Assembly (NCBI GenBank): GCA_037147155.1
Contig: JBAWVR010000001.1
Location: 1 to 58,842 of the forward strand
DNA length: 58,842 nt
Reading direction: 5' to 3'
Origin: a bacterium
Lineage (GTDB): Bacteria > Patescibacteriota > Minisyncoccia > Phycocordibacterales > GWA1-40-21
In this document: positions 1 through 58,842 of the stretch, in pieces
Layout: every line of letters begins with the position of its first letter
How positions within the stretch are numbered: position 1 is the first letter of the stretch
Notes under the pieces: generated by a model
Seen by the model: only the letters and a program-made list of their open reading frames with translations
Database searches by the model: none
Told to the model about the DNA's origin: nothing
Position numbers and translations under genes: made by a program

Positions 1-442
1 TCATTATCCTTCGCAACAAATCTACTCTATCGGTTATTTTGAAAGAAGAAATTATTTTGATATATCTGATTGGTATCTCTTCATCACCACCGTCAATATA
101 TTGACAGAGCTTAGAAAACATATCGTTCAACATTTTAAGGTAATTTTCCCCAGAGATAAACTTCATACAATACAAACCCTTTAGAGAAGTGTTTTTGTCT
201 GGGCTTTCCATGGCTTCCATTATCAAAGCTACCTTTTCCGCTTCTGGCAGAGTTTTTATTTTTGTTTCTAGATAGTCAGGACTTTTTTCAATTAGTTTAG
301 TGATAGCAGCATCTTGTTCTTTGTCTTTTTCATATCTTCTAAAAGATCTCTCGCTAACTGGTGCTGTACCAGAAATATCATACATACCGGAATGCTCTGG
401 TTGTCTCATTACAGTATCAAGTCCTTGTTTTATTCCTTCCAT
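1..442 (-). CDS. hypothetical protein, C-terminus beyond window edge
   Basis: Absent from the ORF track because there is no stop inside the window. On the minus strand an ATG at 442-440 follows an in-frame TAG, and the frame stays open to position 1 (MEGIKQGLDTVMRQPEHSGMYDISG...). No family recognised. Confidence 0.35.
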   Translation of the reverse strand, partial: MEGIKQGLDTVMRQPEHSGMYDISGTAPVSERSFRRYEKDKEQDAAITKLIEKSPDYLETKIKTLPEAEKVALIMEAMESPDKNTSLKGLYCMKFISGENYLKMLNDMFSKLCQYIDGGDEEIPIRYIKIISSFKITDRVDLLRRIM

Positions 443-473
443 TTTTATTTCGTTAAATTTAAAAACTTTTTAT

Positions 474-1313
474 CTAGGCCATATATAATTCCTGCCCATA
501 CTCTCCATTACCCAAAAACTTGGCCTCGCCTTTGATTATCTTCTCATACGGTCGACAAGCAAAACATCCTTGCTCACCCTTGGGACATTGGAAAGCTTTT
601 ATTTTTCTAGCATCGGATACCTGCTTGGCTACCTTATAGACTTTATCAAAAGACTCTTTGATGTCTGGTAATTTCTTTTCAATAAATTCCCCTGATTCCA
701 AATACCAATAGGCCGCGCCCGCCACTTTGCGTTTTTGTAATTTATCCAAAAGCAATTGGTAGATTGGCAACTGCAAAGAATCTCCGCTTTCTTCATGTTT
801 ACCAGTTTTAAAATCAATCACTTTGACCATATCAGTCTCTGGAATATATTCGAGCCAGTCAATCTTGCCACAGAGAATAATATTGTCATCTTCAGACAAG
901 TAAAAATTTGGTGGCATATCATTGTGAGCATTGGGAATTTTAATCGCCTTGGAAGTGAGGAACTTCGGATCCTTCATCACATTTCCCAACATTTTTTTAC
1001 CGCGTTCTTTCATCTCACATTCTTCTTCTGAAGTACAAAAACCGCCACGTTCACCTGTAATTTTAGCCCAAGCTTCATCATACTGTTTAAGCAATGGTTG
1101 CTTCATGCGATCCTCAGCTTTGTAATTAATCAAACCTTCCAAGACTTCGTGCACGGCGGTACCCAAAGACATGGCCGGCGACACCAAACTCACTTTCTTA
1201 CCAGTCTTGGGATTTTTATAAATATTGTGCAAATAATAACATCGTGGGCATTTCAAAAAATCCCCCATTGATGAGTGTGATACCCAAACTGCTGTATATT
1301 TATCAATAGCCAT
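474..1313 (-). CDS. PD-(D/E)XK nuclease, Cas4/RecB-like with Fe-S type cysteines
   Basis: 279-aa ORF. Motifs: GKIDWLE ... VKVIDFKTGK (D...D/ExK), QLPIYQ (QxxxY), an N-terminal CPRC and a C-terminal CPKGEQGCFAC. No CRISPR array or other cas genes in the window. Confidence 0.6.
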   Translation of the reverse strand: MAIDKYTAVWVSHSSMGDFLKCPRCYYLHNIYKNPKTGKKVSLVSPAMSLGTAVHEVLEGLINYKAEDRMKQPLLKQYDEAWAKITGERGGFCTSEEECEMKERGKKMLGNVMKDPKFLTSKAIKIPNAHNDMPPNFYLSEDDNIILCGKIDWLEYIPETDMVKVIDFKTGKHEESGDSLQLPIYQLLLDKLQKRKVAGAAYWYLESGEFIEKKLPDIKESFDKVYKVAKQVSDARKIKAFQCPKGEQGCFACRPYEKIIKGEAKFLGNGEYGQELYMA

Positions 1314-2008
1314 TATTTATTTAAGTTCTTACGTCTGCGAATAAAATACCAAACTAAACCAATTACTAGCAAGACAATCACTAGGAGTCCAATCAAAGAA
1401 TACAACAAGTACTTGCCGATTATACCAGCAAAGACACTAAAGAACGAAGTGCCGAAGAAACCCATTTTGAGTGATGGCAAAGCAAATAAGGTTTTTACTG
1501 CTTCTTTGAAAGGAAAAGCTTCAGTCTTGCCAGTGACTAGAACATACTTACCAACATTATCTTTGGCAGTGACCGTAATCAAATAATCTCCAGCCGGTAA
1601 TTTTTTTTCTAAACTTGGTCCTTGATAATAATTGTCTCCAGCATAATCTTCGTAATATTTTTTCCAAGTAAATTTCTGACCGTTTAGTGACATCTTAATA
1701 TCACTGTCTGGTGAATTTAATTTTATTACTTGAGCCGAAACTTCCTTGGCCGCCTCGGTATTGTCTGGAGTCAAAAGACTTAGATACAGATTCTGTTCGG
1801 CTGGTAGAGTAACTTTATAATATTCCGCCTTAGCCTCTTTAAACTGACCATAGAAAGCTTGGGAAATATCTGGAGTTTGAATAACAAAAGGAATATCTAT
1901 GGTGCTAACTGCCTTATATACCAATCTTGGTTGATGAGCCGAAGCCACATTTACAAACATTAATGATAAAGCCAAAAAGCCCAAACTAAATAATATTTTG
2001 TTTTTCAT
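1313..2008 (-). CDS. hypothetical secreted, C-terminally membrane-anchored protein
   Basis: 231-aa ORF with a signal-peptide-like N-terminus (FLALSLMFVNVASA), a C-terminal TM helix and an RRRK tail. Confidence 0.5.
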   Translation of the reverse strand: MKNKILFSLGFLALSLMFVNVASAHQPRLVYKAVSTIDIPFVIQTPDISQAFYGQFKEAKAEYYKVTLPAEQNLYLSLLTPDNTEAAKEVSAQVIKLNSPDSDIKMSLNGQKFTWKKYYEDYAGDNYYQGPSLEKKLPAGDYLITVTAKDNVGKYVLVTGKTEAFPFKEAVKTLFALPSLKMGFFGTSFFSVFAGIIGKYLLYSLIGLLVIVLLVIGLVWYFIRRRKNLNK

Positions 2009-2037
2009 AGCCCCTTAATTATAGCAAAAAACCTCAA

Positions 2038-2066
2038 TTGACACACCCAACCTAATAGACTATGAT
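2038..2066 (+). promoter_or_regulatory. sigma70-type promoter for the thrS leader
   Basis: TTGACA (2038-2043), 17-nt spacer, TATGAT (2061-2066). Confidence 0.5.
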
Positions 2067-2072
2067 TATAAG

Positions 2073-2240
2073 TACTGGAGATTGTGGTGCCTACCAAACA
2101 CCATTCTGTCACAAGAACCCATTTTAGGGCTAATCTAGACTAATGAGAGTCCATCATCTGATGGAAAGCTAGGTGGAACCGCGGTTCGCCCGCCCTGGCA
2201 AAAATACAAGTTTTGTATTTTTGCCAGGGCGTTTTATTTT
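2073..2240 (+). promoter_or_regulatory. T-box leader (Thr) with intrinsic terminator
   Basis: T-box sequence AGGTGGAACCGCGG at 2171-2184 lies directly 5' of a 17-bp terminator helix (2193-2209 / 2213-2229) plus a T-run. ACC/ACA triplets at about 2093-2102 are candidate specifiers. The element sits directly upstream of thrS. Confidence 0.75.
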
Positions 2241-2258
2241 ATTAAAATAATTTATTTT

Positions 2259-4001
2259 ATGAACGAAGAACAATTACACAAAGCGCGACACTCTATCGCC
2301 CACCTCATGGCGGGGGCAATTCAAGAGCTTTATCCCGATGCCAAAAACACTATCGGTCCAGCGATTGATAATGGTTTTTATTATGACTACGATTTTGCTA
2401 CCCCCATCTCCGACAAGGATCTAAACAAGATTGAAAACAAAATGCGTGAGCTTTCCAAGAAATGGGACACCTTTGAACAAAAGTTTGTTACCCCAGCCGA
2501 AGCCCGTGAAATGTTTAAGGACAATCCTTACAAACTAGAATTGATTGATGGTATTGAAAAAGATGGTCAGCAGGTTTCGATCTATACTTCTGGTAGTTTC
2601 TTCGACCTCTGCTCTGGACCCCATGTGGCCAACATGAAAGAAATTGATTTGGGCGGATTCAAACTTTTGAAACTCGCTGGTGCTTATTGGCGCGGTGATG
2701 AGAAGAATAAAATGCTTACTCGTATTTATGGTTTGGCTTTTGAAAATAAAGCAAAACTTGAAGAATATTTAACTCAACTCTCCGAGGCAGAAAAACGTGA
2801 CCACCGCAAACTGGGTAAAGAAATGGGTCTGTTTATCTTCTCTGATTTGATTGGTCCTGGTCTACCAATTTACACTTTCAAGGGTAATGCCATCCGCAAA
2901 GAGATCATGAAGTATTCTAACGAACTTCAAAGTGCGATTGGTTTCCAAGAAGTTCATACACCAAACATGAATAAGGCCGAACTCTTCAAAGTATCTGGTC
3001 ACTATGAAAAGTATAAGGAAGATATGATGAAAGTGGTTTCCAATTATTCTAAAGAAGAATACTTCTTGAAACCAATGAACTGTCCACAACACACACAGGT
3101 GTACGCCGCAGAAAAAAGAAGTTACCGCGACTTACCGATTCGCATTGCCGACTTTGCCAACCTCTATCGTGATGAAAGACCAGGTGAACTGAACGGTCTA
3201 ACTCGCCTACGCTGTTTCTGTCAGGATGATGGTCACGCTTTCTGTCGTGAAGACCAAATTAAACAAGAATTTAATAACGTTTTGAGTGCCGTCAACAAAG
3301 CTTTGACTACTTACAAAATGAGCTATGTGGTTCGTCTCTCGCTCTGGGACTCAACCAAACCTGAAAAATATTTAGGTGACAAAGAAGTTTGGGAGAAAGC
3401 CCAAAAACTTTTGGAAGAAATTTTGATTGAGAGCAAAGTGGAATATGTAGTCGGTGTTGGCGAAGCGGCTATTTATGGACCAAAGATGGACTTTATTTCG
3501 ACCGATGCTCTAGGACGCAAATGGCAGATTTCTACCATTCAACTAGACCTGATTATGCCGGTTCGCTTTGGTTTAACTTACACTGATAGTGACGGTAAAG
3601 AAAAAACTCCAATCATGATTCACCGTGCTCTTATCGGTTCACCGGAGAGATTTATGGGAATTCTAATTGAGCACTACGCCGGCAACTTCCCTGTTTGGCT
3701 CTCACCAATGCAGGTCAAAATTATTCCTGTTCGTGAAAATCACAATGAGTTTGCCAAGAAAATTTCTGATCAATTAAAATCACTTGATGTTCGGGTGGAT
3801 TTTGATGACCGTGATGAAGGTATGGGTAAAAAAATCCGCGCCGGTAAAAACGAGCGCGTGCCATACATGATTGTTATTGGTGATAAAGAAATGGCAGAAA
3901 ATATTCTCACTATTGAAAGCCGTGATACTGGTGCCCAAGAAAAGATGTCAACTGAACAGTTTGTAGAAAAAATTACCAAAGAAATCAAGTATCGAGTTTA
4001 G
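2259..4001 (+). CDS. thrS: threonyl-tRNA synthetase, short form without N-terminal TGS domain
   Basis: 580-aa ORF starting at the editing-domain HxxxH region (HSIAHLMAGA). Class II core and anticodon-binding domain are present (FLKPMNCPQH, RLRCFCQDDGH, IHRALIGSPERF). Confidence 0.95.
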   Translation: MNEEQLHKARHSIAHLMAGAIQELYPDAKNTIGPAIDNGFYYDYDFATPISDKDLNKIENKMRELSKKWDTFEQKFVTPAEAREMFKDNPYKLELIDGIEKDGQQVSIYTSGSFFDLCSGPHVANMKEIDLGGFKLLKLAGAYWRGDEKNKMLTRIYGLAFENKAKLEEYLTQLSEAEKRDHRKLGKEMGLFIFSDLIGPGLPIYTFKGNAIRKEIMKYSNELQSAIGFQEVHTPNMNKAELFKVSGHYEKYKEDMMKVVSNYSKEEYFLKPMNCPQHTQVYAAEKRSYRDLPIRIADFANLYRDERPGELNGLTRLRCFCQDDGHAFCREDQIKQEFNNVLSAVNKALTTYKMSYVVRLSLWDSTKPEKYLGDKEVWEKAQKLLEEILIESKVEYVVGVGEAAIYGPKMDFISTDALGRKWQISTIQLDLIMPVRFGLTYTDSDGKEKTPIMIHRALIGSPERFMGILIEHYAGNFPVWLSPMQVKIIPVRENHNEFAKKISDQLKSLDVRVDFDDRDEGMGKKIRAGKNERVPYMIVIGDKEMAENILTIESRDTGAQEKMSTEQFVEKITKEIKYRV

Positions 4002-4015
4002 TAGATAAAAGTTTA

Positions 4016-4054
4016 GGCCAGTGAGGAAATTCCTCACTGGCCTTTTGGTTTTTT
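4016..4054. terminator. rho-independent terminator between convergent genes
   Basis: GGCCAGTGAGGA-aat-TCCTCACTGGCC hairpin followed by TTTTGGTTTTTT. Confidence 0.7.
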
Positions 4055-4057
4055 GAT

Positions 4058-4441
4058 CTAAGCACTATGCTTTGACTGACTTTTCTTTTTTGACTTGTTT
4101 TTTGATTTTGCATCAGAACCGAAGAAGTCCAGATTAGCGTCTGGATCAGACAGAGCATCTTCAGCCACTTTTGGTGGCGGTAGCTCCATCCGATTAGTCA
4201 TCACCTGAAGCCAACAGCAGCCAAAACCCTTTATATAATAACGACAGGTCTCGGCATACTTATCGCAGTTTTGCTTCAGCGAATATTGCCTGGTGATTAT
4301 TCCTCTCTTGATTCTTTGATTATGTGGACTACACCGAGCAATTGGTATATCCATACTCACGATCAGTTTGCTACCTTCGCCAATATTGCGATGATCTACA
4401 CCTTTATTGGCCCCAGCACAAGAAGAAAATCGCGAACCCAT
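4058..4441 (-). CDS. small Cys-rich protein, paralog 1, Lys-rich tail
   Basis: 127-aa ORF with AAGGAG 6-7 nt upstream of the ATG. Cys at 8, 37, 59, 66, 75 and 76, ending in the pattern C-x6-C-x8-GC shared with the two upstream ORFs. Confidence 0.5.
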   Translation of the reverse strand: MGSRFSSCAGANKGVDHRNIGEGSKLIVSMDIPIARCSPHNQRIKRGIITRQYSLKQNCDKYAETCRYYIKGFGCCWLQVMTNRMELPPPKVAEDALSDPDANLDFFGSDAKSKNKSKKKSQSKHSA

Positions 4442-4457
4442 GAATTATCTCCTTACT

Positions 4458-4745
4458 CTATTTTTTACTTTTTGCTCTAGTACTTTCGACTGGATCATAG
4501 TTCGTACCATGAGCACAGCCAAAAGTTAAAATAAAGTGCGGACAGCCACCAACTTTTTCAGCCTCTACACAAGCCGTTTTATTCGGCAGATCTTTGTCGA
4601 TCTTTGGCAGGATACTGATTTTTGGATTTATCGGACACGTGACTGTTCGCTTGGGCTGACCCATAAAACGGCGACTGGCGTCATTGCATCCAATATCAGT
4701 TGTGTCTGGACCGGAATTTATCTGTCTGTTTGAATAACGTGGCAT
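4458..4745 (-). CDS. small Cys-rich protein, paralog 2
   Basis: 95-aa ORF. An AGGAAAGGAAG SD lies inside the end of the upstream ORF, with a 1-nt gap to its TGA. Cys at 20, 37, 59, 68, 77 (C-x8-C-x8-GC). Confidence 0.5.
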   Translation of the reverse strand: MPRYSNRQINSGPDTTDIGCNDASRRFMGQPKRTVTCPINPKISILPKIDKDLPNKTACVEAEKVGGCPHFILTFGCAHGTNYDPVESTRAKSKK

Positions 4746-4746
4746 A

Positions 4747-4998
4747 TCACTTCCTTTCCTCTACGGTTTTGTTATCGAGAAAGACAACACCATCATCAGG
4801 GACTGCTCTCTTTTTAAGTTCCTTGTTAAAGAAAGCGCAACCATCGTCGGTAAAATACTCACAGTCGTTCTCCCGACCCCAGGCACAATCATCTTTCTTG
4901 ATGATGTATTCCGCCTTGTTGTGTCTGGCGTAGACTCGACAAGGTTGGCCTTTGATACACCAAACTGTGGCACTGGATGGTCTAACTTGACCTGACAT
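4747..4998 (-). CDS. small Cys-rich protein, paralog 3
   Basis: The track ORF runs 4747-5076. The internal ATG at 4998 is preceded by AAGGAG and gives 83 aa (MSGQVRPSS...). Cys pattern C-x5-C-x17-C-x7-C-x7-GC. Confidence 0.45.
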   Translation of the reverse strand: MSGQVRPSSATVWCIKGQPCRVYARHNKAEYIIKKDDCAWGRENDCEYFTDDGCAFFNKELKKRAVPDDGVVFLDNKTVEERK

Positions 4999-5126
4999 AA
5001 ACACTCCTTCTGTTAAGATGTATAAGTTCAATTCTGATAACAGCATACCACGCAAAGTGGAAAAAGTAAATAGCACACCGTGAGGTGTGCTATTTACGTT
5101 TTTAAATCGTTGCTTTGGCCAAAATA

Positions 5127-7076
5127 TTATGCGATATTTTGGTTTTTGCGGTCTTCTTGTTCACGACGATCGCGAGCGATAATCAAATAGAGCAAGAAGC
5201 CAAGTAGAATGATACCGACAATGAGAAGGAAGAGAATCAAACCACCAGTCCAACCGCTAAACAAAGCGGAAGCAGCCTGAGAGCTTGAAATATCTCCGAT
5301 AGTTACATTACCACAAACCTTGGTATTAACTTGATCTCCTGATTTAACAGTAAGAACAGCAACTTTGTTGCCATCGTTGTAATATGACTTGGCAATATAA
5401 TTTGTATCGCCAGTTAGACCATCAGAACCTTCCCAAGAATATGTATACTTACCTGTACCACCAAGAGCGTTGGACACCCAAACTACAGTATCGTTGGCAG
5501 CAGCAGCTCTAGTGTTTGGACTACAACTTACTACCAATTCAGTAGCCTTGGTCGTGGTCTTGGTTACGGTAACTACTGGAGGATAATCACCACCGGTAGT
5601 ATCAACAGTACTATTTGTTACAGTAATCGGACGAGTCGAGATAGATACAGTGTTACCACAAGTTCTAGTTATACTCTGACCATTTGATCCAACTGAAACA
5701 GAAGCGGTCTTCAAACCAGCATTCCAATATGTTTTGGATACAACGGCTGTATTACCAACTAGACTATCATCTCCGTTCCAATAATAAGTATAGGAACCAT
5801 TTCCACCAGAAGCCACAGCTGTCCAAGTTACTGTATTACCAGACAAACCTGAACCTATATTGGCAGTACAAGATACTGACAATGGGGAAACGTAATTGTA
5901 ACCACTGCTGTAATAATTGTTATTATTGTAGTTACTTCCATAGGAATATGGATCGAAAGAATAGGTATAAGGATAGGTGTAGTTGTTGTTATTATAATTA
6001 CTGTAATTGTTGTTGTAATTACTGTCATAAATACTAACACCATTATCACAGGTACGACTTACAGTTTGACCATTTGAGTAAACGGTCAAAGAAGCAGTTT
6101 TTAAACCAGTGTTCCAATAATTTTTAGTGATGGAAGATTGTGAACCCCACAAACCATCGGTACCACTCCAAGAATAAGTATAGGCACCATTACCACCAGA
6201 AACATTGGCTGACCAATAGATTGAGTCGCCATATCTAGCGGTCGTATTGTTTGGGTAACAACTTACAACAAGATTTGAATTATTATTGTTGTTATTATAA
6301 TCATTTACGCTAACATTTGTATCACAAGTAATAGTTCTAACTTGAGAACCAGATGTAACTGTAACATTAGCAGACTTAGTACCACTATAACTATAAGTTT
6401 TCGAAATTATACTTCCACTACCAGACAAGCTATCCGAACCGTTCCAGGAATATGAATAACTACCTGTACCACCAGAAACACTGGCGATCCAGCTAACAGA
6501 ACCACCTGTATTTACTGAGGTAGCATTTGCATAACAAGATCCAGAAATTGCTGTGGTTGTATCAATAGCAGAGTTAACTTGCACATGACTACCACAGACA
6601 ATAGTCTTTGTAAGACTTCCAGAGGTTACTGTTACTTGAGCAGTCTTAACACCAGTGGTGTTGTATATTTTAAAAACTGACTGGCTATTTCCATACAAAC
6701 TATCTGTACCTACCCAGGAATAAGAATAACTACCAGTACCACCATAAATGGAAGCGTACCAAGTAGCACTACCACCAACTGTCAAAGATCCTGCGTTGGT
6801 GTAACAAGTACCAGAAATTGGAGTAGTGGTCTGAGTAGCCGCTACAGGAGCTGGGTCATCATCACAATAGGCATGATCAATAGCACAACGAAAAGAATCG
6901 TCGGCATCAGACCAAAAGCTAGCAGAAGCTTTTTCAGTTGGAACAACCACCATAACGGTAGTCAAAACCAAAGTCAAAACCACAGCCGGCATCAGACTAT
7001 TTATTTTTTTGATAAAATTTTGCATATTTTTTTTACGATTTAAAAACCCTCGCGTTTGGGAGCGATTATTCGCCAT
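5127..7076 (-). CDS. surface protein with six PKD-like repeats, Asn/Tyr-rich linkers and a C-terminal TM anchor
   Basis: 649-aa ORF with a signal/TM N-terminus. The unit C..N....GG.V.W.A.V.GG.G.Y.YSW.G.D.L.G......K.Y...G.K.A.V.V.S......C (about 85 aa) recurs six times. NNNNN/YNNN linkers separate the repeats. Confidence 0.7.
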   Translation of the reverse strand: MANNRSQTRGFLNRKKNMQNFIKKINSLMPAVVLTLVLTTVMVVVPTEKASASFWSDADDSFRCAIDHAYCDDDPAPVAATQTTTPISGTCYTNAGSLTVGGSATWYASIYGGTGSYSYSWVGTDSLYGNSQSVFKIYNTTGVKTAQVTVTSGSLTKTIVCGSHVQVNSAIDTTTAISGSCYANATSVNTGGSVSWIASVSGGTGSYSYSWNGSDSLSGSGSIISKTYSYSGTKSANVTVTSGSQVRTITCDTNVSVNDYNNNNNNSNLVVSCYPNNTTARYGDSIYWSANVSGGNGAYTYSWSGTDGLWGSQSSITKNYWNTGLKTASLTVYSNGQTVSRTCDNGVSIYDSNYNNNYSNYNNNNYTYPYTYSFDPYSYGSNYNNNNYYSSGYNYVSPLSVSCTANIGSGLSGNTVTWTAVASGGNGSYTYYWNGDDSLVGNTAVVSKTYWNAGLKTASVSVGSNGQSITRTCGNTVSISTRPITVTNSTVDTTGGDYPPVVTVTKTTTKATELVVSCSPNTRAAAANDTVVWVSNALGGTGKYTYSWEGSDGLTGDTNYIAKSYYNDGNKVAVLTVKSGDQVNTKVCGNVTIGDISSSQAASALFSGWTGGLILFLLIVGIILLGFLLYLIIARDRREQEDRKNQNIA

Positions 7077-7115
7077 TAATATATTAAGATAGACCCAACT
7101 GAGGATTCTTTATTA

Positions 7116-7144
7116 ATACTATCATGAATAGGGGTAAAAGTCAA
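7116..7144 (-). promoter_or_regulatory. sigma70-type promoter for the 5127-7076 surface protein gene
   Basis: Minus strand: TTGACT (7144-7139), 17 nt, TAGTAT (7121-7116). Confidence 0.45.
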
Positions 7145-7178
7145 GCCACACAAGCCGAAACCTGTCAAATCTCCCCAA

Positions 7179-7216
7179 AACCAAGGTCGGTCCTTGGTCT
7201 GACCTTATTTTAAGCC
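7179..7216. repeat. partial copy of the AACCAAGGTCGGTCCTTGGT hairpin unit
   Basis: AACCAAGGTCGGTCCTTGGT plus CTGACCTTATTTTAAGCC resembles the left arm and core of the units at 18444-18506 and 24450-24511. Confidence 0.6.
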
Positions 7217-7264
7217 ATATTTCTGAAAGTTGAGGGTTTTGAAGATAGTCATAAGCCCAGACTA

Positions 7265-7300
7265 ATAAGCCCCCGAAACCAGAGGTTTCGGGGGCTTATT
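7265..7300 (-). terminator. rho-independent terminator after gyrB
   Basis: AATAAGCCCCCGAAACC / GGTTTCGGGGGCTTATT hairpin directly after the gyrB stop. Confidence 0.7.
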
Positions 7301-7310
7301 TACTTAATAC

Positions 7311-7985
7311 TTAAATATCCAATCTCGCGTATTTAGCATTACTCTGAATGAAGTTCTTTCTCGATGGTACATCAGTACCCATGAGCATGTCGAAGATTTT
7401 GTCAGCATCAGCAGCGTCTTCAATATTCACTTGTTTCAAAAGTCTCTTAGCTGGATCCATGGTTGTCTCCCACAATTCTTCAGAGTTCATTTCTCCAAGA
7501 CCTTTATAACGCTGAACATGAATTTTTTCTTTTCTCACTACCTTATCATCTTTCTTGCCTTTGGAAGTTTTTTCTTCTGCTCCGATAGTCAGCTGCTCTG
7601 GAACTTCAATCACTATCTCTTCCCCACTCTCCTCATCCATCGGAATATCATCACCAAACATTTTCTTCTTTTCTTCTTCGGTGTAGAAATACATAATCTC
7701 TTTACCACGTTTTACTTTGTATAGTGGTGGTTGAGCAATATAAATATATCCTCCTTCTACCAATGGTCTAAAGTAGCGATAGAATAAAGTCAGAAGCAAA
7801 GTACGAATGTGTGCACCGTCCACGTCGGCATCTGTTGCGATAATCACTTTGTAGTAACGCAATTTTTCCAAATCAAAACTATCACCAATACTAGTACCAA
7901 GTGCCACCACTAAGTTCTTGATTTGTTCAGAAGCCAACATCTTGTCCAAGCGAGCACGTTCAATGTTTAGAATCTTTCCACGCAA
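7311..7985 (-). CDS. gyrB: DNA gyrase subunit B, C-terminal part (Toprim/tail), out of frame with the N-terminal part
   Basis: 224-aa ORF beginning (L)RGKILNIERAR, the continuation of the conserved QAILPLRGKILN motif. Ends ...GLGEMN...RLDI. Confidence 0.85.
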   Translation of the reverse strand: MRGKILNIERARLDKMLASEQIKNLVVALGTSIGDSFDLEKLRYYKVIIATDADVDGAHIRTLLLTLFYRYFRPLVEGGYIYIAQPPLYKVKRGKEIMYFYTEEEKKKMFGDDIPMDEESGEEIVIEVPEQLTIGAEEKTSKGKKDDKVVRKEKIHVQRYKGLGEMNSEELWETTMDPAKRLLKQVNIEDAADADKIFDMLMGTDVPSRKNFIQSNAKYARLDI

Positions 7986-9400
7986 GGTAATATTGCCTGA
8001 GTGCGACGATCGCGACCCATCTTGGCTGTACCACCCGCAGAGTCTCCCTCCACAATGAACACTTCGGAATCAGAGGCATCTTTGGACTGACAGTCAGCGA
8101 GCTTGCCCGGCAGAGTCATACCTTCAAGCGCACCTTTACGCAAGACGGAGTCCTTCGCAGCTTTGGCAGCTTTGCGAGCGCGAAGTGCGAGATAGGCTTT
8201 GTTGATTATTCCACGAGCGTCATCCGGATTTTCTTCGAGGAACATCGCGAAGGCTTCACCAAAAATTGTGGCCACAGCTCCTTGAGCATCCATGGTTCCC
8301 AACTTGGATTTGGTCTGACCTTCAAATTGAATCTTGTCCGCACGCAGTTTTACTGAGACAACAGCGGTCAAACCTTCGAGTACATCTTCACCAGTCAGAG
8401 CTTCGTCACCGTCCTTGGCGAGATTATTATTCTTGGCATAGGTATTGAGAGTTCTCGTCAAAGCGGTCTTAAAACCAGTGATATGAGTACCGCCTTCTGG
8501 TGTGTGAATGTTGTTAGCAAAAGACATGACACGGGAAGAAATATCATCCACATACTGGAGAGAAATTTCTACATCCTCAATTCCTTCGGCTCCTTTCTGA
8601 ACATAAAAAATATTTTTCTGAACTGGCTTTTGGAACTGATTGTAAAAACGTACTAGGGACAAGAGACCTCCTTCAAAATAGAAAGACTGTGATGGATTTT
8701 CCAAACCAAGATCAGCTAAATAGAAACAATCTGTATCATCAATCTTATCTTTATATTCACGAGCATCGATAGCAGTAATACGTAAACCTTTAACCAAATA
8801 CGCCTGTTGGCGCATATGAGCTACAACGCGAGGCCAATCAAAATCAGTTCCCTCTTTAAAGATTTCCTTGTCAGGTTCAAAGATAGTAATAGTACCGTGA
8901 GCTTTGGAAGTACCAATCTTTTTGACGGCAGCTTTTTTCTTACCCTGAGAATATTCTTGATAGTAAATACCACCATCCTTGTGCACAACAACCTTCATAT
9001 AAATAGACAAAGCGTTCACCACAGAGGCACCCACACCGTGAAGACCACCAGAAACAGCATATCCATCATCACTGAATTTACCACCAGCGTGGAGCACAGT
9101 CATAATGGTTTCCAACGCTGAAACTTTGGTTTGTTTATGAATATCTACAGGAATACCACGACCGTTGTCAGTAATACGTACACGATTGTTTGGCAAAAGC
9201 ACCACCTCAATATGATTGGCATGACCGTTCATCGCCTCGTCGCGAGAGTTGTCGAAAATTTCTGTGATCAAATGTTGTAGACCATCAGGACCAGTAGTAC
9301 CAATATACATGCCGGGACGGCGACGGACAGGTTCAAGACCTTCCAAAACGGTGATTTGATCAGCACCGTAACTCTTACCTTTCTTCTCTTCCTTGGCCAT
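7967..9400 (-). CDS. gyrB: DNA gyrase subunit B, N-terminal part (ATPase, transducer, start of Toprim)
   Basis: 477-aa ORF with GLHHLV-type, GGLHGVG and EGDSAGG motifs. It terminates 5 codons after ...RRTQAILP because of a 1-nt frame change. Confidence 0.85.
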   Translation of the reverse strand: MAKEEKKGKSYGADQITVLEGLEPVRRRPGMYIGTTGPDGLQHLITEIFDNSRDEAMNGHANHIEVVLLPNNRVRITDNGRGIPVDIHKQTKVSALETIMTVLHAGGKFSDDGYAVSGGLHGVGASVVNALSIYMKVVVHKDGGIYYQEYSQGKKKAAVKKIGTSKAHGTITIFEPDKEIFKEGTDFDWPRVVAHMRQQAYLVKGLRITAIDAREYKDKIDDTDCFYLADLGLENPSQSFYFEGGLLSLVRFYNQFQKPVQKNIFYVQKGAEGIEDVEISLQYVDDISSRVMSFANNIHTPEGGTHITGFKTALTRTLNTYAKNNNLAKDGDEALTGEDVLEGLTAVVSVKLRADKIQFEGQTKSKLGTMDAQGAVATIFGEAFAMFLEENPDDARGIINKAYLALRARKAAKAAKDSVLRKGALEGMTLPGKLADCQSKDASDSEVFIVEGDSAGGTAKMGRDRRTQAILPCVERF

Positions 9401-9444
9401 ATTTTGTAATTAAAATTAAAACCCGCAACTGTTAATATGCATAA

Positions 9445-9474
9445 ATTATACCAAAAAACGCTAGCAAAAGCCAA
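9445..9474 (-). promoter_or_regulatory. candidate gyrB promoter with extended -10
   Basis: Minus strand: TTGGCT, 18 nt, TGGTATAAT. Confidence 0.4.
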
Positions 9475-9519
9475 CGTTTTAGTTACTTGCAAAAGTCAAA
9501 AAACCCTTACCAAATATAA

Positions 9520-10104
9520 TTATTTTTGTAATCTCTCAGTGAAAATCGCAAATTTTCTCCAAGCAGCACGGAATTTATCCATCGGTACAAAAAACTGTCC
9601 TTTTTCGGTTATATTATCTTCCATTGGATCATTCACATAGAAACCGGTTATTTTATCATTTTCTTCCTCGAAACCGATCACCAACACTAAATGTAGCTTA
9701 TCCGGGATGCTGAATTTTTTCCACACAGACACGATCACAGGTTCTCCGTGTATGATAGAGCTTTGAATTTTACCCAAAGCAAAATCAATCAGGTCTTTTT
9801 CGACTGGATTAATTTTGTCTATTTTATTTACTATATCCTTCTCTACTGCTCGGAATTCCTGACGATACGAGCTAAGACCATGGTTGCGCAGCAGCATCAC
9901 GACAGCGTCATGAGACCAGCCATATTCCGTAGTAAAACTATTTTTGATTAATAATCCTTCTTCAAGTAAATCATTAACAGAAAATATTTTATCAAGTGAA
10001 AAATCCAAAACCATCTTAACACAAGCCAAAGCACAGACACGCTCCTGCCAATCTGTTTTTATTTCAGGAGAGAATTGGGAATAAAATGGTACTTCTAATT
10101 TCAT
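9520..10104 (-). CDS. papain-like cysteine peptidase, C39-like domain protein
   Basis: 194-aa ORF. VPFYSQ ... CALACVKM (catalytic Cys context) and a later HLVLVIGF (His), as in peptidase C39-like domains. Confidence 0.5.
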   Translation of the reverse strand: MKLEVPFYSQFSPEIKTDWQERVCALACVKMVLDFSLDKIFSVNDLLEEGLLIKNSFTTEYGWSHDAVVMLLRNHGLSSYRQEFRAVEKDIVNKIDKINPVEKDLIDFALGKIQSSIIHGEPVIVSVWKKFSIPDKLHLVLVIGFEEENDKITGFYVNDPMEDNITEKGQFFVPMDKFRAAWRKFAIFTERLQK

Positions 10105-10108
10105 ATTT

Positions 10109-12487
10109 TTATCTTACCTGCCAACCTTTAGCAGTTACTTCGGCATTAATAGCAGACATGATAACGTCAATCTCCTCTCCGGAAAGTGTCCTCTCATATG
10201 ATTGAAAAACTAATCGATAGGCGTAAGAGGTTTTACTGGTACCGTCTGGAAATTTCTTAACGAAGACATCAAACAAATTTGAACGTACCAACAAGTCACC
10301 TGACTTGGCTTTAATAATTTCTAGGAGTGCCGCATCTGTTACCCCCTCAGGCACAAAGACCGCAATGTCTCGAGAGACAAAAGGATACTGAGAGATTTTA
10401 TGGAAGCGTGTGGTGGCTGGAGCAATCATCATGTCTGGCACAAAATTTTCTGGCTCAGGCATTTTTTCCACAATCTGATTAAAATCAAATTCCACCACTC
10501 CATCAGCGCGAGTGATCGGATTTAAAACGAAACCTAGTTTTTCTACCACTGTTGCCAAGGCAGCATCCAAAACATCTTTTTCTTTTTTCAAGCCCTTAAC
10601 GCCGATAGGATTACCCACACCAAGACAGAGACGAATTGACTCACCATTAGCATTAAATACATGACCTATTTCAAATACTTTTATTTGAGACATACCGATA
10701 AGATCAGTATAGCGGGCATTGAATTCCAGCGATTTTGTAACAGAAGTTGCCAAATCTGTACGCAAAAAAGGTAGCTCCTTATTGAGTGGGTTGGCCACTT
10801 CAATTGCTCCTTGAGCCGAGAAGGCATAGGTATAAATTTCTGAAAAACCAAGCATGCTCAAAACTTTTCTGAGTTCGGTTGCGTAGTAATAAGACTTATC
10901 AGGCATCGCCCGTTTATCAGCCACCTTAACTTCCTTACCACCAATTTTCTCATAACCATTAACCATGGCAATATCTTCAATCAAATCTTCTTTGATACGT
11001 AGATCCAAACGGTCGACTGGGATAGTCACCACCCAACGTTCAGTGTTGTCTGTTACACGACCGCAACCAATAATATTAGTGAACTGCTCGCTGGTAGAAA
11101 GTTTTTCAATTACCACTCCATTCTTGTAACGAGTAGCCTGAACCACTTCATCATTACCGAGGTATAGTCCGACATGATCAATACCGCCTGATACTTTAGT
11201 GCCCGGCATAAATTCAATACTCTCTGTGTGTATCTTACCTTCTCCGCTATTAGCAAAAATCAAATCGCCAGCTTTTAAATCTTTAACTTCAACTCTATCA
11301 GTCGCCACGTACTGATCTATAGACATTCGTGGCAACAAAACGCCACCCTGAGCATAGAGGTAAGCCACGAGACCAGAACAATCAAATTCTTTTGGCGCAT
11401 TATAAGTCACACTAGCACCCACTCGATAAGTAGCACCAACCAGAGTCGGAGCAACCATCAACACTTCGTCAATAGGCTTAACAACTTTATATTCAAAGCC
11501 AAGATCAGAAAAAATATTTTCAATCTCTGGAGTAGTAAGACTAAGACCGAGCAAACGATTAATCTCGCCCAAGCTAACACCTACTTTATACTGATTGGCA
11601 CGTCGTGGATAGTTATCCACAACTTCACCTACCTTTGTGTCTGATGTGCCAGCGATTTCCACAATAATTGAAGTTAACAAATCCATTGCTTCACCAGCCA
11701 ATTCTGGTGAATAGTCATTTTCGTAGCGCTTGGAAGCGTCGGTCTGAATCTTGATATTAGCTGAAGTTCGGCGAATAAGTGTCGGATTAAAGTTGGCTGA
11801 TTCCAATACCAAATCAACAGTATTTTCATCAATTTCCGCCTCAGTACCTCCTTTAATACCAGCAATAGCTAAAGGACGATCCTCGTTGGTAATCAAAAGG
11901 ATGGATGGATCTAGTTCGACAAATTTCTTATCAAGAGTGGTAATAGATGTCTCGGCTTTGGCGCGCTTTACTTCAATCAAAATTTTGTCGTCACGTTTGA
12001 CTAGTTTACTGGCATCAAAAGCATGCATCGGCTGTCCGATTTCTAGCATAACAAAGTTAGTGGCATCAACAACATTACTGATTGAGCGCTGACCAAAAGC
12101 CTCAAGATAGTTTTTCAACCATTCTGGTGATGGTCCAATTTTAATTTTCTCTATTACACGTCCAGCATAACGACGACAATCTTTTTCATCTTCAATCTCA
12201 ATCGCTAACTTATTATTAGTTTCAGAAATAACATAAGACTTTAGCTCACGAGAATAAGTGGCTGGTTTTTGCTTAATTACAGCTCCAACCAATCTTGCTA
12301 CGCCACGGTGACAGAGAGCACTGTGGGCCAAGTTCGGTGTAACTTTCACATCCAAGATTTCATCATCACCAACAGGATTCACTGATTCCACTTCCAAAAA
12401 GCTCATCATCAATTTATTGGCGACGACTTTTGACTCTGGCAATTTACCAGCAAAGAAATTATTTAACCATTTATATGAAATATTCAT
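10109..12487 (-). CDS. pheT: phenylalanyl-tRNA synthetase beta subunit with an inserted NlpC/P60-like domain
   Basis: The track ORF starts at 12520, but MNISYKWLNNF (ATG 12487) is the canonical PheT N-terminus and avoids overlap with pheS. B3/4, B5 and the C-terminal domains are recognisable, and the B2 tRNA-binding OB-fold appears absent. An extra ~150 aa at residues ~347-495 of the track ORF carries DCSGLV...HVGLYLG. Confidence 0.9.
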   Translation of the reverse strand: MNISYKWLNNFFAGKLPESKVVANKLMMSFLEVESVNPVGDDEILDVKVTPNLAHSALCHRGVARLVGAVIKQKPATYSRELKSYVISETNNKLAIEIEDEKDCRRYAGRVIEKIKIGPSPEWLKNYLEAFGQRSISNVVDATNFVMLEIGQPMHAFDASKLVKRDDKILIEVKRAKAETSITTLDKKFVELDPSILLITNEDRPLAIAGIKGGTEAEIDENTVDLVLESANFNPTLIRRTSANIKIQTDASKRYENDYSPELAGEAMDLLTSIIVEIAGTSDTKVGEVVDNYPRRANQYKVGVSLGEINRLLGLSLTTPEIENIFSDLGFEYKVVKPIDEVLMVAPTLVGATYRVGASVTYNAPKEFDCSGLVAYLYAQGGVLLPRMSIDQYVATDRVEVKDLKAGDLIFANSGEGKIHTESIEFMPGTKVSGGIDHVGLYLGNDEVVQATRYKNGVVIEKLSTSEQFTNIIGCGRVTDNTERWVVTIPVDRLDLRIKEDLIEDIAMVNGYEKIGGKEVKVADKRAMPDKSYYYATELRKVLSMLGFSEIYTYAFSAQGAIEVANPLNKELPFLRTDLATSVTKSLEFNARYTDLIGMSQIKVFEIGHVFNANGESIRLCLGVGNPIGVKGLKKEKDVLDAALATVVEKLGFVLNPITRADGVVEFDFNQIVEKMPEPENFVPDMMIAPATTRFHKISQYPFVSRDIAVFVPEGVTDAALLEIIKAKSGDLLVRSNLFDVFVKKFPDGTSKTSYAYRLVFQSYERTLSGEEIDVIMSAINAEVTAKGWQVR

Positions 12488-12491
12488 GAGT

Positions 12492-13268
12492 TTATATTTT
12501 AGTTTCTGAATCAGTTTCAAATTGGTTGACTAGACGAAGGTCACCAGAGTACAAGAGACGAATATCATCAATGCCATATTTATACATCGCCAATCTTTCA
12601 ATTGAACCACCAAAGGCAAAACCAGTAAATTCTTTTGGATTAATACCGCCGTTCTGCAAAACTTTTGGATGGATCATTCCCGCCCCCATCACCTCTACCC
12701 AGCCACCCCCCTTACAGACAGGACATCCTACCTCGCCGTGATTACATTTAAAACACGAGATATCAATTTCTGTGCCTGGCTCAACGAAAGGAAAATAGCT
12801 CGGACGAAAGCGCACTTCAACATCCTTACCAAAAAACTTATCGAAAAAATAATTGAGCACAGACTTCAAATCTCCCATAGTGACATTCTTGTCCACCATC
12901 ATACCTTCGAATTGATAGAACTGAGTTTCGTGAGTAGCATCAGTGGCTTCTTGACGAAAAACCTTACCAGGACAGACCATCTTAAAAGGTGGCTTGTTGG
13001 TCTCCATGAAATGCGCTTGAATGGCACTAGTTTGAGTTCGGAGTAACATCTTGTGTTCTCCTTTTTCATCGGTTTCGGTACGCTCCAACCAAAAAGTATC
13101 CTGCATATCTCGAGCTGGATGATCCTTGGGCACATTCAAAACATCAAAGTTATAATACTCTGTCTCCATCTCTGGTCCATCCACCTTAACAAAGCCCAAT
13201 TCGCCAAAAATAGCGTTGACGCGATAGATGACGTCAGTGACTGGGTGAATTGTGCCTTTTTCTTTCAT
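12492..13268 (-). CDS. pheS: phenylalanyl-tRNA synthetase alpha subunit, short form
   Basis: 258-aa ORF covering the class II catalytic core (HPARDMQDTF, FRPSYFPFVEPG, GAGMIHP). The N-terminal coiled coil is missing. Confidence 0.9.
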   Translation of the reverse strand: MKEKGTIHPVTDVIYRVNAIFGELGFVKVDGPEMETEYYNFDVLNVPKDHPARDMQDTFWLERTETDEKGEHKMLLRTQTSAIQAHFMETNKPPFKMVCPGKVFRQEATDATHETQFYQFEGMMVDKNVTMGDLKSVLNYFFDKFFGKDVEVRFRPSYFPFVEPGTEIDISCFKCNHGEVGCPVCKGGGWVEVMGAGMIHPKVLQNGGINPKEFTGFAFGGSIERLAMYKYGIDDIRLLYSGDLRLVNQFETDSETKI

Positions 13269-13330
13269 GGGTCAATTATAGCGGAAACCGTGGAAAATTC
13301 AATCTATTTTAGTTTTAGGATCAACGTATG

Positions 13331-14209
13331 CTAGATTTCCAAATACCCTATTTTTACTCCGTCTTTAATATAGATATTATCATTATAAATAATGAAATTC
13401 GCTTTATCTGTTCCGGTATAAATTTTCTGCAATATTTTACTATTATTATGACAAATTTCCACAGCGTAAATATCTTTGCCAACCAAGACGACTACAACGT
13501 CAGTGCGACCAGGTAAAAAATCCAACTTTTTTATAGTACCAGGCAGAGAAGCTACAACACTTTCGGTACGGCAGACATGATTTTCACAAAACATCAAAGG
13601 TTCCTGTCCTTTTTCTCCCAACCATCTGACCATTATGTCTCTTCCGTCACTCCAAATAGCCGACTTTCTTTTAATGACTAAATTAATGAGACTAAAATTA
13701 ATTGTTGAGGAAGAAAAATCCTTAGAATAATCAACAGACAAAGGCTTGGAAAAAACTTGGGACACTTTAGTATATTCAGTATTAACTTTTTTTTCTTTTG
13801 TACCAACAATATATTGCGGCACTTCAGTAAAAGGAATAACTATTGGTAAAGAGAACACCGATGACTCTGTTACTAAATTCGGCTCCACTTTTATAATCTT
13901 GTTCCAATTATTATACCCCTCTTTCTTAACAGATAAATCATATGAGGTGTTTGGTTTTAAACCTTTAACAAAAAAATCTCGTTGAATAAAGTTGGTAGTT
14001 TTCTTAAGTTGACCATCAAGATATACTTCGGAGCCATTGGGAAAATCAAATAAATAAATGCCACCGGTTTTACGAAAGTTAAACCAGCCGTCAGGCATAT
14101 CTCCAATAGCATAAGAAACTATAAAAGGCGTAATAATAATAAACACTAAAATAAATGCCATTAAACGTATTAGACGAAACGTGCGATTCTTTTTTTGTTC
14201 TTCTTTCAT
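13331..14209 (-). CDS. membrane-anchored PEGA-domain protein
   Basis: 292-aa ORF with an N-terminal TM helix. FPNGSEVYLDGQLKKTT...LKPNTSYDLSVKKEGYNNWNKIIKV resembles a PEGA domain. Confidence 0.45.
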   Translation of the reverse strand: MKEEQKKNRTFRLIRLMAFILVFIIITPFIVSYAIGDMPDGWFNFRKTGGIYLFDFPNGSEVYLDGQLKKTTNFIQRDFFVKGLKPNTSYDLSVKKEGYNNWNKIIKVEPNLVTESSVFSLPIVIPFTEVPQYIVGTKEKKVNTEYTKVSQVFSKPLSVDYSKDFSSSTINFSLINLVIKRKSAIWSDGRDIMVRWLGEKGQEPLMFCENHVCRTESVVASLPGTIKKLDFLPGRTDVVVVLVGKDIYAVEICHNNSKILQKIYTGTDKANFIIYNDNIYIKDGVKIGYLEI

Positions 14210-14212
14210 AAA

Positions 14213-15766
14213 TTATTTGTTTAGACCGGCGCGATGTTTTGGCGTCACCCAAAAACCCATATACTTTCCAAACATGAGACGAGTCTGCGCATCCAAAGCC
14301 GGAATGGAACCGAAGACAATGACTGTAAATGGTACCAAAACCCACTGAAAGACCATGAACATTTTGGTAAAACGATTCTTGTGATCAGCTGGCTTTGGTG
14401 GCAAAAAACTCATAGAAACAAGGACTGCCAAGAAAAGACCAAGCATAGAGAAGATAGCCATATCACGAATAATGACAGGTAAATTATAAGAGATGACAGT
14501 ATAACTAAAAGCAGAGCCGCCCAAAATGATTGGCAACCAGCCCGAGACAAAGATTATAAGGGAGTTCGTTGACCAAGACCACAAACCTTCAAACACCACG
14601 GAGGTCAAATAAAATTTGCGCCAAAATGGAATTTTCTTGTTCTTGATAAAACCGAAAACTATGTATGGGAAATTTTCAGCACCCCAAGCCCAACGGCGCT
14701 GTTGCTTATAAACATTCACAGCTGTCTGCCACAAAGTCGGAGCCAGGTTACCATCCATTGATACGGGATAATAAATAGGTGTTGTTCGATAGTCACCATC
14801 AAAAGCCAAAAGAGAGTTCCAGAAAATTCTCGAGTCTTCGGACACAATATTTTTTTGCCAAAAGCCAGCGTCATAAATGGTTTTAAAACAAACTGAGTGA
14901 GAGGAAAAAGTGGCCAATTTTTCTGGCCTCTCCTGTTGCATCATTTGCCAAAAACTACCAGAGCTGGCGACTACGCGAGAGATAGCTGGAGACTCCCAAA
15001 TATTATTATTAAAAACCGGCACCGGTTGGAATGATGTTCGGTATGGATGCTCGGAAATTAAAAAGTTCCAAGTTAAACACAAAAAATACCCAGGGTAAAC
15101 AATTGTATCTATATCAAAAGCTGAAACCAAGACATCTTCATAGGCAATCCCGTTTTTATCCAAAACATCAATTCTGGTTTTTTCGATAGCATAAGCAATA
15201 TTTGATCCCTTGCCCGGCATCTCATCTGGTTGCCCGGCTGGGTGAATAGTGTAAACAAAGTGACCAAATTTTTTAGCGTATTTTTCTACCACCTCTTCGG
15301 CCATCTTTTTAGTATCATCCTTAGCTCTCTCCTCTCCTGCCAAAACCACAATTATTTTCTTGTGGTTCCAATCGGAATTGATTAGTGAGTCCAGACTCTT
15401 TTCAATAATTTCTCTATCTTCATTATAAAAAGGCAAAATTACCATCTGATGAATATGTGTATATTTGAATCTTGACAATCTTTCTCTCCAGTCGGTTTCC
15501 AGATTAATTTGAATTTTTTTCCAACTTGCACGCAAATAAAGTGAGAAATAAATGGTCTTCAAAAACCAGTAGAAATCAAAGGCGATAATACCGATAGCGC
15601 AATAGAAAGGAATAAAATACGACAAAACAGCGAGCAAGATCAGTGTTAGCCAAGAAACTGCTCCAGGTAAAATTTCGAGACAACGATAAAGTTTGTACTC
15701 GCTTCCCTCGAGGTCAGTGGCTCTACCAACTCGATAATATTTAGTTTTTTTATAGTCGCTTTCCAT
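14213..15766 (-). CDS. integral-membrane processive glycosyltransferase, family 2 (cellulose/chitin-synthase-like)
   Basis: 517-aa ORF with multiple TM helices. ILPFYNED, an FDID (DxD-like) motif and QQRRWAWG (QxxRW) are present. Confidence 0.75.
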   Translation of the reverse strand: MESDYKKTKYYRVGRATDLEGSEYKLYRCLEILPGAVSWLTLILLAVLSYFIPFYCAIGIIAFDFYWFLKTIYFSLYLRASWKKIQINLETDWRERLSRFKYTHIHQMVILPFYNEDREIIEKSLDSLINSDWNHKKIIVVLAGEERAKDDTKKMAEEVVEKYAKKFGHFVYTIHPAGQPDEMPGKGSNIAYAIEKTRIDVLDKNGIAYEDVLVSAFDIDTIVYPGYFLCLTWNFLISEHPYRTSFQPVPVFNNNIWESPAISRVVASSGSFWQMMQQERPEKLATFSSHSVCFKTIYDAGFWQKNIVSEDSRIFWNSLLAFDGDYRTTPIYYPVSMDGNLAPTLWQTAVNVYKQQRRWAWGAENFPYIVFGFIKNKKIPFWRKFYLTSVVFEGLWSWSTNSLIIFVSGWLPIILGGSAFSYTVISYNLPVIIRDMAIFSMLGLFLAVLVSMSFLPPKPADHKNRFTKMFMVFQWVLVPFTVIVFGSIPALDAQTRLMFGKYMGFWVTPKHRAGLNK

Positions 15767-15860
15767 GTTTATCAGATGAAAAAACCGGTTTATACCGGAA
15801 TTGTCGTTTGGTGTCTAATATCAAGATATTAACACAAAAAAGTGTTTTTGAACAGGGAAA

Positions 15861-15923
15861 AAGACGGGTTTTTGCGACCCGCCCGAACGTTCGTTCGGAA
15901 CGGGGGGTGCAAAAACCCGTCTT
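15861..15923 (-). terminator. compound hairpin terminator
   Basis: AAGACGGGTTTTTGC ... GCAAAAACCCGTCTT encloses a GC-rich inner hairpin (CCCGCCCGAACG...). A T-run follows on the minus strand, directly after the stop at 15925. Confidence 0.6.
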
Positions 15924-15924
15924 G

Positions 15925-17316
15925 TTAATCATCCAACAAATCGATATCCTTTTGGAACTGAGTCGCTCGGTCAGCCACCTGATGGCCATATCCATAAGTA
16001 CTATACATATATGTACTGAGGCGACTGTTTTTGAGTGCTAAACCTCCATAATATTTTGCTGCTCCGCAAGACCACAAATCCCAAGTCTTGGTAAAGCTAG
16101 TACGGCAGACTCCAACAGCATCTTTAAGATATAAACCCGTGGCGACGAAAGCGTCGAGATTTACAAACGGTGAGGCTGAGCTCTTGCCAAGTAGATTGGC
16201 CACTCTCTGTTTGAAACCACTCAAAGTACCAACATTCCACCAAGTATTTGGCATAAACTGAGCTGGTCCCATAGCACCACCATATTGTCCATCCTGATAA
16301 ATCGGACAAGAAACTGGAGTGGTGTCTGGATTCATACCCAACTCACTCATAATAGCCAAGAAGGAAGCCTTCTGAGAATTGGACATGACTGTGCCATTGG
16401 TATTGCTGGCGCTTTGATTATAAAAACACTTACCTATATTTTTTCCAATCTCTCCATTAATACCAGATTCTTGGGTTAGGATAGCGAGTACAAAAGCCGT
16501 GCTAACACCGAGTTGACTTTCATATGGTTGAATGAGCTTAACAGCCTCACCAAATTTCATTTCCTGTCCACCAACAGTCTTAAAGATACGATTGTTAATC
16601 GCCAATTTGATTTTTTCTCTTTCCGCAATCATCTTCTTATAAGCATCTTCTTGACCCTTGGTAAATTTTAACAGAGTTTGTTGTTCTAGTTTATAGTTTT
16701 CTGTTTTACGCTTTTCAGCTTCCTGTTCAAATTTTAACTTCTCCTGAGCACTTTGTTTGTTTTCAAGGTCTTTTTTCTGTTGCTCTGAGTCCACTTTTAC
16801 TCCTTGGATTTCCAAAGACAAGTCCCTGATTTTGGAATTTACTGCAATCTGCTGATCGATCTTTCCCCAAAAAGTCGAAAAGTTCTCTCCAGAAAAAATC
16901 ATCTCTGGCAAAGAGACATTTTCTACATCCTGACTATCTCTCATCAACTCTCCAATAGTGGAACGTAGACTAACAATCTTGTCGGATAGTTTACCAATAT
17001 ATACCACCTTATCATTGATATTGGTTCCCAATTGTTTTATCTGAATATTACGCGCTTTTATATCTAAATCAGCTTTTTTAATTTTACTATTCAAACTACT
17101 AATGGCGCTTTCTAAAATGGTTGATTGTTTTTGAGTGGAAGTCAGGGTTTTCTTCTGGTCGGCAATTTCTTTCTCACAATCATTCAAAACCTGCTGTAAT
17201 TGGTCACGGCTCATACCATCGGTATTATCAGTACAGACTGCCATGGCTGGTTTTGTTCCCAAACAAAAAACCGCCAAGAGGCCGGCCAATATTATGAGAC
17301 TTTTGGTACCCTTCAT
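15925..17316 (-). CDS. secreted coiled-coil protein with C-terminal lytic transglycosylase (SLT/MltB-like) domain
   Basis: 463-aa ORF with a signal peptide and a long coiled-coil region. Then ILTQESG (catalytic Glu) and GAMGPAQFMPNTW. Confidence 0.65.
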   Translation of the reverse strand: MKGTKSLIILAGLLAVFCLGTKPAMAVCTDNTDGMSRDQLQQVLNDCEKEIADQKKTLTSTQKQSTILESAISSLNSKIKKADLDIKARNIQIKQLGTNINDKVVYIGKLSDKIVSLRSTIGELMRDSQDVENVSLPEMIFSGENFSTFWGKIDQQIAVNSKIRDLSLEIQGVKVDSEQQKKDLENKQSAQEKLKFEQEAEKRKTENYKLEQQTLLKFTKGQEDAYKKMIAEREKIKLAINNRIFKTVGGQEMKFGEAVKLIQPYESQLGVSTAFVLAILTQESGINGEIGKNIGKCFYNQSASNTNGTVMSNSQKASFLAIMSELGMNPDTTPVSCPIYQDGQYGGAMGPAQFMPNTWWNVGTLSGFKQRVANLLGKSSASPFVNLDAFVATGLYLKDAVGVCRTSFTKTWDLWSCGAAKYYGGLALKNSRLSTYMYSTYGYGHQVADRATQFQKDIDLLDD

Positions 17317-17354
17317 ACCCCTCTATTTTACTATACTTTGGTCAGATATCAAAA

Positions 17355-17390
17355 CAAAAAGGCCGTTCGCTCCGCGAACGGCCTTTTTGT
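17355..17390. terminator. bidirectional rho-independent terminator
   Basis: GGCCGTTCGC-tcc-GCGAACGGCC flanked by an A-run and a T-run. It lies downstream of rplY plus element A1. Confidence 0.7.
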
Positions 17391-17407
17391 TTAAAATATT
17401 TAGATTA

Positions 17408-17546
17408 CCCGGTTGTGAGTTTTGGCATCGTTTTTAAAATTGCGTACCGGTACTGTTTTGATTATCCAATTAGCAAAACAGACCCTAGCTTAATACTAGA
17501 GTCTGTTCTGTTAAAAACAATTTTAATGCCAAAATCTACAACGGGG
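17408..17546. mobile_element. family A hairpin/TIR element (MITE-like), copy A1
   Basis: 139 bp with termini CCCGGTTGTGAGTTTTGGCA ... TGCCAAAATCTACAACGGGG. Near-identical copies lie at 35664-35801 (inverted) and 53695-53832. Flanked by TTA/TTA, and the right TTA is the rplY stop codon. Confidence 0.75.
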
Positions 17547-18200
17547 TTATTTCTTCTCAGGAGCAGCTTCACCTTCAGCACCCTCCTTAGCTTCCTTACC
17601 CTTCTTTTCTACCTCAATGTTAGCAACATCGACAGGAGCAGCTACTTCTACTTCTTCCTTAACTTCAGAAACAGCAGCCACAACTTCTTCTGGTTTAACA
17701 GTTAGAGTAACTCCTTCTGGCAAGACGAGATCCTTGGCCAAAATCTGGCTATCCAAAGTGGTCAAACCTGAAATATCAACTTTAATTTCCTTTGGCAAAT
17801 CCTTTGGCAAAGCTTCGATATCAATTTCATGCATAACCTTGATAAGCACAGCACCCAAGTCACGGACAGCTGGGGCAATACCAAAGAAGTCGAGTGGAAC
17901 GGAAATTTCCAACTTCTTACCTTTTTCAATAGCGTAGAAGTCAACGTGAGTATAGACATCAGAAACAGCATCCTGTTCGACAGCCTGAATCAAAACTTCA
18001 ACATCAATACCTTCACCTACCAAGTTAATAATGGAGGTTTCGCCAGCTTCGCGGAAACACTTTTTAAAATCGCTTAAAGTAATAGAGATTGGGGTAGAAG
18101 CTTCCTTCTTACCGTAGAAAACAGCTGGGATTTTGCCATTAGCACGCAAAAAAGCAGCGGTGTCTTTGTCGTTTCTCTTCTCAACAGTTAATTTTATCAT
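17547..18200 (-). CDS. rplY: ribosomal protein L25/Ctc
   Basis: MIKLTVEKRNDKD...ANGKIPAVFYGK is a canonical L25 N-terminus, followed by an acidic/Lys-rich tail. The track ORF extends to 18239 (13 extra residues), so the start is uncertain. Confidence 0.85.
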   Translation of the reverse strand: MIKLTVEKRNDKDTAAFLRANGKIPAVFYGKKEASTPISITLSDFKKCFREAGETSIINLVGEGIDVEVLIQAVEQDAVSDVYTHVDFYAIEKGKKLEISVPLDFFGIAPAVRDLGAVLIKVMHEIDIEALPKDLPKEIKVDISGLTTLDSQILAKDLVLPEGVTLTVKPEEVVAAVSEVKEEVEVAAPVDVANIEVEKKGKEAKEGAEGEAAPEKK

Positions 18201-18422
18201 TACGCCATTATATACATTTTTTAGCTTTTGTCCAGTCATTTTTGACCATATTCGGCTCTTCTTACATTCAGACCAATAGCACCTCCCCAGAGGGGCTATT
18301 TGGACTCAAATTTGACTTGATTATACTGCTGTGGGAGGTTTCTTCGGTTAGTTACAGACGGTTAGCTTTTGGCCTAAACTAAGAGTAAACCCTGTATACA
18401 TAAAAAGATTTCCGGTACCGAT

Positions 18423-18506
18423 CCACCTGTGGATAACTTTCCTAACCAAGGTCGGTCCTTGGTTAACCCTTGTAAAATAAGGCCAAACCAAGGACCGACC
18501 TTGGTT
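18423..18506. repeat. 21-nt flank with a DnaA-box 9-mer plus 63-bp palindromic unit (orientation 1)
   Basis: CCACCTGTGGATAACTTTCCT (TGTGGATAA at 18428-18436). Then AACCAAGGTCGGTCCTTGGTT, core AACCCTTGTAAAATAAGGCCA and AACCAAGGACCGACCTTGGTT. Confidence 0.8.
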
Positions 18507-18549
18507 TAGCCTATTCGTTACTGTCTTCGTGACCAGACTTTGTCTTAAT

Positions 18550-21500
18550 CTAGATAGGTAAGGCGTCTGACGACGTGCTGGTTTCTTCAATAATATTTTT
18601 TGTCGTTGTTGCTGTATCATCAGCAGTCATCTCGGTGGTACTGGCGTTGGTTTTCTCTTGTTCAGTCAAAGACTCAGAAGTTGGTTCTAAAGGGATCTTT
18701 GTGATTAACTCTTTAGTATTGTAATCTGCATACCACGGGTCAAATTCCACTCCATTAGAGACTAAGTCTCCTTTCCCTTCTGAGTTTAGGACCTCGTGTT
18801 TTGGTCCAGACGGATCACCCCACCAATTACTTTTAAAGTTCATGGGATATTTAAGTTCGTCTTGACCTTGTTCATCTTGTAACCAATCAAGATCATCAGT
18901 GAGACCTGGACTCAAACCTTTTGACACCGCTAAAGTGTTGTTCCAAAAGAGACTGTCAGCGATAGTAGTGGTTGACTCTAAATTGTAGTATGAAAATACT
19001 CCAATTTTATTGTCGTGAATATTTAGTCTTTGACCAAGAACTTCACCGCCGCGCGTTGAGGTTACAGCCGAGTAATTAATATTTTGAAATTCTGAATCGT
19101 AAATTTCCGAATTGCCATTATCACTAACAAAAACCGCATTATTTCCGTTTAAAAATTTGGTATTTCTTATGTCTGCATGCGAATAGTCATAAATATCTAC
19201 TGCCGAGCCAAAGTCGGAACTGAAACCATCAAAAAAAGAATTATCGATCGAAAGCCTTGAGTCACCATAGACACTTATACAAGAAAACAAACAAAAATTA
19301 TTTTTGACTTCAAGACCGTCAATCTTTGCCTCGCTGTTTTTATATACGCTCAAGATTGACTCCAAACTATTTAATTCACTATTAATATGAATATTCTCAA
19401 AATCGACTGAACTATTATTTTCAAAATGTGCCAATCCCCCATTTAAATTTATTCCTGTTAAATTAGAAATCTTCGCATTTGAATTACTAAAATTTATGAG
19501 GTTACTTTGAAAATTACCACTATCTGAATACTCAATATTATTAAATGTCAGGTCTTTAACACCATCTCCCAAGATCCCTTTCTTAGTGTTTTGGATTTTT
19601 AAATTATTAAAACTAGAACCAGAAGCACTACCGTATAAATTTATACCCTTAAACAAGACTCCTTCTGTCCAAGAAGTGATTACGGCTGGATTACCTTCAT
19701 TGCCCCGGATATTGGTTTTACCAAATAAATACGCACTCGTTCCTGATCGAAGCTTAATAACTGTACCTGGTCCTGCTTTTAGTGAACCATTTTCTGCCAC
19801 ATATAAATCGGATTGGGTCATGTAGGTTAAATTATCCTTCAATATCACTTCGCCAGTTATATCTTGCCCTTTATTTATTAAATAACTATAACCATTTCTC
19901 TGTCCCGGTGTACCATAAATATCACCATCTTCTCTATCAAGCCCATTTTTAATATCATAATCATAATATGAGTAACCAGACCAATCTGAAGATAAGTCAC
20001 TCGTGACAATTTCGGAATCATAACGTTCGAGTGATTCTCCAACTTGTCCCAAATTGCACCAATTTTCACAATAAGGCACATAATCAATCACCTTTTCTAA
20101 GCCGTCTTTTGAATAAACTAAATACAAATCTTCTCCAGACATGCTTAGCCAACCATTCCACTCTTGCCAGTCATGGCTAGTCAAATCTTTGATCGGTTCA
20201 GTTGATGAAGCACTCTTCTTTTCCAATACGAAATAATCGTTTGGTTTAATTGTTCCCTGAATTGGTATAACTAAAGTTGAGCTAGAGTTTACAACTTTAA
20301 AGTTGTCTAGGACAATAGTGTAATCAGTATTATTTTTAAGTTCTATCCACTGATCATCTATTGAGGCGATGGTTCCACTCCAGTTTATTTCATTAATAGC
20401 TATAGGTAGTGTTTTGTGTAAAAGTTTTCTGCTTACTGGCAGAGAACTAGTGCCAGTAAAGGCAACAGAAGAAACAGAGAAGTTATACTCTTGATTGTCA
20501 GCTAAAGAAATAATTGTACTAGTGGCGGTTGTAGTGGAAACAACTCCGTTCAGATTGAGAGCAAAATAGGCAATATCAGTGGAAGTAGACTGCCAATAAA
20601 TTGTGGTTGTAGTTGATAACAGAAGACAACCATCAATGGCAATACTCTGAGAACACGGATCGTCAATCAAAGAAATATCTGGTTTAATTATTTCTGAATC
20701 TTGAGTAGTGGTACTCGAAGTATCAGCTCCAATATTAATATATATGTTTGTTCCACTCGAACCAATATAAATATTTGGTTCTGCACCTGACACAAAATTT
20801 TTGTTTTGTTCCACAAATGAACCCACACCATTTCTTTGTAAAGTTTCGGTTTGATTGCTTACCGCCTTTTTGAAGGCTTCGATAAAAGCTAGCACTTCGC
20901 TCTGAGAAAAAGTTACCTCTTGGTTTTCTGTGTTCGAAATATTTTTTTGAGCCGTTTTGTCAACAGCTAATTCAACCACAGGGTTTATTTGCGTATTATT
21001 TTCCATTTTTGAACCGCTATAAAAAACACTAGCAAGTGCTCTATCGGCTACACTTGAGATTGATGATTCAACCGAAGCTGTAGTGTAATACATTGCCGGC
21101 ACCACTAGATATACATTGTGACCCAACCAAGTTCCAGCTAGTTTAGCATTGTCATAAATTGATTCAGTATTAGTAATGATATTTGAGACTGCATCCTGTG
21201 TCCCATATTTAATATCAGCAAATAGATGACCAAATAAATTTGAATCTTTATATGTCTCAGCTCTTTTGTCTTGTTCCAGTTTTTGAGCTAATTCTGCTTG
21301 TTTTTGCTTTTCTAAAAAAATAGCCCTCGCTTGTTCAGCTTGGGTTAAAAACAAATCAATAACATTTACACCGGCCAAGACGGCTTGTTTGGCGAGACGA
21401 TCAAAATAGTCGGAGAGTACGGCCGGGTTTTTTGATTCGGGGTCGAGCAAATAGTAATTTAATACTGAATTACTTCCATTAAGCTCTTTTTTTAATAGTA

Positions 21501-22212
21501 ATTTATGGTCATCATTAAAAAAGTCATCTCTTCCATACAAAAATTCTTTATCTTCATATGTAATCTCTGGTTTAGAAAATACTTTTTTATCTAATGTATG
21601 ATTACTAAAGTAATTAGCATTGGAGTAGATGGCCAGGCTTGTTAGATAATCAGAAAAATTATCAAACTTCCAAGTATTAAAAAAGTTTAAATTCGAAAAT
21701 TTATTTATTACCTCAGCTGAAGAATAATTATTTTCCACCCAGTTTTCAAATACCGAACCACCAAACATGGGCAAGTGGGTATCATTGCGAGTATGATCAG
21801 GCACCGTCATATCTTCCAAGAGATGCAGCAGGTGTCCAAGGCTAAGCATAGCTAAATCCTTCTTACCTTCTGAATAGTATTCAATGGCTTTGGGCCAGGA
21901 ATAAAGATTGTCTGCATAACTACCGTTAGACCAAGCGATGGATGAAGAATAATGATTCCAGCCGATATTATGAATGGGATCATAAAAGTGATTGGACATT
22001 CTCGGCACCTTGTCTTCATCAATCGAACCTTGAATAATTTGTTTTTTATCAGTCTCGGTCAATTTGACTGAGAAATTCTTATTATATATTTCCGCTGTTA
22101 CGCCGGCCAAACCAGGGTGCGTAACCGTGTCTGAATAAGCCCAAAGTATTTTGGGTAAACACAGTAAAGCAAAAATTAGTATTAGATTTTTAATTGGAGA
22201 TCTTCCAAACAT
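18550..22212 (-). CDS. large secreted multidomain protein (Zn phospholipase C-like N-domain, lamin-tail-like domain, parallel beta-helix repeats)
   Basis: 1220-aa ORF with a signal peptide. WAYSDTVTHPGL and HLLHLLEDMTVPDHTRND resemble the Zn-dependent PLC fold. INEINWSG...DQWIELKN resembles a lamin-tail domain. The C-terminal N/G/S-rich repeats look like beta-helix. Confidence 0.6.
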   Translation of the reverse strand: MFGRSPIKNLILIFALLCLPKILWAYSDTVTHPGLAGVTAEIYNKNFSVKLTETDKKQIIQGSIDEDKVPRMSNHFYDPIHNIGWNHYSSSIAWSNGSYADNLYSWPKAIEYYSEGKKDLAMLSLGHLLHLLEDMTVPDHTRNDTHLPMFGGSVFENWVENNYSSAEVINKFSNLNFFNTWKFDNFSDYLTSLAIYSNANYFSNHTLDKKVFSKPEITYEDKEFLYGRDDFFNDDHKLLLKKELNGSNSVLNYYLLDPESKNPAVLSDYFDRLAKQAVLAGVNVIDLFLTQAEQARAIFLEKQKQAELAQKLEQDKRAETYKDSNLFGHLFADIKYGTQDAVSNIITNTESIYDNAKLAGTWLGHNVYLVVPAMYYTTASVESSISSVADRALASVFYSGSKMENNTQINPVVELAVDKTAQKNISNTENQEVTFSQSEVLAFIEAFKKAVSNQTETLQRNGVGSFVEQNKNFVSGAEPNIYIGSSGTNIYINIGADTSSTTTQDSEIIKPDISLIDDPCSQSIAIDGCLLLSTTTTIYWQSTSTDIAYFALNLNGVVSTTTATSTIISLADNQEYNFSVSSVAFTGTSSLPVSRKLLHKTLPIAINEINWSGTIASIDDQWIELKNNTDYTIVLDNFKVVNSSSTLVIPIQGTIKPNDYFVLEKKSASSTEPIKDLTSHDWQEWNGWLSMSGEDLYLVYSKDGLEKVIDYVPYCENWCNLGQVGESLERYDSEIVTSDLSSDWSGYSYYDYDIKNGLDREDGDIYGTPGQRNGYSYLINKGQDITGEVILKDNLTYMTQSDLYVAENGSLKAGPGTVIKLRSGTSAYLFGKTNIRGNEGNPAVITSWTEGVLFKGINLYGSASGSSFNNLKIQNTKKGILGDGVKDLTFNNIEYSDSGNFQSNLINFSNSNAKISNLTGINLNGGLAHFENNSSVDFENIHINSELNSLESILSVYKNSEAKIDGLEVKNNFCLFSCISVYGDSRLSIDNSFFDGFSSDFGSAVDIYDYSHADIRNTKFLNGNNAVFVSDNGNSEIYDSEFQNINYSAVTSTRGGEVLGQRLNIHDNKIGVFSYYNLESTTTIADSLFWNNTLAVSKGLSPGLTDDLDWLQDEQGQDELKYPMNFKSNWWGDPSGPKHEVLNSEGKGDLVSNGVEFDPWYADYNTKELITKIPLEPTSESLTEQEKTNASTTEMTADDTATTTKNIIEETSTSSDALPI

Positions 22213-22777
22213 TGGTATATTTATTTATATCAAAAACCATTGTTGAGGTTACTTTTGTTCCAGCAGGTCTTATCCATTCTCTTTTTTCTGTTCCAAGATA
22301 ACCAACTGTCTTTTCATCTTTTAGTGTTACGTACTCATAATTTAAAACACAGTGGCTTACAGAAGAACAAGACATTTTACCTTTTGACTGTTTCTCAATA
22401 AGTGTTTTAACACTTTGATCCAACGAACCTTCTAACGATATTATTTTTTTATAATTTGAAACTTCTTTGTTTTGATTCTCCACCACGCAATACTTACTCG
22501 CCAACCCTATATCCCCCTTCTTTAACGCTTCAATATACATCTGTAATGTTGCCTCTGGTGTCTTACCACCAAAAGTATCCGCTTTTTTTAAAGCTTCTAT
22601 CCTATCAGCTTCAGCCTGATATGGAGCCATGGTTCTCTCATACTTCCACCACTCCAAAGCATTTCTGTATTCCTCGTATTTGCCATTAGTAAATATTCCG
22701 ACGACAATTACTACACCTAAGAAAACTACACCGGTAAAAAAAACGTATTTCAAAACTTTTTTTAATATTGGATTCAT
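22190..22777 (-). CDS. hypothetical membrane-anchored protein
   Basis: 195-aa ORF with an N-terminal TM helix. It overlaps the start of the downstream gene by 23 nt. Confidence 0.5.
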   Translation of the reverse strand: MNPILKKVLKYVFFTGVVFLGVVIVVGIFTNGKYEEYRNALEWWKYERTMAPYQAEADRIEALKKADTFGGKTPEATLQMYIEALKKGDIGLASKYCVVENQNKEVSNYKKIISLEGSLDQSVKTLIEKQSKGKMSCSSVSHCVLNYEYVTLKDEKTVGYLGTEKREWIRPAGTKVTSTMVFDINKYTNVWKISN

Positions 22778-22789
22778 ATTTTTATATTA

Positions 22790-24361
22790 TTAATTTGAGT
22801 AAAATAAACCAACAAAACCTTTCCAGGCTCGGCCGGGCAACGAGACAACACCAGACCAAAATCCTTTCTTTTTAAAGTCGCCTGCGTTTTTTCCTTGTGT
22901 AGTTGTGGACACTAAAGTCGGTTTTCCTTCTCTAGACAAAACTGGAGAATAAACAACTGACGCTATATTGTAATTATCATTCTTTACTAAACCATTTTTA
23001 TTAATAATCTCACCAGCTTCACTTTCTAATTGACTACGATTGGCCTCCACCAAACGGCTAATGTCTTCTATGGTTGGAGTGGAATTATTATTAATTGTAA
23101 CACTATTAGTTATTTTAACATCTGGACTTACTGCCAAAATATTCTTGCGCTCAATTGATGATCTAATCTTATTCGATGGATCAGACAGCATCAAAGCACT
23201 TCCATTGTTAATTTTTATTTCCTCGACTGGTAAGACCAGATTTTGTTTTGGCCCAATAATTGTATCTATTGGAAAAGTAAATTTATTTGCTTTATCATCA
23301 GTTATAGACCAGTCTCCAAGATTCACTTCGTATTGACCTTTATTACTCAAAGTTACTGACTCCTCGCTGTTTTCCAAAATTACCACCTCTGGTTTCAATA
23401 TTTTAACAGTGATTCTAGTTACGGCTTTTTGACCAGCGATCTCTGCATTTAAAATCAGATTGTAATCTCCAGGAAATTTATATGTATGATTCACTTTTTC
23501 TCCCTCGAAAGATGTTCCGTCACCAAAGGTCCAAATATATTTTCTATATCCAGACAAATTTTGATTATTAATCTTAGCTTCAAAAGATATTGGCGTGCCC
23601 GTGTAGGATAAACGATCTCGTCCAGCCGAAACAGCGAGGACATTGGCAGTGTTAAAATCACTCAAATCTTCTTCACTGGAGTGTACGGAAATGTATCTAG
23701 TTACGGTTCTAGTAATAATCGTTGGGGTGGTGGTAGAGGTCTGATTTGTGGTCGTGCTGGTCGCTGTACTGGTAGCGACACCAGTGTCCGTTGTGGTTCC
23801 AGTACCGTTTGTAGTATTGCTTGCCGCTGTGCCAATTATTATATTTTGCATCGCTTGCCAAGATACAGTCTGCCCAGCCAAAGTTGTAGCATTGATTTTG
23901 GCGTTCAAAGCAAAGGTGCCTGTGGATAAGTCCTTGTAATAAAAATTCCTACCAGTCCAACCCTTATTAACTGTTAGAGAAGTAACAGGCTCCCAGGTCG
24001 TATTACTAGATGAGAACTCACCAGTTGGTGATATTGATGTTAATTCTAACTTGGTGCCAGAAGTATTAAAAGAGATTGGATTACCAGAGGCATCCTGAGC
24101 CTGAACATTAATAATTTTAGAAATTTCTCCCGGTGCAACTGTCTGTGCTTCGGTAGTAAATGCAATCTGTGTAATAGCTGAGGTGTCAGAAGTGGTCACG
24201 GCTAGGACTAAGCCTGGAGAAACCAACAAAAAAGCGCCGGTTACAGCCGCCGCTTTAATGAGTAAATCGGTTTTGTTTGCAGAAATTGAGCGCAAAAAAT
24301 CCACTGCTTTTAACACTGGTTTAAACCCTGAAAAATAAGGAGAATTCATAGTAAAGTACAA
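22790..24361 (-). CDS. secreted protein with PKD and lamin-tail-like domains
   Basis: 523-aa ORF with a Thr-rich linker. WTFGDGTSFEGEKVNHTYKFPGDYNLIL is PKD-like, and SVTLSNKGQYEVNLGDWSITDD is lamin-tail-like. Confidence 0.6.
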   Translation of the reverse strand: MYFTMNSPYFSGFKPVLKAVDFLRSISANKTDLLIKAAAVTGAFLLVSPGLVLAVTTSDTSAITQIAFTTEAQTVAPGEISKIINVQAQDASGNPISFNTSGTKLELTSISPTGEFSSSNTTWEPVTSLTVNKGWTGRNFYYKDLSTGTFALNAKINATTLAGQTVSWQAMQNIIIGTAASNTTNGTGTTTDTGVATSTATSTTTNQTSTTTPTIITRTVTRYISVHSSEEDLSDFNTANVLAVSAGRDRLSYTGTPISFEAKINNQNLSGYRKYIWTFGDGTSFEGEKVNHTYKFPGDYNLILNAEIAGQKAVTRITVKILKPEVVILENSEESVTLSNKGQYEVNLGDWSITDDKANKFTFPIDTIIGPKQNLVLPVEEIKINNGSALMLSDPSNKIRSSIERKNILAVSPDVKITNSVTINNNSTPTIEDISRLVEANRSQLESEAGEIINKNGLVKNDNYNIASVVYSPVLSREGKPTLVSTTTQGKNAGDFKKKGFWSGVVSLPGRAWKGFVGLFYSN

Positions 24362-24384
24362 TAAATTAATGATTAATTAAAAAT

Positions 24385-24413
24385 ATTATACCAACTTATC
24401 CACACCCCCTCAA
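24385..24413 (-). promoter_or_regulatory. sigma70-type promoter for the 22790-24361 gene
   Basis: Minus strand: TTGAGG (24413-24408), 17 nt, TATAAT (24390-24385). The spacer contains a perfect TTATCCACA/TGTGGATAA 9-mer (24396-24404). Confidence 0.5.
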
Positions 24414-24428
24414 TCCCTCCTCATTTAA

Positions 24429-24511
24429 CCACCTGTGGATAACTTTCCTAACCAAGGTCGGTCCTTGGTTTGGCCTTATTTTACAAGGGTTAACCAAGGA
24501 CCGACCTTGGT
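24429..24511. repeat. 21-nt flank with a DnaA-box 9-mer plus 63-bp palindromic unit (orientation 2)
   Basis: Same 21-nt flank as at 18423 (TGTGGATAA at 24434-24442). The core TGGCCTTATTTTACAAGGGTT is the exact reverse complement of the core at 18465-18485. Confidence 0.8.
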
Positions 24512-24518
24512 CTGGGAA

Positions 24519-24631
24519 GGTTATGTAAAATATGAGAAGAAAAGATGAGGGGCAATATATTATATGTATAAAATGTGAGGGAGAAATATATTATATGTAG
24601 AAAAAGTGAGAGTAAAATATGTCTATCTGGG
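24519..24631. repeat. AT-rich tandem repeat, about 30 bp x 3.5
   Basis: Units AAAGATGAGGGGCAATATATTATATGTAT / AAAATGTGAGGGAGAAATATATTATATGTAG / AAAAAGTGAGAGTAAAATATGTCTATCTGG, plus a partial leading unit. Confidence 0.6.
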
Positions 24632-24644
24632 AAAAATTGGCATA

Positions 24645-24678
24645 ACAAAACCCCCACCCTTGCGGGTGGGGGTTTTGC
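24645..24678 (-). terminator. rho-independent terminator after the 24724-27942 gene
   Basis: AAAACCCCCACCC-ttgc-GGGTGGGGGTTTT. Confidence 0.75.
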
Positions 24679-24723
24679 ACTAAGCCCTAAGAGCTATAAG
24701 TATTTTCGCCGAAGCGAAAATGA

Positions 24724-27700
24724 TTATTGCTGGAAGGAGATAGCTTCAGCGTTGATAGGCATAGAGATTGAAGGATCAACTGATGAAACATCAGATGTAC
24801 CATCATTCCATGTCAAAGCGCTCAAACCAATCTGGTAAGTACGAACTGAACCTGAAGTCAAATCAAGATCAGTTGCTGAACCCAAGTTTGATTTAATAAC
24901 CAAACCACGAGTTGTACTCTTAGTAACAGTAAAGTTAGGTGACAAGGTAATAGAAGTAGCAGTTGTACCAACTAGGGTACCAGTACCAATACTTGTATTT
25001 AGATCGTCAGCAGCATATACAGTTACAGCAACAGATGAGCTTGCGCTAGCACCTGCCTTAATCATAGAACCAGTGTTACGAACGCTGATTGTTTTGATAG
25101 AAGCATCGTTACCAACGTCAGCTGAGAAGTTGAAAGCAGCGGTCTTTAGAGCGTCGCCTACAACCATCGAAGCGTTAGAAGCTGGGAAGTTAGCTACAGC
25201 ACGCAAGTTGGTGCGGTAGACAGTGAAGGTAGCGTTTGAACGAACAAGGTCTGTATCGTTAGCAGCAGCCATTGAAGCAGCACCCTGAGCAGAAACACCT
25301 GACAAACCAACAGTGATGGTAACAGCAGAAACTGCGCCTCCATCAATATTGTTAATATCAGCAACTACATCCATAGTAACATAACCATCCTTCGGAACAA
25401 CCAATTCGTTGCCTGAAAGCTGGAATGTTGCTGTCTGAACTCCTGAAGCTACAGCGCCAAATGAAGGCTTCTGAGCGATAACAGTCTGACCATTCATCAA
25501 ACGGATATTAGTCAATTCAGAACCGGTTGAAGAAGTAGTAGTAGCAGTCAAACCAACAGTGATAACCTTGATAGGCTCATTGTTAGAAGCGGTCAATTTG
25601 AATGAACCAACTTTAACATTGCTGAGACCCATAGATACGAACTGTGAGTTAACTGGAGTTGAAGCAATAGAAGTAGTCAAAGTACCGTTTCCAGCAACAG
25701 TAACAAGCTGTCCACCAACGTTAGTTGAAGGAGTCAAGTTAGTGCTAGTGTCAGCACCCTGAGCAGAAACACCAGTCAATGATACTACGCGAGTAGCAGA
25801 AATTGTCTGGCCTGAAATAACATCAGCATATACATCAACTACAACTGAAGCACCCTTTGCAATAGCAACCAAAGGTGAAGCAGTGAAGGTGTAAGCAGTA
25901 GCATTTGCTAGAACAGTCTGAGCAGTACCAATAGTTTGGTTACCGATCATAAGTCTCATGTTCTGGTAAACAGAAGAGATTCCAGCACCAGTTGTAACTG
26001 TCAAGCTGATAAGGTTTGCACCTTCAGCAGGTCCAGCAACAACAGAGAAGGAACCAACTTTAACGTTAGCAGTACCAGTTACAGTTGTAACAGCACCCTG
26101 AGCGTTGTTCAAAGAAGCAACCAATGGTGAAGAAGCCAAACTCAATGGGTTGCCAACATAACTGTTGAAGTTAATAGCAACCAATGAAGTATAACCTTGT
26201 GCAACACCAGAAGTGATCTGAGCAGTCAAAGCAGTACCAGCACCCTTAACATCTGCTTTCACAGAGAAGGTACGAGTAGTGTTTGCAGGAATAACATAAT
26301 TTAGGTTTTCAACAACCACTGACTGGGAAGTATTTGTATCTCCAGCTGAGCGGATGATGTTACCGATTTGTACTCCCTGATCATCAACCAATTTCAAGTT
26401 ATCCCAAACAGCAGTTTCAACAGCTGATGAGTAACTCAACTGGTAGGTGATACCTGACAAACGAACAGCTTCTCCGTTAGCCTTGAAGTCAAAGCTAGCC
26501 AAGGTCTGATTGTTTGCACCAGAAGCAATGTAATTTGAAGGTGAAGTGGTGTTTTTGTTGATTACCAAGGTTCCGTAGTTGATTCCAACTACTGAAGCCT
26601 GAACTGGGAATCCACCAGTAGCAGAAATTGCAGCACCAACATTGTATGTCATGTCAGTTGAAACAATGTCATAGCTTCTCTGTACAGTGAAGCGCATGTT
26701 GCGGTTTACACCACCAACTACGTCAACATAAAGAGTAAGGTTAACAGTGTTTCCAGCGGTGATCTGAAGTGGGTTGTTTGAAAGATCAAATACAACAGTA
26801 CCATCAGAATTCAAGTTCGGAACAGTGTTTCCGATCTGTACACCACCGTTCATCAAACGAATGTTTGACAAATCAGAAGCAGCATTGATAGTACCGGTCT
26901 CAGTCAATTTGATTGACTTGATAGACACAGCGCTATTGCTTGACTGCATTGAGAACTGACCAGCCAAGAAGTTGGTCTGACCTGCGTTAACAGTACCGCC
27001 AGTAGCGACATTGGTAACAAGCAAGGTAGCCAAAGCTGGGTTAGCAACAGTACCTGCAGTTGAAGCATAACCTGCAATTGGGAAAGCACCACCAACTACT
27101 GCATTAGATGTAATGTCAGCAGCGGCAGCGATACCAAATGAGAAGCTATGAGTTGAGGTATTGCTGTTTAGGTCAGCAGCGATAGTAATAGTCTTGGTAG
27201 TTCCAGCCTTAACGGTGAACAAACCATTAGCCATTGAAAACATAGCCTTACCGTTTGCCAAACCAATGTTTGTAGCAAGAACAGTAGAACCATCCATCAA
27301 GTAGACATTATTAATATCGTTATCACTTGAGAAACCTCCACGAGTAACTTTCAAAGCAGTAACTACCAAGTCGGTAGCACCAGCGGTGAAGTTAATCTTT
27401 GTGAAAGGAACTTGTGAAGCACCTTCTGGGATAGTAATAGGGGTTGGGGTATCCATAGCAGTAGATACGGTTGCGCTTCCAGTAACTGGAATAACAACAG
27501 CACCTGTACCAGGGATAGTAGTAGTAACAGAACCACCCATTTTGTTCAAAGCAGCCATGGTCATAGGACCGACGTAGCCGGTAGCCTTAATACCATTGTC
27601 TGATTGGAACTTAACTACAGCAGCCTTGGTGATAGCACCAAAGTAACCAGTAGCAGGGGTGATACCCAAAGCCTGCTGCAAAGCAGTAACTTGAGCACCC

Positions 27701-27942
27701 TTAGCACCTACTCCCATTTCAGATGTAAATTTATAACCTGAAGTAGCAGTGGTGGTGACGGTAGTACCGCCAACAGCAGCACGAGCAGCAGCAGCTTTTT
27801 CAGGAGCAATAACGCCAGTAGCGATCAAAAGATCGATCAACTGAGACATATTCATGCTCTGAGCTGAAACAGTCGCAACCATAGTGAAAGCCATTGTCAA
27901 ACCGACAACGACAGCCACGATTTTTGTAAACTTTTTATTCAT
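24724..27942 (-). CDS. very large secreted cell-surface (S-layer-like) protein with an N-terminal peptidoglycan-binding domain
   Basis: The track ORF starts at 27969. MNKKFTKIVAVVVGLTMAFTMVATVSAQS (ATG 27942) is a clean signal peptide. A PG_binding_1-like segment (GAQVTALQQALG...VVKFQSDNGIKATGYVGPMT) is followed by about 7 T/A/V/G/S-rich Ig-like repeats sharing ...N(I/V)RLM(N/D)G... Confidence 0.65.
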   Translation of the reverse strand: MNKKFTKIVAVVVGLTMAFTMVATVSAQSMNMSQLIDLLIATGVIAPEKAAAARAAVGGTTVTTTATSGYKFTSEMGVGAKGAQVTALQQALGITPATGYFGAITKAAVVKFQSDNGIKATGYVGPMTMAALNKMGGSVTTTIPGTGAVVIPVTGSATVSTAMDTPTPITIPEGASQVPFTKINFTAGATDLVVTALKVTRGGFSSDNDINNVYLMDGSTVLATNIGLANGKAMFSMANGLFTVKAGTTKTITIAADLNSNTSTHSFSFGIAAAADITSNAVVGGAFPIAGYASTAGTVANPALATLLVTNVATGGTVNAGQTNFLAGQFSMQSSNSAVSIKSIKLTETGTINAASDLSNIRLMNGGVQIGNTVPNLNSDGTVVFDLSNNPLQITAGNTVNLTLYVDVVGGVNRNMRFTVQRSYDIVSTDMTYNVGAAISATGGFPVQASVVGINYGTLVINKNTTSPSNYIASGANNQTLASFDFKANGEAVRLSGITYQLSYSSAVETAVWDNLKLVDDQGVQIGNIIRSAGDTNTSQSVVVENLNYVIPANTTRTFSVKADVKGAGTALTAQITSGVAQGYTSLVAINFNSYVGNPLSLASSPLVASLNNAQGAVTTVTGTANVKVGSFSVVAGPAEGANLISLTVTTGAGISSVYQNMRLMIGNQTIGTAQTVLANATAYTFTASPLVAIAKGASVVVDVYADVISGQTISATRVVSLTGVSAQGADTSTNLTPSTNVGGQLVTVAGNGTLTTSIASTPVNSQFVSMGLSNVKVGSFKLTASNNEPIKVITVGLTATTTSSTGSELTNIRLMNGQTVIAQKPSFGAVASGVQTATFQLSGNELVVPKDGYVTMDVVADINNIDGGAVSAVTITVGLSGVSAQGAASMAAANDTDLVRSNATFTVYRTNLRAVANFPASNASMVVGDALKTAAFNFSADVGNDASIKTISVRNTGSMIKAGASASSSVAVTVYAADDLNTSIGTGTLVGTTATSITLSPNFTVTKSTTRGLVIKSNLGSATDLDLTSGSVRTYQIGLSALTWNDGTSDVSSVDPSISMPINAEAISFQQ

Positions 27943-28724
27943 AATTGTGATTAATGATAATAAGCACACTCATTCCCTTTTAACTTAAATTAAACTAATA
28001 AAATAGGTTCGGGAAAAAGATAGCTCTTAAACTTAAACAATCTGTGTTGTACTCGAAGTACGTAGAGAATTGATTTCGACGAAAAATCAAAGCTCACACT
28101 GATCCGCGTCAACTAAAGGACATCTGATAAAGGACAGTAATATAAATACCCTGCCCGGAACTTTAGTCGATACTCGCAACGGCTGACGAAAATCTTTTAC
28201 CTGTTTTAGAGTAAAAAATTCTCCGGAAGGTCTTTCTCTTTTTCAAGAAAAAAACGTCTCCACCGACGCTGTAATCACTTGCCTTGACAATCTCATATTT
28301 TTATTGGCTGTCAAAGTTTTTCTCTTTCAGCAAGCCACGGCAGTGACCATCACAAAATGTGATAAGCCCAGGTGACGCTAAGTCCCACAGGCTGATCCAA
28401 AATTGGATAAGCCACGGTGGTGAACCAAAAAGAAAAACCGACGACCAATAAATTCGACACAAGTTCATCAAGGAAGTTGACGAAATAAAGGATATGCAAT
28501 CGTAACAACCATATAGGGATAAGGAAAAGGAAACCCAATAGAATTGGGATTTTTTGAATTTTGTCTCTCCTCTCGGAGAAACATTGTTATCAAGAAGAAT
28601 TCTTCACGAAATCTTCTTAAGCAGTATTAAGTTGTCAAAGATGCAATCGTTAAACCGGGGTCTGTGGTGCAGAAGAAGTAGTGCTGTGACACGTATAAAC
28701 GTGGTCTATCACTACCTTGGGATA

Positions 28725-28753
28725 ATTATACCTTTTTGGGGGTTAACCCGCAA
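28725..28753 (-). promoter_or_regulatory. candidate promoter far upstream of the S-layer-like gene
   Basis: Minus strand: TTGCGG, 17 nt, TATAAT. A TTATCCACA 9-mer (28764-28772) lies 10 nt upstream of the -35. Confidence 0.3.
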
Positions 28754-28924
28754 AAGTTTTCCCTGTGGATAACTTGAAAACCTGCCTTTACAGGACGGGT
28801 TAGCTCAAATTTATCACCCCTGTATTGTCTCAAAAAAACGGCCAAAAGTCAATAGCCAGGGGTATTTCATTCACTTCAAACAAAGTTTAGTTTCAACTCG
28901 CCAAATAGGGCCAGAATAAGCCAT

Positions 28925-28963
28925 AAAAGACAAGACCGGCCAGGTCTTAGACCCTGGCCGGCC
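28925..28963 (-). terminator. rho-independent terminator after the 29022-29867 gene
   Basis: GACCGGCCAGG ... CCTGGCCGGCC hairpin followed by TTGTCTTTT on the minus strand. Confidence 0.6.
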
Positions 28964-29021
28964 ATAATCTGTCTTTTAGGCCTTCCCCACCCTCCCCTAG
29001 GGTCAAAAGGACAGTTTTAGA

Positions 29022-29867
29022 CTAGGCGAGGGAGTAGCGACTCCAGCGTCTCTCCCCTTCCTTTTTTAATACCCCTTTTCCAACCATCGCCAGGAGCTCT
29101 CTCTGGATAGTCTTTTCACTACAATCAGTGATGACATTAGCAAAGTCCTTAATAGTTAGATTACTGTCCTTCTTCAACATATCGAGGATAGCTTGAGATC
29201 GATTTATGCCAGGGATTTTAGGACTTGGGATAGCCTGGGGAATTGGTCTAGCTACTTGACCAGAACTTGAGTGAACCACATCTTTTTTCACTGTTGTTGG
29301 TTTAAAGGACACACTCTTGGTTGGAGAGAATTGACTCTGTCCTTTAGACTCTCTATGCAATATATTCTGACTAGCTACGGAAGCAGTGGCGGAGTTTTTG
29401 ATTGGAGAAATATTCTCAGGTAAATCAAAAAAGTTTTCTGGCAAAGTTAGTTCACCTGAGATAAGTGACATGTCCTCATTCTTTTCAATGATGCGGAGTA
29501 AAGCATCAAACTCTGAACGAATAAGGCGACAGTTCATCTCTGAGACCAAACCAGAGATCTTGGCAAACTCCAAAATGGAAGAAATTTCTATAAGACCAGA
29601 AACAAAACTTTTGACTGCATTGGTTTCACCTGTAGTCTCGCGAGCTGAGAAAGATAAGCTGTTCGACAAGAGGTCCAGAGCTTCATCTCGGAGATGCCAC
29701 TTGATTGGTTCTTTGTCCAAGAATAAATTGGTCAGCATGTAGATAACAGTGACTAGGCGTTCTGTCTTTTTGTAGACATACAAGTGATAGCTGTCCTTTT
29801 TGAAATATTCACTCAAGGACAAGTCTGAAAAGTCGCCTTGTATATTCATCTTATTATCTTTCTCCAT
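29022..29867 (-). CDS. hypothetical protein with C-terminal winged-helix DNA-binding domain
   Basis: 281-aa ORF. The C-terminus RSQAILDMLKKDSNLTIKDFANVITDCSEKTIQRELLAMVGKGVLKKEGERRWSRYSL resembles a DeoR/MarR-type wHTH. Confidence 0.5.
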   Translation of the reverse strand: MEKDNKMNIQGDFSDLSLSEYFKKDSYHLYVYKKTERLVTVIYMLTNLFLDKEPIKWHLRDEALDLLSNSLSFSARETTGETNAVKSFVSGLIEISSILEFAKISGLVSEMNCRLIRSEFDALLRIIEKNEDMSLISGELTLPENFFDLPENISPIKNSATASVASQNILHRESKGQSQFSPTKSVSFKPTTVKKDVVHSSSGQVARPIPQAIPSPKIPGINRSQAILDMLKKDSNLTIKDFANVITDCSEKTIQRELLAMVGKGVLKKEGERRWSRYSLA

Positions 29868-30033
29868 TTTATTAAATGATTAATGTCTTATAAAAACTTT
29901 GACTAATAATTTTGGTTGTCCGAGACGACTAAAAACTACCTCAAGGACAGTTTTAACTGGTTGAGATTCTTGTCTTTTATTTTGTTTCTTTTGTCCTTTT
30001 GGACAGAAGTCTCGAGTAACAACTTTTGTGTCT

Positions 30034-30062
30034 ATTATATATCGGACAAAAGAACTTTGTAA
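30034..30062 (-). promoter_or_regulatory. candidate promoter for the 29022-29867 gene
   Basis: Minus strand: TTACAA, 17 nt, TATAAT. Confidence 0.4.
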
Positions 30063-30165
30063 AGCCCTGTCTAGTCTTTTAGCTACAATCGGACACAAAA
30101 AACACTTACGGGTCAAATGCGATATTGTGAGTTTGTGTCCTGTCTTGTTGTATTTTCTTCGTCCT

Positions 30166-30190
30166 GGATTCCCGCCTGCGCGGGAATGAC
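30166..30190. repeat. family C palindrome (GGATTCCCGC..GCGGGAATGAC), solo half
   Basis: GGATTCCCGCCTGCGCGGGAATGAC, the same unit as at 34826-34850 and, in reverse complement, at 53466-53490. Confidence 0.8.
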
Positions 30191-30303
30191 AGAGGAGAAA
30201 AATCTCTTTCATTATTGCCTTTAATTATGGTAAAATTAGGACAAATACCAGAGACTGACATGACTGATTTTCTTATTAGAAACACCACCTAAAATTAAAC
30301 CTA

Positions 30304-32733
30304 ATGGCGATTGAAAAAACCAAAGAGAAGATTAAAGTTTTAAATAAACTACCCAAAGAAAAAGAGAAAGACGTGAAGTCGAAAGATAAAAAAAGTGATA
30401 AAGAAAAAACTATGGCTAGACCTAAAAAAAATGAAGAGACAAGTGGCGGATTAAGACAAGCAATCAGTGAACTTCGTGACGAGACCAAGCAAGGTATTCT
30501 AGCTGTCATCTTTTTTGTTATCTCCCTACTCTGTATCTTGGCTGCTGTCGGAATGGCTGGACCAGTCGGGGCAAAAGTATTCTCTTGGTTATGGTTTCTG
30601 TTTGGTGTCGGCTATTATCTCGTGCCAATTATTTTCTTTTTCCTCGGTATCACTTTTTTCAAAGCAGAAAAGAAAAATTTTAATTATCTAAAAACTACCG
30701 GCGCTTTACTCTTCTTTCTCTCTGGTCTCTCCATCATTGAACTCTCGAGCCCATCTCAGGGAGGTTTCGTTGGTCATTGGATCTCACTACCATTACTCAA
30801 ACTTTTTGATTTCTGGGCGAGCTACATTATTTTGGTGACCGTCATGGTTATCTCCTCACTAGTTGTCTTTGAAACCAAACTCACTCTCGATACCCTATTC
30901 TTCTGGCGCGCCCCTCGTGATGAAAACGAAGATGAGGAAACTGAAGAAGAGGATGAGGAAGTAGAAGTGGAAGTAGAAGATGAAGAAGAAACCGAAGAGG
31001 AAGCTCCGGAAGAAAAACCGGAAGAAGACGACAAAAAGAAAAAAGGTGGACTCAAAGAAATCTTGGGTCTCGGTGTTGATGAAGAAGTCGCTGATATCGC
31101 TCCAGCCAAACCTTATACCAACAAGATCTATGTTCCACCTCCTCTCTCTCTACTTGAACGTGATAAAGGCAAACCAGGTGTCGGTGACATCAAGGCCAAC
31201 GCCAACATCATCAAACGCACTTTGATGAACTTTGGCATTGATGTGGAAATGGATGAAATCTCCATCGGACCATCTATCACCCGCTATGCCTTGAAACCAG
31301 CCGAAGGTGTCAAGCTCTCCCGTATCGTCGCTCTTCAAAACGACCTATCCCTCGCTCTAGCTGCTCACCCGATTCGTATTGAAGCTCCTATCCCGGGCAA
31401 GTCACTGGTTGGTATCGAAATCCCGAACACTGCCAAGACCACTGTCGGTATGGCTACCCTACTTTCCAATGAAGAGTATCAGACTTCTGACAAACCACTT
31501 CTCCTCGCCTTGGGTAAAGGTATCTCTGGTCGCTCCCACTTCTCCAACTTGGCCAAGATGCCTCACTGTCTCATTGCCGGTACCACTGGTTCTGGTAAAT
31601 CTGTGACCATTCACACCATCATCAACTCCCTCCTCTTCCGCAACTCCCCAGAGACTCTCAAATTCATCATGATTGACCCAAAGCGTGTGGAGCTCACTTT
31701 GTATAACAAAATCCCCCACCTCCTCACTCCAGTTATCACCGACGCCAAGAAAACCATTCTCGCTCTCAAGTGGGCGGCCAAGGAAATGGATCGCCGTTAC
31801 GATATTCTCGAGGCTGAAGCCTGCAAAGACATCGATTCCTATCACAAGAATATTCTTGGACCAGAAATGCGCAAGATTGAGGAACTTCAGGCAAAAGGTA
31901 ATTACGACCCACAAAAGAATCGCCTGCCGGAGACCATGCCTTACATTATTATTGTTATCGACGAGTTGGCCGATATTATGATGACCTACCCACGTGAGCT
32001 CGAATCCGGTATCGTTCGTCTTGCCCAAATGTCTCGTGCGGTTGGTATTCACTTGATCATCTCTACCCAACGACCATCTGTGAACGTTATCACCGGTCTT
32101 ATCAAAGCCAACATCCCTTCTCGTATTGCTCTCCAGGTGGCTTCTCAGATTGACTCCCGTACCATTTTGGATCAAGCCGGAGCCGAAAAACTCCTCGGTG
32201 CTGGTGATATGCTCTACCTCGGTGGTGAAATGTCCAAACCAATTCGTGTCCAGTCTGCCTATATTTCTGAAAGCGAAGTAAAGTCAGTGGTCAAATATTT
32301 GGTGGACATCTATCGTGATGAAATACCGGCCGGCATTGATATTTCCACCGCCGCGACCGATGCTAATACTATTTTTAGCGCCGACCTTGAAGAAAGTGAA
32401 CTCGGTGATGAGGATGATATGTACGAAGCGGCTCGTGATGAAGTGATCAAATGTGGTAAGGCTTCTACTTCATATCTTCAACGCAAACTTCGCCTCGGCT
32501 ATGCTCGAGCTGCCCGTATTATGGATATGCTCGAAGAACGTGGTGTGATCGGCCCAGCCGATGGCGCCAAATCTCGTGAAGTACTCGGTGGCGGCGGCCC
32601 AGCGGCCAAGACTGAACTAGAGGGACTTGAAACAACAGAAGAAGAAACGACTGAGGATGATGAAAATATCGATGACACCAGTGATACCGAAGAAGCTGAA
32701 GAAGAATACAGTAGCACTAACCGCCTAGGCTAA
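30304..32733 (+). CDS. ftsK: DNA translocase FtsK/SpoIIIE
   Basis: 809-aa ORF with N-terminal TM helices, an acidic linker, a Walker A motif (GTTGSGKS) and a gamma-domain wHTH (YLQRKLRLGYARAARIMDMLEERGVIG). Confidence 0.9.
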   Translation: MAIEKTKEKIKVLNKLPKEKEKDVKSKDKKSDKEKTMARPKKNEETSGGLRQAISELRDETKQGILAVIFFVISLLCILAAVGMAGPVGAKVFSWLWFLFGVGYYLVPIIFFFLGITFFKAEKKNFNYLKTTGALLFFLSGLSIIELSSPSQGGFVGHWISLPLLKLFDFWASYIILVTVMVISSLVVFETKLTLDTLFFWRAPRDENEDEETEEEDEEVEVEVEDEEETEEEAPEEKPEEDDKKKKGGLKEILGLGVDEEVADIAPAKPYTNKIYVPPPLSLLERDKGKPGVGDIKANANIIKRTLMNFGIDVEMDEISIGPSITRYALKPAEGVKLSRIVALQNDLSLALAAHPIRIEAPIPGKSLVGIEIPNTAKTTVGMATLLSNEEYQTSDKPLLLALGKGISGRSHFSNLAKMPHCLIAGTTGSGKSVTIHTIINSLLFRNSPETLKFIMIDPKRVELTLYNKIPHLLTPVITDAKKTILALKWAAKEMDRRYDILEAEACKDIDSYHKNILGPEMRKIEELQAKGNYDPQKNRLPETMPYIIIVIDELADIMMTYPRELESGIVRLAQMSRAVGIHLIISTQRPSVNVITGLIKANIPSRIALQVASQIDSRTILDQAGAEKLLGAGDMLYLGGEMSKPIRVQSAYISESEVKSVVKYLVDIYRDEIPAGIDISTAATDANTIFSADLEESELGDEDDMYEAARDEVIKCGKASTSYLQRKLRLGYARAARIMDMLEERGVIGPADGAKSREVLGGGGPAAKTELEGLETTEEETTEDDENIDDTSDTEEAEEEYSSTNRLG

Positions 32734-32740
32734 TAAACAA

Positions 32741-33091
32741 ATGGAGAGAGAAAGGACAAAAAGACGATTAATGTGGTTTGGAATATTTCTCTCTATTTTT
32801 GTCATTGGTGGCTACTCCATCTTCCAAGCTCAAAAATTAATCCAAGGACCGCAAATCGCTATTCACTCCCCACCTGATGGTTCAGTCTCTGATGTTTCCC
32901 TCATTGAAATAACTGGTCAAACAAAAAACCTAACTCGCTTTCAAATGAATGACCGCGATATTTACAAAGACGAGGAGGGCAAGTTTAAAGAAAAGTTCTT
33001 ACTATCTTATGGTTACAACATCATCCGATTGGATGGTTGGGACAAGTTTGATAGGCAGACGGAAAAGACTTTAGAAATAATTTATAGATAA
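32741..33091 (+). CDS. hypothetical membrane-anchored protein
   Basis: 116-aa ORF with one N-terminal TM helix. Confidence 0.45.
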   Translation: MERERTKRRLMWFGIFLSIFVIGGYSIFQAQKLIQGPQIAIHSPPDGSVSDVSLIEITGQTKNLTRFQMNDRDIYKDEEGKFKEKFLLSYGYNIIRLDGWDKFDRQTEKTLEIIYR

Positions 33092-33101
33092 TTAAAAACA
33101 T

Positions 33102-34184
33102 ATGGCAAAATTTGGAAAAAAAGAAAAGAAAGAAGCCAAGACTTTGGGAGTTTCTAAAGTTGAGGATACCCTACGTGATATTCGCGCCAAGTTTGGTGAC
33201 GAGTCCATCATGATGCTCGGCGAGAAGCCTCGCGTCAACGTGGATGCAATTCCAACCGGCTCAATCGGTCTCGATGCTGCTCTCGGTGTGGGCGGACTAC
33301 CGCGCGGACGTATTATTGAAATCTTTGGACCAGAATCATCTGGTAAGACTACCCTATCTCTACATGTCATTGCCGAAGCGCAAAAGCTCGGTGGTATCTG
33401 TGCGTTTATCGATGCTGAACATGCGATGGATCCTGAATACACCAAGCGTCTCGGAGTAAAAATTGACCAGCTCCTCATCTCTCAGCCAGACACAGGTGAA
33501 CAAGCATTGGAGATTGTGGAAAGTCTCGTACGTTCCGGCAAAATGGACGTGATTGTTATCGACTCCGTGGCTGCCCTAACACCAAAAGATGAAATTGAAG
33601 GCGATATGGGAGCTCAACATGTGGGCAAGCAAGCTCGTCTCATGTCTCAAGCTTTGCGTAAGCTCACCGCTATTGTAGCTCGTTCCAAGACTATCGTGAT
33701 TTTCATCAACCAGATTCGCATGCAGATTGGTGTGATGTTTGGTAACCCAGAAACTACCCCAGGAGGAAAAGCTTTGAAGTTTTACACTTCTGTTCGCTTG
33801 GATATTCGCCGTATTGCTCAAATTAAGAAAGGTGAAGAAATCATGGGAGGTCGCGTCCGTGTGAAGGTGGTCAAGAACAAAGTCGCTGCTCCATTCCGTC
33901 AAACTGAATTTGATTTGATGTACAACGAAGGTATTTCTCGTGAAGGTGAAATGATTGCTCTCGGGGAAAAGTACGGCATTTTGAAAAAATCTGGTGTGTC
34001 ATATTCTTGGGGTGAAGAAAAACTTGGCCGTGGTTATGACGCGACTCGTACTTATTTGAAGGAGAACAAAGACTTGGCAGACAAAATCATGAAAGAGATT
34101 AAAGAAGCTATCGCTAAGGGCGCTGACCAAATCTCTCCAGCTGCTAGACCGACTGAAGATGATGATGCGCCACCAGAAGAATAA
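33102..34184 (+). CDS. recA: recombinase RecA
   Basis: 360-aa ORF: [17 protein letters not shown] (Walker A), [15 protein letters not shown]. Confidence 0.97.
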
Positions 34185-34206
34185 GACAGTATAAGCAAAA
34201 CAAAAA

Positions 34207-34575
34207 ATGCAAACTCAAGTTAATACAGGTTATTTTCCATCTGGCGTAGCTGCGCGTTTCGGTTTTGGTCTAGACATAGCCACAAGTGTAGCCGAGGTTT
34301 TGATTACTTATTGGTTAATATATTTTATCTGCCTGTACGTAATCAAGCTCGCTTACAGACTCAAAAAGAATACGACTCCTCCCAAATATAGAAACTTACT
34401 AACTTCTGTAATTACTTATTTACTGTTTCCTATTGGCTTTGTCGGCTTAAGTAACTATGTGTTCGGACAGGACGCTGTTGAGACAATGTTTTCGATGGTA
34501 TATCTATTCCCTATATATTTGATATTTTTTGGTTTTTCAATTTATCACGCAATTAAAAAAGACAAACAATCGTAA
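34207..34575 (+). CDS. hypothetical integral membrane protein
   Basis: 122-aa ORF with 3-4 predicted TM helices. Confidence 0.45.
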   Translation: MQTQVNTGYFPSGVAARFGFGLDIATSVAEVLITYWLIYFICLYVIKLAYRLKKNTTPPKYRNLLTSVITYLLFPIGFVGLSNYVFGQDAVETMFSMVYLFPIYLIFFGFSIYHAIKKDKQS

Positions 34576-34745
34576 TGATGACGCTTATAAAATATGTTCT
34601 TTGGATCGCGATAGTTGGGTTTGGGGTCTATGTCATGAATACACCCAAGCTGAACTTTTCCTTTACCCTCTCCCTAGGGGTTCTAATCATAATTCTGGGA
34701 GTTTTGGGCTTGATTCGACATTTGATGGCTCACGATCAGTTTTAA
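34575..34745 (+). CDS. small two-TM membrane protein (56 aa, below the ORF-track cutoff)
   Basis: The ATG overlaps the preceding TAA (TAATG). Encodes MMTLIKYVLWIAIVGFGVYVMNTPKLNFSFTLSLGVLIIILGVLGLIRHLMAHDQF. Confidence 0.35.
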   Translation: MMTLIKYVLWIAIVGFGVYVMNTPKLNFSFTLSLGVLIIILGVLGLIRHLMAHDQF

Positions 34746-34768
34746 AATAAAGCAAACCTCTACTGTTT

Positions 34769-34850
34769 GTCATTCCCGGCTTGACCGGGAATCCAGACCT
34801 TAAGTTACTATCACCTCCTCAACCTGGATTCCCGCCTGCGCGGGAATGAC
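34769..34850. repeat. family C composite palindrome (two inverted GTCATTCC hairpins)
   Basis: GTCATTCCCGGCTTGACCGGGAATCC (34769-34794) and GGATTCCCGCCTGCGCGGGAATGAC (34826-34850), separated by 31 nt. Confidence 0.8.
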
Positions 34851-34865
34851 AGAAAAATGAGCTTG

Positions 34866-35001
34866 TCCGGTTAGTGATTTTTACCTTCACTGTCTTTTGA
34901 CCAGCCAGACCATTATATACTGCTCAATCTGTAAATAAATATCGAGAAGACGAGGATGTCTCTTGGCAGAAACTGGTCAAAGGTAAAAATCTACTACGGG
35001 G
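34866..35001. mobile_element. divergent relative of the family A hairpin element (element E)
   Basis: 136 bp with termini TCCGGTTAGTGATTTTTACC ... GGTAAAAATCTACTACGGGG, plus an inner pairing CTTTTGACCAG / CTGGTCAAAGG. Confidence 0.5.
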
Positions 35002-35060
35002 TGGACTTTTCCCAATTATTTGGGTAGAATCACTGAGTTAATACTAATTTGTAAAAATCT

Positions 35061-35663
35061 ATGGCAATGCTTGAATACAACGAAGCTGTCGAAAGAAAAT
35101 ACATCATTGTGGACGGTGAACCGTACGAAGTCCTCCACTCTCATGTTTTTCGTAAACAACAGCGCAAACCAGTTAATGCTACCAAGTTGAAGAACTTGAT
35201 CACTGGTAAAATGGCTGAACATTCTTTCCACCAAGCGGAAAAGATTGAAGAAGCCAATATTTCCACTCGTACTGCAAAGTATATGTACTCTAATCGCGGT
35301 GAATTTTGGTTCTGTGAACCAAATGACCCATCAAAGCGTTTTCAAATTTCTGAAACCATTCTTGGACCTCAATCAAAGTTTTTGAAGCCAAACTCTATCA
35401 TGGATGTCTTGGTCTTCCACAGTGATGAGGATGAAGAAGATGAAGATGGTAAAATCATTGGGGCCAAGGTACCTATCAAGATGACTTTGATCATCAAAGA
35501 AGCTGCTCCAGCTGTTAAAGGAGATACTGTTACTGGTGGTTCAAAACAGGTTGTTTTGGAGACTGGTGCAATACTAAACGTTCCAATGTTTATCAATCAA
35601 GGTGATGCTATTATTGTAAACACCGAGACTGGTCAGTATGTGGAAAGAGCTACAAAGGCCTAA
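35061..35663 (+). CDS. efp: elongation factor P
   Basis: 200-aa ORF with EF-P-like domains (YIIVDGEPYEVL..., ...VETGAILNVPMFINQGDAIIVNTETGQYVERA). It carries an acidic insertion (SDEDEEDEDG) and a non-canonical tip loop (FRKQQRKP instead of KPGKG). Confidence 0.85.
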   Translation: MAMLEYNEAVERKYIIVDGEPYEVLHSHVFRKQQRKPVNATKLKNLITGKMAEHSFHQAEKIEEANISTRTAKYMYSNRGEFWFCEPNDPSKRFQISETILGPQSKFLKPNSIMDVLVFHSDEDEEDEDGKIIGAKVPIKMTLIIKEAAPAVKGDTVTGGSKQVVLETGAILNVPMFINQGDAIIVNTETGQYVERATKA

Positions 35664-35801
35664 CCCCGTTGTAGACTTTGGCATTAAAATTGTTTTTAAC
35701 CAAACAGGCTCTAGTATTAAACCAGGGTCTGTTTTGCTAATTAGATAATCAAACAATACCTGAACGCAATTTTAAAAACGATGCCAAAGCTCACAACCGG
35801 G
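35664..35801. mobile_element. family A hairpin/TIR element, copy A2 (inverted relative to A1/A3)
   Basis: Starts immediately after the efp TAA and is flanked by TAA/TAA. About 90 percent identical to the reverse complement of A1. Confidence 0.75.
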
Positions 35802-35814
35802 TAAATTTAAAACA

Positions 35815-35849
35815 AAAAAGAGCGGCACCCATCGGGTGCCGCTCTTTTT
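35815..35849. terminator. bidirectional rho-independent terminator (efp / rpsR)
   Basis: AAAAAGAGCGGCACCC-atc-GGGTGCCGCTCTTTTT. Confidence 0.8.
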
Positions 35850-35856
35850 ATTTGTT

Positions 35857-36057
35857 TTAACGTGATACGAATGGCAACAAAGCCATGTAACGAGCGCGCT
35901 TGATAGCCTCTGAAAGTTCGCGTTGTGATTTAGCACAAACACCGCTTTTCTTACTACCAGTCATACGAGCGTGTGGATTCAAAAATTTCTTCAAAACTTC
36001 TAAATCTTTGTAGTCAATGTGTTTAACATTGTTCTGAGTGAAATAACACTGTTTCAT
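35857..36057 (-). CDS. rpsR: ribosomal protein S18
   Basis: 66-aa ORF: IDYKDLEVLKKFLNPHARM...GVCAKSQRELSEAIKRARYMALLPF. Confidence 0.9.
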   Translation of the reverse strand: MKQCYFTQNNVKHIDYKDLEVLKKFLNPHARMTGSKKSGVCAKSQRELSEAIKRARYMALLPFVSR

Positions 36058-36076
36058 AATTTATTTTTTTATTCTA

Positions 36077-36541
36077 TTAGAAAGGAATATCCTCTGGATT
36101 AATCTCTTCGGCTGGATACTCAATGGTGTCCATGGTATCAGCCTTGGATGGTGCAGCGTGAGCTGATTCCCCTGCCTCCTTGTTGTAAGCAGATGGAGCA
36201 CCAGTGCTTGGACCTGTAGTTGGACCGAACTGGAAGTTATCTACGATAATTTCAGTGCGATACTTCTTGACCCCAGCCTGATCATCCCAGCTACGAGTCT
36301 GGATTCTACCTTCAATAAATACTCCACGGCCTTTTTTCAAATACTGAGCGATTGTTTCAGCTTGTTTGCCGAAAGCTACGATATTGTGAAATTCAGTGCT
36401 TTCTTTCTTGGCACCATTCGCATCTTTCCAGGTGCGGTTGGTAGCCATACTAAAAGAAACAACTTTGTTACCGGTCGGCAAAGCTTTGAGCTCTGGATCA
36501 CGGGTCAAGTTACCGAACAAGAAGACTTTATTGAGATACAT
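36077..36541 (-). CDS. ssb: single-stranded DNA-binding protein
   Basis: 154-aa ORF with an OB-fold N-terminus (MYLNKVFLFGNLTRDPEL) and a DIPF acidic tip. Confidence 0.9.
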   Translation of the reverse strand: MYLNKVFLFGNLTRDPELKALPTGNKVVSFSMATNRTWKDANGAKKESTEFHNIVAFGKQAETIAQYLKKGRGVFIEGRIQTRSWDDQAGVKKYRTEIIVDNFQFGPTTGPSTGAPSAYNKEAGESAHAAPSKADTMDTIEYPAEEINPEDIPF

Positions 36542-36567
36542 AGAACTTTTTGTTAGTTTATAATTAA

Positions 36568-37029
36568 TTATTCTTTAATCAATTCATCAACTGCTTTGTT
36601 GATTTCTTCTTCAGAAGCTGGCTTGTCAGTCTTTTCCTCTTTACGAGTATATTTCTTCTTTGCACCTTCTTCTGCAGCTACTAATTTTGCTCCGTACATA
36701 GTGTTCTCGCGAACAGTCTTGATCAAAAGGTAACGTAGAACGCTTTCCATTTCATCCAGACCTTTCTTGATAGCAGCCAAGTCAGAAGTTTCAGCTTCAA
36801 ACTTAACCCAACCAAAATATGCTTTGTCATACTTACGGCGTAGACCACCGATTTGTTTGACGATAGTGTAGGCCAAATCAGTCAACTTTGGACTCTCCTC
36901 AGCGATGATTTCTGCTCCGGTCAAAAGCTTCTTTAAAGCCTCAACTTGAGCTGGCACACCTTCTTCAGCGATTGAAGATACAAGGTGGTATCCTACTTCG
37001 TAAACCTGCTTCTTTTCTTTTTTTTCCAT
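36568..37029 (-). CDS. rpsF: ribosomal protein S6 with C-terminal extension
   Basis: 153-aa ORF with an S6-like N-terminal ~95 aa (YEVGYHL..., AYFGWVKFEA), in the conserved rpsF-ssb-rpsR order. Confidence 0.8.
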   Translation of the reverse strand: MEKKEKKQVYEVGYHLVSSIAEEGVPAQVEALKKLLTGAEIIAEESPKLTDLAYTIVKQIGGLRRKYDKAYFGWVKFEAETSDLAAIKKGLDEMESVLRYLLIKTVRENTMYGAKLVAAEEGAKKKYTRKEEKTDKPASEEEINKAVDELIKE

Positions 37030-37245
37030 TTAGAAAATATTATTTTTTATAAAATGTGGATCTAATCCACGGCCTATTTACTAGGGAATACAAACTTCAA
37101 AGCTTGATTCTAACTAAAACACTGGATTGTTGGAGATAGGCGTCTGCCACCCCAATAATTCCCTTATCAAAAAGAGACTGGTCCAAATGTAAAAGCTAAA
37201 GTAAGACTAACACAAAAGCTCAGATATCGCAATATAGCTTGGGTT

Positions 37246-38046
37246 TTAGAGATTTAGTCCAAAAACTCGCTTGGAAGTCTCCAAAATCTGGTGTTTAACC
37301 CAGAGAATATCCTCACCTCGAATCTCGGCAATCTTCTCCACTATTTTGTGAACATAAGCTGGTTCATTGCGTTGACCACGATATGGCACCGGAGCGACAA
37401 ACGGAGCATCGGTTTCCGCCATAATCATATTCAAAGGCATTTTCTTAATCACCTCGTCATAATTACGGGCAAAAGTAATCACACCCGTAAAGGAGATAGT
37501 AAAACCAATATCAATAAATTTCTGGGCAATTTCTGGAGTTCCAGCAAAGAAATGCATGTTCCCTCTCACTCCTTTATCCTTCAACATGTTGTAAGCATCT
37601 TCATAAGCCTGCCCAGTCGGATAATTAGGATTTTTGTTGGCGTCACGGATATGCAACATGAGTGGCTTATTGTATTTTTTGGCCAACTCGATTTGTTGAA
37701 GAAAAATGTCTTTCTGTTTTTTAATTTGTTCTTCTGGGTTATCACCAAGTCTAAAATAATCTAATCCGCACTCCCCGACTGCCACTACCTTGGGCATTTG
37801 AACTAGCTCTTCATATTTTTTGATATCAAAAATTTCCTCATGGTTTTCATCAGGGTGATATCCGATACAGGCAAAAATATCTGGATTATTTTGCGCGAGC
37901 TCTACTACTTCGCACGAGGATTGGTAGTCTGCCCCCACGGCAATAGTCGCGGTATTGTTGGCCCGCATATTGATTAAGACACCCAAACGATCGGGGCCAT
38001 AATCTTCAAATGATAGATGGGAGTGAATGTCGATGTATTCGGTCAT
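37246..38046 (-). CDS. tatD: TatD-family metal-dependent hydrolase
   Basis: 266-aa ORF: IDIHSHL, GECGLDY, MLHIRDA, ETDAPF. Confidence 0.85.
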   Translation of the reverse strand: MTEYIDIHSHLSFEDYGPDRLGVLINMRANNTATIAVGADYQSSCEVVELAQNNPDIFACIGYHPDENHEEIFDIKKYEELVQMPKVVAVGECGLDYFRLGDNPEEQIKKQKDIFLQQIELAKKYNKPLMLHIRDANKNPNYPTGQAYEDAYNMLKDKGVRGNMHFFAGTPEIAQKFIDIGFTISFTGVITFARNYDEVIKKMPLNMIMAETDAPFVAPVPYRGQRNEPAYVHKIVEKIAEIRGEDILWVKHQILETSKRVFGLNL

Positions 38047-38047
38047 A

Positions 38048-39496
38048 TTAATCCTTTCTCTGAAAGAGTGGTGTAGTGAGTGCCTTACCTTCTCGCACGG
38101 CGGTCAAAACTTTTTCGGCAGTCTCCGGCAACAGTGGCTTTAACAGTCTACCAATTTTGACCAATTCCACGAGCAAATTTTTTACATCGGTCTCCGCTGC
38201 CGCTTTATCAACTTTGATTTTCTTGAAAGGTTGTTCGCGCTGAATATAGGCATCGGAATCTTTAATCAAAGTCCAGATATAGTCCATCGCGGTATTTAAT
38301 TTGTAAGCATTAAAAGCTTCAACATATTCTTTTGGTAATTCATCATTCAAGATTCCTTCTATTTCACTATTAGGTAATAACACAGAATATGACTCGGCCA
38401 TTTTCAAAACACGGCTAGTGAGATTGCCGATACCATTGGCCAAGTTAGCATTAAAAGTCACCTTCATGGTCTCCGGAGCAAAAGAAGTATCTTCAAACGG
38501 ATGAGCTTCTCGTAACACGAAATAGCGCAAAGCTTCAGTGCCATATTCACTGATAATATCCAAAGGGTTCACCACATTACCCAATGATTTGCTCATTTTG
38601 ACTCCACCAGCACCGGTAATAAAGCCATTGATGATAATCTGCTCAGAGTTTGGTAGACCGGCAGCCATGAGCATAGCTTGCCACATCGCGGATTGCTGAC
38701 GGAGATTATCCTTGCCACAATACTGCACGACTGGCCACCATTTATTAAATTTCTCCATATCACTCGGCCAACCTACTGCTGAGATATAGTTAACCAAAGC
38801 GTCAAACCAAACATACATGACTTGATCTGTATCACCTGGCACTTCTATTCCCCAAGGCATCTTGGTCTTCAAACGAGAGATACTAAAATCAGATAAACCG
38901 CGAGAGACGAAAGATTTGATTTCATTGAGACGTGTAGCTGGGACAACAAAATCTGGTCTATCAGAATAGAGCTGCAACAATTTTTCTTGAAAAGCAGAGA
39001 ATTTGAAAAAATAGTTTTCCTCATCAATGAGTTCCAATTCCCTGTTTGGATGATCCGGACAGCGACCATTCACTAACTCACTATCGGTTTTTTCCAATTC
39101 ACAACCGACGCAATACTTAGCGGAATATTTTTTCTTGTAAATAAAACCATTTTTATCACAAAGTTGCCAAAAAGCTTGGGCGGAAGCAATGTGCCCCAGG
39201 TCGGTAGTACGAATAAAGTTGATTCCTTCCATCATCCCCAACTTTGGTAATAACATCTTGAAACGATTGGCGTAGTCATCGACATAGTCTTGAGTATCTA
39301 CTCCAGACTCTTTGGCCTTATTAAATATTTTAATACCATGTTCATCTGTACCAGTATTAAAGAACACCTCAAAACCTTGAAGCTGTTTGTAGCGAGCGAT
39401 AGCATCGGCTCTAACAAATTCTAGAGCATGCCCGAGATGCGCTTCCGAATTTACATAAGGTAGCGTTGTGGTTATATAAAAGTTTTTCTTCTGCAT
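38048..39496 (-). CDS. metG: methionyl-tRNA synthetase (short form)
   Basis: MQKKNFYITTTLPYVNSEAHLGHA (HIGH region) and KMSKSLGN are present. The ATG at 39496 was chosen because the track start at 39526 overlaps the upstream gene. Confidence 0.9.
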   Translation of the reverse strand: MQKKNFYITTTLPYVNSEAHLGHALEFVRADAIARYKQLQGFEVFFNTGTDEHGIKIFNKAKESGVDTQDYVDDYANRFKMLLPKLGMMEGINFIRTTDLGHIASAQAFWQLCDKNGFIYKKKYSAKYCVGCELEKTDSELVNGRCPDHPNRELELIDEENYFFKFSAFQEKLLQLYSDRPDFVVPATRLNEIKSFVSRGLSDFSISRLKTKMPWGIEVPGDTDQVMYVWFDALVNYISAVGWPSDMEKFNKWWPVVQYCGKDNLRQQSAMWQAMLMAAGLPNSEQIIINGFITGAGGVKMSKSLGNVVNPLDIISEYGTEALRYFVLREAHPFEDTSFAPETMKVTFNANLANGIGNLTSRVLKMAESYSVLLPNSEIEGILNDELPKEYVEAFNAYKLNTAMDYIWTLIKDSDAYIQREQPFKKIKVDKAAAETDVKNLLVELVKIGRLLKPLLPETAEKVLTAVREGKALTTPLFQRKD

Positions 39497-39506
39497 TTTA
39501 GTGTGA

Positions 39507-40724
39507 TTATTGTAGTGATTCCGCAATCAGTTTCTTGGCCTTGTTCTTGTAAGCTTGGATATCATCCATGTATTCAACAATCATGGTTACAACCGGAACA
39601 GCAATAATAAGACCAATGAAACCAGCCAATTGCCAACCCATAATCATGGAGATAATGACGAGGATAGCCGGCACTCCAACAATCTTACGGACAACCAAAG
39701 GATAAATCAAGTGGTTCTCAAACTGCTGAATAATGACGTACATACCAGTAACCAAAAGAGCCAAACCCATTCCACCGTCAACGAAGGCAAAGGAAATGCT
39801 TGGGATAGCTGAAAGAATTGGACCAAAGACTGGAATAATTTCAAACAAACCGGCCACAAAAGCCAAGAGCAGGGCATTCTTTACACCCAGGACCATGAGG
39901 CCCAGATAGACCAAGATGGCCACCATGGCGGCCAAGACTAACTGCCCCTGCATCCACAGACCAATTTTTTTACTGGAACGGCGCCAGAGGTCAAGAATAT
40001 ATTCTTCGTTTTTAAGTGGTGTAACCAATCGTAAAAAGTTTTCCAATCCATCTTCCTGAGCAGCCAAGTAAAATGACAAAACAAAAATTAAGATGATGCT
40101 AGAAATGCCACCAAAAACAATACTCAGAGTATCAAAAAGACTGCCTGACAAAACATCAGCTAAACCTTTGAAACTATTGGCAAAATCTTTTATAGCTGAG
40201 CCACTAGCAAAAAACTTTTCTCGAATCGAGGCTGACAATGGTGGATTATCTCCAGCAGAAGTGTCATTATCAGTAGCCAAACCACTGACTACTACTCCAT
40301 TTTCCAAAGCTGATTTTGTTTGATTCAAACCGGAACTAAAATTACTAACGATTTTTTGAGAGTCTGACAGAGTATTACTCAAGTTAGTAAATTTTGTGTT
40401 GTTTAAATATTCTGGAATAGTGGAAAGAAAGGATGAAGTTTCATTGAGTAGTGTTGGAACGAAGAAATAGAAGAAACCCAGAAACAAAGAAATAATCACG
40501 GCATAAACACCAATGGCAGATGGGATGCGTGGCAAACGCAAACGCATCAAAAAAAGAATGAATGGTTCAACAGCCGAAGCCAAAATAATGGAGGCGAGAA
40601 TGATTAAAGCTAAATCTTTTAAATAAAAAAGGCCAATAAGGGCAATGATTACTAAAATAGCTCGAAATATAGTTCCAGTTGTAATATGAACTGTAAACGT
40701 TTTGTTTGATAAATCTTCTTTCAT
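39507..40724 (-). CDS. AI-2E/PerM (UPF0118) family membrane transporter
   Basis: 405-aa ORF with multiple TM helices and a conserved C-terminal region (FEIIPVFGPILSAIP...). Confidence 0.7.
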   Translation of the reverse strand: MKEDLSNKTFTVHITTGTIFRAILVIIALIGLFYLKDLALIILASIILASAVEPFILFLMRLRLPRIPSAIGVYAVIISLFLGFFYFFVPTLLNETSSFLSTIPEYLNNTKFTNLSNTLSDSQKIVSNFSSGLNQTKSALENGVVVSGLATDNDTSAGDNPPLSASIREKFFASGSAIKDFANSFKGLADVLSGSLFDTLSIVFGGISSIILIFVLSFYLAAQEDGLENFLRLVTPLKNEEYILDLWRRSSKKIGLWMQGQLVLAAMVAILVYLGLMVLGVKNALLLAFVAGLFEIIPVFGPILSAIPSISFAFVDGGMGLALLVTGMYVIIQQFENHLIYPLVVRKIVGVPAILVIISMIMGWQLAGFIGLIIAVPVVTMIVEYMDDIQAYKNKAKKLIAESLQ

Positions 40725-40762
40725 GTTCTTATAATATCACGGTTTTGAGGTTTATAAAAGAA

Positions 40763-41085
40763 CCCGGTTGTGAGTTTTCAACTTGAAAAATTTTTATAGA
40801 CCAAGTCTAAATAATCTTTAATACGCCGTTTGAGCATTCTAGAGCCTTGTGAGGTCTTGAGATGTTCTTCTCGCCTAATTGCGTCCTGTTCAGATAGACA
40901 AGCTTCGTAGTATACAAGTTTCCAGGGCTGATAACGCTTGGTAGAAAAATTTTTCTTTTGATTATGTTCTTTTATTCTCCTCTGTAAATCACCGGTGTAA
41001 CCATAGTAAAACTCCTCTGGATACTTTTGACTCTGTAGAACGTAGACATAAAAGAACATAATCGAGTTGAAAATCTACAACGGGG
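40763..41085. mobile_element. family A termini enclosing a GIY-YIG ORF (copy A4)
   Basis: CCCGGTTGTGAGTTTTCAAC ... GTTGAAAATCTACAACGGGG: the outer 16 nt at each end are identical to A1-A3, and the inner stem is changed but still complementary. It abuts the TAA of the M16 peptidase gene. Confidence 0.7.
40778..41059 (-). CDS. GIY-YIG nuclease family protein (93 aa)
   Basis: MFFYVYVLQS...YYGYTGDLQRRIKEHN...PWKLVYYEAC...AIRREEHLK: GIY/YIG, Arg and Glu motifs. Confidence 0.85.
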   Translation of the reverse strand: MFFYVYVLQSQKYPEEFYYGYTGDLQRRIKEHNQKKNFSTKRYQPWKLVYYEACLSEQDAIRREEHLKTSQGSRMLKRRIKDYLDLVYKNFSS

Positions 41086-42351
41086 TTATAGCTTAAACCA
41101 CCCTTCAAAATCCTTCTCGCTTCCCTTGCCCACCATGGCTAGATTCAATTTTTCATTTTTGAAAATCTCGCGGGCTAGTTTGCGGATGTCTTCAGCTGTA
41201 ATAGACAATATTTCTTTGCGTAAATCTTTTGGGCCCTTGAGCGGTAGACTCAAAACTTCCTGATGGCCAAAATAGCTGGCGATTTCATCTGTTGATTCAA
41301 GCCCGAGTGAGATACCTCCCAACAATTGGTTCTTCACCTTGGTCAATTCTTCTTTACCAACCAAGTCATCTTTCAAGCGACGCAACTCGGCCAAAATGGC
41401 TTCGGTGGCTACCTTTAGACGAGAATTATCCAATCCTGCGGAAACAGCAAATAAACCGTGATCAGTACAAAGGTCTGGACTAGCGTGAACATAATAACAA
41501 ACGCCAAGTTCATCACGAAGCTTTCTAAATAGACGAGAACTCATACCACCAGACAAGACGCCGGCAAGAACACGAAGAATGGCCTTCTTTTTGTTATATA
41601 CATCAAAAGTACGAACTCCCAGAATAATATGGGACTGATCAGTGTCTTTATTAAAGACTTTAACTTGTGGCACAGACTGAGATTCTTTCACTTTTAATTT
41701 AGCCTGCTTCTTGGCTTGTGGCATGTCTTTGAAATACTGAGCCACTTTTTTGGCTAAAACTTTCTCATCGAAATTACCTGCCACTACCATAGTGGTAGCC
41801 TGTGGTAAATAATTTTTGGACCGATAAGCCACGAAGTCTTCTCTGGTCATCTTTCTAACAATCTCCTTTTTACCAGCAATTCCCCAACCGGCTGGCTGAT
41901 CACCATACAAAAGCTCGGTAAAAACTTCCTCCACTTTTCTCTGGGGCAAATCTTCATACATATTTATCTCCTCAACAATCACACCTTTTTCTTTTTCAAT
42001 TTCTTTTGGATCAAAGACTGGGTGAAGATACATGTCTGAAACAATATCTAAAACTTTATCCAGATGCTGCGCCTCAGCTTTGGCATAATAGCCAGTGTAT
42101 TCAGTGGAGGTGAAAGCGTTATAACGCGCGCCCAAGCCATCAAACTCTGAGCTAATATCGCTCATGTGCGGACGCTTCTCAGTACCCTTGAAACACATGT
42201 GTTCCAAGAAGTGTGAGATGCCATTATTCTCTTTGTTCTCGTATTTTGAACCAGCCTCTACCATCACGAGGACGGTAATGGTTGGATTATCCTTCATTGG
42301 CACAGTGACCAAGCGCATGCCATTTGGCAAAACTTTTCTTTTGAATTTCAT
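41086..42351 (-). CDS. M16 (pitrilysin) family zinc peptidase
   Basis: 421-aa ORF with the HFLEHMCFKGT (HxxEH) motif. Confidence 0.85.
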   Translation of the reverse strand: MKFKRKVLPNGMRLVTVPMKDNPTITVLVMVEAGSKYENKENNGISHFLEHMCFKGTEKRPHMSDISSEFDGLGARYNAFTSTEYTGYYAKAEAQHLDKVLDIVSDMYLHPVFDPKEIEKEKGVIVEEINMYEDLPQRKVEEVFTELLYGDQPAGWGIAGKKEIVRKMTREDFVAYRSKNYLPQATTMVVAGNFDEKVLAKKVAQYFKDMPQAKKQAKLKVKESQSVPQVKVFNKDTDQSHIILGVRTFDVYNKKKAILRVLAGVLSGGMSSRLFRKLRDELGVCYYVHASPDLCTDHGLFAVSAGLDNSRLKVATEAILAELRRLKDDLVGKEELTKVKNQLLGGISLGLESTDEIASYFGHQEVLSLPLKGPKDLRKEILSITAEDIRKLAREIFKNEKLNLAMVGKGSEKDFEGWFKL

Positions 42352-42383
42352 AAGGAAAGTGTAGCATAAATATTAGCCAATGA

Positions 42384-42420
42384 AAAAGCCGGGCGGATGT
42401 AGCCATCCGCCCGGCTTTTT
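42384..42420. terminator. rho-independent terminator after glyQS
   Basis: AAAAAGCCGGGCGGATG-tagc-CATCCGCCCGGCTTTTT. Confidence 0.8.
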
Positions 42421-42429
42421 CTTCTTGTT

Positions 42430-43767
42430 TTACCCTAATTTGGTCTTCAAGTATTCTACCAATTTATCCATTTCTACTCTCTCCTGCTCACCAGTATCGC
42501 GATTACGCACAGTGACTCCAGCATTCTTCTCTACAGTATCAAAGTCTACAGTCACACAGTAAGGAGTACCGATTTCATCCTGACGGCGATAGCGCTTACC
42601 GATATTACCATTATCATCAAACTCTACTGCACCCACTTCTTTTCTCAGTGTTTGATAGACCTCTCTCGCCTTCTCAATCAAAGCTGGCTTGTTTTTGAGT
42701 AGTGGAAATACTGCCACTTTGATTGGGGCAACAGTGCTGGCAAATTTCAAATATGAGCGAACTTCACCACCCAATTCATCTTCGGTATAAGCATCGGACA
42801 AAATCGCGAGCACTGTACGATCCAAACCAAATGAAGGCTCAACACAATGTGGCACAAATTTTACCGGAGACTGACCTGGCACAGAATTTTCTTCATCCAA
42901 ATATTCAAGAGCCACTTTGGAAGCGGCCATATGACGGCCAAGGTCATAGTCGGTACGATAAGCCAAACCATACAATTCTTTCTGACCAAAAGGAAAATCA
43001 AATTCAAAATCTATTGTTCGCTTGGAATAAAAGGCACGGTCTGATTCTGGGATTTCATGTTCATGGACATGATCTTTTCTTAGACCAACCAATTCACACC
43101 ATTTAAGCATTTCAATTCTAAATTCTTCAAAGGCGCGCAAACCATCATCTGGTCGCACCATATATTCAATTTCCATTTGTTCAAATTCGCGAGAACGGAA
43201 AGTGAAGTCACGTGGAGCAATCTCATTACGAAAAGCCTTACCAACTTGAGCCATACCAAAAGGTAGTTTTGGATGGAAAGAGTCCACAATATTTTTGTAG
43301 TTCACAAACATACCCTGAGCGGTTTCTGGACGGAGGTATGAGACGGAGTCTTCATCTTGCATCGCACCCACATGAGTTTTAAACATCATGTTGAATTGTC
43401 TCTCCTCACCTAGTTCACCACCACACTCCGGACACTTCTTTCTATCTTCCAAAGTATCAGTACGAAAACGCTTTTTACATTTTTTACAATCAGCCATCGG
43501 GTCAGAAAAACCACCGACATGTCCGGTCGCCTTCCAAACTTCTTGATTCATAAGAATGGCCGCATCTACGCCATACATGTCTTCACGGTTATCAACAAAC
43601 ATCTTCCACCACAACTGGCGGACGTTATTCTTCAAAGTAACACCGAGTGGGCCATAGTCCCAAGTACCAGAGAGCCCGCCGTAGATTTCAGAGCCAGGAA
43701 AGATAAAACCGCGTCGCTTACAAAGCGAAATGATCTTCTCCATTTTATTGTCTTGTTTTTCAGCCAT
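42430..43767 (-). CDS. glyQS: glycyl-tRNA synthetase, dimeric class II type
   Basis: MAEKQDNKMEKIISLCKRRGFIFPGSEIYGG is a canonical GlyRS N-terminus. The ATG at 43767 avoids overlap with the upstream gene (track start 43806). Confidence 0.9.
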   Translation of the reverse strand: MAEKQDNKMEKIISLCKRRGFIFPGSEIYGGLSGTWDYGPLGVTLKNNVRQLWWKMFVDNREDMYGVDAAILMNQEVWKATGHVGGFSDPMADCKKCKKRFRTDTLEDRKKCPECGGELGEERQFNMMFKTHVGAMQDEDSVSYLRPETAQGMFVNYKNIVDSFHPKLPFGMAQVGKAFRNEIAPRDFTFRSREFEQMEIEYMVRPDDGLRAFEEFRIEMLKWCELVGLRKDHVHEHEIPESDRAFYSKRTIDFEFDFPFGQKELYGLAYRTDYDLGRHMAASKVALEYLDEENSVPGQSPVKFVPHCVEPSFGLDRTVLAILSDAYTEDELGGEVRSYLKFASTVAPIKVAVFPLLKNKPALIEKAREVYQTLRKEVGAVEFDDNGNIGKRYRRQDEIGTPYCVTVDFDTVEKNAGVTVRNRDTGEQERVEMDKLVEYLKTKLG

Positions 43768-43798
43768 GTGTTTTATTTTGTAAATTAAATAGATAATT

Positions 43799-45730
43799 TT
43801 ATTCACTCACCTGACCTGTTGCCTGCCCGGCAGCTGCCTCAACAGTCAAAGCCGTGGTCAAAGATGAGATATTAAAGAAAATCTGTGTACCTGCAAAGTT
43901 ATCTATACCACGAACGACACTTTCTTTCAACAAAATCGGATTTTGACCAATCTGTGAAATACTTGGGGAAAAGGCTATCTGGAAGGAAGCAGTGCGTGGA
44001 GCGGAGGTTTTACCTGTACCAGCTGGCACTTTGCCGGCTGTCCAAATCACGTATCCTGTCTCTTGGTTATAGGTAACATCCTCTCCTTGTGGGCTTACAG
44101 ATCCAGTCCACTTAACATATGAAGGTAAAATAGCCGAAACCGTCACCCCATCGATATCATTGTCAGAATTAATTAGTGACCAAGTGATAGTGTAGGTTGT
44201 TTCCGTGTCAGCTTTTGGTGGAATTGGACCAGTATTAACAAATGGTCCAGTCTTGTAGGAATTTGTAGCTGTTAAACTTAAGTTAGAACCGATCTTAATT
44301 TTTTTAACACCTAACATATTTACTTGATCGATAGAATTATTATCATCGCGTAAAGCTTTGGCTGAAACATCAATAGTCATTTCTTGTTTTGTACTACCAG
44401 CGGGAACGCTCAAACTAAATGAGAAACTAACGTGACGCTCTTCACCAGAAGACATTTCGTCCAATCCTGCCATGGTTTCTGGAGAAAAAGTAATCGTATT
44501 GTCAGACGAGCGATAAAAACCATCGTTAGCACTGACAGAATTCTTATCGATCATATTGCCATTAAATTTTACTACAATTTCAGCATTGGTCAGTTTGCCC
44601 GGTAAATTATTTGACCAAGACAAATCAGCTCGTAAAAGTTTATTTGGACGAGTCACGATAGCTACTCCCGTATCTCCATCAATGGACAAAACTGTACCGA
44701 TAAAAGGTCTCTCCAGAACTATCGACTTACTGACGGCCACAAAATTTGTTGCTATGGTCATCTCATCAGCTTGGCTATGTGAACCAACATTAAATTTAAA
44801 TATTCTTTCCTCTCCATCTTGTCCACTCAACGCGCCAGAAATTTTTATTTTTCTAACGGCTCCAACCTCGAGATCACCCAAGTTCCAAATATTGCGACTG
44901 AAGGCTGAAGGCTGAGAAGTTTTGAAAGTAAAACCCGTTGGAAAAATTGATTGCAACAAAACTCCACGAAGGACTTGTCGGGAATTTGATTTAACTTCAA
45001 TGGTAAAGTCCAGATTTTGTCCTGAAGTTATCTTCTCGTTGGCACTAATATTTACACTAATTGGGGAGGAACTGATCAAAACATCATAGTCCTTCTCTTT
45101 ATGGAAAACGGCATTTGATCCTTTGACTCGATATTCAACTGAAACTTTAATTGTCTTCTTTTCAGCTTCTGACCCATACAAAACGGCTTTGTAGTTTTTT
45201 TCAACTAGACTACCGGCAGGAACTACGCCGTCAGTGCCAAGAAGGCCCAAGACGCGCTTAATTTCCTTGGTTTGGTCGTTAACCTCTCTTGTGCCATCTG
45301 GATACTCCAGAGACAAATCAGTGGCTTGCAGATCAGTAGAATTATTGTTTTTTATAACTACATTAAACGACATTGGGTCGCCTGCAGAGACAGAAGTTGG
45401 ACCGGTAACGAAAATATCCACCTTATCACCAGAAACAAAACTAGAGCCTCCAAAGAAATTAAATAGAGCAATACCAATAGCAAAAATACAGAAAAGGATT
45501 GAACCAATAAATATTTTTACTACCATGGAGGATTGGGGTTTGTTAGACATTTGAGAATTTTGTTCGATAACTGGAGGAATATTATCAATAATCGGTTTGT
45601 CACTATCATCCCAAGCTGTTGGAGCTTTGGCCATATCTGGCTGCAAGCCGTGACGTTTATTTAAATCCAAAACTTTATCACTACGGCTATAAAGTCCCTG
45701 TTTAATTTTATCAAGTTTGTTCTGTTCCAT
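43799..45730 (-). CDS. hypothetical membrane-anchored protein with beta-rich extracellular repeats
   Basis: 643-aa ORF with one TM helix near residue 70, followed by repeated Ig-like/DUF11-like segments. No confident family. Confidence 0.45.
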   Translation of the reverse strand: MEQNKLDKIKQGLYSRSDKVLDLNKRHGLQPDMAKAPTAWDDSDKPIIDNIPPVIEQNSQMSNKPQSSMVVKIFIGSILFCIFAIGIALFNFFGGSSFVSGDKVDIFVTGPTSVSAGDPMSFNVVIKNNNSTDLQATDLSLEYPDGTREVNDQTKEIKRVLGLLGTDGVVPAGSLVEKNYKAVLYGSEAEKKTIKVSVEYRVKGSNAVFHKEKDYDVLISSSPISVNISANEKITSGQNLDFTIEVKSNSRQVLRGVLLQSIFPTGFTFKTSQPSAFSRNIWNLGDLEVGAVRKIKISGALSGQDGEERIFKFNVGSHSQADEMTIATNFVAVSKSIVLERPFIGTVLSIDGDTGVAIVTRPNKLLRADLSWSNNLPGKLTNAEIVVKFNGNMIDKNSVSANDGFYRSSDNTITFSPETMAGLDEMSSGEERHVSFSFSLSVPAGSTKQEMTIDVSAKALRDDNNSIDQVNMLGVKKIKIGSNLSLTATNSYKTGPFVNTGPIPPKADTETTYTITWSLINSDNDIDGVTVSAILPSYVKWTGSVSPQGEDVTYNQETGYVIWTAGKVPAGTGKTSAPRTASFQIAFSPSISQIGQNPILLKESVVRGIDNFAGTQIFFNISSLTTALTVEAAAGQATGQVSE

Positions 45731-45751
45731 AATACTTCCGATATTATATCA

Positions 45752-46351
45752 CTAAAGTTGAGTTTCTTTAAGTGCGTCATTGATTTTCTGTACAGCCAAA
45801 CGACGCTGTTTGGTGAAATTGTTTATTTCTTCAATTTTCCATTCATGGGTTGAGATAAAAGGTTCAAGTTCCCTCTCTTCTCCGAAATAACCGAGGACAC
45901 GCAGGATTCTAATCACCATGAGTACTTCCAAATCCATCAGCTGTTGTGGAGACAATTTTTCCGCTTCATAGCGAATAAAATCAAAAAAGGTTTTGAGTAG
46001 AGTGAATAATTCCTGATGGGCTTCTTCACCAGTGGTTAGGCGACGGATCAAACTCAAGATTTTGACCCATAAAACAAAGCCGGGATTTTTGACTGATAGT
46101 TTATGATGATGGTCAAATTCCTTGCGAGCACCAGTCAGACGCCAGACTTCTTTACCACGAACCAACGACACCTCAATCAAAGAAAAATCGACTAGACTGT
46201 ATCGGAGCTTGGATTTGAGATGGCGAATACCAGTCGCTACTGCTCCCACCAAGCCAAATCTTTCGGTCAGCAAAAAAACAAAGAGACTGGATTCCCCTTG
46301 AGTACGACTGGCTAGGACTATGGCTTCGGTGTGGTATTTGCTGTGGGACAT
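45752..46351 (-). CDS. recO: DNA repair protein RecO
   Basis: MSHSKYHTEAIVLASRTQGESSLFVFLLTERFGLVGAVATGIRHLKSK is a RecO-like OB-fold N-terminus. The ATG at 46351 was chosen (track start 46378). Confidence 0.65.
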   Translation of the reverse strand: MSHSKYHTEAIVLASRTQGESSLFVFLLTERFGLVGAVATGIRHLKSKLRYSLVDFSLIEVSLVRGKEVWRLTGARKEFDHHHKLSVKNPGFVLWVKILSLIRRLTTGEEAHQELFTLLKTFFDFIRYEAEKLSPQQLMDLEVLMVIRILRVLGYFGEERELEPFISTHEWKIEEINNFTKQRRLAVQKINDALKETQL

Positions 46352-46394
46352 AAAAACAAAATCAAAATTAAAAAGCAAAAATCAAAATTGTGGA

Positions 46395-46433
46395 AACGGG
46401 GCCGAATTTTGTCGGACAAAATTCGGCCCCGTT
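46395..46433 (-). terminator. rho-independent terminator after ileS
   Basis: AACGGGGCCGAATTTTGTC-gga-CAAAATTCGGCCCCGTT. Confidence 0.7.
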
Positions 46434-46438
46434 AAACC

Positions 46439-49400
46439 CTATTTAACCAACTTTAACTTAAACTCACTCTCCCCGACTTTTAACACCTCTCCTTCCACTG
46501 TTCCAAAATCAATTTCTACTGTTGCTGTCTTTTTGATTTCTTCTTGATAAAGGGTGACCAGAGTTTTACCGGCGTCATCTGTCTCGATAGTCAATTTGGC
46601 AATCTCGCCAGGATTGAGTCCAGTAGTTTTTCTCATTTCTTGAATCTGACGCAAGAGGTCGCGGAAATTTCCTTCTAACTTCAGTTCGTCAGTAATGTTC
46701 AAATCTAATTTAGTTGATTCATCTAACTTATCATCAAACAACACAGCCTTAACATTCACTTCATCAATAATTAGATTTAGGAAATCATCTTTACCAGCGA
46801 GAGTTTTATCTTTGACAGTCATTGATGCAAGTGGCTGGCGAACTTTCTGTCCGGCTTTAGCACGCATTTCTAATCCAACACTCACCAAACGACGAGTCTC
46901 AAACATGTTGCCCAAAAGTTCAGTATCCTTGGAATTTAATTCTGTCGCCTTTGGCCAATCTGCCAAGTGCACTGATTCTTTGTCGGTTTCAGTCTTCAAA
47001 GATTGATACAAAGTTTCGGAGACAAACGGCATGATTGGAGCCAAGAGCTTGGTCATTTCCAACAAAACATATCTAGTGGTCATAAGACCCTGATCTCTAT
47101 CTTCTACTACATCAGACTTGAAACGATCACGGGAACGACGCAAATACCAAGTAGACAAATCATCAACGAAATCTCCGAACGGACGAGCAGCCCGGTCTAG
47201 TTCATAATTCTCCAAGCCTTTGGTAACCGTCGCAGTTAATTCTTTGAGACGAGCCAGGATCCAGCGGTCCAAAACATTGGTACTGTCAGCGCTTGGAGCC
47301 AAAGGTTTTTCTCCCTTGTACATCTCGTAGAAAGAATGCACGTTTTGCAAACGCATAATTATTTTTTTGACCACTTCATCAACGCCCTTTTCAGAGAAAC
47401 GTAGGTCTTCAGCTTTGACCACTGGGCTAGACAAGAGATAGTAACGCAAAGCATCAGCACCGTATTTAGACACCACCAGCATTGGGTCAGGATAGTTTTT
47501 CAAGCGCTTGGACATTTTCTGACCATCTTCCGCCAAAACAATTCCGTTCACCACAACATTTTTAAATGATGACTTGCCAAACAATCCAACAGCAATAACC
47601 AACATCGAGTAGAACCAGCCACGAGTCTGGTCGAGTCCTTCACCAATAAATTCAGCGGGAAAACCTATCGCCTTTTTGAGGAAGCCAGGCTCTGGATTAA
47701 ACTTGTCCAAATTCTCATATGGATAGTGCCACTGGGCATAAGGCATGGAACCAGATTCAAACCAACAGTCAAAGACTTCTGGCACACGCTTCATCTCTTT
47801 ACCTTCACCACAAGCACAAGGAATCTTTACTTCATCAATATATGGTCGGTGCAAATCCAATTCATAATTGTCATTGTGTGGAATTGGAGTAAAGTCCAAT
47901 TTCTTCACTTCAGCGTTCTTGATAAAATCATGAGCTTCATGACGCATAGCAATCGCTTGATCTGGAGTCATGCCGGCAGCGCCAGCAAACATAAGCCAGC
48001 CTGGTGTATTGTGCGTCACTATCAAAATCTTTTTACCGGAATATTTTGAATTTATATCATACAAGAAGCTCACCATACGGTTCTTCACATCAGTGTGACT
48101 TTCTCCTCCTTCTGGTACTTTGTGGAATTTTTCTTCACGAGAACCAAAATATGCCTGATACTCGGCATCGGTTTTTCCATCCATCACCCCAACATTTATC
48201 TCTGACAATCTTTTATCAAAAATAATTTTGTCTTTACTAAAACCAATCATATCAGCGATTATTTCTACGGTTTCTTTGGTACGAACAAAAGGTGAAGCAA
48301 AAACCATATCGATTTTTTCTTTCTTTAGATTCATCGCCGTCTCCCGAGCTTGTTCCCTACCCAATGCTGTCAAAGGATTTGGATCATCTACTTTAGCTGA
48401 CAAAATCTTTTTAACATTACTCTCTGATTGACCATGGCGAACAACCAAAAATTCATTTCTCTGACCAATCGTTTTTTTCAAATCCTCAACTCCTCCAATT
48501 ACTTTAATAGCTTTACAATCTTCACAACGCCAAATTGGCAATGGTGCTCCCCAATAACGAGAACGAGAAATTGCCCAATCACGAGCGCCTTCAAGCCATT
48601 TACCAAAACGTCCTTCGCCAATTTCTTTTGTTACCCAATTAATATCATTATTTGCCTTGAGCAAACTATCACGCATCTTGGTCACTTCCACGAACCATGA
48701 TGAGGTCGCGTAGTTCAGCAATGGAGTATCACAACGCCAACAGTGTGGGTAAGAGTGCACGACTTTTTCTTTGGCAAACAACTGATTCTTGCCAGCCAAA
48801 TGCTTAATCATGGCGATGTCCATAGACATATGCTTTTCTTTTTCTTCAGCGGTATCGATAGGTTTTACATACTGTCCGGCAAATTCAGTCACTTCTGGTC
48901 GCATCTTACCGTCATAGGACACATGCTGGATAAACGGCATCTTGTATTCTTTGCCAAGATTCAAGTCATCCTCACCGAAAGCTGGGGCGATATGCACCAC
49001 ACCAGTACCATCTTCGGTAGTGACAAATGAAGCAGGGTAAATTTTGAAACCATTCTCCAAATTCTTTATATCACTACCCGGCTTGGTGTAATAATCAAAT
49101 AGTGGAATATATTTTTTACCCACCAAAGTCTGACCATTAAATTTTTCTACCAATTCGTAAGTGTCCTTGATAACTGACAAGCGACTTTCCGCGAGAATAT
49201 AAAATTCCGCACCAACTTTAACTTTGACATAATCAATATCTGGATTAATCGCCAAGGCCACGTTGCCCGGCAAAGTCCAAGGAGTTGTCGTCCAAGCGAG
49301 AACGTATGCTCCCCTCTCATCGGCCAATTCAAATTTAGCAGTAGCGGTAATATCGGTAATATCTTTATATCCTTGAGCTACTTCAAAGTTGGACAAAGTG

Positions 49401-49981
49401 GTGCCACAATGTGGACAAAGATGCATAGATTTGAAACCTTCATAGACCAAACCTTTTTCATGAAGTGTACGGAAAATCCACCACACAGACTCGGTGTAGC
49501 TAGAGTTTATGGTGCGATAGTCTTGCTCCATATTCACCCAACGTCCCACTCTCGGCACAATCTTCTTCCATTCATCCGCATAACGCATCACACTTGAGCG
49601 TGCACGCTCATTAAAATCTTTTAGTCCGTAATCTTCAATATCTTTTTTTGACTTTAAGCCCAGTTCTTTTTCCACAATGTTTTCCACTGGTAAACCGTGA
49701 CAATCCCAACCCCATTTACGGTCAACATGAAAACCACACATAGTGCGGTAACGTGGAATAACATCCTTGATAGTACCAGCGAGGAGGTGGCCATAGTGAG
49801 GCAGGCCGGTCGCAAACGGTGGACCATCGTAAAAGACATATTCACCTTTTGGTGATTCCTTGGCTAGAGCTTTTTCAAAAATATTATTGGTCTGCCAAAA
49901 AGCCATAGTCTCCTCCTCTTTTTGGGCGAGAGCACTCTTTGGAAAATCAAAATCCTGTTCTGCTTCTTTGTTGTCTGACAT
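46439..49981 (-). CDS. ileS: isoleucyl-tRNA synthetase (type 2-like) with an inserted histidine-phosphatase domain
   Basis: 1180-aa ORF: PHYGHLLAG (HIGH), an editing domain, KMSKRLKN, and an extra ~190 aa with RHGQSESN ... SPFVRTKET ... GGESH ... VTHN at residues ~508-697. Confidence 0.9.
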   Translation of the reverse strand: MSDNKEAEQDFDFPKSALAQKEEETMAFWQTNNIFEKALAKESPKGEYVFYDGPPFATGLPHYGHLLAGTIKDVIPRYRTMCGFHVDRKWGWDCHGLPVENIVEKELGLKSKKDIEDYGLKDFNERARSSVMRYADEWKKIVPRVGRWVNMEQDYRTINSSYTESVWWIFRTLHEKGLVYEGFKSMHLCPHCGTTLSNFEVAQGYKDITDITATAKFELADERGAYVLAWTTTPWTLPGNVALAINPDIDYVKVKVGAEFYILAESRLSVIKDTYELVEKFNGQTLVGKKYIPLFDYYTKPGSDIKNLENGFKIYPASFVTTEDGTGVVHIAPAFGEDDLNLGKEYKMPFIQHVSYDGKMRPEVTEFAGQYVKPIDTAEEKEKHMSMDIAMIKHLAGKNQLFAKEKVVHSYPHCWRCDTPLLNYATSSWFVEVTKMRDSLLKANNDINWVTKEIGEGRFGKWLEGARDWAISRSRYWGAPLPIWRCEDCKAIKVIGGVEDLKKTIGQRNEFLVVRHGQSESNVKKILSAKVDDPNPLTALGREQARETAMNLKKEKIDMVFASPFVRTKETVEIIADMIGFSKDKIIFDKRLSEINVGVMDGKTDAEYQAYFGSREEKFHKVPEGGESHTDVKNRMVSFLYDINSKYSGKKILIVTHNTPGWLMFAGAAGMTPDQAIAMRHEAHDFIKNAEVKKLDFTPIPHNDNYELDLHRPYIDEVKIPCACGEGKEMKRVPEVFDCWFESGSMPYAQWHYPYENLDKFNPEPGFLKKAIGFPAEFIGEGLDQTRGWFYSMLVIAVGLFGKSSFKNVVVNGIVLAEDGQKMSKRLKNYPDPMLVVSKYGADALRYYLLSSPVVKAEDLRFSEKGVDEVVKKIIMRLQNVHSFYEMYKGEKPLAPSADSTNVLDRWILARLKELTATVTKGLENYELDRAARPFGDFVDDLSTWYLRRSRDRFKSDVVEDRDQGLMTTRYVLLEMTKLLAPIMPFVSETLYQSLKTETDKESVHLADWPKATELNSKDTELLGNMFETRRLVSVGLEMRAKAGQKVRQPLASMTVKDKTLAGKDDFLNLIIDEVNVKAVLFDDKLDESTKLDLNITDELKLEGNFRDLLRQIQEMRKTTGLNPGEIAKLTIETDDAGKTLVTLYQEEIKKTATVEIDFGTVEGEVLKVGESEFKLKLVK

Positions 49982-50061
49982 ATATATTATATAAAATGGT
50001 TAGAATGAGTATATTCTACCGTATTTCTGCATTTAACCCAATAGCGATAAGTTATCATATA

Positions 50062-50395
50062 ACCACAACTATGTCATCCGCCCTGGGCGGATCCCCGCCC
50101 GAACGGACCGAGTCCGCTCGGTACGGGCGGGCAGGCAACCTTTCCGTTAGGAAAGTCCAAGAAATGACAATTAAAAAAATGGCGTCTCCTCCGGGATTCG
50201 CCACTTCGTGCAACCAGGTCGTATCAACGACCGGGTCTTGGTATGCCCGCTTGGGGCAACTTTGGGATTTCGATGTACACGGTACACCTCCTTCTCTGCA
50301 AAAGAACTTCTGTTTAGTTTTTGACCACAGTCTTCCGAGAATGCGGTCCGGATGAATAGACTACAACACGGCTCAATAAAAGTCAAATGTTTTAA
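50062..50395 (+). ncRNA. rnpB: RNase P RNA (bacterial), boundaries approximate
   Basis: Conserved blocks occur in the correct order and spacing: GGAAAGTCC (~50149), GTGCAAC (~50209), ACGGTACACCTCC (~50279), GATGAATAGACT (~50350), ACAACACGGCTCAATA (~50364). 5' TCATCCG pairs with 3' CGGATGA. A strong terminator follows. Confidence 0.65.
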
Positions 50396-50402
50396 ATTCA
50401 CT

Positions 50403-50456
50403 ACCCTCGGATAATAAGAGTGCGGTCGCACTCTTATTATCCGAGGGTATTTTTTG
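50403..50456 (+). terminator. long-stem rho-independent terminator after rnpB
   Basis: ACCCTCGGATAATAAGAGTGC-ggtc-GCACTCTTATTATCCGAGGGT followed by ATTTTTT. Confidence 0.75.
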
Positions 50457-50509
50457 ATTTCTTCTTTTCCTTTCTTATAATATCAACATCCTCCCCACCC
50501 TCTCCATCC

Positions 50510-50628
50510 GTCATTGCGAGGTATTCCGAAGCAATCCAGTCTTAATGGCGTTTTTTAACTAAAGGTCTGCCCGCCCGTACCGGACGGTACGTTCGGGCGG
50601 GGATTGCTTCGGAATACCTCGCAATGAC
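50510..50628. repeat. composite palindrome: two inverted 28-nt GTCATTGC hairpins around a GC-rich hairpin
   Basis: GTCATTGCGAGGTATTCCGAAGCAATCC (50510-50537) and its exact reverse complement (50601-50628). CCCGCCCGTACCGGACGGTACGTTCGGGCGGGG (50570-50602) lies between them. The repeat overlaps the last ~25 codons of the RT ORF. Confidence 0.8.
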
Positions 50629-51622
50629 CCGACGTCTCAGTTACCTCTTTGGACAACCTCCCAGCATTCCCATGCCTCAACATCCCCAAGTACGACTGCA
50701 CGGTCGCCTCTTTACCTTGTTTCTCTGCAATATTCCTAAACATTCTTTTCTTGGTGGCATTACGAATCACTCGGTGGTCATTAAAATGCACCCACCCGAG
50801 AAAGTCCACTCCCGAAGCCACAGTTGATACAGAAACCTTATTGGGGTGAAGTGTGAGTTTTAATTCAGCTCCGAGGAATTCCCCAACTTTGACCAAAACC
50901 TCTTCCAACCACTTTTTGTCCTGCGACATAAAAACAAAGTCATCAGCATATCTAATATAGTGCTTGGCTTTTAGTTTATGCTTCGCAAATTGGTCAAACT
51001 TATTCATATAAATATTTACCAGTAGTTGAGAAGTCAGATTCCCCAAAGGCAAACCAACACCCGCATGAGTAGAATGAAAACTCCCGACGATTTTCTGGAG
51101 CAGTCCCCGAATATCTTCATCTGGTATGTATTCAAAAAGTATTTTCAATAAAACATTATGGTCAATACTCGCAAAAAACTTTTTAATATCACACTTCAAT
51201 ACCCAAACAGTCTTAGTGTGATTACAAGAAACTTGGTATTCAAATTTTCTAAATGTTTCTATTGCTTTGTGTGTGCCTTTGTTCACCCGACACGAATATG
51301 AGTCGCTAATGAAAGTCTTGTCGAAAAATGGGTAAAGGATTCTATATAGAGCATGGTGGAGCAATCTGTCTCTCACTCTGGCTTTGTGAATACTTCTTGG
51401 CTTGGGGTCGGAAATATTGAAAGCTTGATAGGGCGAGTGAACATATTTTTTATCCCTTAAATCTTCATGCAAAGAAATAATATTTGTCATTAAATTCCTT
51501 TCAAACTCTCTGACATCTTCCCGACTTTTCTTGCCTACGACAAATTCTTTCCAAGCCAAAAGCAGATTTTCCAGAGAAATAATGTTACTATACTTTTGTT
51601 CAAAAACTTTTTTGTTATTCAT
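50555..51622 (-). CDS. DGR-type reverse transcriptase
   Basis: 355 aa from MNNKKVFEQ (ATG 51622; the track ORF starts at 51697). Contains RT motifs, LPLGNLTSQLLVNIYMNKFD (GNLTSQ as in DGR RTs) and YIRYADDFVF. No maturase or endonuclease domains. A TR/VR pair lies nearby. Confidence 0.85.
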   Translation of the reverse strand: MNNKKVFEQKYSNIISLENLLLAWKEFVVGKKSREDVREFERNLMTNIISLHEDLRDKKYVHSPYQAFNISDPKPRSIHKARVRDRLLHHALYRILYPFFDKTFISDSYSCRVNKGTHKAIETFRKFEYQVSCNHTKTVWVLKCDIKKFFASIDHNVLLKILFEYIPDEDIRGLLQKIVGSFHSTHAGVGLPLGNLTSQLLVNIYMNKFDQFAKHKLKAKHYIRYADDFVFMSQDKKWLEEVLVKVGEFLGAELKLTLHPNKVSVSTVASGVDFLGWVHFNDHRVIRNATKKRMFRNIAEKQGKEATVQSYLGMLRHGNAGRLSKEVTETSGHCEVFRSNPRPNVPSGTGGQTFS

Positions 51623-51643
51623 AACTATTACAACATAAAATAC

Positions 51644-52025
51644 ATGACTATGACGCCCCCCCCCCGCAAAATTATTACCTCTACTACAAAAACTCAAGGA
51701 TAATTATATTCTCTGGTATAGCTACTATTTAACCCTACCTAAACTCCACCGTCATTCCTTGGGTCAAAAAATTGACTGCTTATATATTGAGATTATTGAA
51801 GCCATATCTATTGCCAGTTATCTATCTAAGGAAGAGAAACTGCCATGGGTTAGACTTGCCACCCGCAAGACTGACACTCTCAAAATATTACTTTTGGTTT
51901 TATGGGAAACCAAATCACTTGATAACAAGAAGTATCTAGCCGTATCGGTAAAAATTGAAGAAATCGGACGGATGCTTGGCGGTTGGAGTGGTCAAATATC
52001 TAAACAAAACTCTCCCAACAAATAG
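51644..52025 (+). CDS. avd: Avd-like four-helix-bundle accessory protein, reading frame broken at a C10 tract
   Basis: The track ORF 51759-52025 (TTG start) encodes ...LGQKIDCLYIEIIEAISIASYLSKEEKLP...EEIGRMLGGW. The same frame is open back to 51654 and encodes the expected first helix (ILWYSYYLTLPKLHRHS). The only ATGs (51644, 51650) are out of frame by one C of the run at 51656-51665. Confidence 0.6.
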
Positions 52026-52046
52026 TCGGGAGAGAAATAGAGAGAG

Positions 52047-52183
52047 TTGCGACGCAGGAACACGAAACGATTGTCTGCATTGTAGAAGTTGTCAGCATGG
52101 CCATTGTTGCTATTGAGCCACAACTCGCCATCATCATTGCACTTCACATTGAACACCTTGAGGTCGCCGTCCGAGTCGGTTAT
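52047..52183 (-). repeat. DGR template repeat (TR), 137 nt
   Basis: Aligns without gaps to 52542-52678 (121/137 identical). At all 16 mismatches this copy has T on the plus strand, which is A on the transcribed minus strand. Confidence 0.9.
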
Positions 52184-52434
52184 ATATAAAATATCATCCA
52201 TATCACTGTCCTTTGAATACTCTCAAGACTGTATCTAATTTGGCATCGTAATGCTCCAATATTTTATACCAAGTATCTCTTGTTTTTAATAATACACACA
52301 CCACTCTATCCAAAACCTTGATCTTGAATACTCTCGATGTATGGATACTGTGTTCGGTAGTAGAAAACCGTAATCTTCCACATATTCACCTACTTACTTT
52401 TTTATTATAGCAGACACGACCGTTTTTGAATATT

Positions 52435-52472
52435 AAAAAAGCACCCTCATTGCCGAAGCAAATTGAGGGTGC
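52435..52472 (-). terminator. rho-independent terminator after the DGR target gene
   Basis: GCACCCTCATTGCCGAAGCAAATTGAGGGTGC hairpin followed by TTTTTT on the minus strand. Confidence 0.7.
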
Positions 52473-52537
52473 CGGAGAGCCGAGAGAGAGCAAAGTACAA
52501 AGGGACAAAGAAGTCCCAAGGTTCTTAGCTCTGAGAA

Positions 52538-53179
52538 CTACTTGCGACGCAGGAACACGAAACGATGGTCAGCATTGTAGAAGCGGCCAGCATGGCCATA
52601 GTAGCTAGAGAGCCACAACCCGCCATCATCACCGCACTCCACATGGAACACCTCGAGGTCGCCGTCCGAGTCGGTGATGGGTTCCATCGCAATGATGATC
52701 CATTCTCCTCTCGGCTGGTCCTGGTACTGCAAACGCAGTTGGGGACCAACTTCGGCAGGACAGAGGTCGAGACCAAGCTTGATAGCTTGCTCGTAGATTT
52801 CCTTGATGCTAGCCCCTTCCTTGAAGCCAAGCTCGCGAACCGAGAGATTCACGAGATCAACCTCGTTTTCCGTAGTGGACACGCTGGCTTCAAAAGCAGA
52901 CTTGCCGAGGATATCGTTGGCCCAGTCGCTGATATTGCTACCAGCTTTCTTCAGAACCTTACGGAAGTCACCGGCATTCTTGGGCCCGGTGCCGATCTTG
53001 ATGGTCTTCCAGATCGGGAAGTCCTTATCAACTTCATCCAAAATCAGGGCCTCGAGAACCTCTTGCAGTCTTGTGGGGTTTCCCATCCACTTCTGCATTT
53101 TTTCCCCTGTGAGTCCGGCCGGAAGGCAGGTGCACATGGCGGAGATGAAAGCGGCGGTCTGTTTGTTAATTGTGCTCAT
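52538..53179 (-). CDS. DGR target protein (213 aa), fold not recognised
   Basis: ORF with AAGGAA upstream of the ATG. The last 45 codons are the VR. No signal peptide or TM helix. Visibly GC-richer than the surrounding sequence. Confidence 0.8.
   Translation of the reverse strand: MSTINKQTAAFISAMCTCLPAGLTGEKMQKWMGNPTRLQEVLEALILDEVDKDFPIWKTIKIGTGPKNAGDFRKVLKKAGSNISDWANDILGKSAFEASVSTTENEVDLVNLSVRELGFKEGASIKEIYEQAIKLGLDLCPAEVGPQLRLQYQDQPRGEWIIIAMEPITDSDGDLEVFHVECGDDGGLWLSSYYGHAGRFYNADHRFVFLRRK
52542..52678 (-). repeat. DGR variable repeat (VR)
   Basis: Counterpart of the TR. It begins one codon before the stop codon of the target gene, and the 16 differences from the TR all lie at TR-adenine positions. 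Confidence 0.9.
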
Positions 53180-53337
53180 GGTGTTTTTTCCTTTCTTAGG
53201 TTTTCACCATTTTATGCTTGACCATCAAACGCGATGGTCATAGCCAGAAACCTATGTTTTATGCCAGTTTACTGGCAAACAAGGGCTTGTGGCTATGACC
53301 ATTTAAGTAGTTTTCTTAGTCAAAGAACTATGTATAT

Positions 53338-53366
53338 AGTATACACCCTTTGAAGTCTTTTGTCAA
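53338..53366 (-). promoter_or_regulatory. near-consensus sigma70 promoter for the DGR target gene
   Basis: Minus strand: TTGACA (53366-53361), 17 nt, TATACT (53343-53338). Confidence 0.55.
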
Positions 53367-53407
53367 GAGGTTAAAAAGTAGCCTAAAATATAGTTAACTT
53401 CAGCCAC

Positions 53408-53442
53408 AAAACCCCTAATTCACCATGGTGAATTAGGGGTTT
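53408..53442 (-). terminator. palindromic hairpin terminator upstream of the DGR target promoter
   Basis: AAACCCCTAATTCACC-atg-GTGAATTAGGGGTTT, followed by TTTTG on the minus strand. Confidence 0.55.
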
Positions 53443-53465
53443 AACACTTCCTTTTTTTCTCCTCT

Positions 53466-53555
53466 GTCATTCCCGCGCAGGCGGGAATCCAGTCTTATCT
53501 TTAAGACTTTCCTATCGGAAAGGTCGCCTGGATTCCTGGTCAAGCCAGGAATGAC
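53466..53555. repeat. family C composite palindrome
   Basis: GTCATTCCCGCGCAGGCGGGAATCC (53466-53490) and GGATTCCTGGTCAAGCCAGGAATGAC (53530-53555). Confidence 0.8.
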
Positions 53556-53617
53556 ACAGAAGAAAGCCGTAATTTGCTTCGCAAATTCCGGCTTTGGTTT
53601 TATACGTAGTCGATTCG

Positions 53618-53654
53618 CCCGCCCGTACCGAGCAGACTCGTCCGTTCGGGCGGG
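53618..53654. repeat. GC-rich hairpin, near-copy of the putative rnpB P3 hairpin
   Basis: The reverse complement of CCCGCCCGTACCGAGCAGACTCGTCCGTTCGGGCGGG matches 50094-50131, differing only by one indel and one substitution. Confidence 0.75.
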
Positions 53655-53694
53655 TATCATTCGTACAATTCGTATATTGGTATATTTACCTACA

Positions 53695-53832
53695 GCCGGT
53701 TGTGAGTTTTGGCATCGTTTTTAAAATTGCGTTCAAGTATTATTTTGATTATCTAATTAACAAAACAGACCCTAGCTCAATACCAGAATCTGTTCTGTTA
53801 AAAACAATTTTAATGCCAAAATCTACAACGGG
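53695..53832. mobile_element. family A hairpin/TIR element, copy A3
   Basis: Ends exactly at the argS stop codon (CTA at 53833-53835). About 90 percent identical to A1. Confidence 0.75.
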
Positions 53833-55602
53833 CTACATTTTCTCCGGTACCTCAATCCCCATCAAGTTCAATCCATTCTCCAAGACCTGTGCCGTAGCTT
53901 GGGCAATTGCCACACGATATGGTGAAGTAACTTCAGTCTTGTCCACGATTTTATGATTGGCATAATATGAATTAAATTCAGATGACAATTCAATCAAATA
54001 GGTGGCCATGAAGTGTGAAGAGTACTCGGTCTGACAACGCACTACCACTTCGGGGAAACGATAAATTATTTTCTCCACTCGACTGATTTCGGTTTCAGCT
54101 TTTTTCGCAGTCTTAAACATATTCCAGAAACCACCAATCACTCCAGCTTGTTTTGCCTTCTCTACAATGGACTTGGCACGGACACAGGTGTACTGAAGAT
54201 ATGGGCCAGAATCCCCTTCAAAGGATAGTGACTTCTCAAAATCAAAAATAATATCTTTGCCGGCCTCCTGTTTCAAAATAGAATAACGAATCGCACCGAC
54301 CGCAACAATCTCTGCCAACTTTTTCTTCTCTTCTTCGGTCATGACGCGCTCTTTGATTTTCTCAGTCGCAATTTCCTCCACATCAGAAATCATAGATTCT
54401 CCTGTGATCACATCACCGCGACGAGACGACATTTTACCGCCAGCAAAACGAAGCATACCATGAGAGATATGTTTGGTTTTCTCAGCTACTTCAGGTTCAA
54501 TCAAACTCAAAGCTTTCAATACTACCTTGAAATAATCACTCTGCTCGTGAGCAGTAATAATAATAGACTGATTGATATTTGGATTTTCTTTGAACTTCAA
54601 AGTATTCAAGCCCAACTCTTTGGTCTCATAAGTTGGAACACCCACAGAGTTCACGAACACGCGAGTGTGAAGACCATAATTTTCTCCACGGAAAATAGTG
54701 GCATTGTCACTCTTTTCAAAAATCCCTTTGGAATTTTCAGTCACAATAGTCAATCCATCTTTAACCACTTCACTTTCAAAATAATATCTATCAAATTTTG
54801 TGCCGAGTTTTTTGAATATTTCTTCAAAGTGCTTCATGCTGACAGCCTTACCAGCTTTGTGCAGTTTCATTATTTCTTCATCTTTGCCTTCAAAAATCAC
54901 TTTGTTCAACTGATCAATCTCAGCTTTTTCGGCTCCTTCTTTATCGTATTCTGATGAACCAAAAGTATAAGCCAAACCCCAAAAAGCCCCCTCATTATCA
55001 TGAGATAGCATAGCCACTTCTCTATCATAGACCGGCACTTTATCTTTCTTCTCCGCCAAATAATTCTGGTCCAATTTCTGATAGCCCCAAATAGCTTTGG
55101 CTACATGAAGACCAACATCACCTGAATAACAAGCACGTTTGACTTCGGCGCCAGCAAAAGCAATAAAACGTGACATGGTCTCGCCAACAGAGTTACTCAT
55201 GAGGTGACCAATGTGAAATTGTTTGAATGGATTTGGATCAGTGTACTCAATCAAAATCTTCTCCCCTTTTCGACTATCATTGCTACCATATTTTTTTCCA
55301 AGTTTAGGAATATTTTTTACTTCTATTTCAAAAAAGTCGGCCTGCAAATAAAAGTTGATGAAACCTGGGCCAGCGATTTCAATTTTCTCAACCTGGAGAA
55401 TATTTTTGGCATTTAATTTTTCTACAATTTTTTCAGCCGTTTGGCGTGGATTAAGACCAAGCTTTTTTGAGGCCACAAGAGAGGCATTTGTAGAATAATC
55501 TCCAAAATTCAAATCCTCTGGATGTTCAATGGCGATCTTGGCATCTGTGACACCCAAATCAGCCAAAACCTCCAAAACCGCTTTTTCTAATTGATTTTTC
55601 AT
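53833..55602 (-). CDS. argS: arginyl-tRNA synthetase
   Basis: 589-aa ORF: NPFKQFHIGHLMSN (HIGH) and GGKMSSRRG (KMSK-like). Confidence 0.93.
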   Translation of the reverse strand: MKNQLEKAVLEVLADLGVTDAKIAIEHPEDLNFGDYSTNASLVASKKLGLNPRQTAEKIVEKLNAKNILQVEKIEIAGPGFINFYLQADFFEIEVKNIPKLGKKYGSNDSRKGEKILIEYTDPNPFKQFHIGHLMSNSVGETMSRFIAFAGAEVKRACYSGDVGLHVAKAIWGYQKLDQNYLAEKKDKVPVYDREVAMLSHDNEGAFWGLAYTFGSSEYDKEGAEKAEIDQLNKVIFEGKDEEIMKLHKAGKAVSMKHFEEIFKKLGTKFDRYYFESEVVKDGLTIVTENSKGIFEKSDNATIFRGENYGLHTRVFVNSVGVPTYETKELGLNTLKFKENPNINQSIIITAHEQSDYFKVVLKALSLIEPEVAEKTKHISHGMLRFAGGKMSSRRGDVITGESMISDVEEIATEKIKERVMTEEEKKKLAEIVAVGAIRYSILKQEAGKDIIFDFEKSLSFEGDSGPYLQYTCVRAKSIVEKAKQAGVIGGFWNMFKTAKKAETEISRVEKIIYRFPEVVVRCQTEYSSHFMATYLIELSSEFNSYYANHKIVDKTEVTSPYRVAIAQATAQVLENGLNLMGIEVPEKM

Positions 55603-55703
55603 CCCGTTAGAGACTTGAGCATTATGTCTTTTGCCAAGCCTATTTTAATCTAGTAAATCTCTTGTTTAATTTGTAAAGTATCCCTCTTCGTCTCTAACGG
55701 GAT
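55601..55703. mobile_element. family B hairpin/TIR element, copy B1, abutting the argS start codon
   Basis: ATCCCGTTAGAGAC ... GTCTCTAACGGGAT. The left AT is part of the argS ATG on the minus strand. Related copy at 58522-58624. Confidence 0.7.
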
Positions 55704-55751
55704 TCATTGATTTTACTATAACAAAAAACCTTATATAATACAAAATCTAAT

Positions 55752-55780
55752 TTGACCATACTTATCCGTAGGTTTAAAAT
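55752..55780 (+). promoter_or_regulatory. candidate promoter for the 55829-56083 gene
   Basis: TTGACC, 17 nt, TAAAAT. Confidence 0.45.
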
Positions 55781-55828
55781 TAAACTAGGTTGTTCTTCTC
55801 ACCAAACTCCAAAGAAAGGAGGTGCGTC

Positions 55829-56083
55829 ATGTCAAAATCTCATGTTGTCTACAAGGGTGACAAGCAAGGTGACGAGACCGGTAAGGTCTACAAAAAAATT
55901 GTCCGTCACCTAAAACAGCACGACCAATCAACTTGGCCAACGGAACTCCAAGAATCTATCAAGAAACTTGGAGACCCACCAAAATCTCGCCAAGGTCGAG
56001 ACGATTTTGATTCAAAGGTAGAAAAATTAATCTACCGTTGGATTGAAAACAATGAAGAAGTTGCCAAACACTGGAGGCCATGA
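55829..56083 (+). CDS. hypothetical small protein (84 aa)
   Basis: The internal ATG at 55829 is preceded by AAAGGAGG. Encodes MSKSHVVYKGDKQGDETGKVYKK... No family recognised. Confidence 0.5.
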   Translation: MSKSHVVYKGDKQGDETGKVYKKIVRHLKQHDQSTWPTELQESIKKLGDPPKSRQGRDDFDSKVEKLIYRWIENNEEVAKHWRP

Positions 56084-56098
56084 TGACCAAAAACTAAT

Positions 56099-56123
56099 GC
56101 CGGTTCGCCTGTTGCGAACCGGC
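56099..56123. terminator. bidirectional terminator between convergent genes
   Basis: GCCGGTTCGC-ctgtt-GCGAACCGGC with T-rich flanks on both strands. Confidence 0.65.
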
Positions 56124-56127
56124 TGTT

Positions 56128-56553
56128 TTAATTCTTACCCGTGGAGCCAAAACCTCCTGCACCCCTAGTAGTTTCGGATTCAATTTGTCCTTCTTCGAAT
56201 TCTACTTCTTCACGCTTTTGAACAATCATTTGACCAACCTTGTCACCCACTTCAAATTTTTGTTCTTCTTTACTCAAATTAATTAAGGCAACGCAAACTT
56301 CCCCACAATAACCAGCATCCACCACTCCACCGATAGTCTTGATTCCCTTTTTGACTGCCAGACCACTTTTGTCCCAAATAAGTCCAGTGTAGCCAACAGG
56401 AATTTCCATTTTTAAACCAGTTGGAGCCACTGCCCGATCTCCCGGGAAAAGAACTATTTCTTCAGTAGTGAATAAGTCGGCACCAGCATCACCCTTGTGA
56501 GCAAAAACTGGCATTTTGGCGTTTGGGTGTAATTTCTCAATTTTAATTTTCAT
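56128..56553 (-). CDS. dut: dUTP diphosphatase
   Basis: 141-aa ORF: GDAGADL, GLIWDKSGL, GVVDAGYCGE, RGAGGFGSTG. Confidence 0.92.
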   Translation of the reverse strand: MKIKIEKLHPNAKMPVFAHKGDAGADLFTTEEIVLFPGDRAVAPTGLKMEIPVGYTGLIWDKSGLAVKKGIKTIGGVVDAGYCGEVCVALINLSKEEQKFEVGDKVGQMIVQKREEVEFEEGQIESETTRGAGGFGSTGKN

Positions 56554-56576
56554 AAGGTAATTATATCAAAAAATTA

Positions 56577-56599
56577 GGCCAACCGCTTTGCGGTTGGCC
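56577..56599 (-). terminator. rho-independent terminator after the small ORF at 56624-56812
   Basis: GGCCAACCG-ctttg-CGGTTGGCC followed by TAATTTTTT on the minus strand. Confidence 0.6.
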
Positions 56600-56623
56600 A
56601 TCCTATCTCCTCTTTGCTATTTC

Positions 56624-56812
56624 TTAGTTTTCTTGTCCGCCCATGGCGGGCGCCCGAACACCTGCTGTGACCGCTTTGTGCCACCCTGATCGACCTCTTT
56701 TGAGACTTTTGCCATCTGCCTGATCCTTTTCTGTTGGTTTTGGTTGCAGACAATTGTGGTTGCTAATGCAGCCACGCTTACAGAAATTACTTCCAAAATA
56801 TTTACGTTTCAT
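56624..56812 (-). CDS. hypothetical small basic Cys-containing protein (62 aa)
   Basis: GAGGAG lies 8 nt upstream of the ATG and the ORF has its own terminator. No family recognised. Confidence 0.4.
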   Translation of the reverse strand: MKRKYFGSNFCKRGCISNHNCLQPKPTEKDQADGKSLKRGRSGWHKAVTAGVRAPAMGGQEN

Positions 56813-56885
56813 CGCTTATGACTCCTCTTAAAAAAGAATGAACAATTTCTTCAGACCACAAGATAACATAAAAATTGTAAAAAAC

Positions 56886-56913
56886 AAAATCCGAGCCTTA
56901 CGACTCGGATTTT
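56886..56913 (-). terminator. rho-independent terminator
   Basis: AAAATCCGAG ... CTCGGATTTT with a T-run on the minus strand. Confidence 0.6.
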
Positions 56914-56917
56914 GCTT

Positions 56918-57325
56918 TTAAACATTTTCTCTAAAAAACGGTTCCAATTCTTCTACTTGTTGATATTCTTTTACCATCAAATTTTTATCACCGGAAATCA
57001 TAGCCGATATTTTCTTTTTACCTTCTACATTTCGATATAAACAAATTATCTTTTTCTCTTTGGCTTCGGCATAGGCTATTTCATAACCTACTCCAATACT
57101 TGGTGTGGTTACTTCTGCCACAACTAGGTCGGATGAATTTATCATCCCCACATCACGATTGTATATTTCAGTTTCGGTTAAATCCTGTTTTGTAGAATCA
57201 TACTTTCCACCCACGATGTGTTCGGTCAAAACTTCACCGTGCGTCAAAAGTAATTTGATTATCTCAGAATACACTTCCTCGTCTTCACGCCCACCACGGA
57301 TTGATCCAGCAAAATATATTTTCAT
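56918..57325 (-). CDS. nucleoside 2-deoxyribosyltransferase / DNPH1(Rcl)-like deoxynucleotide N-hydrolase
   Basis: 135-aa ORF: MKIYFAGSIRGGREDEEVYSEII...GEVLTEHI and VVAEVTTPSIGVGYEI. Confidence 0.7.
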   Translation of the reverse strand: MKIYFAGSIRGGREDEEVYSEIIKLLLTHGEVLTEHIVGGKYDSTKQDLTETEIYNRDVGMINSSDLVVAEVTTPSIGVGYEIAYAEAKEKKIICLYRNVEGKKKISAMISGDKNLMVKEYQQVEELEPFFRENV

Positions 57326-57326
57326 T

Positions 57327-58523
57327 TTATTTCTTCAAAATCTGATCAATTCTCTTGGCCAATTTAATCATATCTTTTTCTTTGGCTCCTCTTGTAGTCT
57401 CTCCGGCAGTACCCAAGCGAATTCCGGATGGATCAAATGGGGTGCGAGTCTCATTTGGAATAGTATTTTTATTTACAATGATTCCTTCCTTTTCCAATTT
57501 CTCAGAAGCCACGGCTCCTGGCATCCCCTCTCCACTCATCCATGTATCAACTAGAATCAAATGACTATCAGTACCGCCAGACACAATTCTCCAACCCAGT
57601 TTTTTCAATTCATCAGCCAAAACTTTTGCATTTTTTACTACCTGCTTGGCATATTTTTTGAAAGCTGGTGAAGCAGCTTCTTTCATAGCCACTGCCACAG
57701 CCGCAATCTGATTCATGTGTGGACCGCCCTGAAGTCCCGGAAAAATAGCTTTATCAATTTTCTTGCCCAATTCTCTCACATCTACTTTAGAAAAAATCAT
57801 TGCGCTGCGAGGTCCGCGCAAAGTCTTGTGCACAGTGGTAGTGACGATATCCGCATATTCAAACGGTGTTGGGTAAGCTCCACCAGCAACCAAACCAGCA
57901 AAGTGTGACATATCTACCATGAGCATCGCCCCACAAGCATCAGCAATCTCACGGAACTTTTTGAAATCCACCACGCGTGGATAAGCAGTATAACCAGCGA
58001 CAATCAATTTTGGTTTAGCTTCCACGGCCAGTTTCTTCAAATCTTCGTAGTCTAGAACTTCACTCTTGGCATCTACACCGTAGGCCACCTGTTGCCAGAA
58101 CTTTCCTGAAGCGGAAACTTTGTGACCGTGAGTCAAGTGACCACCATGATCAAGTGACATACCCATAATCTTTTCACCCTGAGGCACGAGTGCAAGATAC
58201 ACACCCAAGTTGGCTGGTGAACCAGATAGCGGTTGAACATTTACTTTCCAGCCACCAAGATCAGGTCGGTCAGTATCTCCAGCTTTCAAACCAAAAGCTT
58301 TAAGAGCTCTGTCCTGACACAGCAATTCAATCTTGTCGGTATTCACCTGTCCACCGTAGTATCGCTTGCCAGGATAACCCTCAGAATATTTGTTGGTGAG
58401 TTTGGAACCAAGAGCCTTCAAGACATCATCAGATACATAGTTTTCAGAAGCGATCAAAGAAATATTTTTCTTCTGTCTCACTTCTTCGGCTTTAATCAAC
58501 TTTTCAATTTGTTTGTCTTTCAT
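57327..58523 (-). CDS. glyA: serine hydroxymethyltransferase
   Basis: 398-aa ORF: LIASENY, GYPGKRYYGG, TTTVHKTLRGPR (PLP lysine). Confidence 0.95.
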   Translation of the reverse strand: MKDKQIEKLIKAEEVRQKKNISLIASENYVSDDVLKALGSKLTNKYSEGYPGKRYYGGQVNTDKIELLCQDRALKAFGLKAGDTDRPDLGGWKVNVQPLSGSPANLGVYLALVPQGEKIMGMSLDHGGHLTHGHKVSASGKFWQQVAYGVDAKSEVLDYEDLKKLAVEAKPKLIVAGYTAYPRVVDFKKFREIADACGAMLMVDMSHFAGLVAGGAYPTPFEYADIVTTTVHKTLRGPRSAMIFSKVDVRELGKKIDKAIFPGLQGGPHMNQIAAVAVAMKEAASPAFKKYAKQVVKNAKVLADELKKLGWRIVSGGTDSHLILVDTWMSGEGMPGAVASEKLEKEGIIVNKNTIPNETRTPFDPSGIRLGTAGETTRGAKEKDMIKLAKRIDQILKK

Positions 58524-58624
58524 CCCGTTAGAGGCTTGGGCATTATGTTTTCTGCCTAGCCATAGTTAATTTAATAAATATCTTAATTTTATTATACAAG
58601 ACCCCTCTTCGCCTCTAACGGGAT
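58522..58624. mobile_element. family B hairpin/TIR element, copy B2, abutting the glyA start codon
   Basis: ATCCCGTTAGAGGC ... GCCTCTAACGGGAT. Relative to B1, the A/T pair in the terminal stem is replaced by G/C on both arms. Confidence 0.7.
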
Positions 58625-58842
58625 CATGTTACCTTTAATATATTGTTTCAATCTGTTTTTAATATATCTTTTTCCCATGCCTGATTTCAAATATTTTTCT
58701 CTAGCCATTGCATCCTCCTGATTTAAACAAGCTTCGTAATAAACCAAATAATATGTATTATCCCTACTTGTGTAATATGATCTATTTGACTTGTGCTCTT
58801 TTAACCGCTTTTTTAAATCAGAAGTATACCCAGTATATATTC
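58592..58842 (-). CDS. GIY-YIG nuclease family protein, N-terminus beyond window edge
   Basis: Minus-strand frame reads ...IYTGYTSDLKKRLKEHKSN...YYLVYYEACLNQEDAMAREKYLKSGMGKRY...KGNMIPLEAKRGLV*. The last 11 codons and the stop lie inside element B2. Confidence 0.7.
   Translation of the reverse strand, partial: IYTGYTSDLKKRLKEHKSNRSYYTSRDNTYYLVYYEACLNQEDAMAREKYLKSGMGKRYIKNRLKQYIKGNMIPLEAKRGLV

Follow-up and report, generated by a model that had tools for sequence, protein, structure and literature searches.

A predicted NlpC/P60 cysteine peptidase domain nested within the phenylalanyl-tRNA synthetase β subunit of Patescibacteria

Editing domains inserted into the cores of aminoacyl-tRNA synthetases (aaRS) are well known and include CP1 of Leu-, Ile-, and ValRS and INS of ProRS. 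To our knowledge, catalytic domains unrelated to tRNA are rare in bacterial aaRS. The canonical bacterial phenylalanyl-tRNA synthetase (PheRS) β subunit, PheT, is represented by structures from E. coli (3PCO), T. thermophilus (1PYS/2IY5), and S. haemolyticus (2RHS), and roles have been assigned to its editing-site residues (Asn250, His261, Gly315, and Glu334 in T. thermophilus; PMC3275996). Among NlpC/P60 enzymes, a cytosolic representative is known to recycle murein peptides in Chlamydia, a bacterium with a reduced genome (PMC9928106).

Here, we analyzed a 58,842-nucleotide stretch of patescibacterial DNA (the window), which shares with canonical systems the pheS-pheT operon, the PheT domains B1, B3/B4, B5, B6/B7, and B8, and the residues of the editing catalytic site (features are listed in Table 1). 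Unlike canonical PheT, the window protein has a 147-residue peptidase in the B5 hairpin, lacks B2, and has a shortened B6/B7 region; unlike canonical PheRS, its PheS has no N-terminal coiled coil. The ATG of pheT follows the pheS stop codon after 4 nt. The unbroken reading frame extends upstream to a TTG codon (10109 to 12520, minus strand; 803 amino acids [aa]), and the shared gene call, identical to a 792-aa database protein (P0001), begins at Met12 (nt 12487). PheT scored 414.4 bits against TIGR00472 (pheT_bact), above the curated equivalog cutoff of 402.65, and Pfam detected B3_4, B5 (in two stretches), tRNA_synthFbeta, and FDX-ACB domains next to the adjoining pheS, with the domain order B1, B3/B4, B5 with nested NlpC/P60, B6/B7, and B8. 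The adjacent PheS matched Pfam tRNA-synt_2d (E = 1e-96) from profile position 12 onward and TIGR00468 (307.8 bits) over profile positions 67 to 323 of 324. Judged by its sequence, the window pheT encodes a working-looking PheRS β subunit. Loss of the B2 OB-fold, suspected in the initial annotation, was accepted because the Pfam scan of PheT gave no match to PF01588 and E. coli PheT residues ∼40 to 150 had no counterpart in the alignment. Two relatives (P0080 and P0088) possess B2 as well as the insert.

Table 1. Positions of the pheS-pheT locus features within the window
Feature	Position (nt)	Strand	Details
C39-like cysteine peptidase gene	9520..10104	minus	194 aa; papain fold; no signal peptide
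C39-like predicted triad	Cys24 10033-10035; His138 9691-9693; Asp159 9628-9630	minus	
pheT, PheRS β subunit	10109..12487	minus	792 aa from Met12
B8/FDX-ACB anticodon-binding domain	10127..10393	minus	Residues 710-798; Pfam FDX-ACB E = 8.5e-19
B5, C-terminal half	10946..11041	minus	Residues 494-525; carries P..R.D motif
Nested NlpC/P60 (C40) domain	11042..11482	minus	Residues 347-493 (∼147 residues)
Gln461, third triad residue	11138-11140	minus	Codon checked directly
His449, catalytic	11174-11176	minus	Codon checked directly
Cys381, catalytic	11378-11380	minus	Codon checked directly
Tyr365, oxyanion	11426-11428	minus	Codon checked directly
B5, N-terminal half	11483..11623	minus	Residues 300-346; strand, helix, helix, strand
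B3/B4 editing domain	11648..12178	minus	Residues 115-291; Pfam B3_4 E = 1.6e-57
pheS, PheRS α subunit	12492..13268	minus	258 aa; catalytic core; no N-terminal coiled coil

The initial annotation had placed ∼150 extra residues inside B5 (11036 to 11482); these correspond to residues 347 to 495, and B5 was matched on both sides of them. Pfam B5 profile positions 28 to 67 aligned with PheT residues 484 to 523, while the other B5 stretch precedes the insert. The interruption lies in the β2-β3 hairpin of B5, whose N-terminal half was assigned strands at 3 to 6 and 34 to 38 and helices at 8 to 15 and 21 to 30 (DSSP on the AF2 model); on the other side, the P, R, and D of the P..R.D motif are invariant in the family. 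In a phmmer alignment with S. haemolyticus PheT (2rhs_B), query residues 52 to 344 matched chain residues 160 to 444, and residues 494 to 628 matched 449 to 591, leaving ∼149 residues opposite just 4 in the solved structure. Two close relatives without the insert (P0076 and P0097) pass directly from "...F(T/A)(F/Y)(E/K)(K/R)" to "(V/I)P.ERLDLR," with ∼5 residues in between. Both comparisons agree with the earlier view that this architecture is noncanonical for PheT.

The proposed NlpC/P60 identity of the insert, with its Cys and His, was likewise borne out by profile, structural, and conservation data. Residues 347 to 495 alone matched Pfam NLPC_P60 (PF00877) with an E value of 4.6e-19 (68.8 bits; cutoff, 23), and the match within whole PheT covered residues 364 to 477 (E = 4.7e-17; 62 to 69 bits across both scans). 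A sequence search of the PDB gave a best E value of 1e-11. Modeled by AF2, B5 and insert together reached a pLDDT of 92.9 and a pTM of 0.88, and Foldseek superimposed the model on C. difficile Acd24020 (7cfl) with a TMt of 0.90 and an rmsd of 2.0 Å. Across Pfam, NCBIfam, PDB, and Foldseek, every match was to an NlpC/P60 hydrolase or, weakly, to a related family of papain-like amidases; the aaRS editing and trans-editing families B3/B4, YbaK/INS, AlaX, and DTD were not among them. Every sequence string quoted in the initial annotation was present in the 803-aa ORF. By sequence and model together, PheT carries a complete papain-fold NlpC/P60 cysteine peptidase domain inside the B5 winged helix.

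The domain is apparently catalytically active. Among 118 insert-bearing homologs with identities down to 43%, Cys381 and His449 were invariant, the oxyanion Y365 was kept in 117, and the Asp/Arg network was invariant or nearly so. The third triad position, 461, was His in 109, Tyr in 5, and Gln in 3, the window protein having Gln. With regard to substrate, four of the five residues by which YkfC recognizes γ-D-Glu are kept (Tyr226 as Y365, Asp237 as D380, Ser239 as S382, and Ser257 as S400), as is YkfC Arg255 (R398). The fifth, at the position of Trp228 (367), is unconserved (V/L/Y/F/S), and the position of YkfC Asp256 (399) is occupied by I, M, or V in the insert homologs. The domain scan of PheT detected no SH3b domain, the one that carries Tyr118 in YkfC. 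Since one subgroup replaces both Asp237 and Arg255 by Ser (FSCSS...MPS motif), the specificity of the module may not be uniform.

The insert occurs in at least 372 GTDB species genomes of Paceibacteria/Parcubacteria; of the relatives encoded there, the best 80 all span the full module. Carriers include Campbell-, Nomura-, Yonath-, Taylor-, Zambryski-, and Terrybacteria. Across more than 200 protein clusters and 372 species genomes from independent assemblies, among them the complete genome CP011215.1, the insert is found at one and the same point. Mean pairwise identity was 0.554 for the insert and 0.535 for the host, the divergence of the two was correlated (r = 0.69), and columns conserved to ≥95% made up 17% of the insert and 16% of the host. 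The insertion is ancient and was vertically inherited across Paceibacteria/Parcubacteria, and it is under purifying selection equal in strength to that acting on the synthetase. The initial annotation was silent on this clade-wide spread, as well as on the loss of the PheS coiled coil and the C39-like partner described below.

In other lineages, the unit formed by the split B5 and NlpC/P60 domains is a protein of its own (200 to 240 aa). At four of four loci, here termed group A, a single-chain PheRS of 380 to 382 aa (tRNA-synt_2d plus FDX-ACB) is immediately followed by a free B5-NlpC/P60 gene (219 to 241 aa), and the locus has no β subunit. The free gene overlaps the PheRS gene, with which it is translationally coupled, and it is followed by a C39_2 gene in three of the four loci, with gyrB beyond; the free module thus occupies the old pheT slot. 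The alignment of one free protein (P0285) extended over the peptidase as well as the two halves of B5 (37% identity; E = 2e-48). In another 16 protein clusters (391 to 399 aa), the module is fused to a C39-like domain; these group B forms lie away from the PheRS locus and amid cell wall genes, the neighbors of relocated or fused forms being genes for Peptidase_S11, MraY-like Glycos_transf_4, VanW/PG_binding, M23, and MurG proteins. The catalytic triad is retained in free and C39-fused forms, and the B5 halves are kept in every free form. Relatives that appear to have lost the rest of the β subunit still keep the B5-peptidase module. The coupling in group A and the constant retention of the B5 halves make it conceivable that the module is still physically tied to PheRS. 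Origin of the single-chain PheRS by fusion in situ is unlikely, as it was only 29% identical to the window PheS and scored higher against mitochondrial PheRS (213 bits) than against bacterial PheS (128 bits). A 516-aa protein (P0297; B3_4 plus NlpC/P60) considered as an evolutionary intermediate proved to come from a pheT that a frameshift had divided into two gene calls.

Downstream of pheT, with 4 nt between its stop codon and the next start codon, lies the C39-like cysteine peptidase gene. Its product matched Pfam Peptidase_C39_2 (PF13529; E = 1.9e-13; 51.7 bits; threshold, 24), and among its homologs Cys24 was nearly invariant and His138 invariant. The AF2 model (pLDDT of 92.2) retrieved 3erv, the C39 domains of ComA/PCAT1, and the phytochelatin-synthase-like Alr0975 in Foldseek at TM scores of 0.55 to 0.65, along with PeiR; this structure search yielded generic papain-fold matches alone, none of which fixes a substrate. 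A C39-like homolog was located between pheT and gyrB at 49 of 67 insert-bearing loci and was missing from this interval at the other 18. It was also missing from the single insert-free pheT lineage with a readable downstream region; at the second insert-free locus (P0097), the contig ends 413 nt past pheT. The C39-like protein is likely a functional partner of the insert.

Taken together, we moderately favor, at somewhat better than even confidence, an autonomous cytosolic cysteine amidase that is carried by PheT, has the C39-like protein as its partner, acts on murein-type peptides, and has no editing role. The split B5-NlpC/P60 unit would be the amidase module, PheT its carrier and scaffold, and the two cysteine peptidases encoded side by side would act jointly. 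The most likely substrates would be cytoplasmic γ-D-glutamyl (murein-type) peptides or precursors, as in salvage or turnover of cell wall peptides; hints to this effect come from the four kept γ-D-Glu residues, the cell wall gene neighbors of the relocated and fused forms, and the chlamydial precedent. The module would resemble cytosolic YkfC-type enzymes, minus the gate for a free N terminus, and would neither substitute for tRNA editing nor add to it. Of the functions that the initial annotation had tentatively offered, an independent hydrolytic (moonlighting) role is the one retained here. An editing role is disfavored, because the B3/B4 residues are invariant and the module persists as a free protein beside a single-chain PheRS without a β subunit.

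The insert might nevertheless provide an extra site for editing or acyl transfer, i.e., a thiol hydrolase acting on aminoacyl-tRNA(Phe) or Phe-AMP, which would hydrolyze mischarged or D-aminoacyl esters or capture a thioester for transfer to another acceptor. In this lineage, from which B2 and the α coiled coil, both tRNA-binding appendages, have been lost, a Cys-His hydrolase capable of cleaving esters is tethered to an aaRS; moreover, the free module of group A still shares an overlapping operon with PheRS, and it never occurs without the B5 halves. However, the equivalents of E. coli N254, H265, G318, and E334 were invariant in the 118 insert-bearing homologs and two insert-free relatives, and that of T354 was present in all but one of them, so there is nothing to replace in editing, and the insert as a substitute for a lost editing site was ruled out. 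The insert also resembles peptidoglycan-type NlpC/P60 enzymes alone and keeps their D-Glu-binding residues, group B has left the PheRS locus for a neighborhood of cell wall genes and gained a second peptidase, and P0080 and P0088 combine B2 with the insert. We therefore regard an additional editing or acyl transfer site as unlikely, and the same applies to a service of the insert in tRNA editing in general.

In a broader version, the nested peptidase would be mechanistically tied to the synthetase, either by thiol chemistry on aminoacyl or peptidyl esters or by murein peptides that tune tRNAPhe charging. In the first case, the thiol would capture or cleave an ester made by PheRS, with aminoacyl-tRNA-dependent transfer into cell wall or other peptides; in the second, binding or cleavage of murein peptides would adjust charging and link wall turnover to translation. 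Such a tie is improbable, but it is kept alive by the B5 halves in every free form and by the gene overlap in group A. Regulatory coupling in its own right, with the domain sensing or processing cell wall peptides and thereby modulating PheRS, would fit the rigid B5-peptidase unit of the AF2 model, the persistence of the nested arrangement over a class-level radiation, and the coevolution of insert and host. In contrast, the free and relocated forms show that the module works without PheRS β, and we give regulatory coupling little credence.

A noncatalytic structural or binding module, which would contact tRNA, nucleic acid, or a partner and offset the lost B2 and α coiled coil, seems very doubtful. 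Inactive NlpC/P60 proteins exist, RipD being an example. Both appendages are indeed missing in this lineage, the third triad residue of the window protein is Gln, as in only a minority of homologs, and B5 is a helix-turn-helix "DNA-binding-like" domain (PMC3275996). Nevertheless, (near-)invariance of the Cys-His pair, the oxyanion Tyr, and the Asp/Arg network in 118 homologs would be unexpected for a pseudoenzyme, the triad is retained in free and C39-fused forms, and the insert stands alongside B2 in P0080 and P0088. Finally, an assembly chimera, two genes wrongly called as one, or a mobile (intein-like) element inserted recently, suggested by nothing more than the unusual architecture, was refuted by the identical insertion point across clusters, species genomes, and independent assemblies, complete CP011215.1 included, and by host-like composition in an unbroken frame (GC3 of 0.333 in the insert versus 0.336 in the remainder of pheT), and Pfam and NCBIfam scans of PheT gave no intein or transposase signatures.

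A whole class of Patescibacteria keeps an apparently active cell wall-type cysteine peptidase within an essential translation enzyme. Together with the C39-like enzyme, it is a candidate two-enzyme system for processing peptides in the cytosol of organisms about whose nutrient salvage little is understood. The family also offers a natural dissection: some lineages exchanged the two-subunit PheRS for a single-chain, mitochondrial-type enzyme and retained the B5-peptidase piece, others joined this piece to a second peptidase, and together they show in a clear-cut case how an aaRS domain has given rise to a new protein family. Full-text literature searches retrieved nothing relevant on a PheT/NlpC/P60 architecture and nothing on single-chain bacterial PheRS, mentions of PheRS together with Patescibacteria being unrelated. 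Both domains are already listed in the automated annotation of these proteins. Since insert-bearing PheT proteins are now named "beta subunit-related protein" or "C40 family peptidase," such labels call for caution.

Compared with P60-type D,L-endopeptidases (Acd24020, 7CFL; Acd33800, 9UBF; CwlT-like, 4HPE; and E. coli MepS/Spr), the insert showed TM scores of 0.88 to 0.90 at ∼30% identity and has in common with them the Cys-His-His/Gln triad, the oxyanion Tyr, and the DCS and PR.S..Q motifs. Unlike these enzymes, it resides within a cytosolic enzyme and lacks a signal peptide as well as any wall-binding domain such as SH3b or LysM. Specific to the insert is a conserved extra β-hairpin of ∼14 residues between GDLxF and DH (residues ∼424 to 447), and the Trp of the Y.WGG motif is unconserved. 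YkfC (Bacillus, PMC2954226; Chlamydia trachomatis, PMC9928106) is likewise a cytoplasmic NlpC/P60 enzyme with most γ-D-Glu residues in common, and the reduced-genome host of the insert resembles the chlamydial setting. In contrast to YkfC, whose defining Asp256 and SH3b Tyr118 bind the free N-terminal L-Ala, the insert lacks both residues, and its accessory domain is B5 instead of SH3b. Similar to CP1 and INS, the insert is a hydrolytic domain nested in a synthetase chain. However, it is unrelated to any editing family and sits in a noncatalytic accessory domain rather than by the synthetic site, and its module is also known in free form and fused to another peptidase.

The initial annotation had placed an NlpC/P60 domain inside the B5 domain of the PheRS beta subunit (PheT) and had noted the apparent loss of the B2 OB-fold; both claims were borne out. 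The whole protein scored above the NCBIfam pheT_bact cut-off (414 versus 403 bits), and Pfam divided its B5 domain into two stretches around an NLPC_P60 match. Searched alone, as the annotation had proposed, the segment at 11036-11482 (residues 347 to 495) again matched NLPC_P60 (E 4.6e-19), and its NCBIfam matches were NlpC/P60-superfamily hydrolase families only. In a phmmer comparison with Staphylococcus haemolyticus PheT (2rhs_B), query residues 52 to 344 and 494 to 628 paired with chain residues 160 to 444 and 449 to 591, so that ~149 residues take the place of a 4-residue loop of the solved structure. The insert-free close relatives P0076 and P0097 have "...F(T/A)(F/Y)(E/K)(K/R)" and "(V/I)P.ERLDLR" motifs only about five residues apart. 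GC3 of the insert (0.333) was close to that of the host gene (0.336). For B2, there was no PF01588 match in Pfam, and E. coli PheT residues ~40 to 150 lacked a counterpart in the alignment, in which B6/B7 were also shortened. The N-terminal coiled coil of canonical bacterial PheS helps bind tRNAPhe (PMC3275996); with this element, B2, and parts of B6/B7 gone, the window PheRS lacks several of the parts that contact tRNA or play an accessory role. For pheT, the gene call shared by the window and an identical database entry, P0001, begins at Met12 (nucleotide 12487, 792 aa); residue numbers follow the 803-residue frame throughout.

Coordinates of genes and domains in the window and of single-chain PheRS genes in relatives
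Feature	Position	Strand	Remarks
pheS	12492-13268	minus	258 aa only; without N-terminal coiled coil
pheT ORF	10109..12520	minus	803 aa from TTG
B3_4	PheT residues 115-291		Pfam E 1.6e-57
NLPC_P60	PheT residues 364-477		Pfam E 4.7e-17, whole protein
B5, C-terminal stretch of two	PheT residues 484-523		Pfam; profile positions 28-67
tRNA_synthFbeta	PheT residues 541-628		Pfam
FDX-ACB	PheT residues 710-798		Pfam
C39-like ORF	9520..10104		194 aa
gyrB, split	7311-9400	minus	overlapping ORFs, 477 aa + 224 aa; junction ~7967-7985
Large predicted surface protein	5127-7076	minus
Large predicted surface protein	18550-22212	minus
Large predicted surface protein	22790-24361	minus
Large predicted surface protein	24724-27969	minus
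Single-chain PheRS	L091:8862-10004
Single-chain PheRS	L092:108-1256
Single-chain PheRS	L093:3853-5001
Single-chain PheRS	L094:3851-4999

An AlphaFold2 model of PheT residues 310 to 530, computed from 23 aligned sequences, reached a pLDDT of 92.9 and a pTM of 0.88. In this model, B5 begins with a strand, two helices, and a strand; the chain then exits at the beta2-beta3 hairpin, forms a full alpha+beta peptidase domain, and re-enters B5 for the final strand and helix. A Foldseek search of the PDB returned NlpC/P60 hydrolases, with the catalytic domain of the Clostridioides difficile autolysin Acd24020 on top (7cfl; TMt 0.90, rmsd 2.0 Å, 30% identity). The insert departs from the matched hydrolases in a conserved addition of ~14 residues, placed between GDLxF and DH (residues ~424 to 447) and modeled as a beta-hairpin.

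Of the 120 best homologs (43 to 88% identity), only two lacked PF00877 inside PheT. When each GTDB species was represented by one genome, 372 genomes were seen to encode a relative; the full module (split B5 plus NlpC/P60) was covered in all of the best 80, which came from Campbell-, Nomura-, Yonath-, Taylor-, Zambryski-, and Terrybacteria and from "Paceibacterota/Minisyncoccia" MAGs and included the complete genome CP011215.1. That the nested feature is an artefact can be dismissed almost entirely. Grouped at 50% identity, the matches of an exhaustive HMMER search with the insert formed 64 clusters below E 1e-30 and 335 below E 1e-10, mostly PheT of ~780 to 800 aa matched at residues ~330 to 490. 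Across 118 insert-bearing sequences, Cys381 and His449 were invariant, and Tyr365, Asp380, Arg398, Asp419, and Asp448 showed little or no variation; at the third triad position, 109 sequences have His, 5 have Tyr, and 3, the window among them, have Gln. The insert is shown to be a catalytically equipped NlpC/P60 domain. It is conserved to the same degree as the synthetase (mean pairwise identity, 0.554 versus 0.535 for the host; columns at least 95% conserved, 17% versus 16%), and its divergence follows that of the host (r = 0.69). This equal conservation and correlated divergence point to a single old insertion, vertically inherited and functionally constrained.

Downstream of pheS and pheT, all separated by 4-nt spacers, lies an ORF whose product matched Peptidase_C39_2 (Pfam, E 1.9e-13) and had no signal peptide; its Cys24 was nearly invariant and His138 invariant. 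Its AlphaFold2 model (pLDDT 92.2) matched the Bacillus anthracis C39-like protein 3erv, C39 peptidase domains, and the phytochelatin-synthase-like Alr0975 at TM 0.55 to 0.65, a generic papain fold that points to no particular substrate. Same-strand gyrB followed pheT in 67 of 80 GTDB loci, and 49 of these 67 had a C39 homolog in between; in 40 loci it started within 250 nt of the pheT stop. Two insert-free loci (L086, L087) read pheS-pheT-gyrB without a C39 gene, which supports a link between insert and C39 only weakly because both represent one lineage. The rest of the window holds ordinary Paceibacteria housekeeping and surface-protein genes, including those for ThrRS, GyrB, L25, FtsK, RecA, EF-P, MetRS, and PKD/LTD repeat proteins. 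Its gyrB is split where a frameshift falls in the conserved "AILPLRGKILN" motif, which may reflect faulty sequencing or assembly or mark a pseudogene; GyrB of relatives is intact (683 to 691 aa). A predicted surface protein of 649 aa is rich in N/S/Y/T, with about five "SGGTGSYSYSW.G.D" PKD-like repeats and a C-terminal membrane anchor; the other large predicted surface proteins include one of 1220 aa with an LTD domain, one of 523 aa combining PKD and LTD, and one of 1081 aa carrying a PG_binding_1 domain.

The HMMER search also returned complete proteins of 199 to 241 aa consisting of the B5 N-half, NlpC/P60, and a relaxed B5 C-half; residues 1 to 199 of the 221 in one of them, P0285, aligned to the window module (37% identity, E 2e-48). 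By neighbor-joining tree and motifs, free and fused proteins formed two groups. In group A (FDCS/FECS motif, about 25 clusters), the gene directly followed a single-chain PheRS of 380 to 382 aa (tRNA-synt_2d + FDX-ACB), overlapping or abutting its stop, in 4/4 loci examined (L091-L094), with a C39_2 gene next in three and then gyrB. The module here occupies the slot held by pheT in the window, and the rest of the beta subunit, i.e., B1, the B3/B4 editing domain, and B6/B7, is gone. Group B (FSCS motif), with 21 clusters of free proteins and 16 whose members continue into a C-terminal C39_2 domain (391 to 399 aa), branched beside FSCS-type PheT-embedded inserts. Its conserved gene order was ScpA, ScpB, Peptidase_S11, Glycos_transf_4, CAP, module, VanW (some loci), DUF218, and LigT, with M23 and MurG genes near the module in one locus. 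These free and fused forms indicated that the peptidase is kept where the synthetase beta subunit is dispensed with, that the split B5 domain always accompanies it, and that both gene fusion and an adjacency conserved in three architectures tie it to the C39-like enzyme.

Relocated B5-NlpC/P60(-C39) genes always stood behind a CAP/PR-1 gene (PF00188; L081-L084, L088, L089), and in L088 and L089 they abut its stop codon, in a block that also has Peptidase_S11 and an MraY-like glycosyltransferase. The single-chain PheRS, found in the pheS/pheT slot of some Paceibacteria, resembles human mitochondrial PheRS (213 bits) more than bacterial PheS (128 bits) and shares just 29% identity with the window PheS; its top NCBIfam matches, "PheS-related mystery ligase SrmL" and pheS_mito, were both under their cut-offs. 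A mitochondrial-type monomeric PheRS in bacteria may merit its own study.

We lean, by a little, toward an autonomous peptidase module carried by PheT and probably acting on gamma-D-Glu or murein-type peptides, and more of this confidence rests on the module than on the substrate. It would be a cysteine amidase acting together with the C39-like peptidase. The constant retention of both B5 halves, and the translational coupling of the free group A module to PheRS, leave some plausibility to an aminoacyl-tRNA-directed editing or transfer function, which we consider unlikely, and also a regulatory coupling of wall turnover to tRNAPhe charging, the latter seeming slightly less likely still. As a replacement editing site, the insert was rejected since the canonical B3/B4 residues are kept. 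Editing in Thermus thermophilus PheRS involves Thr249, Asn250, His261, Gly315, Glu323, and Glu334 (PMC3275996); when E. coli PheT was aligned with the family, its N254, H265, G318, and E334 had invariant equivalents, its T354 was matched in all but one sequence, and its A356 corresponded to Ala or Ser. The canonical pocket is intact. A non-catalytic binding module that makes up for the loss of B2 and of the alpha coiled coil is more doubtful again. Two PheT proteins of ~901 to 903 aa (P0080, P0088) have both B2 and the insert, so the insertion is independent of B2 loss and was probably the earlier event.

Insert and host each belong to known families, and both domains already appear in automated annotation under names such as "phenylalanine--tRNA ligase beta subunit-related protein" and "C40 family peptidase." A full-text literature search found no description of the PheT + NlpC/P60 architecture or of a single-chain bacterial PheRS. 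What is new is that one is nested in the other, that this arrangement is conserved throughout the clade, that it has a partner gene, and that a "B5 + peptidase" family has escaped from an aminoacyl-tRNA synthetase.

The module has to reside in the cytoplasm, given that PheRS contains it and that its free forms lack a signal peptide. In YkfC, gamma-D-Glu is recognized by Tyr226, Trp228, Asp237, Ser239, and Ser257 with the conserved Arg255, and Asp256 and SH3b Tyr118 form a YkfC-specific gate for the free N-terminal L-Ala (PMC2954226). Mapped through the 7cfl alignment and motifs, Y365, D380, S382, R398, and S400 (Ser in 88 sequences, Ala in 22) of this set were conserved in the insert; the Trp228 position was variable (V in the window). 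In contrast to YkfC, position 399 is I/M/V rather than Asp and there is no SH3b domain. This combination makes a gamma-D-glutamyl amide the most plausible scissile bond and places the enzyme outside the YkfC type. Given the pTM of the model and the constant company of B5, B5 may hold the accessory-domain role that SH3b has elsewhere. One subgroup, both PheT-embedded and free or fused (P0225, P0297, P0306, and group B, e.g., P0267, P0276, and P0285), has paired changes of the Asp237 equivalent to Ser (FDCS to FSCS) and the Arg255 equivalent to Ser (PR.S to MPS.S), which suggests altered specificity. The cell-wall gene neighborhood of group B points circumstantially toward murein peptides, and a precedent for their cytosolic recycling by an NlpC/P60 enzyme exists in another reduced-genome bacterium, Chlamydia (PMC9928106).

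Follow-up and report, generated by a model that had tools for sequence, protein, structure and literature searches.

A small nuclease gene in the Patescibacteria contig analyzed here is enclosed by the two halves of one hairpin stem, and the resulting 323-bp unit, on balance, probably belongs to a family of hairpin-nuclease mobile modules that are widespread in CPR, resemble insertion sequences (IS), and act on single-stranded DNA (ssDNA). The family displays a conserved nested architecture, covariation between the paired arms, an invariant non-Watson-Crick step within the stem, flanking direct duplications, related units at unrelated sites, and purifying selection. The unit lies in a stretch of 58,842 nucleotides (contig JBAWVR010000001.1), hereafter the window, for which a preliminary description had raised the idea of a minimal mobile or homing unit. 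The features discussed below are listed in Table 1.

The nuclease gene, its arms, and the gene-less hairpins of the window

The sole open reading frame (ORF) of the unit encodes a GIY-YIG domain, and no DDE, DEDD, HUH, serine or tyrosine recombinase and no Y1_Tnp domain was found in it. Residues Y6, Y18, G20, R28, H32, and E64 are invariant in the family alignment, the AlphaFold2 model of the 93-aa protein consists of one compact domain (pLDDT 94), and the best Foldseek matches of this model were UPF0213 and Slx1. A tblastn search of the PLSDB plasmids with the protein returned no match. Both the ORF and the termini are under purifying selection: the dN/dS of the ORF is 0.054, and the 40 nt of the termini are unchanged relative to a related genome (L001) while the flanking genes have reached a dS of 0.76–1.35.

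The preliminary description had placed the ORF between termini of a hairpin family, A, and this was confirmed, with the TGA stop codon (40778–40780) falling within the left terminus and the ATG lying 6 nt inside the right one. The two 20-nt flanks of the ORF are complementary to each other and make up a 20-bp stem; when the unit is folded as ssDNA, its ends pair and close the whole of it (fold z −5.4, terminal stem present). Its outer 16-mers, CCCGGTTGTGAGTTTT at 40763–40778 and AAAATCTACAACGGGG at 41070–41085, had been reported as identical to the ends of the gene-less hairpins A1–A3, which holds exactly for A1 (17408–17423 and 17531–17546), whereas A2 (inverted) and A3 each differ by one base. 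Each terminal 16-mer has five matches at ≤ 3 mismatches, against a mean of 0.6–0.75 in shuffled sequence, where 0 of 100 shuffles reached five. The inner stem segment, said to be different yet self-complementary, was found as such (TTTTCAAC / GTTGAAAA). A scan of the window for the stem signature returned exactly A1, A2, A3, and the GIY-YIG element, and five shuffles gave between 0 and 2 hits. As also noted beforehand, the element directly abuts the stop codon of its upstream gene, which encodes an M16 peptidase. A degenerate copy of the 3′ arm just outside the element may be the relic of an earlier hairpin. No tRNA genes are present as insertion targets, and a search of the whole window against Rfam at the gathering threshold gave no match, A1 and the GIY-YIG element yielding by E-value only sub-threshold, terminator-like noise.

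The GIY-YIG element of the window has no flanking duplication (plus strand GAA vs TTA), and an identical unit occupies the orthologous site of L001, which indicates vertical inheritance there; both observations were counted against a mobile-module reading.

Table 1 Features of the GIY-YIG unit and of related hairpins in the window
Feature	Position	Strand	Remarks
Hairpin-bounded GIY-YIG element, complete, 323 bp	40763..41085	-	Termini, inner stem, stem-signature scan
5′ arm CCCCGTTGTAGATTTTCAAC (ORF orientation)	41066..41085	-	In-frame TAG and A.C/G.T step at stem positions 10–11
3′ arm GTTGAAAACTCACAACCGGG (ORF orientation)	40763..40782	-	Includes TGA stop of nuclease ORF
93-aa single-domain GIY-YIG nuclease ORF	40778..41059	-	Pfam PF01541, E 2.6e-15, residues 3–73
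TAA stop of upstream M16 peptidase gene	41086..41088	-	Adjoins GIY-YIG element without gap
Degenerate 3′-arm copy, 13/16 bases	40738..40753	-	9 nt outside GIY-YIG element; conserved in relative L001
A1, gene-less hairpin, 139 nt	17408..17546	+	Outer stem as in GIY-YIG element; between ribosomal protein L25 stop codon and terminator; flanks TTA/TTA
A2, gene-less hairpin, 138 nt	35664..35801	-	3′ of EF-P stop codon, then terminator; flanks TAA/TAA (plus strand TTA...TTA)
A3, gene-less hairpin, 139 nt	53695..53833	+	On ArgRS stop codon; outermost pair C-G changed to G-C
Fifth A-type hairpin, degenerate, GGTTAGTGATTTTTACC ... GGTAAAAATCTACTAC	34868..35003	+	
B1, 101-nt hairpin, termini CCCGTTAGAGAC/GTCTCTAACGGG	55603..55703	-	On ATG of ArgRS gene; ATGAA duplicated
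B2, 101-nt hairpin	58524..58624	-	Between second GIY-YIG gene and SHMT ATG; ATGA duplicated
Second GIY-YIG gene, cut by window end	58594..58842	-	96 aa in full; frame continues into B2

Many CPR genomes contain gene-less A-type hairpins that show the stem signature of the family, and a metagenome scan with an A-specific 20-mer recovered only four further A copies, at other sites in related contigs, plus one chance match. One stem pair of A2 shows a compensatory change from U-A to C-G, and the junction of the orthologous A3 copy in L101 shows a 6-nt difference. The TTA/TAA repeats earlier ascribed to the flanks of A1 and A2 are present at both. The A copies had been proposed as non-autonomous partners of the nuclease element, a view that needs to be divided. 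They have a rare GTTGT variant as well as the stem signature in common with the nuclease termini of this genome, so copies and element look like a cognate pair; the interiors of A and B, however, bear no similarity to the GIY-YIG ORF beyond the 16-nt ends, and the A copies are thus not recent deletion derivatives of the ORF-carrying element. The second GIY-YIG gene does read into a B element as described, but it is not nested: neither a 5′ arm nor any other arm of its own was found, only hairpin B2 after it.

Family architecture and insertion footprints across Patescibacteria

An ORF bracketed by a 20-bp inverted repeat was found by one method in about 62 of 78 homologous loci, and a stricter signature scan of 80 homologous loci in other CPR species recovered the layout of terminal inverted repeat (TIR), ORF, and TIR in at least 66. 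In the units of this family, the 5′ arm ends 0–6 nt before the ATG, the 3′ arm contains the stop codon, and the nuclease genes, about 88–93 aa long, are the only genes between the termini. The preliminary description had left room for the shared ends being an isolated coincidence; this layout, the covariation of the stem, the duplication-like flanks, and the unrelated sites argue instead for one unit.

The stem is maintained by changes on both sides in 16 of its 20 pairs, with 92.5% of stem cells paired (76.3% in shuffles) and a covariation score of 0.496 (0.183 in shuffles, none of 500 of which reached 0.496; slid controls ≤ 0.165). Stem positions 10–11 are non-Watson-Crick in all 61 elements, as G.T followed by A.C in 34 and A.C followed by G.T in 27, and since either order occurs, the hairpin can face either way with respect to the ORF. 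The orientation agrees with that of the nearest protein neighbor in 40 of 49 cases, from which it follows that it has flipped several times. Such a flip is neutral for a mark at the DNA level, where the two strands display one order each, and is not neutral for a mark at the mRNA level. By inspection, the relation of stem orientation to insertion at start or stop codons was mixed and gave no rule. The GTAG or GTTG of the termini lies within the paired stem.

Direct flanking repeats of ≥ 3 nt surround 42 of 65 elements, compared with about 18 expected from mismatched flank pairs. Among them TATG is the most prominent (n = 16), and ATG(A), TAA, TAG, TTG, GGAA, and TACG also occur; the duplications measure 2–5 nt without a fixed length, and this variability together with the strong bias toward TATG could reflect microhomology-driven copying instead of a fixed staggered cut. 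For nearly half of the elements (31/65), the immediate neighbor is the start ATG of a long co-directional ORF; for 10/65 it is a stop codon. Translational fusion is not the rule, because only 3 loci have the nuclease ORF in the same frame as the duplicated host ATG. Two units (L072 and L082) are 89.7% identical and have flanks without similarity, another two (L018 and L022) are 93% identical with left flanks that are 71% identical, and the family includes tandem insertions beside existing hairpins.

The GIY-YIG element is absent from three syntenic relatives (M16 peptidase 74–77% identical). A comparison of occupied and empty orthologous sites, proposed in the preliminary description as a check, gave no clean empty junction in these three relatives, their spacers being rearranged or holding other genes. 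The copies within one assembly (L015, L029, and L030) are diverged and not identical, so bursts of recent transposition are not seen. The divergence of within-genome copies, the variable and TATG-biased duplications, and the lack of a clean empty site were likewise entered against mobility.

Relation to known nuclease and repeat systems

The preliminary description knew of no comparable arrangement for small bacterial GIY-YIG proteins, which does not hold, as the Ssn nucleases have flanking hairpin repeats and their IS-like layout has been remarked upon (Chenal et al. 2025, PMC11893778). Among known systems, Ssn comes closest to the present family. Ssn nucleases are 94-aa single-domain GIY-YIG proteins whose genes are flanked by their own NTS/SRM hairpin repeats; they bind these repeats in ssDNA form only and cleave next to them, cleavage persists when the hairpin is supplied as two separate halves, and SsnA/NTS limits transformation in Neisseria (PMC11893778). 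The repeats correspond to the CGTC-tagged REPs of Di Nocera et al. 2013 (PMC3733652), and a role for small GIY-YIG nucleases as parts of mobile elements has been put forward for Ssn as a hypothesis only (PMC11893778). The family described here resembles Ssn in its single GIY-YIG domain (about 90–100 aa; 93 aa in the window), in the hairpin-forming repeat on both sides of the gene, in the many orphan repeats elsewhere in the genome, and in a built-in asymmetry of the repeat that gives direction. Ssn corresponds to cd10448 (Chenal 2025), with membership set by placement in that clade or by a BLASTP E below 1e-10 at ≥ 75% coverage against N. meningitidis SsnA (CAX49033.1). The comparison made here was with the SRM-flanked Azospirillum protein L088, to which the 93-aa protein is 34% identical (pairwise E 1e-10). 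The family profile scored Ssn-type proteins at 47–49 bits and UPF0213 BH0048 at 42.7 bits, and the 93-aa protein is, judging by these similarities, a relative of Ssn-type proteins that is about as close to UPF0213.

The two systems differ in how the repeats are built. Each Ssn flank consists of complete, self-folding hairpins of ~28 nt, as checked in the Azospirillum example, whereas in the present units a single 20-bp stem around the gene is split between the two flanks, which pair with each other and not each with itself. The SRM motif HGTCWYN(0-2)YYVSBRHN(0-5)WNVSBRGN(0-2)RNCYNB occurs in the window only at 30164, 34768, 34824, and 53465 and not in the flanks of the gene at 40778..41059. 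The orphan copies here are also composite hairpins of 65–140 nt, and the duplication-like flanks and exact seating on start and stop codons are not reported for Ssn. The window exactly matches the Neisseria NTS core at three places, so systems of the Ssn type are present in this organism. The literature searched contained no description of a CPR GIY-YIG gene enclosed by TIRs.

The combination of one gene flanked by its cognate palindromic repeat with gene-less intergenic copies scattered through the genome is likewise known from REP/REPIN sequences with RAYT and from IS200/IS605, which also have in common with the present family imperfect hairpins recognized in ssDNA (here proposed by analogy) and an inheritance that is often vertical and single-copy. 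The HUH/Y1 tyrosine transposases of RAYT and IS200/IS605 cut and rejoin, in contrast to the hydrolytic GIY-YIG domain found here; IS200/IS605 elements produce no target duplication and have subterminal hairpins, whereas here there are duplications and paired ends, and the GTAG tag that is unpaired in REP/RAYT is base-paired here. Known MITEs are derived from, or moved by, DDE-type insertion sequences. The gene-less copies resemble such bacterial MITEs (Correia/NEMIS, ERIC, RUP) in their length of 65–140 nt, terminal inverted repeats, short TA-rich duplications, and co-transcribed position at gene boundaries, and coding element and gene-less copies have terminal inverted repeats in common as in an insertion sequence/MITE pair (exactly in A1; by signature in all four). 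They differ from MITEs in that their only coding relative with matching ends is a GIY-YIG nuclease gene and in that the pairing of their arms covaries and includes a tandem mismatch that is invariant. Slx1 cleaves DNA structures that are branched or hairpin-like, and UPF0213 proteins are not known to be associated with repeats. Both Slx1 and UPF0213/YhbQ (PDB 1ZG2, 1YWL) have the GIY-YIG fold and catalytic residues in common with the 93-aa protein and were its best PDB matches in sequence and structure; Slx1 differs in requiring Slx4 and in having an additional zinc-finger domain.

Proposed mechanism, alternatives, and implications

We propose that each module is a single-domain GIY-YIG gene placed within the loop of the hairpin that its product recognizes. 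When the DNA becomes single-stranded, as on the lagging-strand template, during transformation uptake, or in repair intermediates, the two 20-nt termini would pair, and the invariant tandem G.T/A.C step at stem positions 10–11 would tell the strands apart. By analogy with Ssn, the nuclease would bind the folded stem and cut the ssDNA at the stem foot, and its activity would copy or move both the gene-carrying units and gene-less hairpins with a matching stem (A1–A3), a relationship similar to that of RAYT transposases with REP/REPIN. Insertion would leave a 3–5 bp duplication, and survival would be confined to insertions that restore a start or stop codon at the edge of a gene, which places the unit inside operons where it is co-transcribed. 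GIY-YIG enzymes act by hydrolysis of DNA, and no strand-rejoining activity is known for them; a full transposition chemistry therefore cannot be written for the GIY-YIG protein alone and would require host ligase, replication, or template switching.

Several of the same observations would also suit a domesticated, Ssn-like host system, in which the nuclease cuts incoming or recombining hairpin-bearing ssDNA, its gene happens to lie inside one of its own target hairpins, and the hairpins spread slowly by other means. Vertical inheritance at a site shared with the nearest relative, strong purifying selection, the divergence of within-genome copies, the host-level role demonstrated for Ssn (PMC11893778), and the NTS core matches in the window are all compatible with such a system, but direct repeats around whole gene-carrying units in most genomes, near-identical units at unrelated sites, and tandem insertions beside existing hairpins indicate that gene and hairpin move as one piece, as a purely host-serving gene need not, and we consider this explanation unlikely. 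The host-serving and mobile readings can both be true together, as has been argued for RAYT/REPIN. The insertion footprints also bear on the free-standing GIY-YIG homing endonuclease gene (cf. phage T4 seg), which cuts alleles that lack it and is copied by recombination repair. Membership in the GIY-YIG family, the intergenic position, and absence from some syntenic relatives would suit such a gene; homing endonucleases of this type (I-TevI, Seg), however, join a catalytic to a DNA-binding domain, act on one cognate site, and are copied through double-strand-break repair without duplications, whereas the protein here is a bare 93-aa catalytic domain lacking a DNA-binding domain and homologous units stand with duplications at many sites that differ between genomes. 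The homing unit entertained in the preliminary description is thus extremely improbable.

That description had also considered, from the TTA/TAA flanks, a DDE transposase acting in trans, and the whole set could in that case be ordinary MITEs moved by an unlinked transposase (e.g., IS5/PIF-like DDE with TAA/TTA duplications), the GIY-YIG gene being a captured passenger. TIRs with 3–4 bp TA-rich duplications are indeed typical of DDE-driven MITEs, and GIY-YIG enzymes have no known strand-transfer chemistry. A passenger gene, however, would be neither so constant nor so strongly selected as one that is the sole gene between the termini in at least 66 species at a constant distance to both arms; covariation of the arms and an invariant non-Watson-Crick step are not expected of two transposase binding sites, the duplication length is variable, and no transposase was present among those ORFs of the window that were tested. 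A DDE enzyme in trans is not needed to account for the TAA/TTA flanks, the termini across the family carrying no gene other than the GIY-YIG gene, and we regard it as quite improbable. Very unlikely, too, is a device at the RNA level, with the stem serving in polycistronic mRNA as a processing site (e.g., for RNase III), stabilizer, terminator, or translational control and the A copies as structured 3′ UTR elements. Its strengths are the location of A1, A2, and a further copy (L099) between stop codon and terminator, where they are transcribed, the co-directionality of elements and neighbors, strong RNA folds in all copies (z −5 to −8), and compensatory changes that keep the hairpin in the interiors of the A copies. 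Against these stand the two stem orientations, in which the swapped non-Watson-Crick order changes an RNA motif and not a DNA motif, the duplications and unrelated sites, which call for insertion at the DNA level, and the lack of any matching Rfam family; RNA effects may nonetheless be real side effects.

The mobile-module reading can be taken further to the proposal that the ~310-bp units are autonomous transposable elements of a new class, the smallest known in cellular genomes, whose sole protein, an 88–93-aa hydrolytic GIY-YIG nuclease, recognizes its own G.T/A.C-marked ssDNA hairpin ends, mobilizes gene-less hairpins in trans, and through duplication of start and stop codons lives inside streamlined CPR operons. 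We offer this stronger version tentatively, as a possibility that is rather doubtful at present.

Should the nuclease act on the folded ends of its own unit, the family would be the third partnership of a nuclease with a hairpin repeat after RAYT/REP and Ssn/NTS, and the first in which the gene is enclosed by the hairpin and leaves clear insertion footprints; it would also provide direct sequence evidence for small GIY-YIG nucleases as parts of mobile elements. The invariant G.T/A.C step would constitute a simple recognition rule and could enlarge the set of available ssDNA nucleases with specificity for sequence and structure. For CPR bacteria, such modules would account for a large share of the small genes annotated as "GIY-YIG nuclease family" and of the intergenic hairpins, and the duplicated ATG, ATGA, or TAA would be a way for an element to enter tightly packed operons harmlessly.

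The nuclease gene and its enclosing stem

The GIY element, a 323-bp unit in which a 93-aa GIY-YIG ORF occupies the loop of a 20-bp hairpin, carries at both ends the same outer 16 nt as A1 and is there one base off A2 (inverted) and A3, the gene-less hairpins of family A, which confirms the preliminary description of a GIY-YIG ORF between family A termini. Each terminal 16-mer has five matches in the window at three or fewer mismatches, against a shuffle mean of 0.6-0.75, and five were reached in 0 of 100 shuffles. The ORF matches Pfam GIY-YIG (E 2.6e-15), its TGA stop lies in the inner portion of one arm, its ATG lies 6 nt inside the other, and the element directly adjoins the TAA that ends the upstream M16 peptidase gene. 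The predicted ssDNA fold of the full 323 nt is closed by the terminal stem (z -5.4). An AlphaFold2 model of the protein is confident (pLDDT 94.4), its best structural matches being UPF0213 BH0048 and Slx1; a PDB sequence profile search returned UPF0213 at 42.7 and 33.2 bits, with Slx1 next. Residues Y6, Y18, G20, R28, H32, and E64, which lie where GIY-YIG enzymes have their catalytic residues, are invariant in the family alignment.

Homologues of 85-100 aa are numerous, with 135 matches in a word-indexed search, 715 of 1.84 billion representative clusters at an E-value no higher than 1e-10, and at least 583 homologous loci among GTDB species representatives, nearly all Patescibacteria/CPR. The flanks of each ORF were inspected in 80 fetched homologous loci; a simple inverted-repeat search found the ORF bracketed in about 62 of 78, and with a stricter signature scan the figure was at least 66 of 80. 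Between the 5' arm and the ATG lie 0-6 nt, the arm usually being followed by a conserved GATTATG, and the stop codon lies within the 3' arm or just ahead of it. The hairpin-enclosed GIY-YIG gene is a family-wide architecture and no local accident. In L008-L087, the 5' arms carry tandem stops, either TAG-TAG or TAG-TGA, that share the frame of the nuclease ORF; its start codon is preceded by the conserved GATTATG without any visible Shine-Dalgarno sequence, and its stop codon lies 15-23 nt ahead of the duplicated host ATG, an arrangement that suggests translational coupling through the element.

Pair statistics were computed on 54 distinct stems. Standard pairs fill 92.5% of stem cells (76.3% in shuffles), 16 of the 20 pairs vary on both sides, and the covariation score is 0.496 vs 0.183, a value reached by 0 of 500 shuffles, with slid controls at or below 0.165. 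Positions 10 and 11 are Watson-Crick in 0 of 61 elements, reading G.T then A.C in 34 and A.C then G.T in 27; these two states are one stem, reversed relative to the ORF. In 40 of 49 cases, an element is in the same state as its nearest protein neighbour, so the stem has turned around on several occasions. Duplex DNA holds no mismatch here; the step exists only in the self-folded strand, each strand presenting one order, so that flipping is neutral for DNA-level recognition and would alter an RNA motif.

Gene-less hairpins and insertion sites

A signature scan of the window returned exactly A1, A2, A3, and the GIY element, with 0-2 matches in five shuffles. Inside their termini, the A copies have nothing in common with the nuclease ORF, so the proposed derivation of these copies from the ORF element has to be revised; their internal hairpin is kept via compensatory changes, as seen with four more copies on related metagenome contigs. 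Many other CPR genomes have hairpins without a gene, 64-70 nt or 126-140 nt long, adjoining their GIY genes; these hairpins combine the stem signature of the GIY element with the family A inner stem TTTGGCA/TGCCAAA. A rare GTTGT stem version unites the A copies of the window genome with the arms of its nuclease gene, most relatives having GTAGT, and this supports a cognate pair. The core of the earlier interpretation, a nuclease ORF inside a hairpin element with gene-less partners, was right. In five loci (L014, L017, L024, L062, and L065), the GIY ORF is unenclosed and a small hairpin comes after it; the second GIY-YIG gene of the window, on which the preliminary description needs correction, is likewise unenclosed and followed by the hairpin B2, as in L014 and L017. 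The B hairpins are without the tandem step and constitute a separate variant.

Several single copies have features of their own. A degenerate fifth A/GIY-type hairpin upstream of the EF-P gene keeps the G.T/A.C step and has an indel in its outer stem. The A3 site (window 53660-53840) is also occupied in a related metagenome contig (L101), where the left junction is without 6 nt (CTACAG) found in the window and the outermost stem pair is C-G, in the window G-C. Flanking duplications also mark the 64-70-nt hairpins themselves (in L014, TTGA), and some of the GIY-YIG genes that these hairpins adjoin are without enclosing arms.

Direct flanking repeats of at least 3 nt accompany 42 of 65 units; mismatched flank pairs predict about 18, a control that is itself inflated because many elements have the same flank. 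TATG is the repeat in 16 cases, and the others include ATG or ATGA, TAA, TAG or TTAG, TTG, CAA, GGAA, TACG, and TGAG. Of the 65 units, 31 lie against the ATG (-3 to +1 nt) of an ORF that is co-directional and has 60 codons or more, and 10 lie against an upstream stop codon. In L036 and L073, the ATGA overlap of two host genes is duplicated, whereby the signals of both are kept; B1 and B2 have this pattern, and A1 and A2 have TAA duplications and are sited between stop codon and terminator. Tandem hairpins occur in L032 and L052. Units occupy unrelated sites: those of L072 and L082 are 89.7% identical with flanks without similarity, and those of L018 and L022 are 93% identical with a flank 71% identical. 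Recent bursts are not evident, and intragenomic copies have diverged.

The GIY element in the window is without a flanking duplication, and its junction was possibly reworked because a degenerate copy of the 3' arm (13/16 bases) lies 9 nt outside it. This copy lies in a 38-nt spacer whose sequence the closest relative (L001) conserves at 100%, and it could be an earlier hairpin's relic or a piece of the AI-2E transporter gene promoter. In that relative, the unit is at the same site with the 40 nt of its arms unchanged, and the nuclease, 95% identical, is under selection (dN/dS 0.054), its dS of 0.46 lying below those of the flanking genes (1.35 and 0.76). The unit is absent in more distant syntenic relatives (M16 peptidase 74-77% identical), where we sought an empty site and found none cleanly readable, the spacer being rearranged.

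Ssn nucleases and other features of the window

Small bacterial GIY-YIG proteins, which the preliminary description supposed to be without precedent in such a role, are known from Ssn, 94-aa single-domain nucleases of family cd10448 (Chenal et al. 2025, PMC11893778). Their directional hairpin repeats (NTS/SRM) are bound only as ssDNA and cut beside the repeats, cleavage persists with a hairpin built from two half-oligonucleotides, and the NTS-ssnA-NTS layout resembles an insertion sequence (PMC11893778); the repeats are CGTC-tagged REPs, previously without a partner enzyme (PMC3733652). Identity between the window protein and an Ssn-type protein from Azospirillum, whose gene has inverted pairs of CGTCATCCCCGCGAAGGCGGGGATCCAG on each flank, is 34%, and the family profile scores 47-49 bits on Ssn-type proteins, slightly above UPF0213. 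The window clade is therefore a relative of Ssn, perhaps a member of its clade. The SRM pattern is absent from the GIY element termini, which therefore lack the repeat motif that defines Ssn.

This CPR genome does contain repeats published as the targets of canonical Ssn nucleases, namely one SRM variant and three exact copies of the core of the Neisseria NTS (GTCATTCCCGCGCAGGCGGGAATCCAG); among the small ORFs tested near them, none was a GIY-YIG protein. The window also holds what looks like a diversity-generating retroelement, in which two 137-nt repeats mismatch at 16 positions, the first copy having T at all 16 and the second one of the other three bases (C, G, or A); on the minus strand this T reads as A, which matches the adenine-specific hallmark of template/variable repeat pairs. 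A 1180-aa class I aminoacyl-tRNA synthetase ORF has an inserted histidine phosphatase domain (His_Phos_1, residues 512-696). For the further hairpin repeat families tabulated below, no partner gene was identified.

Coordinates of features in the window and in homologous loci
Feature	Position	Strand	Detail
GIY element, left end	40763-40782	plus	CCCGGTTGTGAGTTTTCAAC
GIY element, right end	41066-41085	plus	GTTGAAAATCTACAACGGGG
GIY-YIG ORF	40778-41059	minus	
TAA of M16 peptidase gene	41086-41088		
Degenerate 3'-arm copy	40738-40753		
A1	17408-17546		
A2	35664-35801		inverted
A3	53695-53833		
Degenerate A/GIY-type hairpin	34868-35003		
Gene-less 64-70-nt hairpins	L014 1789-1856, L015 637-705, L049 1357-1421, L068 22-89, others		same stem signature
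NTS/SRM-type repeats	30164-30191, 34768-34796, 34824-34851, 53465-53492		
Hairpin repeat and perfect inverse 63 nt away	50510-50537 / 50601-50628		GTCATTGCGAGGTATTCCGAAGCAATCC
Hairpin repeat, inverted pairs in three places	7179-7212, 18444-18519, 24450-24525		AACCAAGGTCGGTCCTTGGTT
Candidate retroelement	50555-53221		
Reverse transcriptase	50555-51697	minus	Pfam RVT_1
bAvd-like ORF	51759-52025		
Two 137-nt repeats	52047-52183 and 52542-52678		
Synthetase ORF	46439-49981		

Proposed mobility and its alternatives

The present family departs from Ssn in that its gene is enclosed by one split stem, this stem has a tandem mismatch that never varies, the flanking sequence is duplicated, and the units are sited exactly on start and stop codons; our literature search found no description of split-stem enclosure, tandem mismatch, duplicated flanks, or codon placement. 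A domesticated Ssn-like host system is an unlikely reading, though one to be taken seriously. That the A copies are MITEs mobilised by an unlinked transposase seems improbable to us. An RNA-level device is slightly less probable again, and it is mainly because stem flipping is neutral for the DNA motif and not for the RNA motif that we place the function at the level of folded ssDNA. The homing reading offered earlier needs correction, a homing endonuclease being very improbable here.

In a mobile module of hairpin and nuclease, the enzyme would recognise the folded single strand and cut it at a site of its own, and cutting would be linked to copying. The main weakness is that DNA rejoining is not known for a GIY-YIG domain, so that host functions, or template switching via the short duplicated microhomology, would be needed to complete the event. 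The strong TATG excess is compatible with target preference or microhomology copying alike. On balance, we lean towards the view that the family is a mobile module of nuclease and cognate hairpin that works on folded ssDNA, with the A copies as its gene-less partners.

What the first reader, a model, noticed from the sequence alone, without database searches (positions are those of the whole stretch)
47891..48460. Histidine-phosphatase (phosphoglycerate-mutase-like) domain inserted in IleRS
About 190 residues lie between ...PIWRCEDCKAIKVIGGVEDLKK and ...LDLHRPYIDEVKIPCACGEG. They carry the full catalytic signature of the histidine phosphatase superfamily: VVRHGQSESN (RHG), ASPFVRTKET, GGESHTD and LIVTHN. 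Without the insert the protein is about 990 aa, typical for IleRS. An apparently intact phosphatase/mutase module inside an essential aaRS is unusual. With the PheT insertion, it is the second aaRS in this window carrying a foreign enzymatic domain.
Basis: partly seen in the sequence, partly recalled or inferred. Interest (0 to 1): 0.65.

Follow-up and report, generated by a model that had tools for sequence, protein, structure and literature searches.

The report
Phosphatase domain nested inside IleRS
An isoleucyl-tRNA synthetase from a Patescibacteria (CPR) bacterium has an intact histidine-phosphatase enzyme inserted in its catalytic core, and related bacteria encode the same phosphatase as a separate gene directly in front of ileS, which points to an undescribed partnership between the two enzymes.

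Summary
ORF 46439..49981 (-) encodes a 1180-aa type-2 IleRS. A branch-1 histidine phosphatase (Pfam His_Phos_1, E 2.5e-36) plus a 10-aa linker is inserted at aa 508-707, where solved IleRS structures have about 3 residues. It is not a misassembly: the identical protein is on 5 independent contigs.

The catalytic residues R515/H516/R567/E627/H657 are intact in 212 of 219 related copies. The fold resembles small phosphatases (PspA, PhoE, GpgP, CobC, TIGAR), not true phosphoglycerate mutases.

New findings:
- The architecture is widespread in Patescibacteria, in more than 100 clusters at 50% identity.
- The domain occupies at least four different IleRS loops, sometimes in two copies. One ValRS carries four.
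- Its closest free-standing relatives (about 190 aa) lie between argS and ileS. Of 55 evaluable metagenome loci, 52 have ileS downstream and 49 abut it.
- Nested and adjacent forms did not co-occur in the loci examined.
- The other fusion partners found are TsaC and ATP sulfurylase. Like IleRS and ValRS, both form an adenylate from ATP and release PPi.

Best reading: an operon partner of IleRS that became internalised and remains catalytically active. The substrate is unknown. My best guess is a by-product of adenylation, and this is untested. No literature describing the fusion was found.

The parts
46439..49981 (-). ileS ORF, 1180 aa: type-2 (eukaryote/MupA-like) isoleucyl-tRNA synthetase carrying the nested phosphatase
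   Evidence: ORF. TIGR00392 868.8 bits, cutoff 621.4; tRNA-synt_1, Anticodon_1, DUF5915; best solved relatives are cytoplasmic and T. thermophilus IleRS.
48461..49981 (-). IleRS aa 1-507: first half of the Rossmann fold (HIGH = HYGH, aa 62-65, 49787-49798), CP1 editing domain, WAISRSRYWGAPLPIW motif, and the first half of the second Zn knuckle (CEDC aa 486-489, 48515-48526)
47891..48460 (-). Nested histidine phosphatase domain (branch 1), aa 508-697. Catalytic residues: R515/H516 (48434-48439), R567 (48281-48283), E627 (48101-48103), H657 (48011-48013)
   Evidence: PF00300, E 2.5e-36; pentad intact in 212/219 copies; pLDDT 95-99. Foldseek target-normalised TM 0.72-0.80 to small phosphatases.
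47861..47890 (-). Conserved 10-aa linker TPIPHNDNYE (consensus PxPHNxxYE) that returns the chain to the IleRS strand LDLHRPYID
   Evidence: consensus; absent from free-standing proteins, which end right after the last strand; pLDDT about 87-98 in the fragment model; 85-95 in the full-length model.
46439..47860 (-). IleRS aa 708-1180: LDLHRPYID, second half of the Zn knuckle (CAC aa 722-724, 47810-47818), DCWFESG (47750-47770), KMSKS = KMSKR (aa 822-826, 47504-47518), anticodon-binding helical domain, DUF5915 C-terminal domain
53833..55602 (-). argS. It is the upstream member of the conserved argS-[His_Phos]-ileS-recO gene order. In this window the slot between argS and ileS holds a DGR instead of a free-standing phosphatase gene.
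   Evidence: synteny
45752..46378 (-). recO, the downstream member of the same conserved gene order

Best explanation
SHOWN. The ORF is a complete type-2 IleRS with HIGH, KMSKS, editing and anticodon domains. A roughly 190-aa branch-1 histidine phosphatase plus a conserved 10-aa linker is inserted in frame, in the loop between the two halves of a Zn knuckle in the second half of the catalytic core (aa 508-707). The module keeps the full catalytic set of its superfamily. It folds confidently as a small phosphatase. It belongs to a Patescibacteria clade whose free-standing members are encoded between argS and ileS, usually with the stop codon 1 nt before the ileS start codon. Related enzymes carry the module at three or more other IleRS loops, sometimes as two copies. 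One ValRS carries four.

INFERRED. The nested domain is an internalised version of that operon partner. It works as an active phosphohydrolase: His516 is transiently phosphorylated, Arg515/Arg567/His657 hold the phosphate, and Glu627 acts as the general acid. That mechanism is established for the superfamily and was not assayed here. IleRS charging continues alongside it.

MOST SPECULATIVE. The phosphatase is a dedicated partner of IleRS rather than a glycolytic mutase. Its substrate would be a phosphorylated by-product of ATP-dependent adenylation. Pyrophosphate is my first guess, and a nucleotide phosphate such as pAp or AMP is the alternative. The reason is that every other fusion partner found for this clade (ValRS, TsaC, ATP sulfurylase, and one apparent ArgRS read-through fusion in L116 that may be a sequencing error) also uses ATP with release of PPi.
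For: Anatomy. Real gene rather than chimera: 5 contigs, at least 3 samples; a two-copy variant found at identical length in 6 assemblies. Catalytic residues under selection across copies that are only 30-50% identical. Phosphatase-type fold. Recurrence: (68 clusters at E<=1e-30; about 115 of the best 150 are IleRS or IleRS fragments). Several insertion sites and copy numbers. Free-standing relatives abut ileS: 6 of 7 sampled; 52 of 55 evaluable metagenome loci, 49 abutting; 20 further loci nested. Nested and adjacent forms do not co-occur in the flanks available. No simple N-terminal fusion was seen although stop and start are 1 nt apart. Other partners: ValRS, TsaC and sulfate adenylyltransferase, both above NCBIfam cutoffs and in unrelated loci, and an apparent ArgRS read-through fusion in a single locus (L116).
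Against: No activity was measured. The substrate inference rests on three or four non-IleRS partners noticed after the fact. recO is also syntenic with ileS without any known functional link, so adjacency alone is weak evidence. Site 2 lies in the anticodon-binding domain, about 390 residues in sequence from site 1, so no single geometry relative to the active site is implied. Some Patescibacteria IleRS loci have neither the insert nor an adjacent phosphatase (L024, L030, L037, L039, L046, L055, L077). Peribacteria, which carry nested copies, are reported to encode an inorganic pyrophosphatase (PMC4736985). PPi diffuses freely, so a tethered pyrophosphatase gives no obvious local advantage. 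In the ATP-sulfurylase case the neighbouring sulfotransferase makes pAp an equally good candidate. The sequence has no feature that distinguishes it from generic broad-specificity phosphatases.
Confidence: 0.5

Rival explanations
1. Neighbour capture without functional coupling. The phosphatase is an ordinary housekeeping metabolic enzyme that happens to lie next to ileS in a conserved Patescibacteria gene cluster. Local rearrangements moved it into permissive surface loops of IleRS. The fusion is neutral, or favoured only for co-expression in a streamlined genome. The two activities are independent.
For: The cluster argS-HP-ileS-recO also contains recO, which is functionally unrelated. An apparent read-through fusion to the other neighbour, ArgRS, also occurs in one locus. 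The insertion sites are scattered, as expected for merely permissive loops. The domain is generic in sequence, below every equivalog cutoff. Insert-less relatives are nested among carriers in the rough host tree.
Against: The simplest fusion, loss of the stop codon 1 nt before the ileS start, was not seen among about 115 IleRS-embedded clusters, whereas internal insertions arose at four or more sites. The same clade is fused to ValRS, TsaC and ATP sulfurylase, the last two in unrelated loci. The linker is conserved and confidently modelled. The stop-start coupling is very tight in 49 of 55 loci.
Confidence: 0.3
2. tRNA-end repair. The module removes a 2'/3'-phosphate, or the remnant of a pyrophosphate, from the CCA end of tRNA(Ile) so that damaged or toxin-modified tRNA can be charged again.
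For: The partners IleRS, ValRS and ArgRS all bind tRNA acceptor ends, and TsaC belongs to a tRNA modification pathway. The insert sits in the catalytic core near the ATP-binding motif DCWFESG.
Against: The modules are not basic: median pI 6.2, median net charge about -2. ATP sulfurylase has no tRNA substrate. TsaC itself does not bind tRNA (own knowledge). Site 2 is in the anticodon-binding domain. I know of no precedent for a branch-1 histidine phosphatase acting on RNA ends (own knowledge).
Confidence: 0.07
3. Self-protecting synthetase. The module is a protein phosphatase, like PGAM5, Sts or SixA within the same superfamily. It reverses inhibitory phosphorylation of IleRS by HipA-like kinase toxins, which are known to target GltX, TrpS and LysS (own knowledge).
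For: The superfamily includes protein phosphatases. SixA is a weak hit (34 bits). Toxin-antitoxin genes are inserted between the phosphatase and ileS in L090 and L138.
Against: SixA is far below its cutoff of 74.5. The nearest folds are all small-molecule phosphatases. No kinase is seen in the neighbourhoods examined. This does not explain the fusions to TsaC and ATP sulfurylase.
Confidence: 0.06
4. The module is the organism's glycolytic cofactor-dependent phosphoglycerate mutase in a short, archaeal-like form, simply carried by IleRS.
For: The best NCBIfam hit is the 194-position dPGM_arch model (97 bits). Some free-standing relatives are annotated 'putative phosphoglycerate mutase'.
Against: It is far below the cutoffs (97 against 225; TIGR01258 36 against 81.7). 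True dPGM and BPGM structures rank below the small phosphatases (target-normalised TM 0.53-0.65 against 0.72-0.80).
Confidence: 0.05
5. Artefact: a chimeric assembly joining two genes, or a decaying non-functional insertion.
For: None found. L081 shows a fragmented ileS, but on a long-read-style contig where indel errors are likely.
Against: The identical ORF is in 5 contigs from at least 3 samples. There are hundreds of orthologs with the same junctions. The reading frame and catalytic residues are intact.
Confidence: 0.01

Closest known systems
Small broad-specificity histidine phosphatases of branch 1: PspA (4IJ5/4IJ6), PhoE (1H2E/1EBB), GpgP Rv2419c (4QIH), CobC (6NRU), TIGAR (3DCY), riboflavin-pathway HFP (9MMH)
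   Same: Same fold and the same Arg-His...Arg...Glu...His catalytic set. Similar size, about 190-210 aa. Foldseek E 1e-11 to 1e-13 with target-normalised TM 0.72-0.80. phmmer E 1e-9 to 1e-13.
   Different: Only 21-27% identical. Below every curated equivalog cutoff. Those enzymes are free-standing proteins. This one is nested in, or operon-coupled to, an aminoacyl-tRNA synthetase.
NCBIfam NF040702, 'isoleucine--tRNA ligase, N-acetyltransferase domain-containing'
   Same: Another IleRS variant with an unrelated enzyme domain built into the polypeptide. This shows that IleRS tolerates nested catalytic modules.
   Different: The domain is a GNAT rather than a histidine phosphatase. Judging by model coordinates, the position is also different: extra model positions lie at about 273-494, in the CP1 region. 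The window protein scores 287 bits against a cutoff of 1999, so it is not a member.
Bifunctional histidine-phosphatase fusions with nucleic-acid or nucleotide enzymes: RNase H/acid phosphatase (Rv2228c type, NF005567) and MutT1 Nudix-histidine phosphatase (NF052459)
   Same: A branch-1 histidine phosphatase covalently joined to an enzyme of nucleic-acid or nucleotide metabolism. NF005567 is the second-best NCBIfam hit to the insert (90 bits).
   Different: Those are end-to-end fusions. This is an internal insertion with both junctions inside the host's catalytic core. Scores are far below the cutoffs (90 against 326; 18 against 475).
Lineage-specific insertion modules of class Ia synthetase catalytic cores (CP1 editing domain, LeuRS leucine-specific domain). 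Own knowledge.
   Same: An extra folded module inserted in a loop of the Rossmann-fold core of a class Ia enzyme.
   Different: Those modules act on the aminoacylation substrates and have no independent enzyme homologs elsewhere. This module is a complete member of an unrelated hydrolase superfamily that also exists as a separate gene.
ATP sulfurylase fused to inorganic pyrophosphatase in some eukaryotes. Own knowledge, not checked here.
   Same: An adenylate-forming, PPi-releasing enzyme covalently joined to a hydrolase that removes its by-product. This is the logic I propose here. A relative of the insert is itself fused to ATP sulfurylase.
   Different: The hydrolase there is a canonical family I pyrophosphatase. 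Pyrophosphatase activity has not been shown for this histidine-phosphatase clade.

Membership tests
Histidine phosphatase superfamily, branch 1 (Pfam PF00300) | Profile match above the curated gathering score | tested here: met
   125.6 bits against 21.7, E 2.5e-36, aa 512-696 covering profile positions 2-180 of 194
Histidine phosphatase superfamily, branch 1 (Pfam PF00300) | Catalytic core: RHG nucleophilic His with flanking Arg, second Arg, Glu proton donor, distal His | tested here: met
   R515, H516, R567, E627, H657. Intact in 212 of 219 aligned copies, with 5 of the 7 exceptions truncated.
Histidine phosphatase superfamily, branch 1 (Pfam PF00300) | Alpha/beta fold of the superfamily | tested here: met
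   AF2 pLDDT 95-99 over the domain. Foldseek probability 1.00, target-normalised TM 0.72-0.80 to solved members.
Histidine phosphatase superfamily, branch 1 (Pfam PF00300) | Phosphoryl transfer through a phospho-histidine intermediate | not testable with these tools
   Needs an enzyme assay and an H516 mutant.
Cofactor-dependent phosphoglycerate mutase (dPGM) | Score above the curated cutoff of the dPGM models | tested here: not met
   TIGR01258 36 bits against 81.7. NF038349 dPGM_arch 97 against 225. All gpmA/gpmB equivalogs are far below cutoff.
Cofactor-dependent phosphoglycerate mutase (dPGM) | Structure closer to mutases than to phosphatases | tested here: not met
   dPGM and BPGM structures give target-normalised TM 0.53-0.65. 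They rank below the 200-aa phosphatases at 0.72-0.80.
Isoleucyl-tRNA synthetase (TIGR00392), type 2 | Equivalog score above cutoff; HIGH and KMSKS motifs; CP1 editing and anticodon-binding domains | tested here: met
   868.8 bits against 621.4. HYGH aa 62-65 and KMSKR aa 822-826. tRNA-synt_1, Anticodon_1 and DUF5915 present. Best solved relatives are cytoplasmic and T. thermophilus IleRS, E 1e-210 to 1e-227, against 9e-96 for type-1 S. aureus.
Isoleucyl-tRNA synthetase (TIGR00392), type 2 | Isoleucine-specific aminoacylation of tRNA(Ile) | not testable with these tools
   Needs a charging assay. No second ileS is present in the 58-kb window.
IleRS with N-acetyltransferase domain (NF040702) | Score above cutoff and presence of a GNAT domain | tested here: not met
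   287 bits against 1999. No GNAT hit in Pfam.
Inorganic pyrophosphatase (function only; proposed by analogy) | Hydrolysis of PPi | not tested
   There is no sequence relationship to family I/II or membrane pyrophosphatases. The idea rests only on the shared chemistry of the fusion partners.

The most novel reading that the evidence does not exclude
The small histidine phosphatase is a previously unrecognised auxiliary subunit of IleRS in a large part of the Patescibacteria. It would be non-covalent where it is encoded just upstream of ileS and covalent where it is nested. It would carry out a catalytic step coupled to aminoacylation: either removal of a phosphorylated by-product at the adenylation site, or repair of a phosphorylated tRNA or enzyme. 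That would add a new kind of catalytic activity to the known repertoire of aminoacyl-tRNA synthetase accessory functions.
Probability: 0.2. Interest if true: 0.85.

Novelty: new variant of a known kind. Interest (0 to 1): 0.63.

Why it matters
Aminoacyl-tRNA synthetases are among the most conserved enzymes. Catalytic modules added to them have usually turned out to have a role, as with editing domains and eukaryotic appended domains. In this case an intact hydrolase from an unrelated superfamily is tied to IleRS across many Patescibacteria lineages in two interchangeable forms: a translationally coupled upstream gene, or a domain nested at several different loops. That pattern is what one expects for a working partnership.

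Public records currently label these proteins 'class I tRNA ligase family protein' or 'histidine phosphatase family protein, partial'. Seven full-text searches found no description of the fusion.

If the coupling is functional, it reveals an unknown requirement of translation in organisms with minimal genomes. If it is neutral, it is an unusually rich natural experiment on where a class I synthetase tolerates a 20-kDa insertion. Either outcome can be tested directly with recombinant protein.

Tried and rejected
- Misassembly or chimera: rejected. The identical ORF is on 5 contigs.
- True phosphoglycerate mutase: curated cutoffs are not met and the structural neighbours are phosphatases.
- 'Split IleRS' suggested by short PF00133+PF00300 proteins on long contigs, such as P0032. 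L081 shows ileS cut into 4 ORFs on a long-read-style contig with otherwise identical synteny, most likely from indel errors. I did not interpret it further.
- 'Replaces a missing pyrophosphatase': not supported. Peribacteria genomes are reported to encode one. Genome-wide presence or absence could not be tested here.
- Basic charge as a sign of RNA binding: negative.
- Riboswitch, T-box or other known RNA upstream of ileS: no Rfam match anywhere in the window.
- Recent horizontal acquisition judged from composition: only a modest GC dip (insert 0.382 against 0.423 for the rest of the gene). Uninformative.
- Word-indexed homology search with the insert alone gave only 26 hits and no architectures.
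- The diverse alignment A2 was too variable for the metagenome scan. I replaced it with A4.
- The first host alignment timed out. The NJ tree that replaced it has no support values, so I use it only qualitatively.
- Domain identities of 30-50% between all classes do not resolve the order of insertion events.
- The structure tools return no coordinates. I therefore could not test whether the phosphatase active site faces the adenylate or tRNA site, or whether the four sites cluster in space.
- The full-length model lacks alignment depth for aa 1-160.
Full report
OBSERVATION. The window contains a 1180-aa ORF at 46439..49981 on the minus strand. NCBIfam identifies it as isoleucyl-tRNA synthetase: TIGR00392 scores 868.8 bits against a cutoff of 621.4. 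Pfam splits the class I catalytic domain into two stretches and places His_Phos_1 (PF00300) between them at aa 512-696, with E 2.5e-36 and 125.6 bits against a cutoff of 21.7. The finding's coordinates correspond to aa 508-697, and all four quoted motifs are there.

ANATOMY. Alignment to solved IleRS structures fixes the boundaries. Query residues up to 507/509 and from 709 onward align continuously with human (494->498) and yeast (496->499) cytoplasmic IleRS. About 200 residues therefore stand where those enzymes have about three. The best solved relatives are eukaryotic cytoplasmic and Thermus thermophilus enzymes (E 1e-210 to 1e-227), against 9e-96 for the type-1 S. aureus enzyme, so this is a type-2 IleRS.

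The insert lies between CEDC (aa 486-489) and CAC (aa 722-724). These are the two halves of a Zn knuckle that precedes the ATP-site motif DCWFESG. From memory, they correspond to Cys461/464/502/504 of the T. thermophilus enzyme. The host keeps HIGH (HYGH, aa 62-65), KMSKS (KMSKR, aa 822-826), the CP1 editing region, the anticodon-binding domain and the DUF5915 C-terminal domain.

Compared with insert-less relatives, the insert replaces a loop of 5-6 residues. It consists of the phosphatase domain (aa 508-697) followed by a conserved linker, TPIPHNDNYE (consensus PxPHNxxYE). Free-standing relatives lack this linker.

STRUCTURE. An AlphaFold2 model of aa 440-790, built from 107 aligned sequences, gives pLDDT above 90 across the Zn-knuckle hairpin, the whole phosphatase and the linker (pTM 0.78). 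A full-length model again gives 95-98 for the domain, but only 67-88 at the knuckle. Its first 160 residues are unmodelled because the permitted alignment does not cover them. A fixed orientation of the module on IleRS is therefore suggested rather than established.

Foldseek places the domain closest to phosphatases of about 200 aa: PspA, a mycobacterial hydrolase, GpgP Rv2419c, TIGAR, a riboflavin-pathway phosphatase, CobC, PhoE and Rv3214 (target-normalised TM 0.72-0.80). True dPGM and BPGM structures score lower, at 0.53-0.65. The sequence comparison agrees. No curated equivalog cutoff is reached, including the dPGM models. 'Phosphoglycerate-mutase-like' therefore holds only at superfamily level.

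NOT AN ARTEFACT. The exact 1180-aa protein is encoded on five independently assembled contigs from at least three samples. About 50 partial proteins with PF00133+PF00300 were found by homology search, mostly labelled Patescibacteria. Twenty-three GTDB species representatives carry the insert at the same position. They include Paceibacteria/Minisyncoccia, Nomurabacteria, Yanofskybacteria, Spechtbacterales and Peregrinibacteria/Peribacteria.

An exhaustive search with the insert gave 68 clusters (50% identity level) at E<=1e-30. About 115 of the best 150 are IleRS or IleRS fragments. The catalytic pentad R515/H516/R567/E627/H657 is intact in 212 of 219 aligned copies. Five exceptions are truncated sequences and two have a changed Glu. 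The copies are only 30-50% identical to one another. That degree of conservation argues for selection on catalysis.

VARIANTS. The domain is not confined to one site. In window numbering, site 1 (507|709) is the common one. Site 1b lies at the tip of the second knuckle half (about 718|729) and holds a second copy in L021, L023, L025, P0250 and P0234. Site 3 (about 754|775, after SMPYAxxxYP) is used in P0200, P0236 and P0154. Site 2 (about 893|896) is the loop after the first long helix of the anticodon-binding domain. It is used in L026, P0200, P0232 and P0236.

The combinations 1+1b, 1+3, 1+2, 3+2 and 2 alone all occur. The 3+2 form exists at identical length in six assemblies, one of them a 1.06-Mb contig. 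A rough NJ tree without support values places all the alternative layouts in one Peregrinibacteria/Peribacteria-type clade. It also shows insert-less enzymes (L030, L024) nested among site-1 carriers, so gains, losses or moves have been frequent.

P0126 is a complete ORF found in two assemblies, at low coverage of about 2x. It is a ValRS N-terminal half (valS models 381-411 bits, ileS 199) with one copy after the editing domain and three more at the position homologous to site 1.

ORIGIN. The nearest free-standing relatives form a large family of 186-205-aa proteins named 'histidine phosphatase family protein [Patescibacteria ...]'. There are 2045 hits at E<=1e-10. Six of seven sampled on long contigs lie upstream of an insert-less ileS on the same strand. 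Three have the stop codon 1-5 nt from the ileS start (TAAtATG). Three are separated from ileS by small accessory genes: a toxin-antitoxin pair plus HD_3, a CYTH gene, and a radical-SAM gene. The seventh is more distant and sits in the adk-map-infA-rpsM cluster.

A metagenome scan with a profile of these proteins returned 80 loci. In 20 the domain is nested in IleRS. Of the 55 free-standing loci that can be evaluated, 52 have ileS downstream and 49 essentially abut it, usually with argS upstream. The window has the same argS ... ileS-recO order, but it has a DGR and no phosphatase gene in the slot.

Loci with a nested copy show no second phosphatase gene in their flanks, and the window has none in 58 kb. 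In the data I could examine, the nested and adjacent forms are alternatives. The nested domain is best read as the internalised operon partner.

The simplest fusion would be loss of the stop codon 1 nt before the ileS start. It was not seen among the IleRS-embedded clusters. One apparent read-through fusion to the upstream ArgRS was found in a single locus (L116), and it could be a sequencing error.

FUNCTION: SHOWN AND INFERRED. Shown: an intact, conserved catalytic apparatus in a phosphatase-type fold, and a genetic association with ileS that persists in two physical forms. Inferred from the established chemistry of the superfamily: hydrolysis through a phospho-His516 intermediate, with Glu627 as the proton donor.

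The substrate is not identified. One clue is that every other fusion partner found for this clade forms an adenylate from ATP and releases pyrophosphate. These are ValRS, TsaC (TIGR00057, 146.8 bits against 123.2) and sulfate adenylyltransferase (TIGR00339, 405 against 323). The last two lie in unrelated loci. This suggests removal of a common by-product. PPi is the only product shared by all of these enzymes. Cleavage of phosphoanhydrides by this fold has precedent in branch 2: the PPIP5K/Vip1 phosphatase domain and E. coli AppA (own knowledge).

The case is weak, however. It rests on few partners noticed after the fact. Peribacteria are reported to have a pyrophosphatase (PMC4736985). A tethered enzyme cannot locally deplete a freely diffusing ion. 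In the sulfurylase locus the adjacent sulfotransferase makes pAp an equally good candidate.

Against a role on tRNA, the modules are not basic (median pI 6.2) and sulfurylase has no tRNA substrate. A protein-phosphatase role, reversing HipA-like phosphorylation of the synthetase, is not excluded but has no positive support. The main rival is neutral capture of a neighbouring housekeeping gene. It is supported by the equally conserved but functionally unrelated recO and by the scatter of insertion sites.

My estimates are: functional partnership with IleRS about 0.5, with by-product removal the favoured mechanism within that; neutral capture about 0.3; the remaining specific ideas together about 0.2.

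COMPARISON WITH WHAT IS KNOWN. The module is a member of the branch-1 histidine phosphatase superfamily, with profile, catalytic residues and fold all met. It is not a member of any curated functional family. The host is a member of type-2 IleRS.

The nearest described analog for a nested enzyme in IleRS is the NCBIfam model for IleRS with a GNAT domain. That has a different domain at a different position, and its cutoff is not met here. End-to-end fusions of this phosphatase fold with RNase H (Rv2228c type) and Nudix (MutT1) are known, but they are not insertions.

Seven full-text searches found no description of an IleRS-histidine phosphatase fusion or of the ileS-linked phosphatase gene. 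I classify it as a new variant of a known kind: a synthetase with an accessory catalytic module.

LIMITS. There was no assay, no atomic coordinates and no whole-genome access. The counts from capped scans are lower bounds. The trees are distance-based and have no support values. The metagenome sample was drawn with a profile that included four members already known to be next to ileS.

Noticed in passing
window 10109-12520 (-), PheT aa 364-477 (about 11090-11431): The phenylalanyl-tRNA synthetase beta chain has an NlpC/P60 domain (E 4.7e-17) nested between B3_4 and the tail of B5. Its catalytic DCSG Cys and HVGLY His are intact. This is a second synthetase in the window with an apparently active nested enzyme.
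   Followed up: partly
window 50555-53179 (-): RT 50555-51697; TR 52047-52183; VR 52542-52678 inside ORF 52538-53179: A diversity-generating retroelement sits between argS and ileS. It has a reverse transcriptase (RVT_1), a bAvd gene called in the identical locus L082, and a 137-nt template/variable repeat pair. All 16 mismatches are A in the template copy. The variable repeat lies at the 3' end of a 213-aa ORF with no Pfam match.
   Followed up: partly
window 55597-55703 and 58518-58624: Two copies (79% identical) of a 107-nt element with terminal inverted repeats (TTTCATCCCGTTAGAG ... CTCTAACGGGAT). Each lies just upstream of a minus-strand gene (argS, and the ORF at 57327-58523). Nature unknown.
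   Followed up: no
window 7311-9400 (-): gyrB is split into two overlapping ORFs: 7967-9400 (HATPase_c + DNA_gyraseB) and 7311-7985 (Toprim + GyrB C-terminus). This could be a frameshift, a sequencing error or a genuine split.
   Followed up: no
L093 366-3851 (protein P0126): A ValRS N-terminal half carries four diverged histidine-phosphatase domains, each with RHG. One follows the editing domain and three are in tandem at the site homologous to IleRS site 1. The ORF ends there and the contig ends 96 nt later, so the fate of the ValRS C-terminal half is unknown. Coverage is low, about 2x.
   Followed up: partly
L175 977-2140 (P0219); L176 6001-7707 (P0254): Close relatives of the insert are fused to TsaC/Sua5 (threonylcarbamoyl-AMP synthase) and to ATP sulfurylase. 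The ATP-sulfurylase fusion lies next to a sulfotransferase in a glycosyltransferase cluster.
   Followed up: partly
L116 3381-5567: The argS stop codon appears to be missing, giving a 729-aa ArgRS-histidine phosphatase read-through ORF directly upstream of ileS. It is a single case and could be a sequencing error.
   Followed up: no
L090 4652-5819; L091 4570-5160; L092 4663-6105; L138 about 5600-7250: The short gap between the free-standing phosphatase gene and ileS repeatedly holds accessory genes: an RHH/YafQ-type toxin-antitoxin pair plus an HD_3 phosphohydrolase, a CYTH triphosphate-tunnel enzyme, a radical-SAM/SPASM protein, and a RelE-like toxin. In the window a DGR occupies the argS-ileS gap. 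This looks like an insertion hot spot.
   Followed up: no
L064 5807-6415: In the Firmicute Urinicoccus massiliensis a 203-aa histidine phosphatase ORF (E 2e-26 to the insert profile) lies about 400 nt downstream of ileS. It is the only non-Patescibacteria locus among L024-L080 with such a neighbour, and it may be coincidence.
   Followed up: no
L081 4337-7857: On a 733-kb contig with the same argS-ileS-recO synteny, the insert-bearing ileS is called as four separate ORFs (489, 195, 113 and 186 aa). Most likely these are indel errors of a long-read assembly rather than a split gene.
   Followed up: partly
L087 6576-9539: The ileS downstream of the free-standing phosphatase in Parcubacteria Licking1014_1 is a markedly divergent IleRS (PWLDAG instead of DCWFESG, HKSKGN instead of KMSKS; TIGR00392 684 bits). 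The phosphatase-ileS adjacency therefore spans quite different IleRS lineages.
   Followed up: no

Follow-up and report, generated by a model that had tools for sequence, protein, structure and literature searches.

Does the diversity-generating retroelement (DGR) in this stretch of DNA carry, in one of its own genes, the means of switching itself on and off? The window, by which we mean the whole 58,842-nucleotide stretch analyzed, contains a chromosomal DGR of the Patescibacteria (CPR) lineage, located between argS and ileS. The first-pass annotation had proposed a DGR composed of a reverse transcriptase (RT), an Avd homologue, a template repeat (TR), and a target gene bearing a variable repeat (VR), and this core claim is supported by adenine-only mismatches, kinship of the RT with the Bordetella bRT, matches to Avd HMMs, and 36 related TR/VR pairs. 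We consider it virtually certain that the locus is a DGR. The question arises from a run of 10 cytosines that lies just inside the gene for the accessory variability determinant, avd, and that leaves this gene out of frame.

The RT gene (50555 to 51622, minus strand) encodes a protein of 355 amino acids that matches Pfam RVT_1 at 2e-25, and both motifs claimed for it, GVGLPLGNLTSQ and YADD, are present. Its best match in the Protein Data Bank (PDB) is the Bordetella bRT (8ub7_A; 9e-45, 157 bits), ahead of solved group II RTs (84 bits) and the retron Ec83 RT (30 bits), so that by score the kinship is with the DGR type, as first assigned. A look-up of the RT added no new assembly. Residues ~332 to 355 are encoded by a flanking palindromic repeat, and homology to relatives stops at residues ~320 to 354, mostly near 327 to 333. 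The flanking GC-hairpin repeats look like dispersed REP-like elements; we also considered that they might be terminal inverted repeats of a mobile DGR cassette, against which speaks the presence of their modules elsewhere in the window.

Realignment of TR (52047 to 52183) with VR (52542 to 52678), both on the minus strand, reproduced a gapless match over 137 nt at an offset of 495. The recount of mismatches gave exactly the 16 positions originally listed, all of which are T on the plus strand and A on the minus strand. With 37 A among the 137 nt of TR, the location of 16/16 mismatches on TR adenines corresponds to a hypergeometric P of 4.3e-11. These adenines are replaced in VR by G, C, and T in 7, 5, and 4 cases, respectively; 14 of the 16 changes fall on codon positions 1 or 2, and TR contains eight AAY codons. 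The pattern described at the protein level, in which N, K, E, and D encoded by TR correspond to H, E, G, S, Y, and R in the target, was reproduced as well. The final 25 nt are indeed identical in TR and VR, but as a sign of an IMH this identity is uninformative, because the stretch contains only three A's and its invariance is largely trivial; no distinction between IMH and IMH* is visible over it. No further TR-like copies were detected in the 58.8-kb window. Across the related TR/VR pairs (n = 36), 621 of 653 mismatches are at TR adenines.

These data also decide whether the RT could instead belong to a retron or a group II intron, with a repeat pair produced by chance or by assembly duplication. 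Such a reading could draw on the best NCBIfam match of the RT, a group II RT/maturase model, although its 151 bits remain below the cutoff of 300 and NCBIfam contains no DGR-RT model. It is effectively refuted, and its probability is close to nil, given that bRT is by far the best solved relative, that the [LI]GxxxSQ motif is present, that the mismatches are on adenines only, that the TR/VR/avd/RT arrangement recurs in many independent loci (about 100 with avd and RT), and that the same locus was recovered in five assemblies.

VR spans the final 45 codons of the target gene (52538 to 53179, minus strand), which encodes 213 amino acids. The variable protein has no evident signal peptide or transmembrane segment and no match in Pfam or NCBIfam. 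Its AlphaFold2 model (pLDDT, 91.7) consists of a helical N terminus followed by a C-terminal domain that weakly resembles C-type lectins. In a Foldseek search of the PDB, the top matches of this model were C-type lectin carbohydrate recognition domains (CRDs), at weak scores (E = 0.04 to 1; target-normalized TM, 0.42 to 0.46), and none of the 50 best matches listed was an already known DGR variable protein; a search of viral models returned weak and scattered matches only. The target has at least 1,426 homologous proteins, those named being from Patescibacteria/CPR, and the variable columns of this family coincide with VR. One target, P0083, is an orphan without an adjacent DGR and is of no use for comparing tracts. 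Upstream of the target gene, a promoter-like site is found at 53338 to 53366 (minus strand; TTGACA-17-TATACT, 11/12, a consensus match only).

The noncoding elements around the repeats were partly as first described. The strong terminator assigned to the target gene was recovered at 52434 to 52473 on the minus strand (-22.7 kcal/mol, z = -4.5), as an intrinsic terminator with a GC stem, a UUCG loop, and U6. The GTTCT-N8-AGAAC hairpin, in turn, is absent from the minimum-energy fold and is not the structure that follows VR in relatives. That place is taken by a nested imperfect hairpin after VR and the stop codon (52487 to 52532, minus strand), with a central GGGAC-N6-GTCCC at 52517 to 52502; the 121-nt region comprising this hairpin and the terminator folds with z = -5.1. 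Most related loci have a similar nested hairpin, which corresponds to the hairpin/cruciform located after the IMH in other DGRs. A weak consensus match to a promoter (52261 to 52289, minus strand; TTAAAA-17-TAAAAT, 9/12), situated some 70 nt upstream of TR, may drive transcription of TR. A 10-bp hairpin plus UUUUGUUU (52002 to 52034, minus strand; -17.6 kcal/mol, z = -4.8) begins 13 nt after TR and extends over the stop codon of avd, which is encoded on the opposite strand. This hairpin is conserved across 41 loci, and 5 of its 7 pairs show compensatory changes; we regard it as a candidate for the 3' structure or the terminator of the TR RNA, corresponding to the spacer region. Scans with Rfam at gathering thresholds and for tRNAs returned nothing in the whole window.

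The Avd-like ORF noted beside the RT is a homologue, as claimed, but its strand required correction: it is encoded on the plus strand, whereas RT, TR, and VR are on the minus strand, and it lies between TR and RT. The avd gene (51644 to 52025, plus strand) is divergent from the RT gene and matches Avd HMMs. As assembled, however, the element cannot be called complete, since a C10 homopolymer (51656 to 51665, plus strand) at the 5' end of avd separates the gene from its start codons. The ORF that remains, 51759 to 52025 on the plus strand, covers only positions 31 to 104 of the Avd profiles, and neither of the ATGs (51644 and 51650) shares the frame of the Avd body. The first alternative start codon (ATG, GTG, or TTG) in the reconstructed Avd is the TTG at 51759, which corresponds to residue ~38 and lies downstream of the first helix. 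A tract of C9 or C12 would restore an Avd of 126/127 amino acids. The frame-corrected protein matches positions 1 to 102 of 104 of NF033474 (58 bits) and scores 44 against Pfam bAvd, above the gathering score of 40; P0123, its closest relative (91% identical), reads MTTTPPPPAKLL... in frame. A phmmer search of PDB sequences with the reconstructed Avd gave nothing meaningful, and an exact look-up in a collection of 15 billion proteins retrieved none of the hypothetical in-frame Avd variants that the strain might encode, with two to four prolines and a start at either of the ATGs. A promoter-like site upstream of the avd ATGs (51612 to 51641, plus strand; TTGTTA-18-TAAAAT, 9/12, a consensus match only) lies inside the 5' end of the RT gene.

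Apart from the C10 tract, no G/C run in the 58.8-kb window reaches a length of 7. The window and two further assemblies of the strain (L001 and L003) have C10, another (L002) has C11, and this indel is the sole difference in 3.7 kb. The closest relative (L165) has C12, with avd in frame. At 98% identity, L009 has C11 and L089 has C10. Among contigs with a 100% identical target gene, L178 to L180 have C9 and are in frame, whereas L177 and L182 have C10 and are out of frame; these C9 and C10 alleles lie on slightly different haplotypes (~98% identical in the avd region), so that they need not represent switching inside a single clone. In this small sample of assemblies, tract length differs between near-identical genomes and toggles the avd frame. 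Two contigs, L176 and L183, break off within the tract, and a third, L181, is chimeric at this point. An exact-pattern scan of JGI metagenome contigs for the tract flanks of the strain retrieved none.

The tract has counterparts far beyond this strain. The gene order target(+)-TR(+)-avd(-)-RT(+) is found in about 40 related genome loci, and avd(-) lies upstream of RT(+) in each of the 100 related loci with an avd as well as an RT gene. A simple-sequence repeat occupies the same avd 5' position in 85 of these 100 loci, the RTs of which are only 57 to 71% identical to the window RT. It is poly-C in 78 cases (mode C10, range up to 13), (CA)n in four, (CT)n in one, and a tetranucleotide in two. 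Over 984 kb of related loci, G/C runs reach a length of 8 or more in 79 places, 76 of which are the avd site. An in-frame ATG is present in 35 of the 85 loci with a repeat versus 13 of the 15 without one (Fisher p = 0.0015), and the in-frame share of repeat loci (41%) is near the 33% expected were the frame irrelevant. In-frame ATGs are missing from 48 poly-C loci, in 32 of which the offset is one base, in 13 two bases, and in 3 ambiguous; together with the in-frame loci, this means that all frames occur. An in-frame TTG or GTG at the first Avd helix is present in 23 poly-C loci, in which Avd might be made whatever the tract length; the window has no such codon. A conserved PPP peptide was examined as the cause of the C run and rejected: CCC makes up 28.5% of proline codons elsewhere, an all-CCC triplet would arise by chance in ~2%, and the replacements by (CA)n and (CT)n also argue against it. 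Very probably, the avd repeat is a selected feature and not a product of chance.

The mechanism of DGRs, in which a TR RNA gives rise to adenine-mutagenized cDNA that replaces VR, is established, and we infer that it applies to the window. The TR-containing RNA would be transcribed from the minus strand, and the RT, helped by Avd, would reverse transcribe it, misincorporating bases at random into the cDNA wherever the template has an adenine. This cDNA would then replace VR at the 3' end of the target gene, rewriting ~13 codons of a putative ligand-binding surface weakly like that of C-type lectins. The trait proposed for this clade is a hypermutable repeat placed right after the avd start codon and right before the first Avd helix, C10 here, the length of which would be altered by replication slippage, putting avd in or out of frame. 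Because Avd is needed for cDNA synthesis in the DGRs studied, and assuming that those of this clade depend on it as well, mutagenic retrohoming would be phase-variable. With avd out of frame in the window (C10) and in its sister assembly (C11), the element is most likely in the OFF state. VR has the same sequence in all five assemblies, which fits an OFF state as far as consensus sequences, in which minor variants are not visible, can tell. As the best overall explanation, we consider it fairly probable that the locus is a Patescibacteria DGR in which a repeat in avd makes retrohoming phase-variable. For the repeat itself being a heritable ON/OFF switch on Avd that acts by slipped-strand mispairing, the sequence comparisons tilt the balance slightly in favor. 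That such slippage stochastically and heritably gates the whole retrohoming machine throughout a large Patescibacteria DGR clade, with the window caught in OFF, we regard as an even call. In the literature searched, no paper was found that connects DGRs with homopolymers or simple-sequence repeats or that describes DGR genes as phase-variable.

Three other accounts of the tract were weighed against a slippage switch. The frameshift might stem from an error of sequencing or assembly, or from a mutation that recently inactivated avd, in an ordinary DGR, the C10 having no regulatory role. G/C homopolymers of 9 to 13 are error-prone in Illumina data, as are homopolymers of 10 or more in general; two of the contigs mentioned above break inside the tract and a third is chimeric there, and only a handful of near-identical pairs are open to comparison. 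Yet four independent assemblies of the strain are out of frame (C10 three times, C11 once), and the repeat recurs at the same codon position in 85/100 loci with RTs as divergent as those described. Nor would error account for di- or tetranucleotide repeats in place of poly-C in some lineages, for the fact that, over about 1 Mb, one site contributes 76 of the 79 long G/C runs, or for the absence of an in-frame ATG from 59% of repeat loci when 13 of 15 repeat-free loci are intact, a distribution unlike that of random error. We hold this account to be quite improbable. Somewhat less improbable, but still unlikely, is slippage at the RNA level, through polymerase stutter or a ribosomal +1 shift at CCC-C, which would make the repeat a constitutive attenuator that keeps Avd low. 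At CCC-C, tRNA-Pro tends to shift by +1, long homopolymers make transcripts heterogeneous, and the window allele requires exactly a +1 shift on such a run; the well-populated three frames and the near-random in-frame share would also be expected. However, the (CA)n, (CT)n, and tetranucleotide repeats are classic substrates of replication slippage and, to our knowledge, are not sites of transcriptional or ribosomal slippage, and the one fixed frame relationship that programmed frameshift sites normally have is absent here.

The repeat might also act on the other strand, where the poly-G would tune translation or transcription of the RT, by pairing like a ribosome binding site (RBS) or by setting promoter spacing, or would form part of the DGR RNA. 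The geometry lends this some appeal, since the RT and avd start codons are 21 to 27 nt apart in the window and overlap head-to-head in many relatives, and the predicted distance from the G run to the RT start clusters at 7 to 20 nt. This distance nevertheless spans -13 to +45 nt among relatives (33 nt upstream of the RT ATG in the window), (TG)n, (AG)n, and tetranucleotides cannot replace a G-rich RBS, and the search for promoters gave none of the sigma-70 type whose spacer contains the tract. Furthermore, to judge from the conserved terminator-like hairpin after TR, the core TR RNA would stop ~340 nt short of the tract. A main role of the poly-G as a Shine-Dalgarno-like or promoter-spacer element was rejected on account of the variable distances and the non-G repeats of some lineages, and we judge an other-strand function in general to be very improbable.

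Metagenomic surveys class DGRs simply as active or inactive. If the slippage switch is real, the avd repeat would offer a simple genetic explanation of the on/off pattern of DGRs in one of the most DGR-rich groups of bacteria. It would amount to bet-hedging on mutability, in which most cells keep a working receptor variant and a minority reshuffles it, and to the gating of one hypermutation system by another. There is also a practical consequence: annotation pipelines call such avd genes truncated "four helix bundle" ORFs or miss them, so the completeness of DGRs in Patescibacteria genomes is likely misjudged.

The repeat aside, the locus represents a well-described DGR lineage and is ordinary for it. 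It belongs to the known group of Patescibacteria DGRs, designated "B3" by Wu et al. (2018, PMC5758913) and clade 2 by Roux et al. (2021, PMC8144416), and differs from it in nothing of kind. The host group is the same, and the elements are likewise chromosomal, with a core of avd, TR, and RT and no other accessory gene. Adenine-specific mutagenesis is common to both, and the targets of clade 2 (PMC8144416) are, as here, small and without a recognizable transmembrane segment or Pfam domain. The "B3" architecture is probably that of an inverted avd between TR and RT; ~29% of known DGRs have no accessory gene (PMC5758913). In the text of both papers, no homopolymer, simple-sequence repeat, or frameshift in avd is mentioned.

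A second system for comparison is the DGR of Bordetella phage BPP-1 (mtd-avd-TR-brt). The two elements have homologous RTs (157 bits to bRT) with a common GxGxPxGxLTSQ motif and YxDD, homologous four-helix-bundle Avd proteins, a target gene that carries VR at its 3' end, A-rich AAY codons, and a hairpin after VR. Whereas all genes of BPP-1 are on one strand, with avd upstream of TR, the avd of the window is inverted and lies between TR and RT. Its spacer after TR, unlike that of BPP-1, consists of one hairpin that has a U-run and extends over the 3' end of avd, a distinct pair of IMH and IMH* is not visible, and the target is a small cellular protein instead of a phage tail-fiber protein.

With respect to the repeat, the closest parallel is with the simple-sequence contingency loci, such as the poly-G/C tracts in genes of Campylobacter, Neisseria, and Bordetella and the tetranucleotide repeats of Haemophilus. 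Like these, avd carries its repeat in the first codons, and the repeat stands far above background in the 5' coding region, as the 85/100 loci and the 76/79 runs indicate. In both, repeat length varies between close relatives, each change toggles the frame, and differing repeat types occur at one position across lineages. Known contingency loci, however, control mostly surface structures or restriction-modification systems, whereas avd is part of another hypermutation system and is found in Patescibacteria hosts.

The call of a true diversity-generating retroelement (DGR) in the first-pass annotation holds, given the adenine-only mismatches, the bRT-like reverse transcriptase (RT), and the TR/VR pattern seen in relatives. 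Re-alignment of the template repeat (TR, 52047-52183, minus strand) with the variable repeat (VR, 52542-52678, minus strand) was gap free over 137 nt and reproduced, position by position, the 16 mismatches claimed, all of which read T on the plus strand (A on the coding minus strand). TR contains 37 A's in 137 nt, and the probability that 16 of 16 differences fall on A by chance is 4e-11. Fourteen of these differences affect the first or second codon position, eight AAY codons are present in the TR frame, and the A's of TR are replaced in VR by G, C, and T. The proposed IMH-like 3' end stands as far as the identity of the last 25 nt is concerned; since this stretch holds only three A's, its invariance says little about IMH. 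No second TR-like copy, RT, avd, or target paralogue was found elsewhere within the window. The RT gene (50555-51622, minus strand) encodes 355 aa with a Pfam RVT_1 match and the DGR-type motifs GVGLPLGNLTSQ and YADD, in agreement with the initial reading. Its closest relative of solved structure, by a wide margin, is the Bordetella DGR enzyme bRT (8ub7_A; 157 bits, E = 9e-45); group II RTs score 84 bits and the retron Ec83 RT 30 bits. Residues ~332 to 355 (the last ~24 codons; 50555-50628) are encoded by a palindromic repeat, and homology to relatives stops at residues ~320 to 354, mostly near 327 to 333; the native 3' end of the gene, stop codon included, seems to have given way to the repeat.

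The target gene (52538-53179, minus strand) encodes 213 aa that match no domain in Pfam or NCBIfam, and an identical sequence is on record in NCBI, annotated as hypothetical and assigned to a "bacterium" MAG. Its family comprises at least 1,426 proteins (E <= 0.001), and the members with an organism name are from Patescibacteria/CPR. In an alignment of 40 members there is a conserved core, the variable columns being the VR positions. The AlphaFold2 model is confident (pLDDT 91.7), and C-type lectin domains consistently head its PDB matches, with weak scores (E = 0.04; target-normalised TM of about 0.42 to 0.46); the modeled fold is likely that of a C-type lectin. The G+C content of the gene (52425-53221) is 0.50 to 0.55, compared with 0.34 to 0.39 in the RT/avd region and about 0.40 to 0.45 in the neighbors. 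For about half of the genome loci recovered via the target (L006, L012, L014, L020, and others), neither RT nor avd lies within 5 kb, and such targets are either orphans or served remotely by a DGR at another place in the genome. One of these targets, P0083 (loci L166 to L175), lies between tatD and rpsF in 14 contigs from many samples. In some relatives (P0063, P0074, and L177/L005), the called ORF consists of a full target-like N-terminal domain and an Asn-rich, TR-like end, followed by antisense avd, which suggests that TR is embedded there in a further complete target gene. At the related locus L177, a ~660-nt segment (positions 925-1584) is duplicated with a shift of 523 nt, so that the two copies overlap, across VR and TR.

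A good promoter-like site lies 5' of the target (53366..53338, minus strand). Beyond VR, a nested imperfect hairpin (52487-52532), similar to that of relatives, is followed by the strong terminator that had been proposed (52434-52473); shuffled sequence folds far less well than either. The GTTCT-N8-AGAAC hairpin also proposed there is outside the minimum-energy fold. A 10-bp hairpin followed by UUUUGUUU is located 13 nt 3' of TR (52034..52002, minus strand), and this hairpin is kept in 41 loci, with compensatory changes at 5 of 7 pairs. We infer that it serves the TR RNA as a 3' structure or terminator; if so, RT would be expressed by read-through or from a promoter of its own, our search for which returned none. 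The start codons of RT and avd face each other, 21 to 27 nt apart (51620-51652), and the promoter of each gene must therefore lie inside the other gene; a TR-RT read-through transcript would be fully antisense to the avd mRNA. In many relatives (e.g., L034, L045, and L072), the two starts overlap head to head, with ATGGCTCAATTGAATTTTCAT on both strands. The DGR neighbors are the housekeeping genes argS and ileS, the latter (46439-49981, minus strand) encoding an isoleucyl-tRNA synthetase of 1,180 aa in which a His_Phos_1 histidine-phosphatase domain (RHGQSESN motif) splits the tRNA-synt_1 halves, an unusual fusion. Modular palindromic repeats are found at 50090-50157, 50510-50628, and 53456-53660 and also at 30164-30202 and 34768-34853. 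A GC hairpin (CCCGCCCG...CGGGCGGG) is present in three copies, all flanking the DGR; the outer copies (50090-50157 and 53505-53658) are mutually inverted, and a perfect 28-nt inverted repeat (50510-50537/50601-50628) surrounds one copy. Other modules of the 53456-53660 element have further copies at other places in the window. These repeats look like dispersed REP/MITE-like elements, and they may or may not delimit a mobile DGR cassette.

The DGR had been described as complete, which is wrong as to avd (accessory variability determinant). The Avd-like ORF beside RT is present (51759-52025), but on the plus strand, opposite all else, and covers only positions 31 to 104 of the Avd profiles. The Avd frame is open upstream as far as 51654, and the ATGs at 51644 and 51650 are out of this frame, a C10 run (51656-51665) parting them from it in the assembly. 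No ATG, GTG, or TTG was found upstream of residue ~38 of the reconstructed protein (TTG at 51759), and the first Avd helix is therefore untranslatable from the assembled frame. One C fewer or two more would give an Avd of 126 or 127 aa starting MTMTPPP(P)AKLLPLLQK. This frame-corrected protein is above the Pfam bAvd threshold and matches positions 1 to 102 of 104 of the NCBIfam Avd model with 58 bits, below the curated cutoff of 80. Its nearest database relative, P0123 from locus L165 (91% identical), reads MTTTPPPPAKLL..., the same reading, from a C12 run.

Related loci were compiled via the target (79, GTDB genomes) and via RT (80, metagenomes). In all 100 loci with both genes, avd lies directly upstream of RT on the other strand, and the full order target-TR-avd(inverted)-RT occurs in about 40 genome loci. 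TR/VR pairs from 36 of the latter have 621 of 653 mismatches on TR adenines, and the loci make up a large and clearly DGR-type clade. At the exact site of the window's C10 run, 85 of the 100 loci have a simple-sequence repeat: 78 poly-C (mode 10, maximum 13), four (CA)n, one (CT)n, and two tetranucleotide. Within 984 kb of related loci, 76 of 79 G/C runs of at least 8 are at the avd site, and C10 is the sole G/C run of at least 7 within the window. A conserved PPP peptide was ruled out as the cause of the C run, since CCC accounts for only 28.5% of proline codons elsewhere; the di- and tetranucleotide replacements argue against a G- or C-specific function of the tract. An in-frame ATG is present in 35 of the 85 repeat-bearing loci, whereas avd is intact in 13 of the 15 repeat-free loci (Fisher p = 0.0015). 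Of the 78 poly-C loci, 22 lack any in-frame start, and in 23 the only one is a TTG or GTG located at the first helix.

Tract length varies among close relatives, as far as assembly-derived lengths tell, homopolymers being prone to error. The tract is C10 in the window and in its near-identical assemblies L001 and L003 and C11 in a third, L002, the sole difference across 3.7 kb; in L165, C12 leaves avd in frame. L009 (C11) and L089 (C10) are 98% identical. In another lineage, contigs that share one and the same target gene sequence have either C9, in frame (three samples), or C10, which puts L177 and L182 out of frame. Two more contigs, L176 and L183, break off within the poly-G/C tract, after at least 15 and at least 13 of its bases, respectively, and L181, of the same strain as these two, is chimeric exactly there, which could reflect population heterogeneity or a poly-G artefact of two-color chemistry. 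Contigs that stop or turn chimeric at the tract are a caveat for assembly-based surveys of its length.

The avd repeat is well supported as a feature. Its fixed position, the interchangeable repeat types, the length polymorphism in close relatives, and the population of all three frames with repeat-free genes intact together mark it as a putative slipped-strand contingency locus. Handa and colleagues are said to have shown in 2018 that Avd is required for cDNA synthesis in the Bordetella system. Since Avd would be needed in this way, retrohoming is likely switchable via the tract, a change in length bringing avd into or out of frame and turning retrohoming on or off, and the window probably carries the OFF allele; each step from the presence of the repeat to a switch is one that we infer from sequence. 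Slippage during transcription or translation could instead rescue Avd expression from any tract length, a reading that fits the near-random frame distribution but not the (CA)n, (CT)n, and tetranucleotide repeats.

The DGR itself is ordinary and of the known Patescibacteria type; what points to a feature shared across the clade is the state of its avd gene. Full-text literature searches, whose scope did not extend to the 2017 CPR DGR paper, gave no publication that links DGRs to homopolymers or simple-sequence repeats or that describes DGR genes as phase variable. We believe that the conserved repeat in avd is a new feature, and its clade-wide occurrence may represent a new regulatory variant. 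Wu et al. (PMC5758913) report a distinct "B3" avd/TR arrangement in 90% of CPR DGRs. DGR clade 2 of Roux et al. (PMC8144416) is restricted to Patescibacteria and has targets without recognizable domains; the window locus resembles it in its Patescibacteria host and in a target that likewise has no Pfam or NCBIfam domain.
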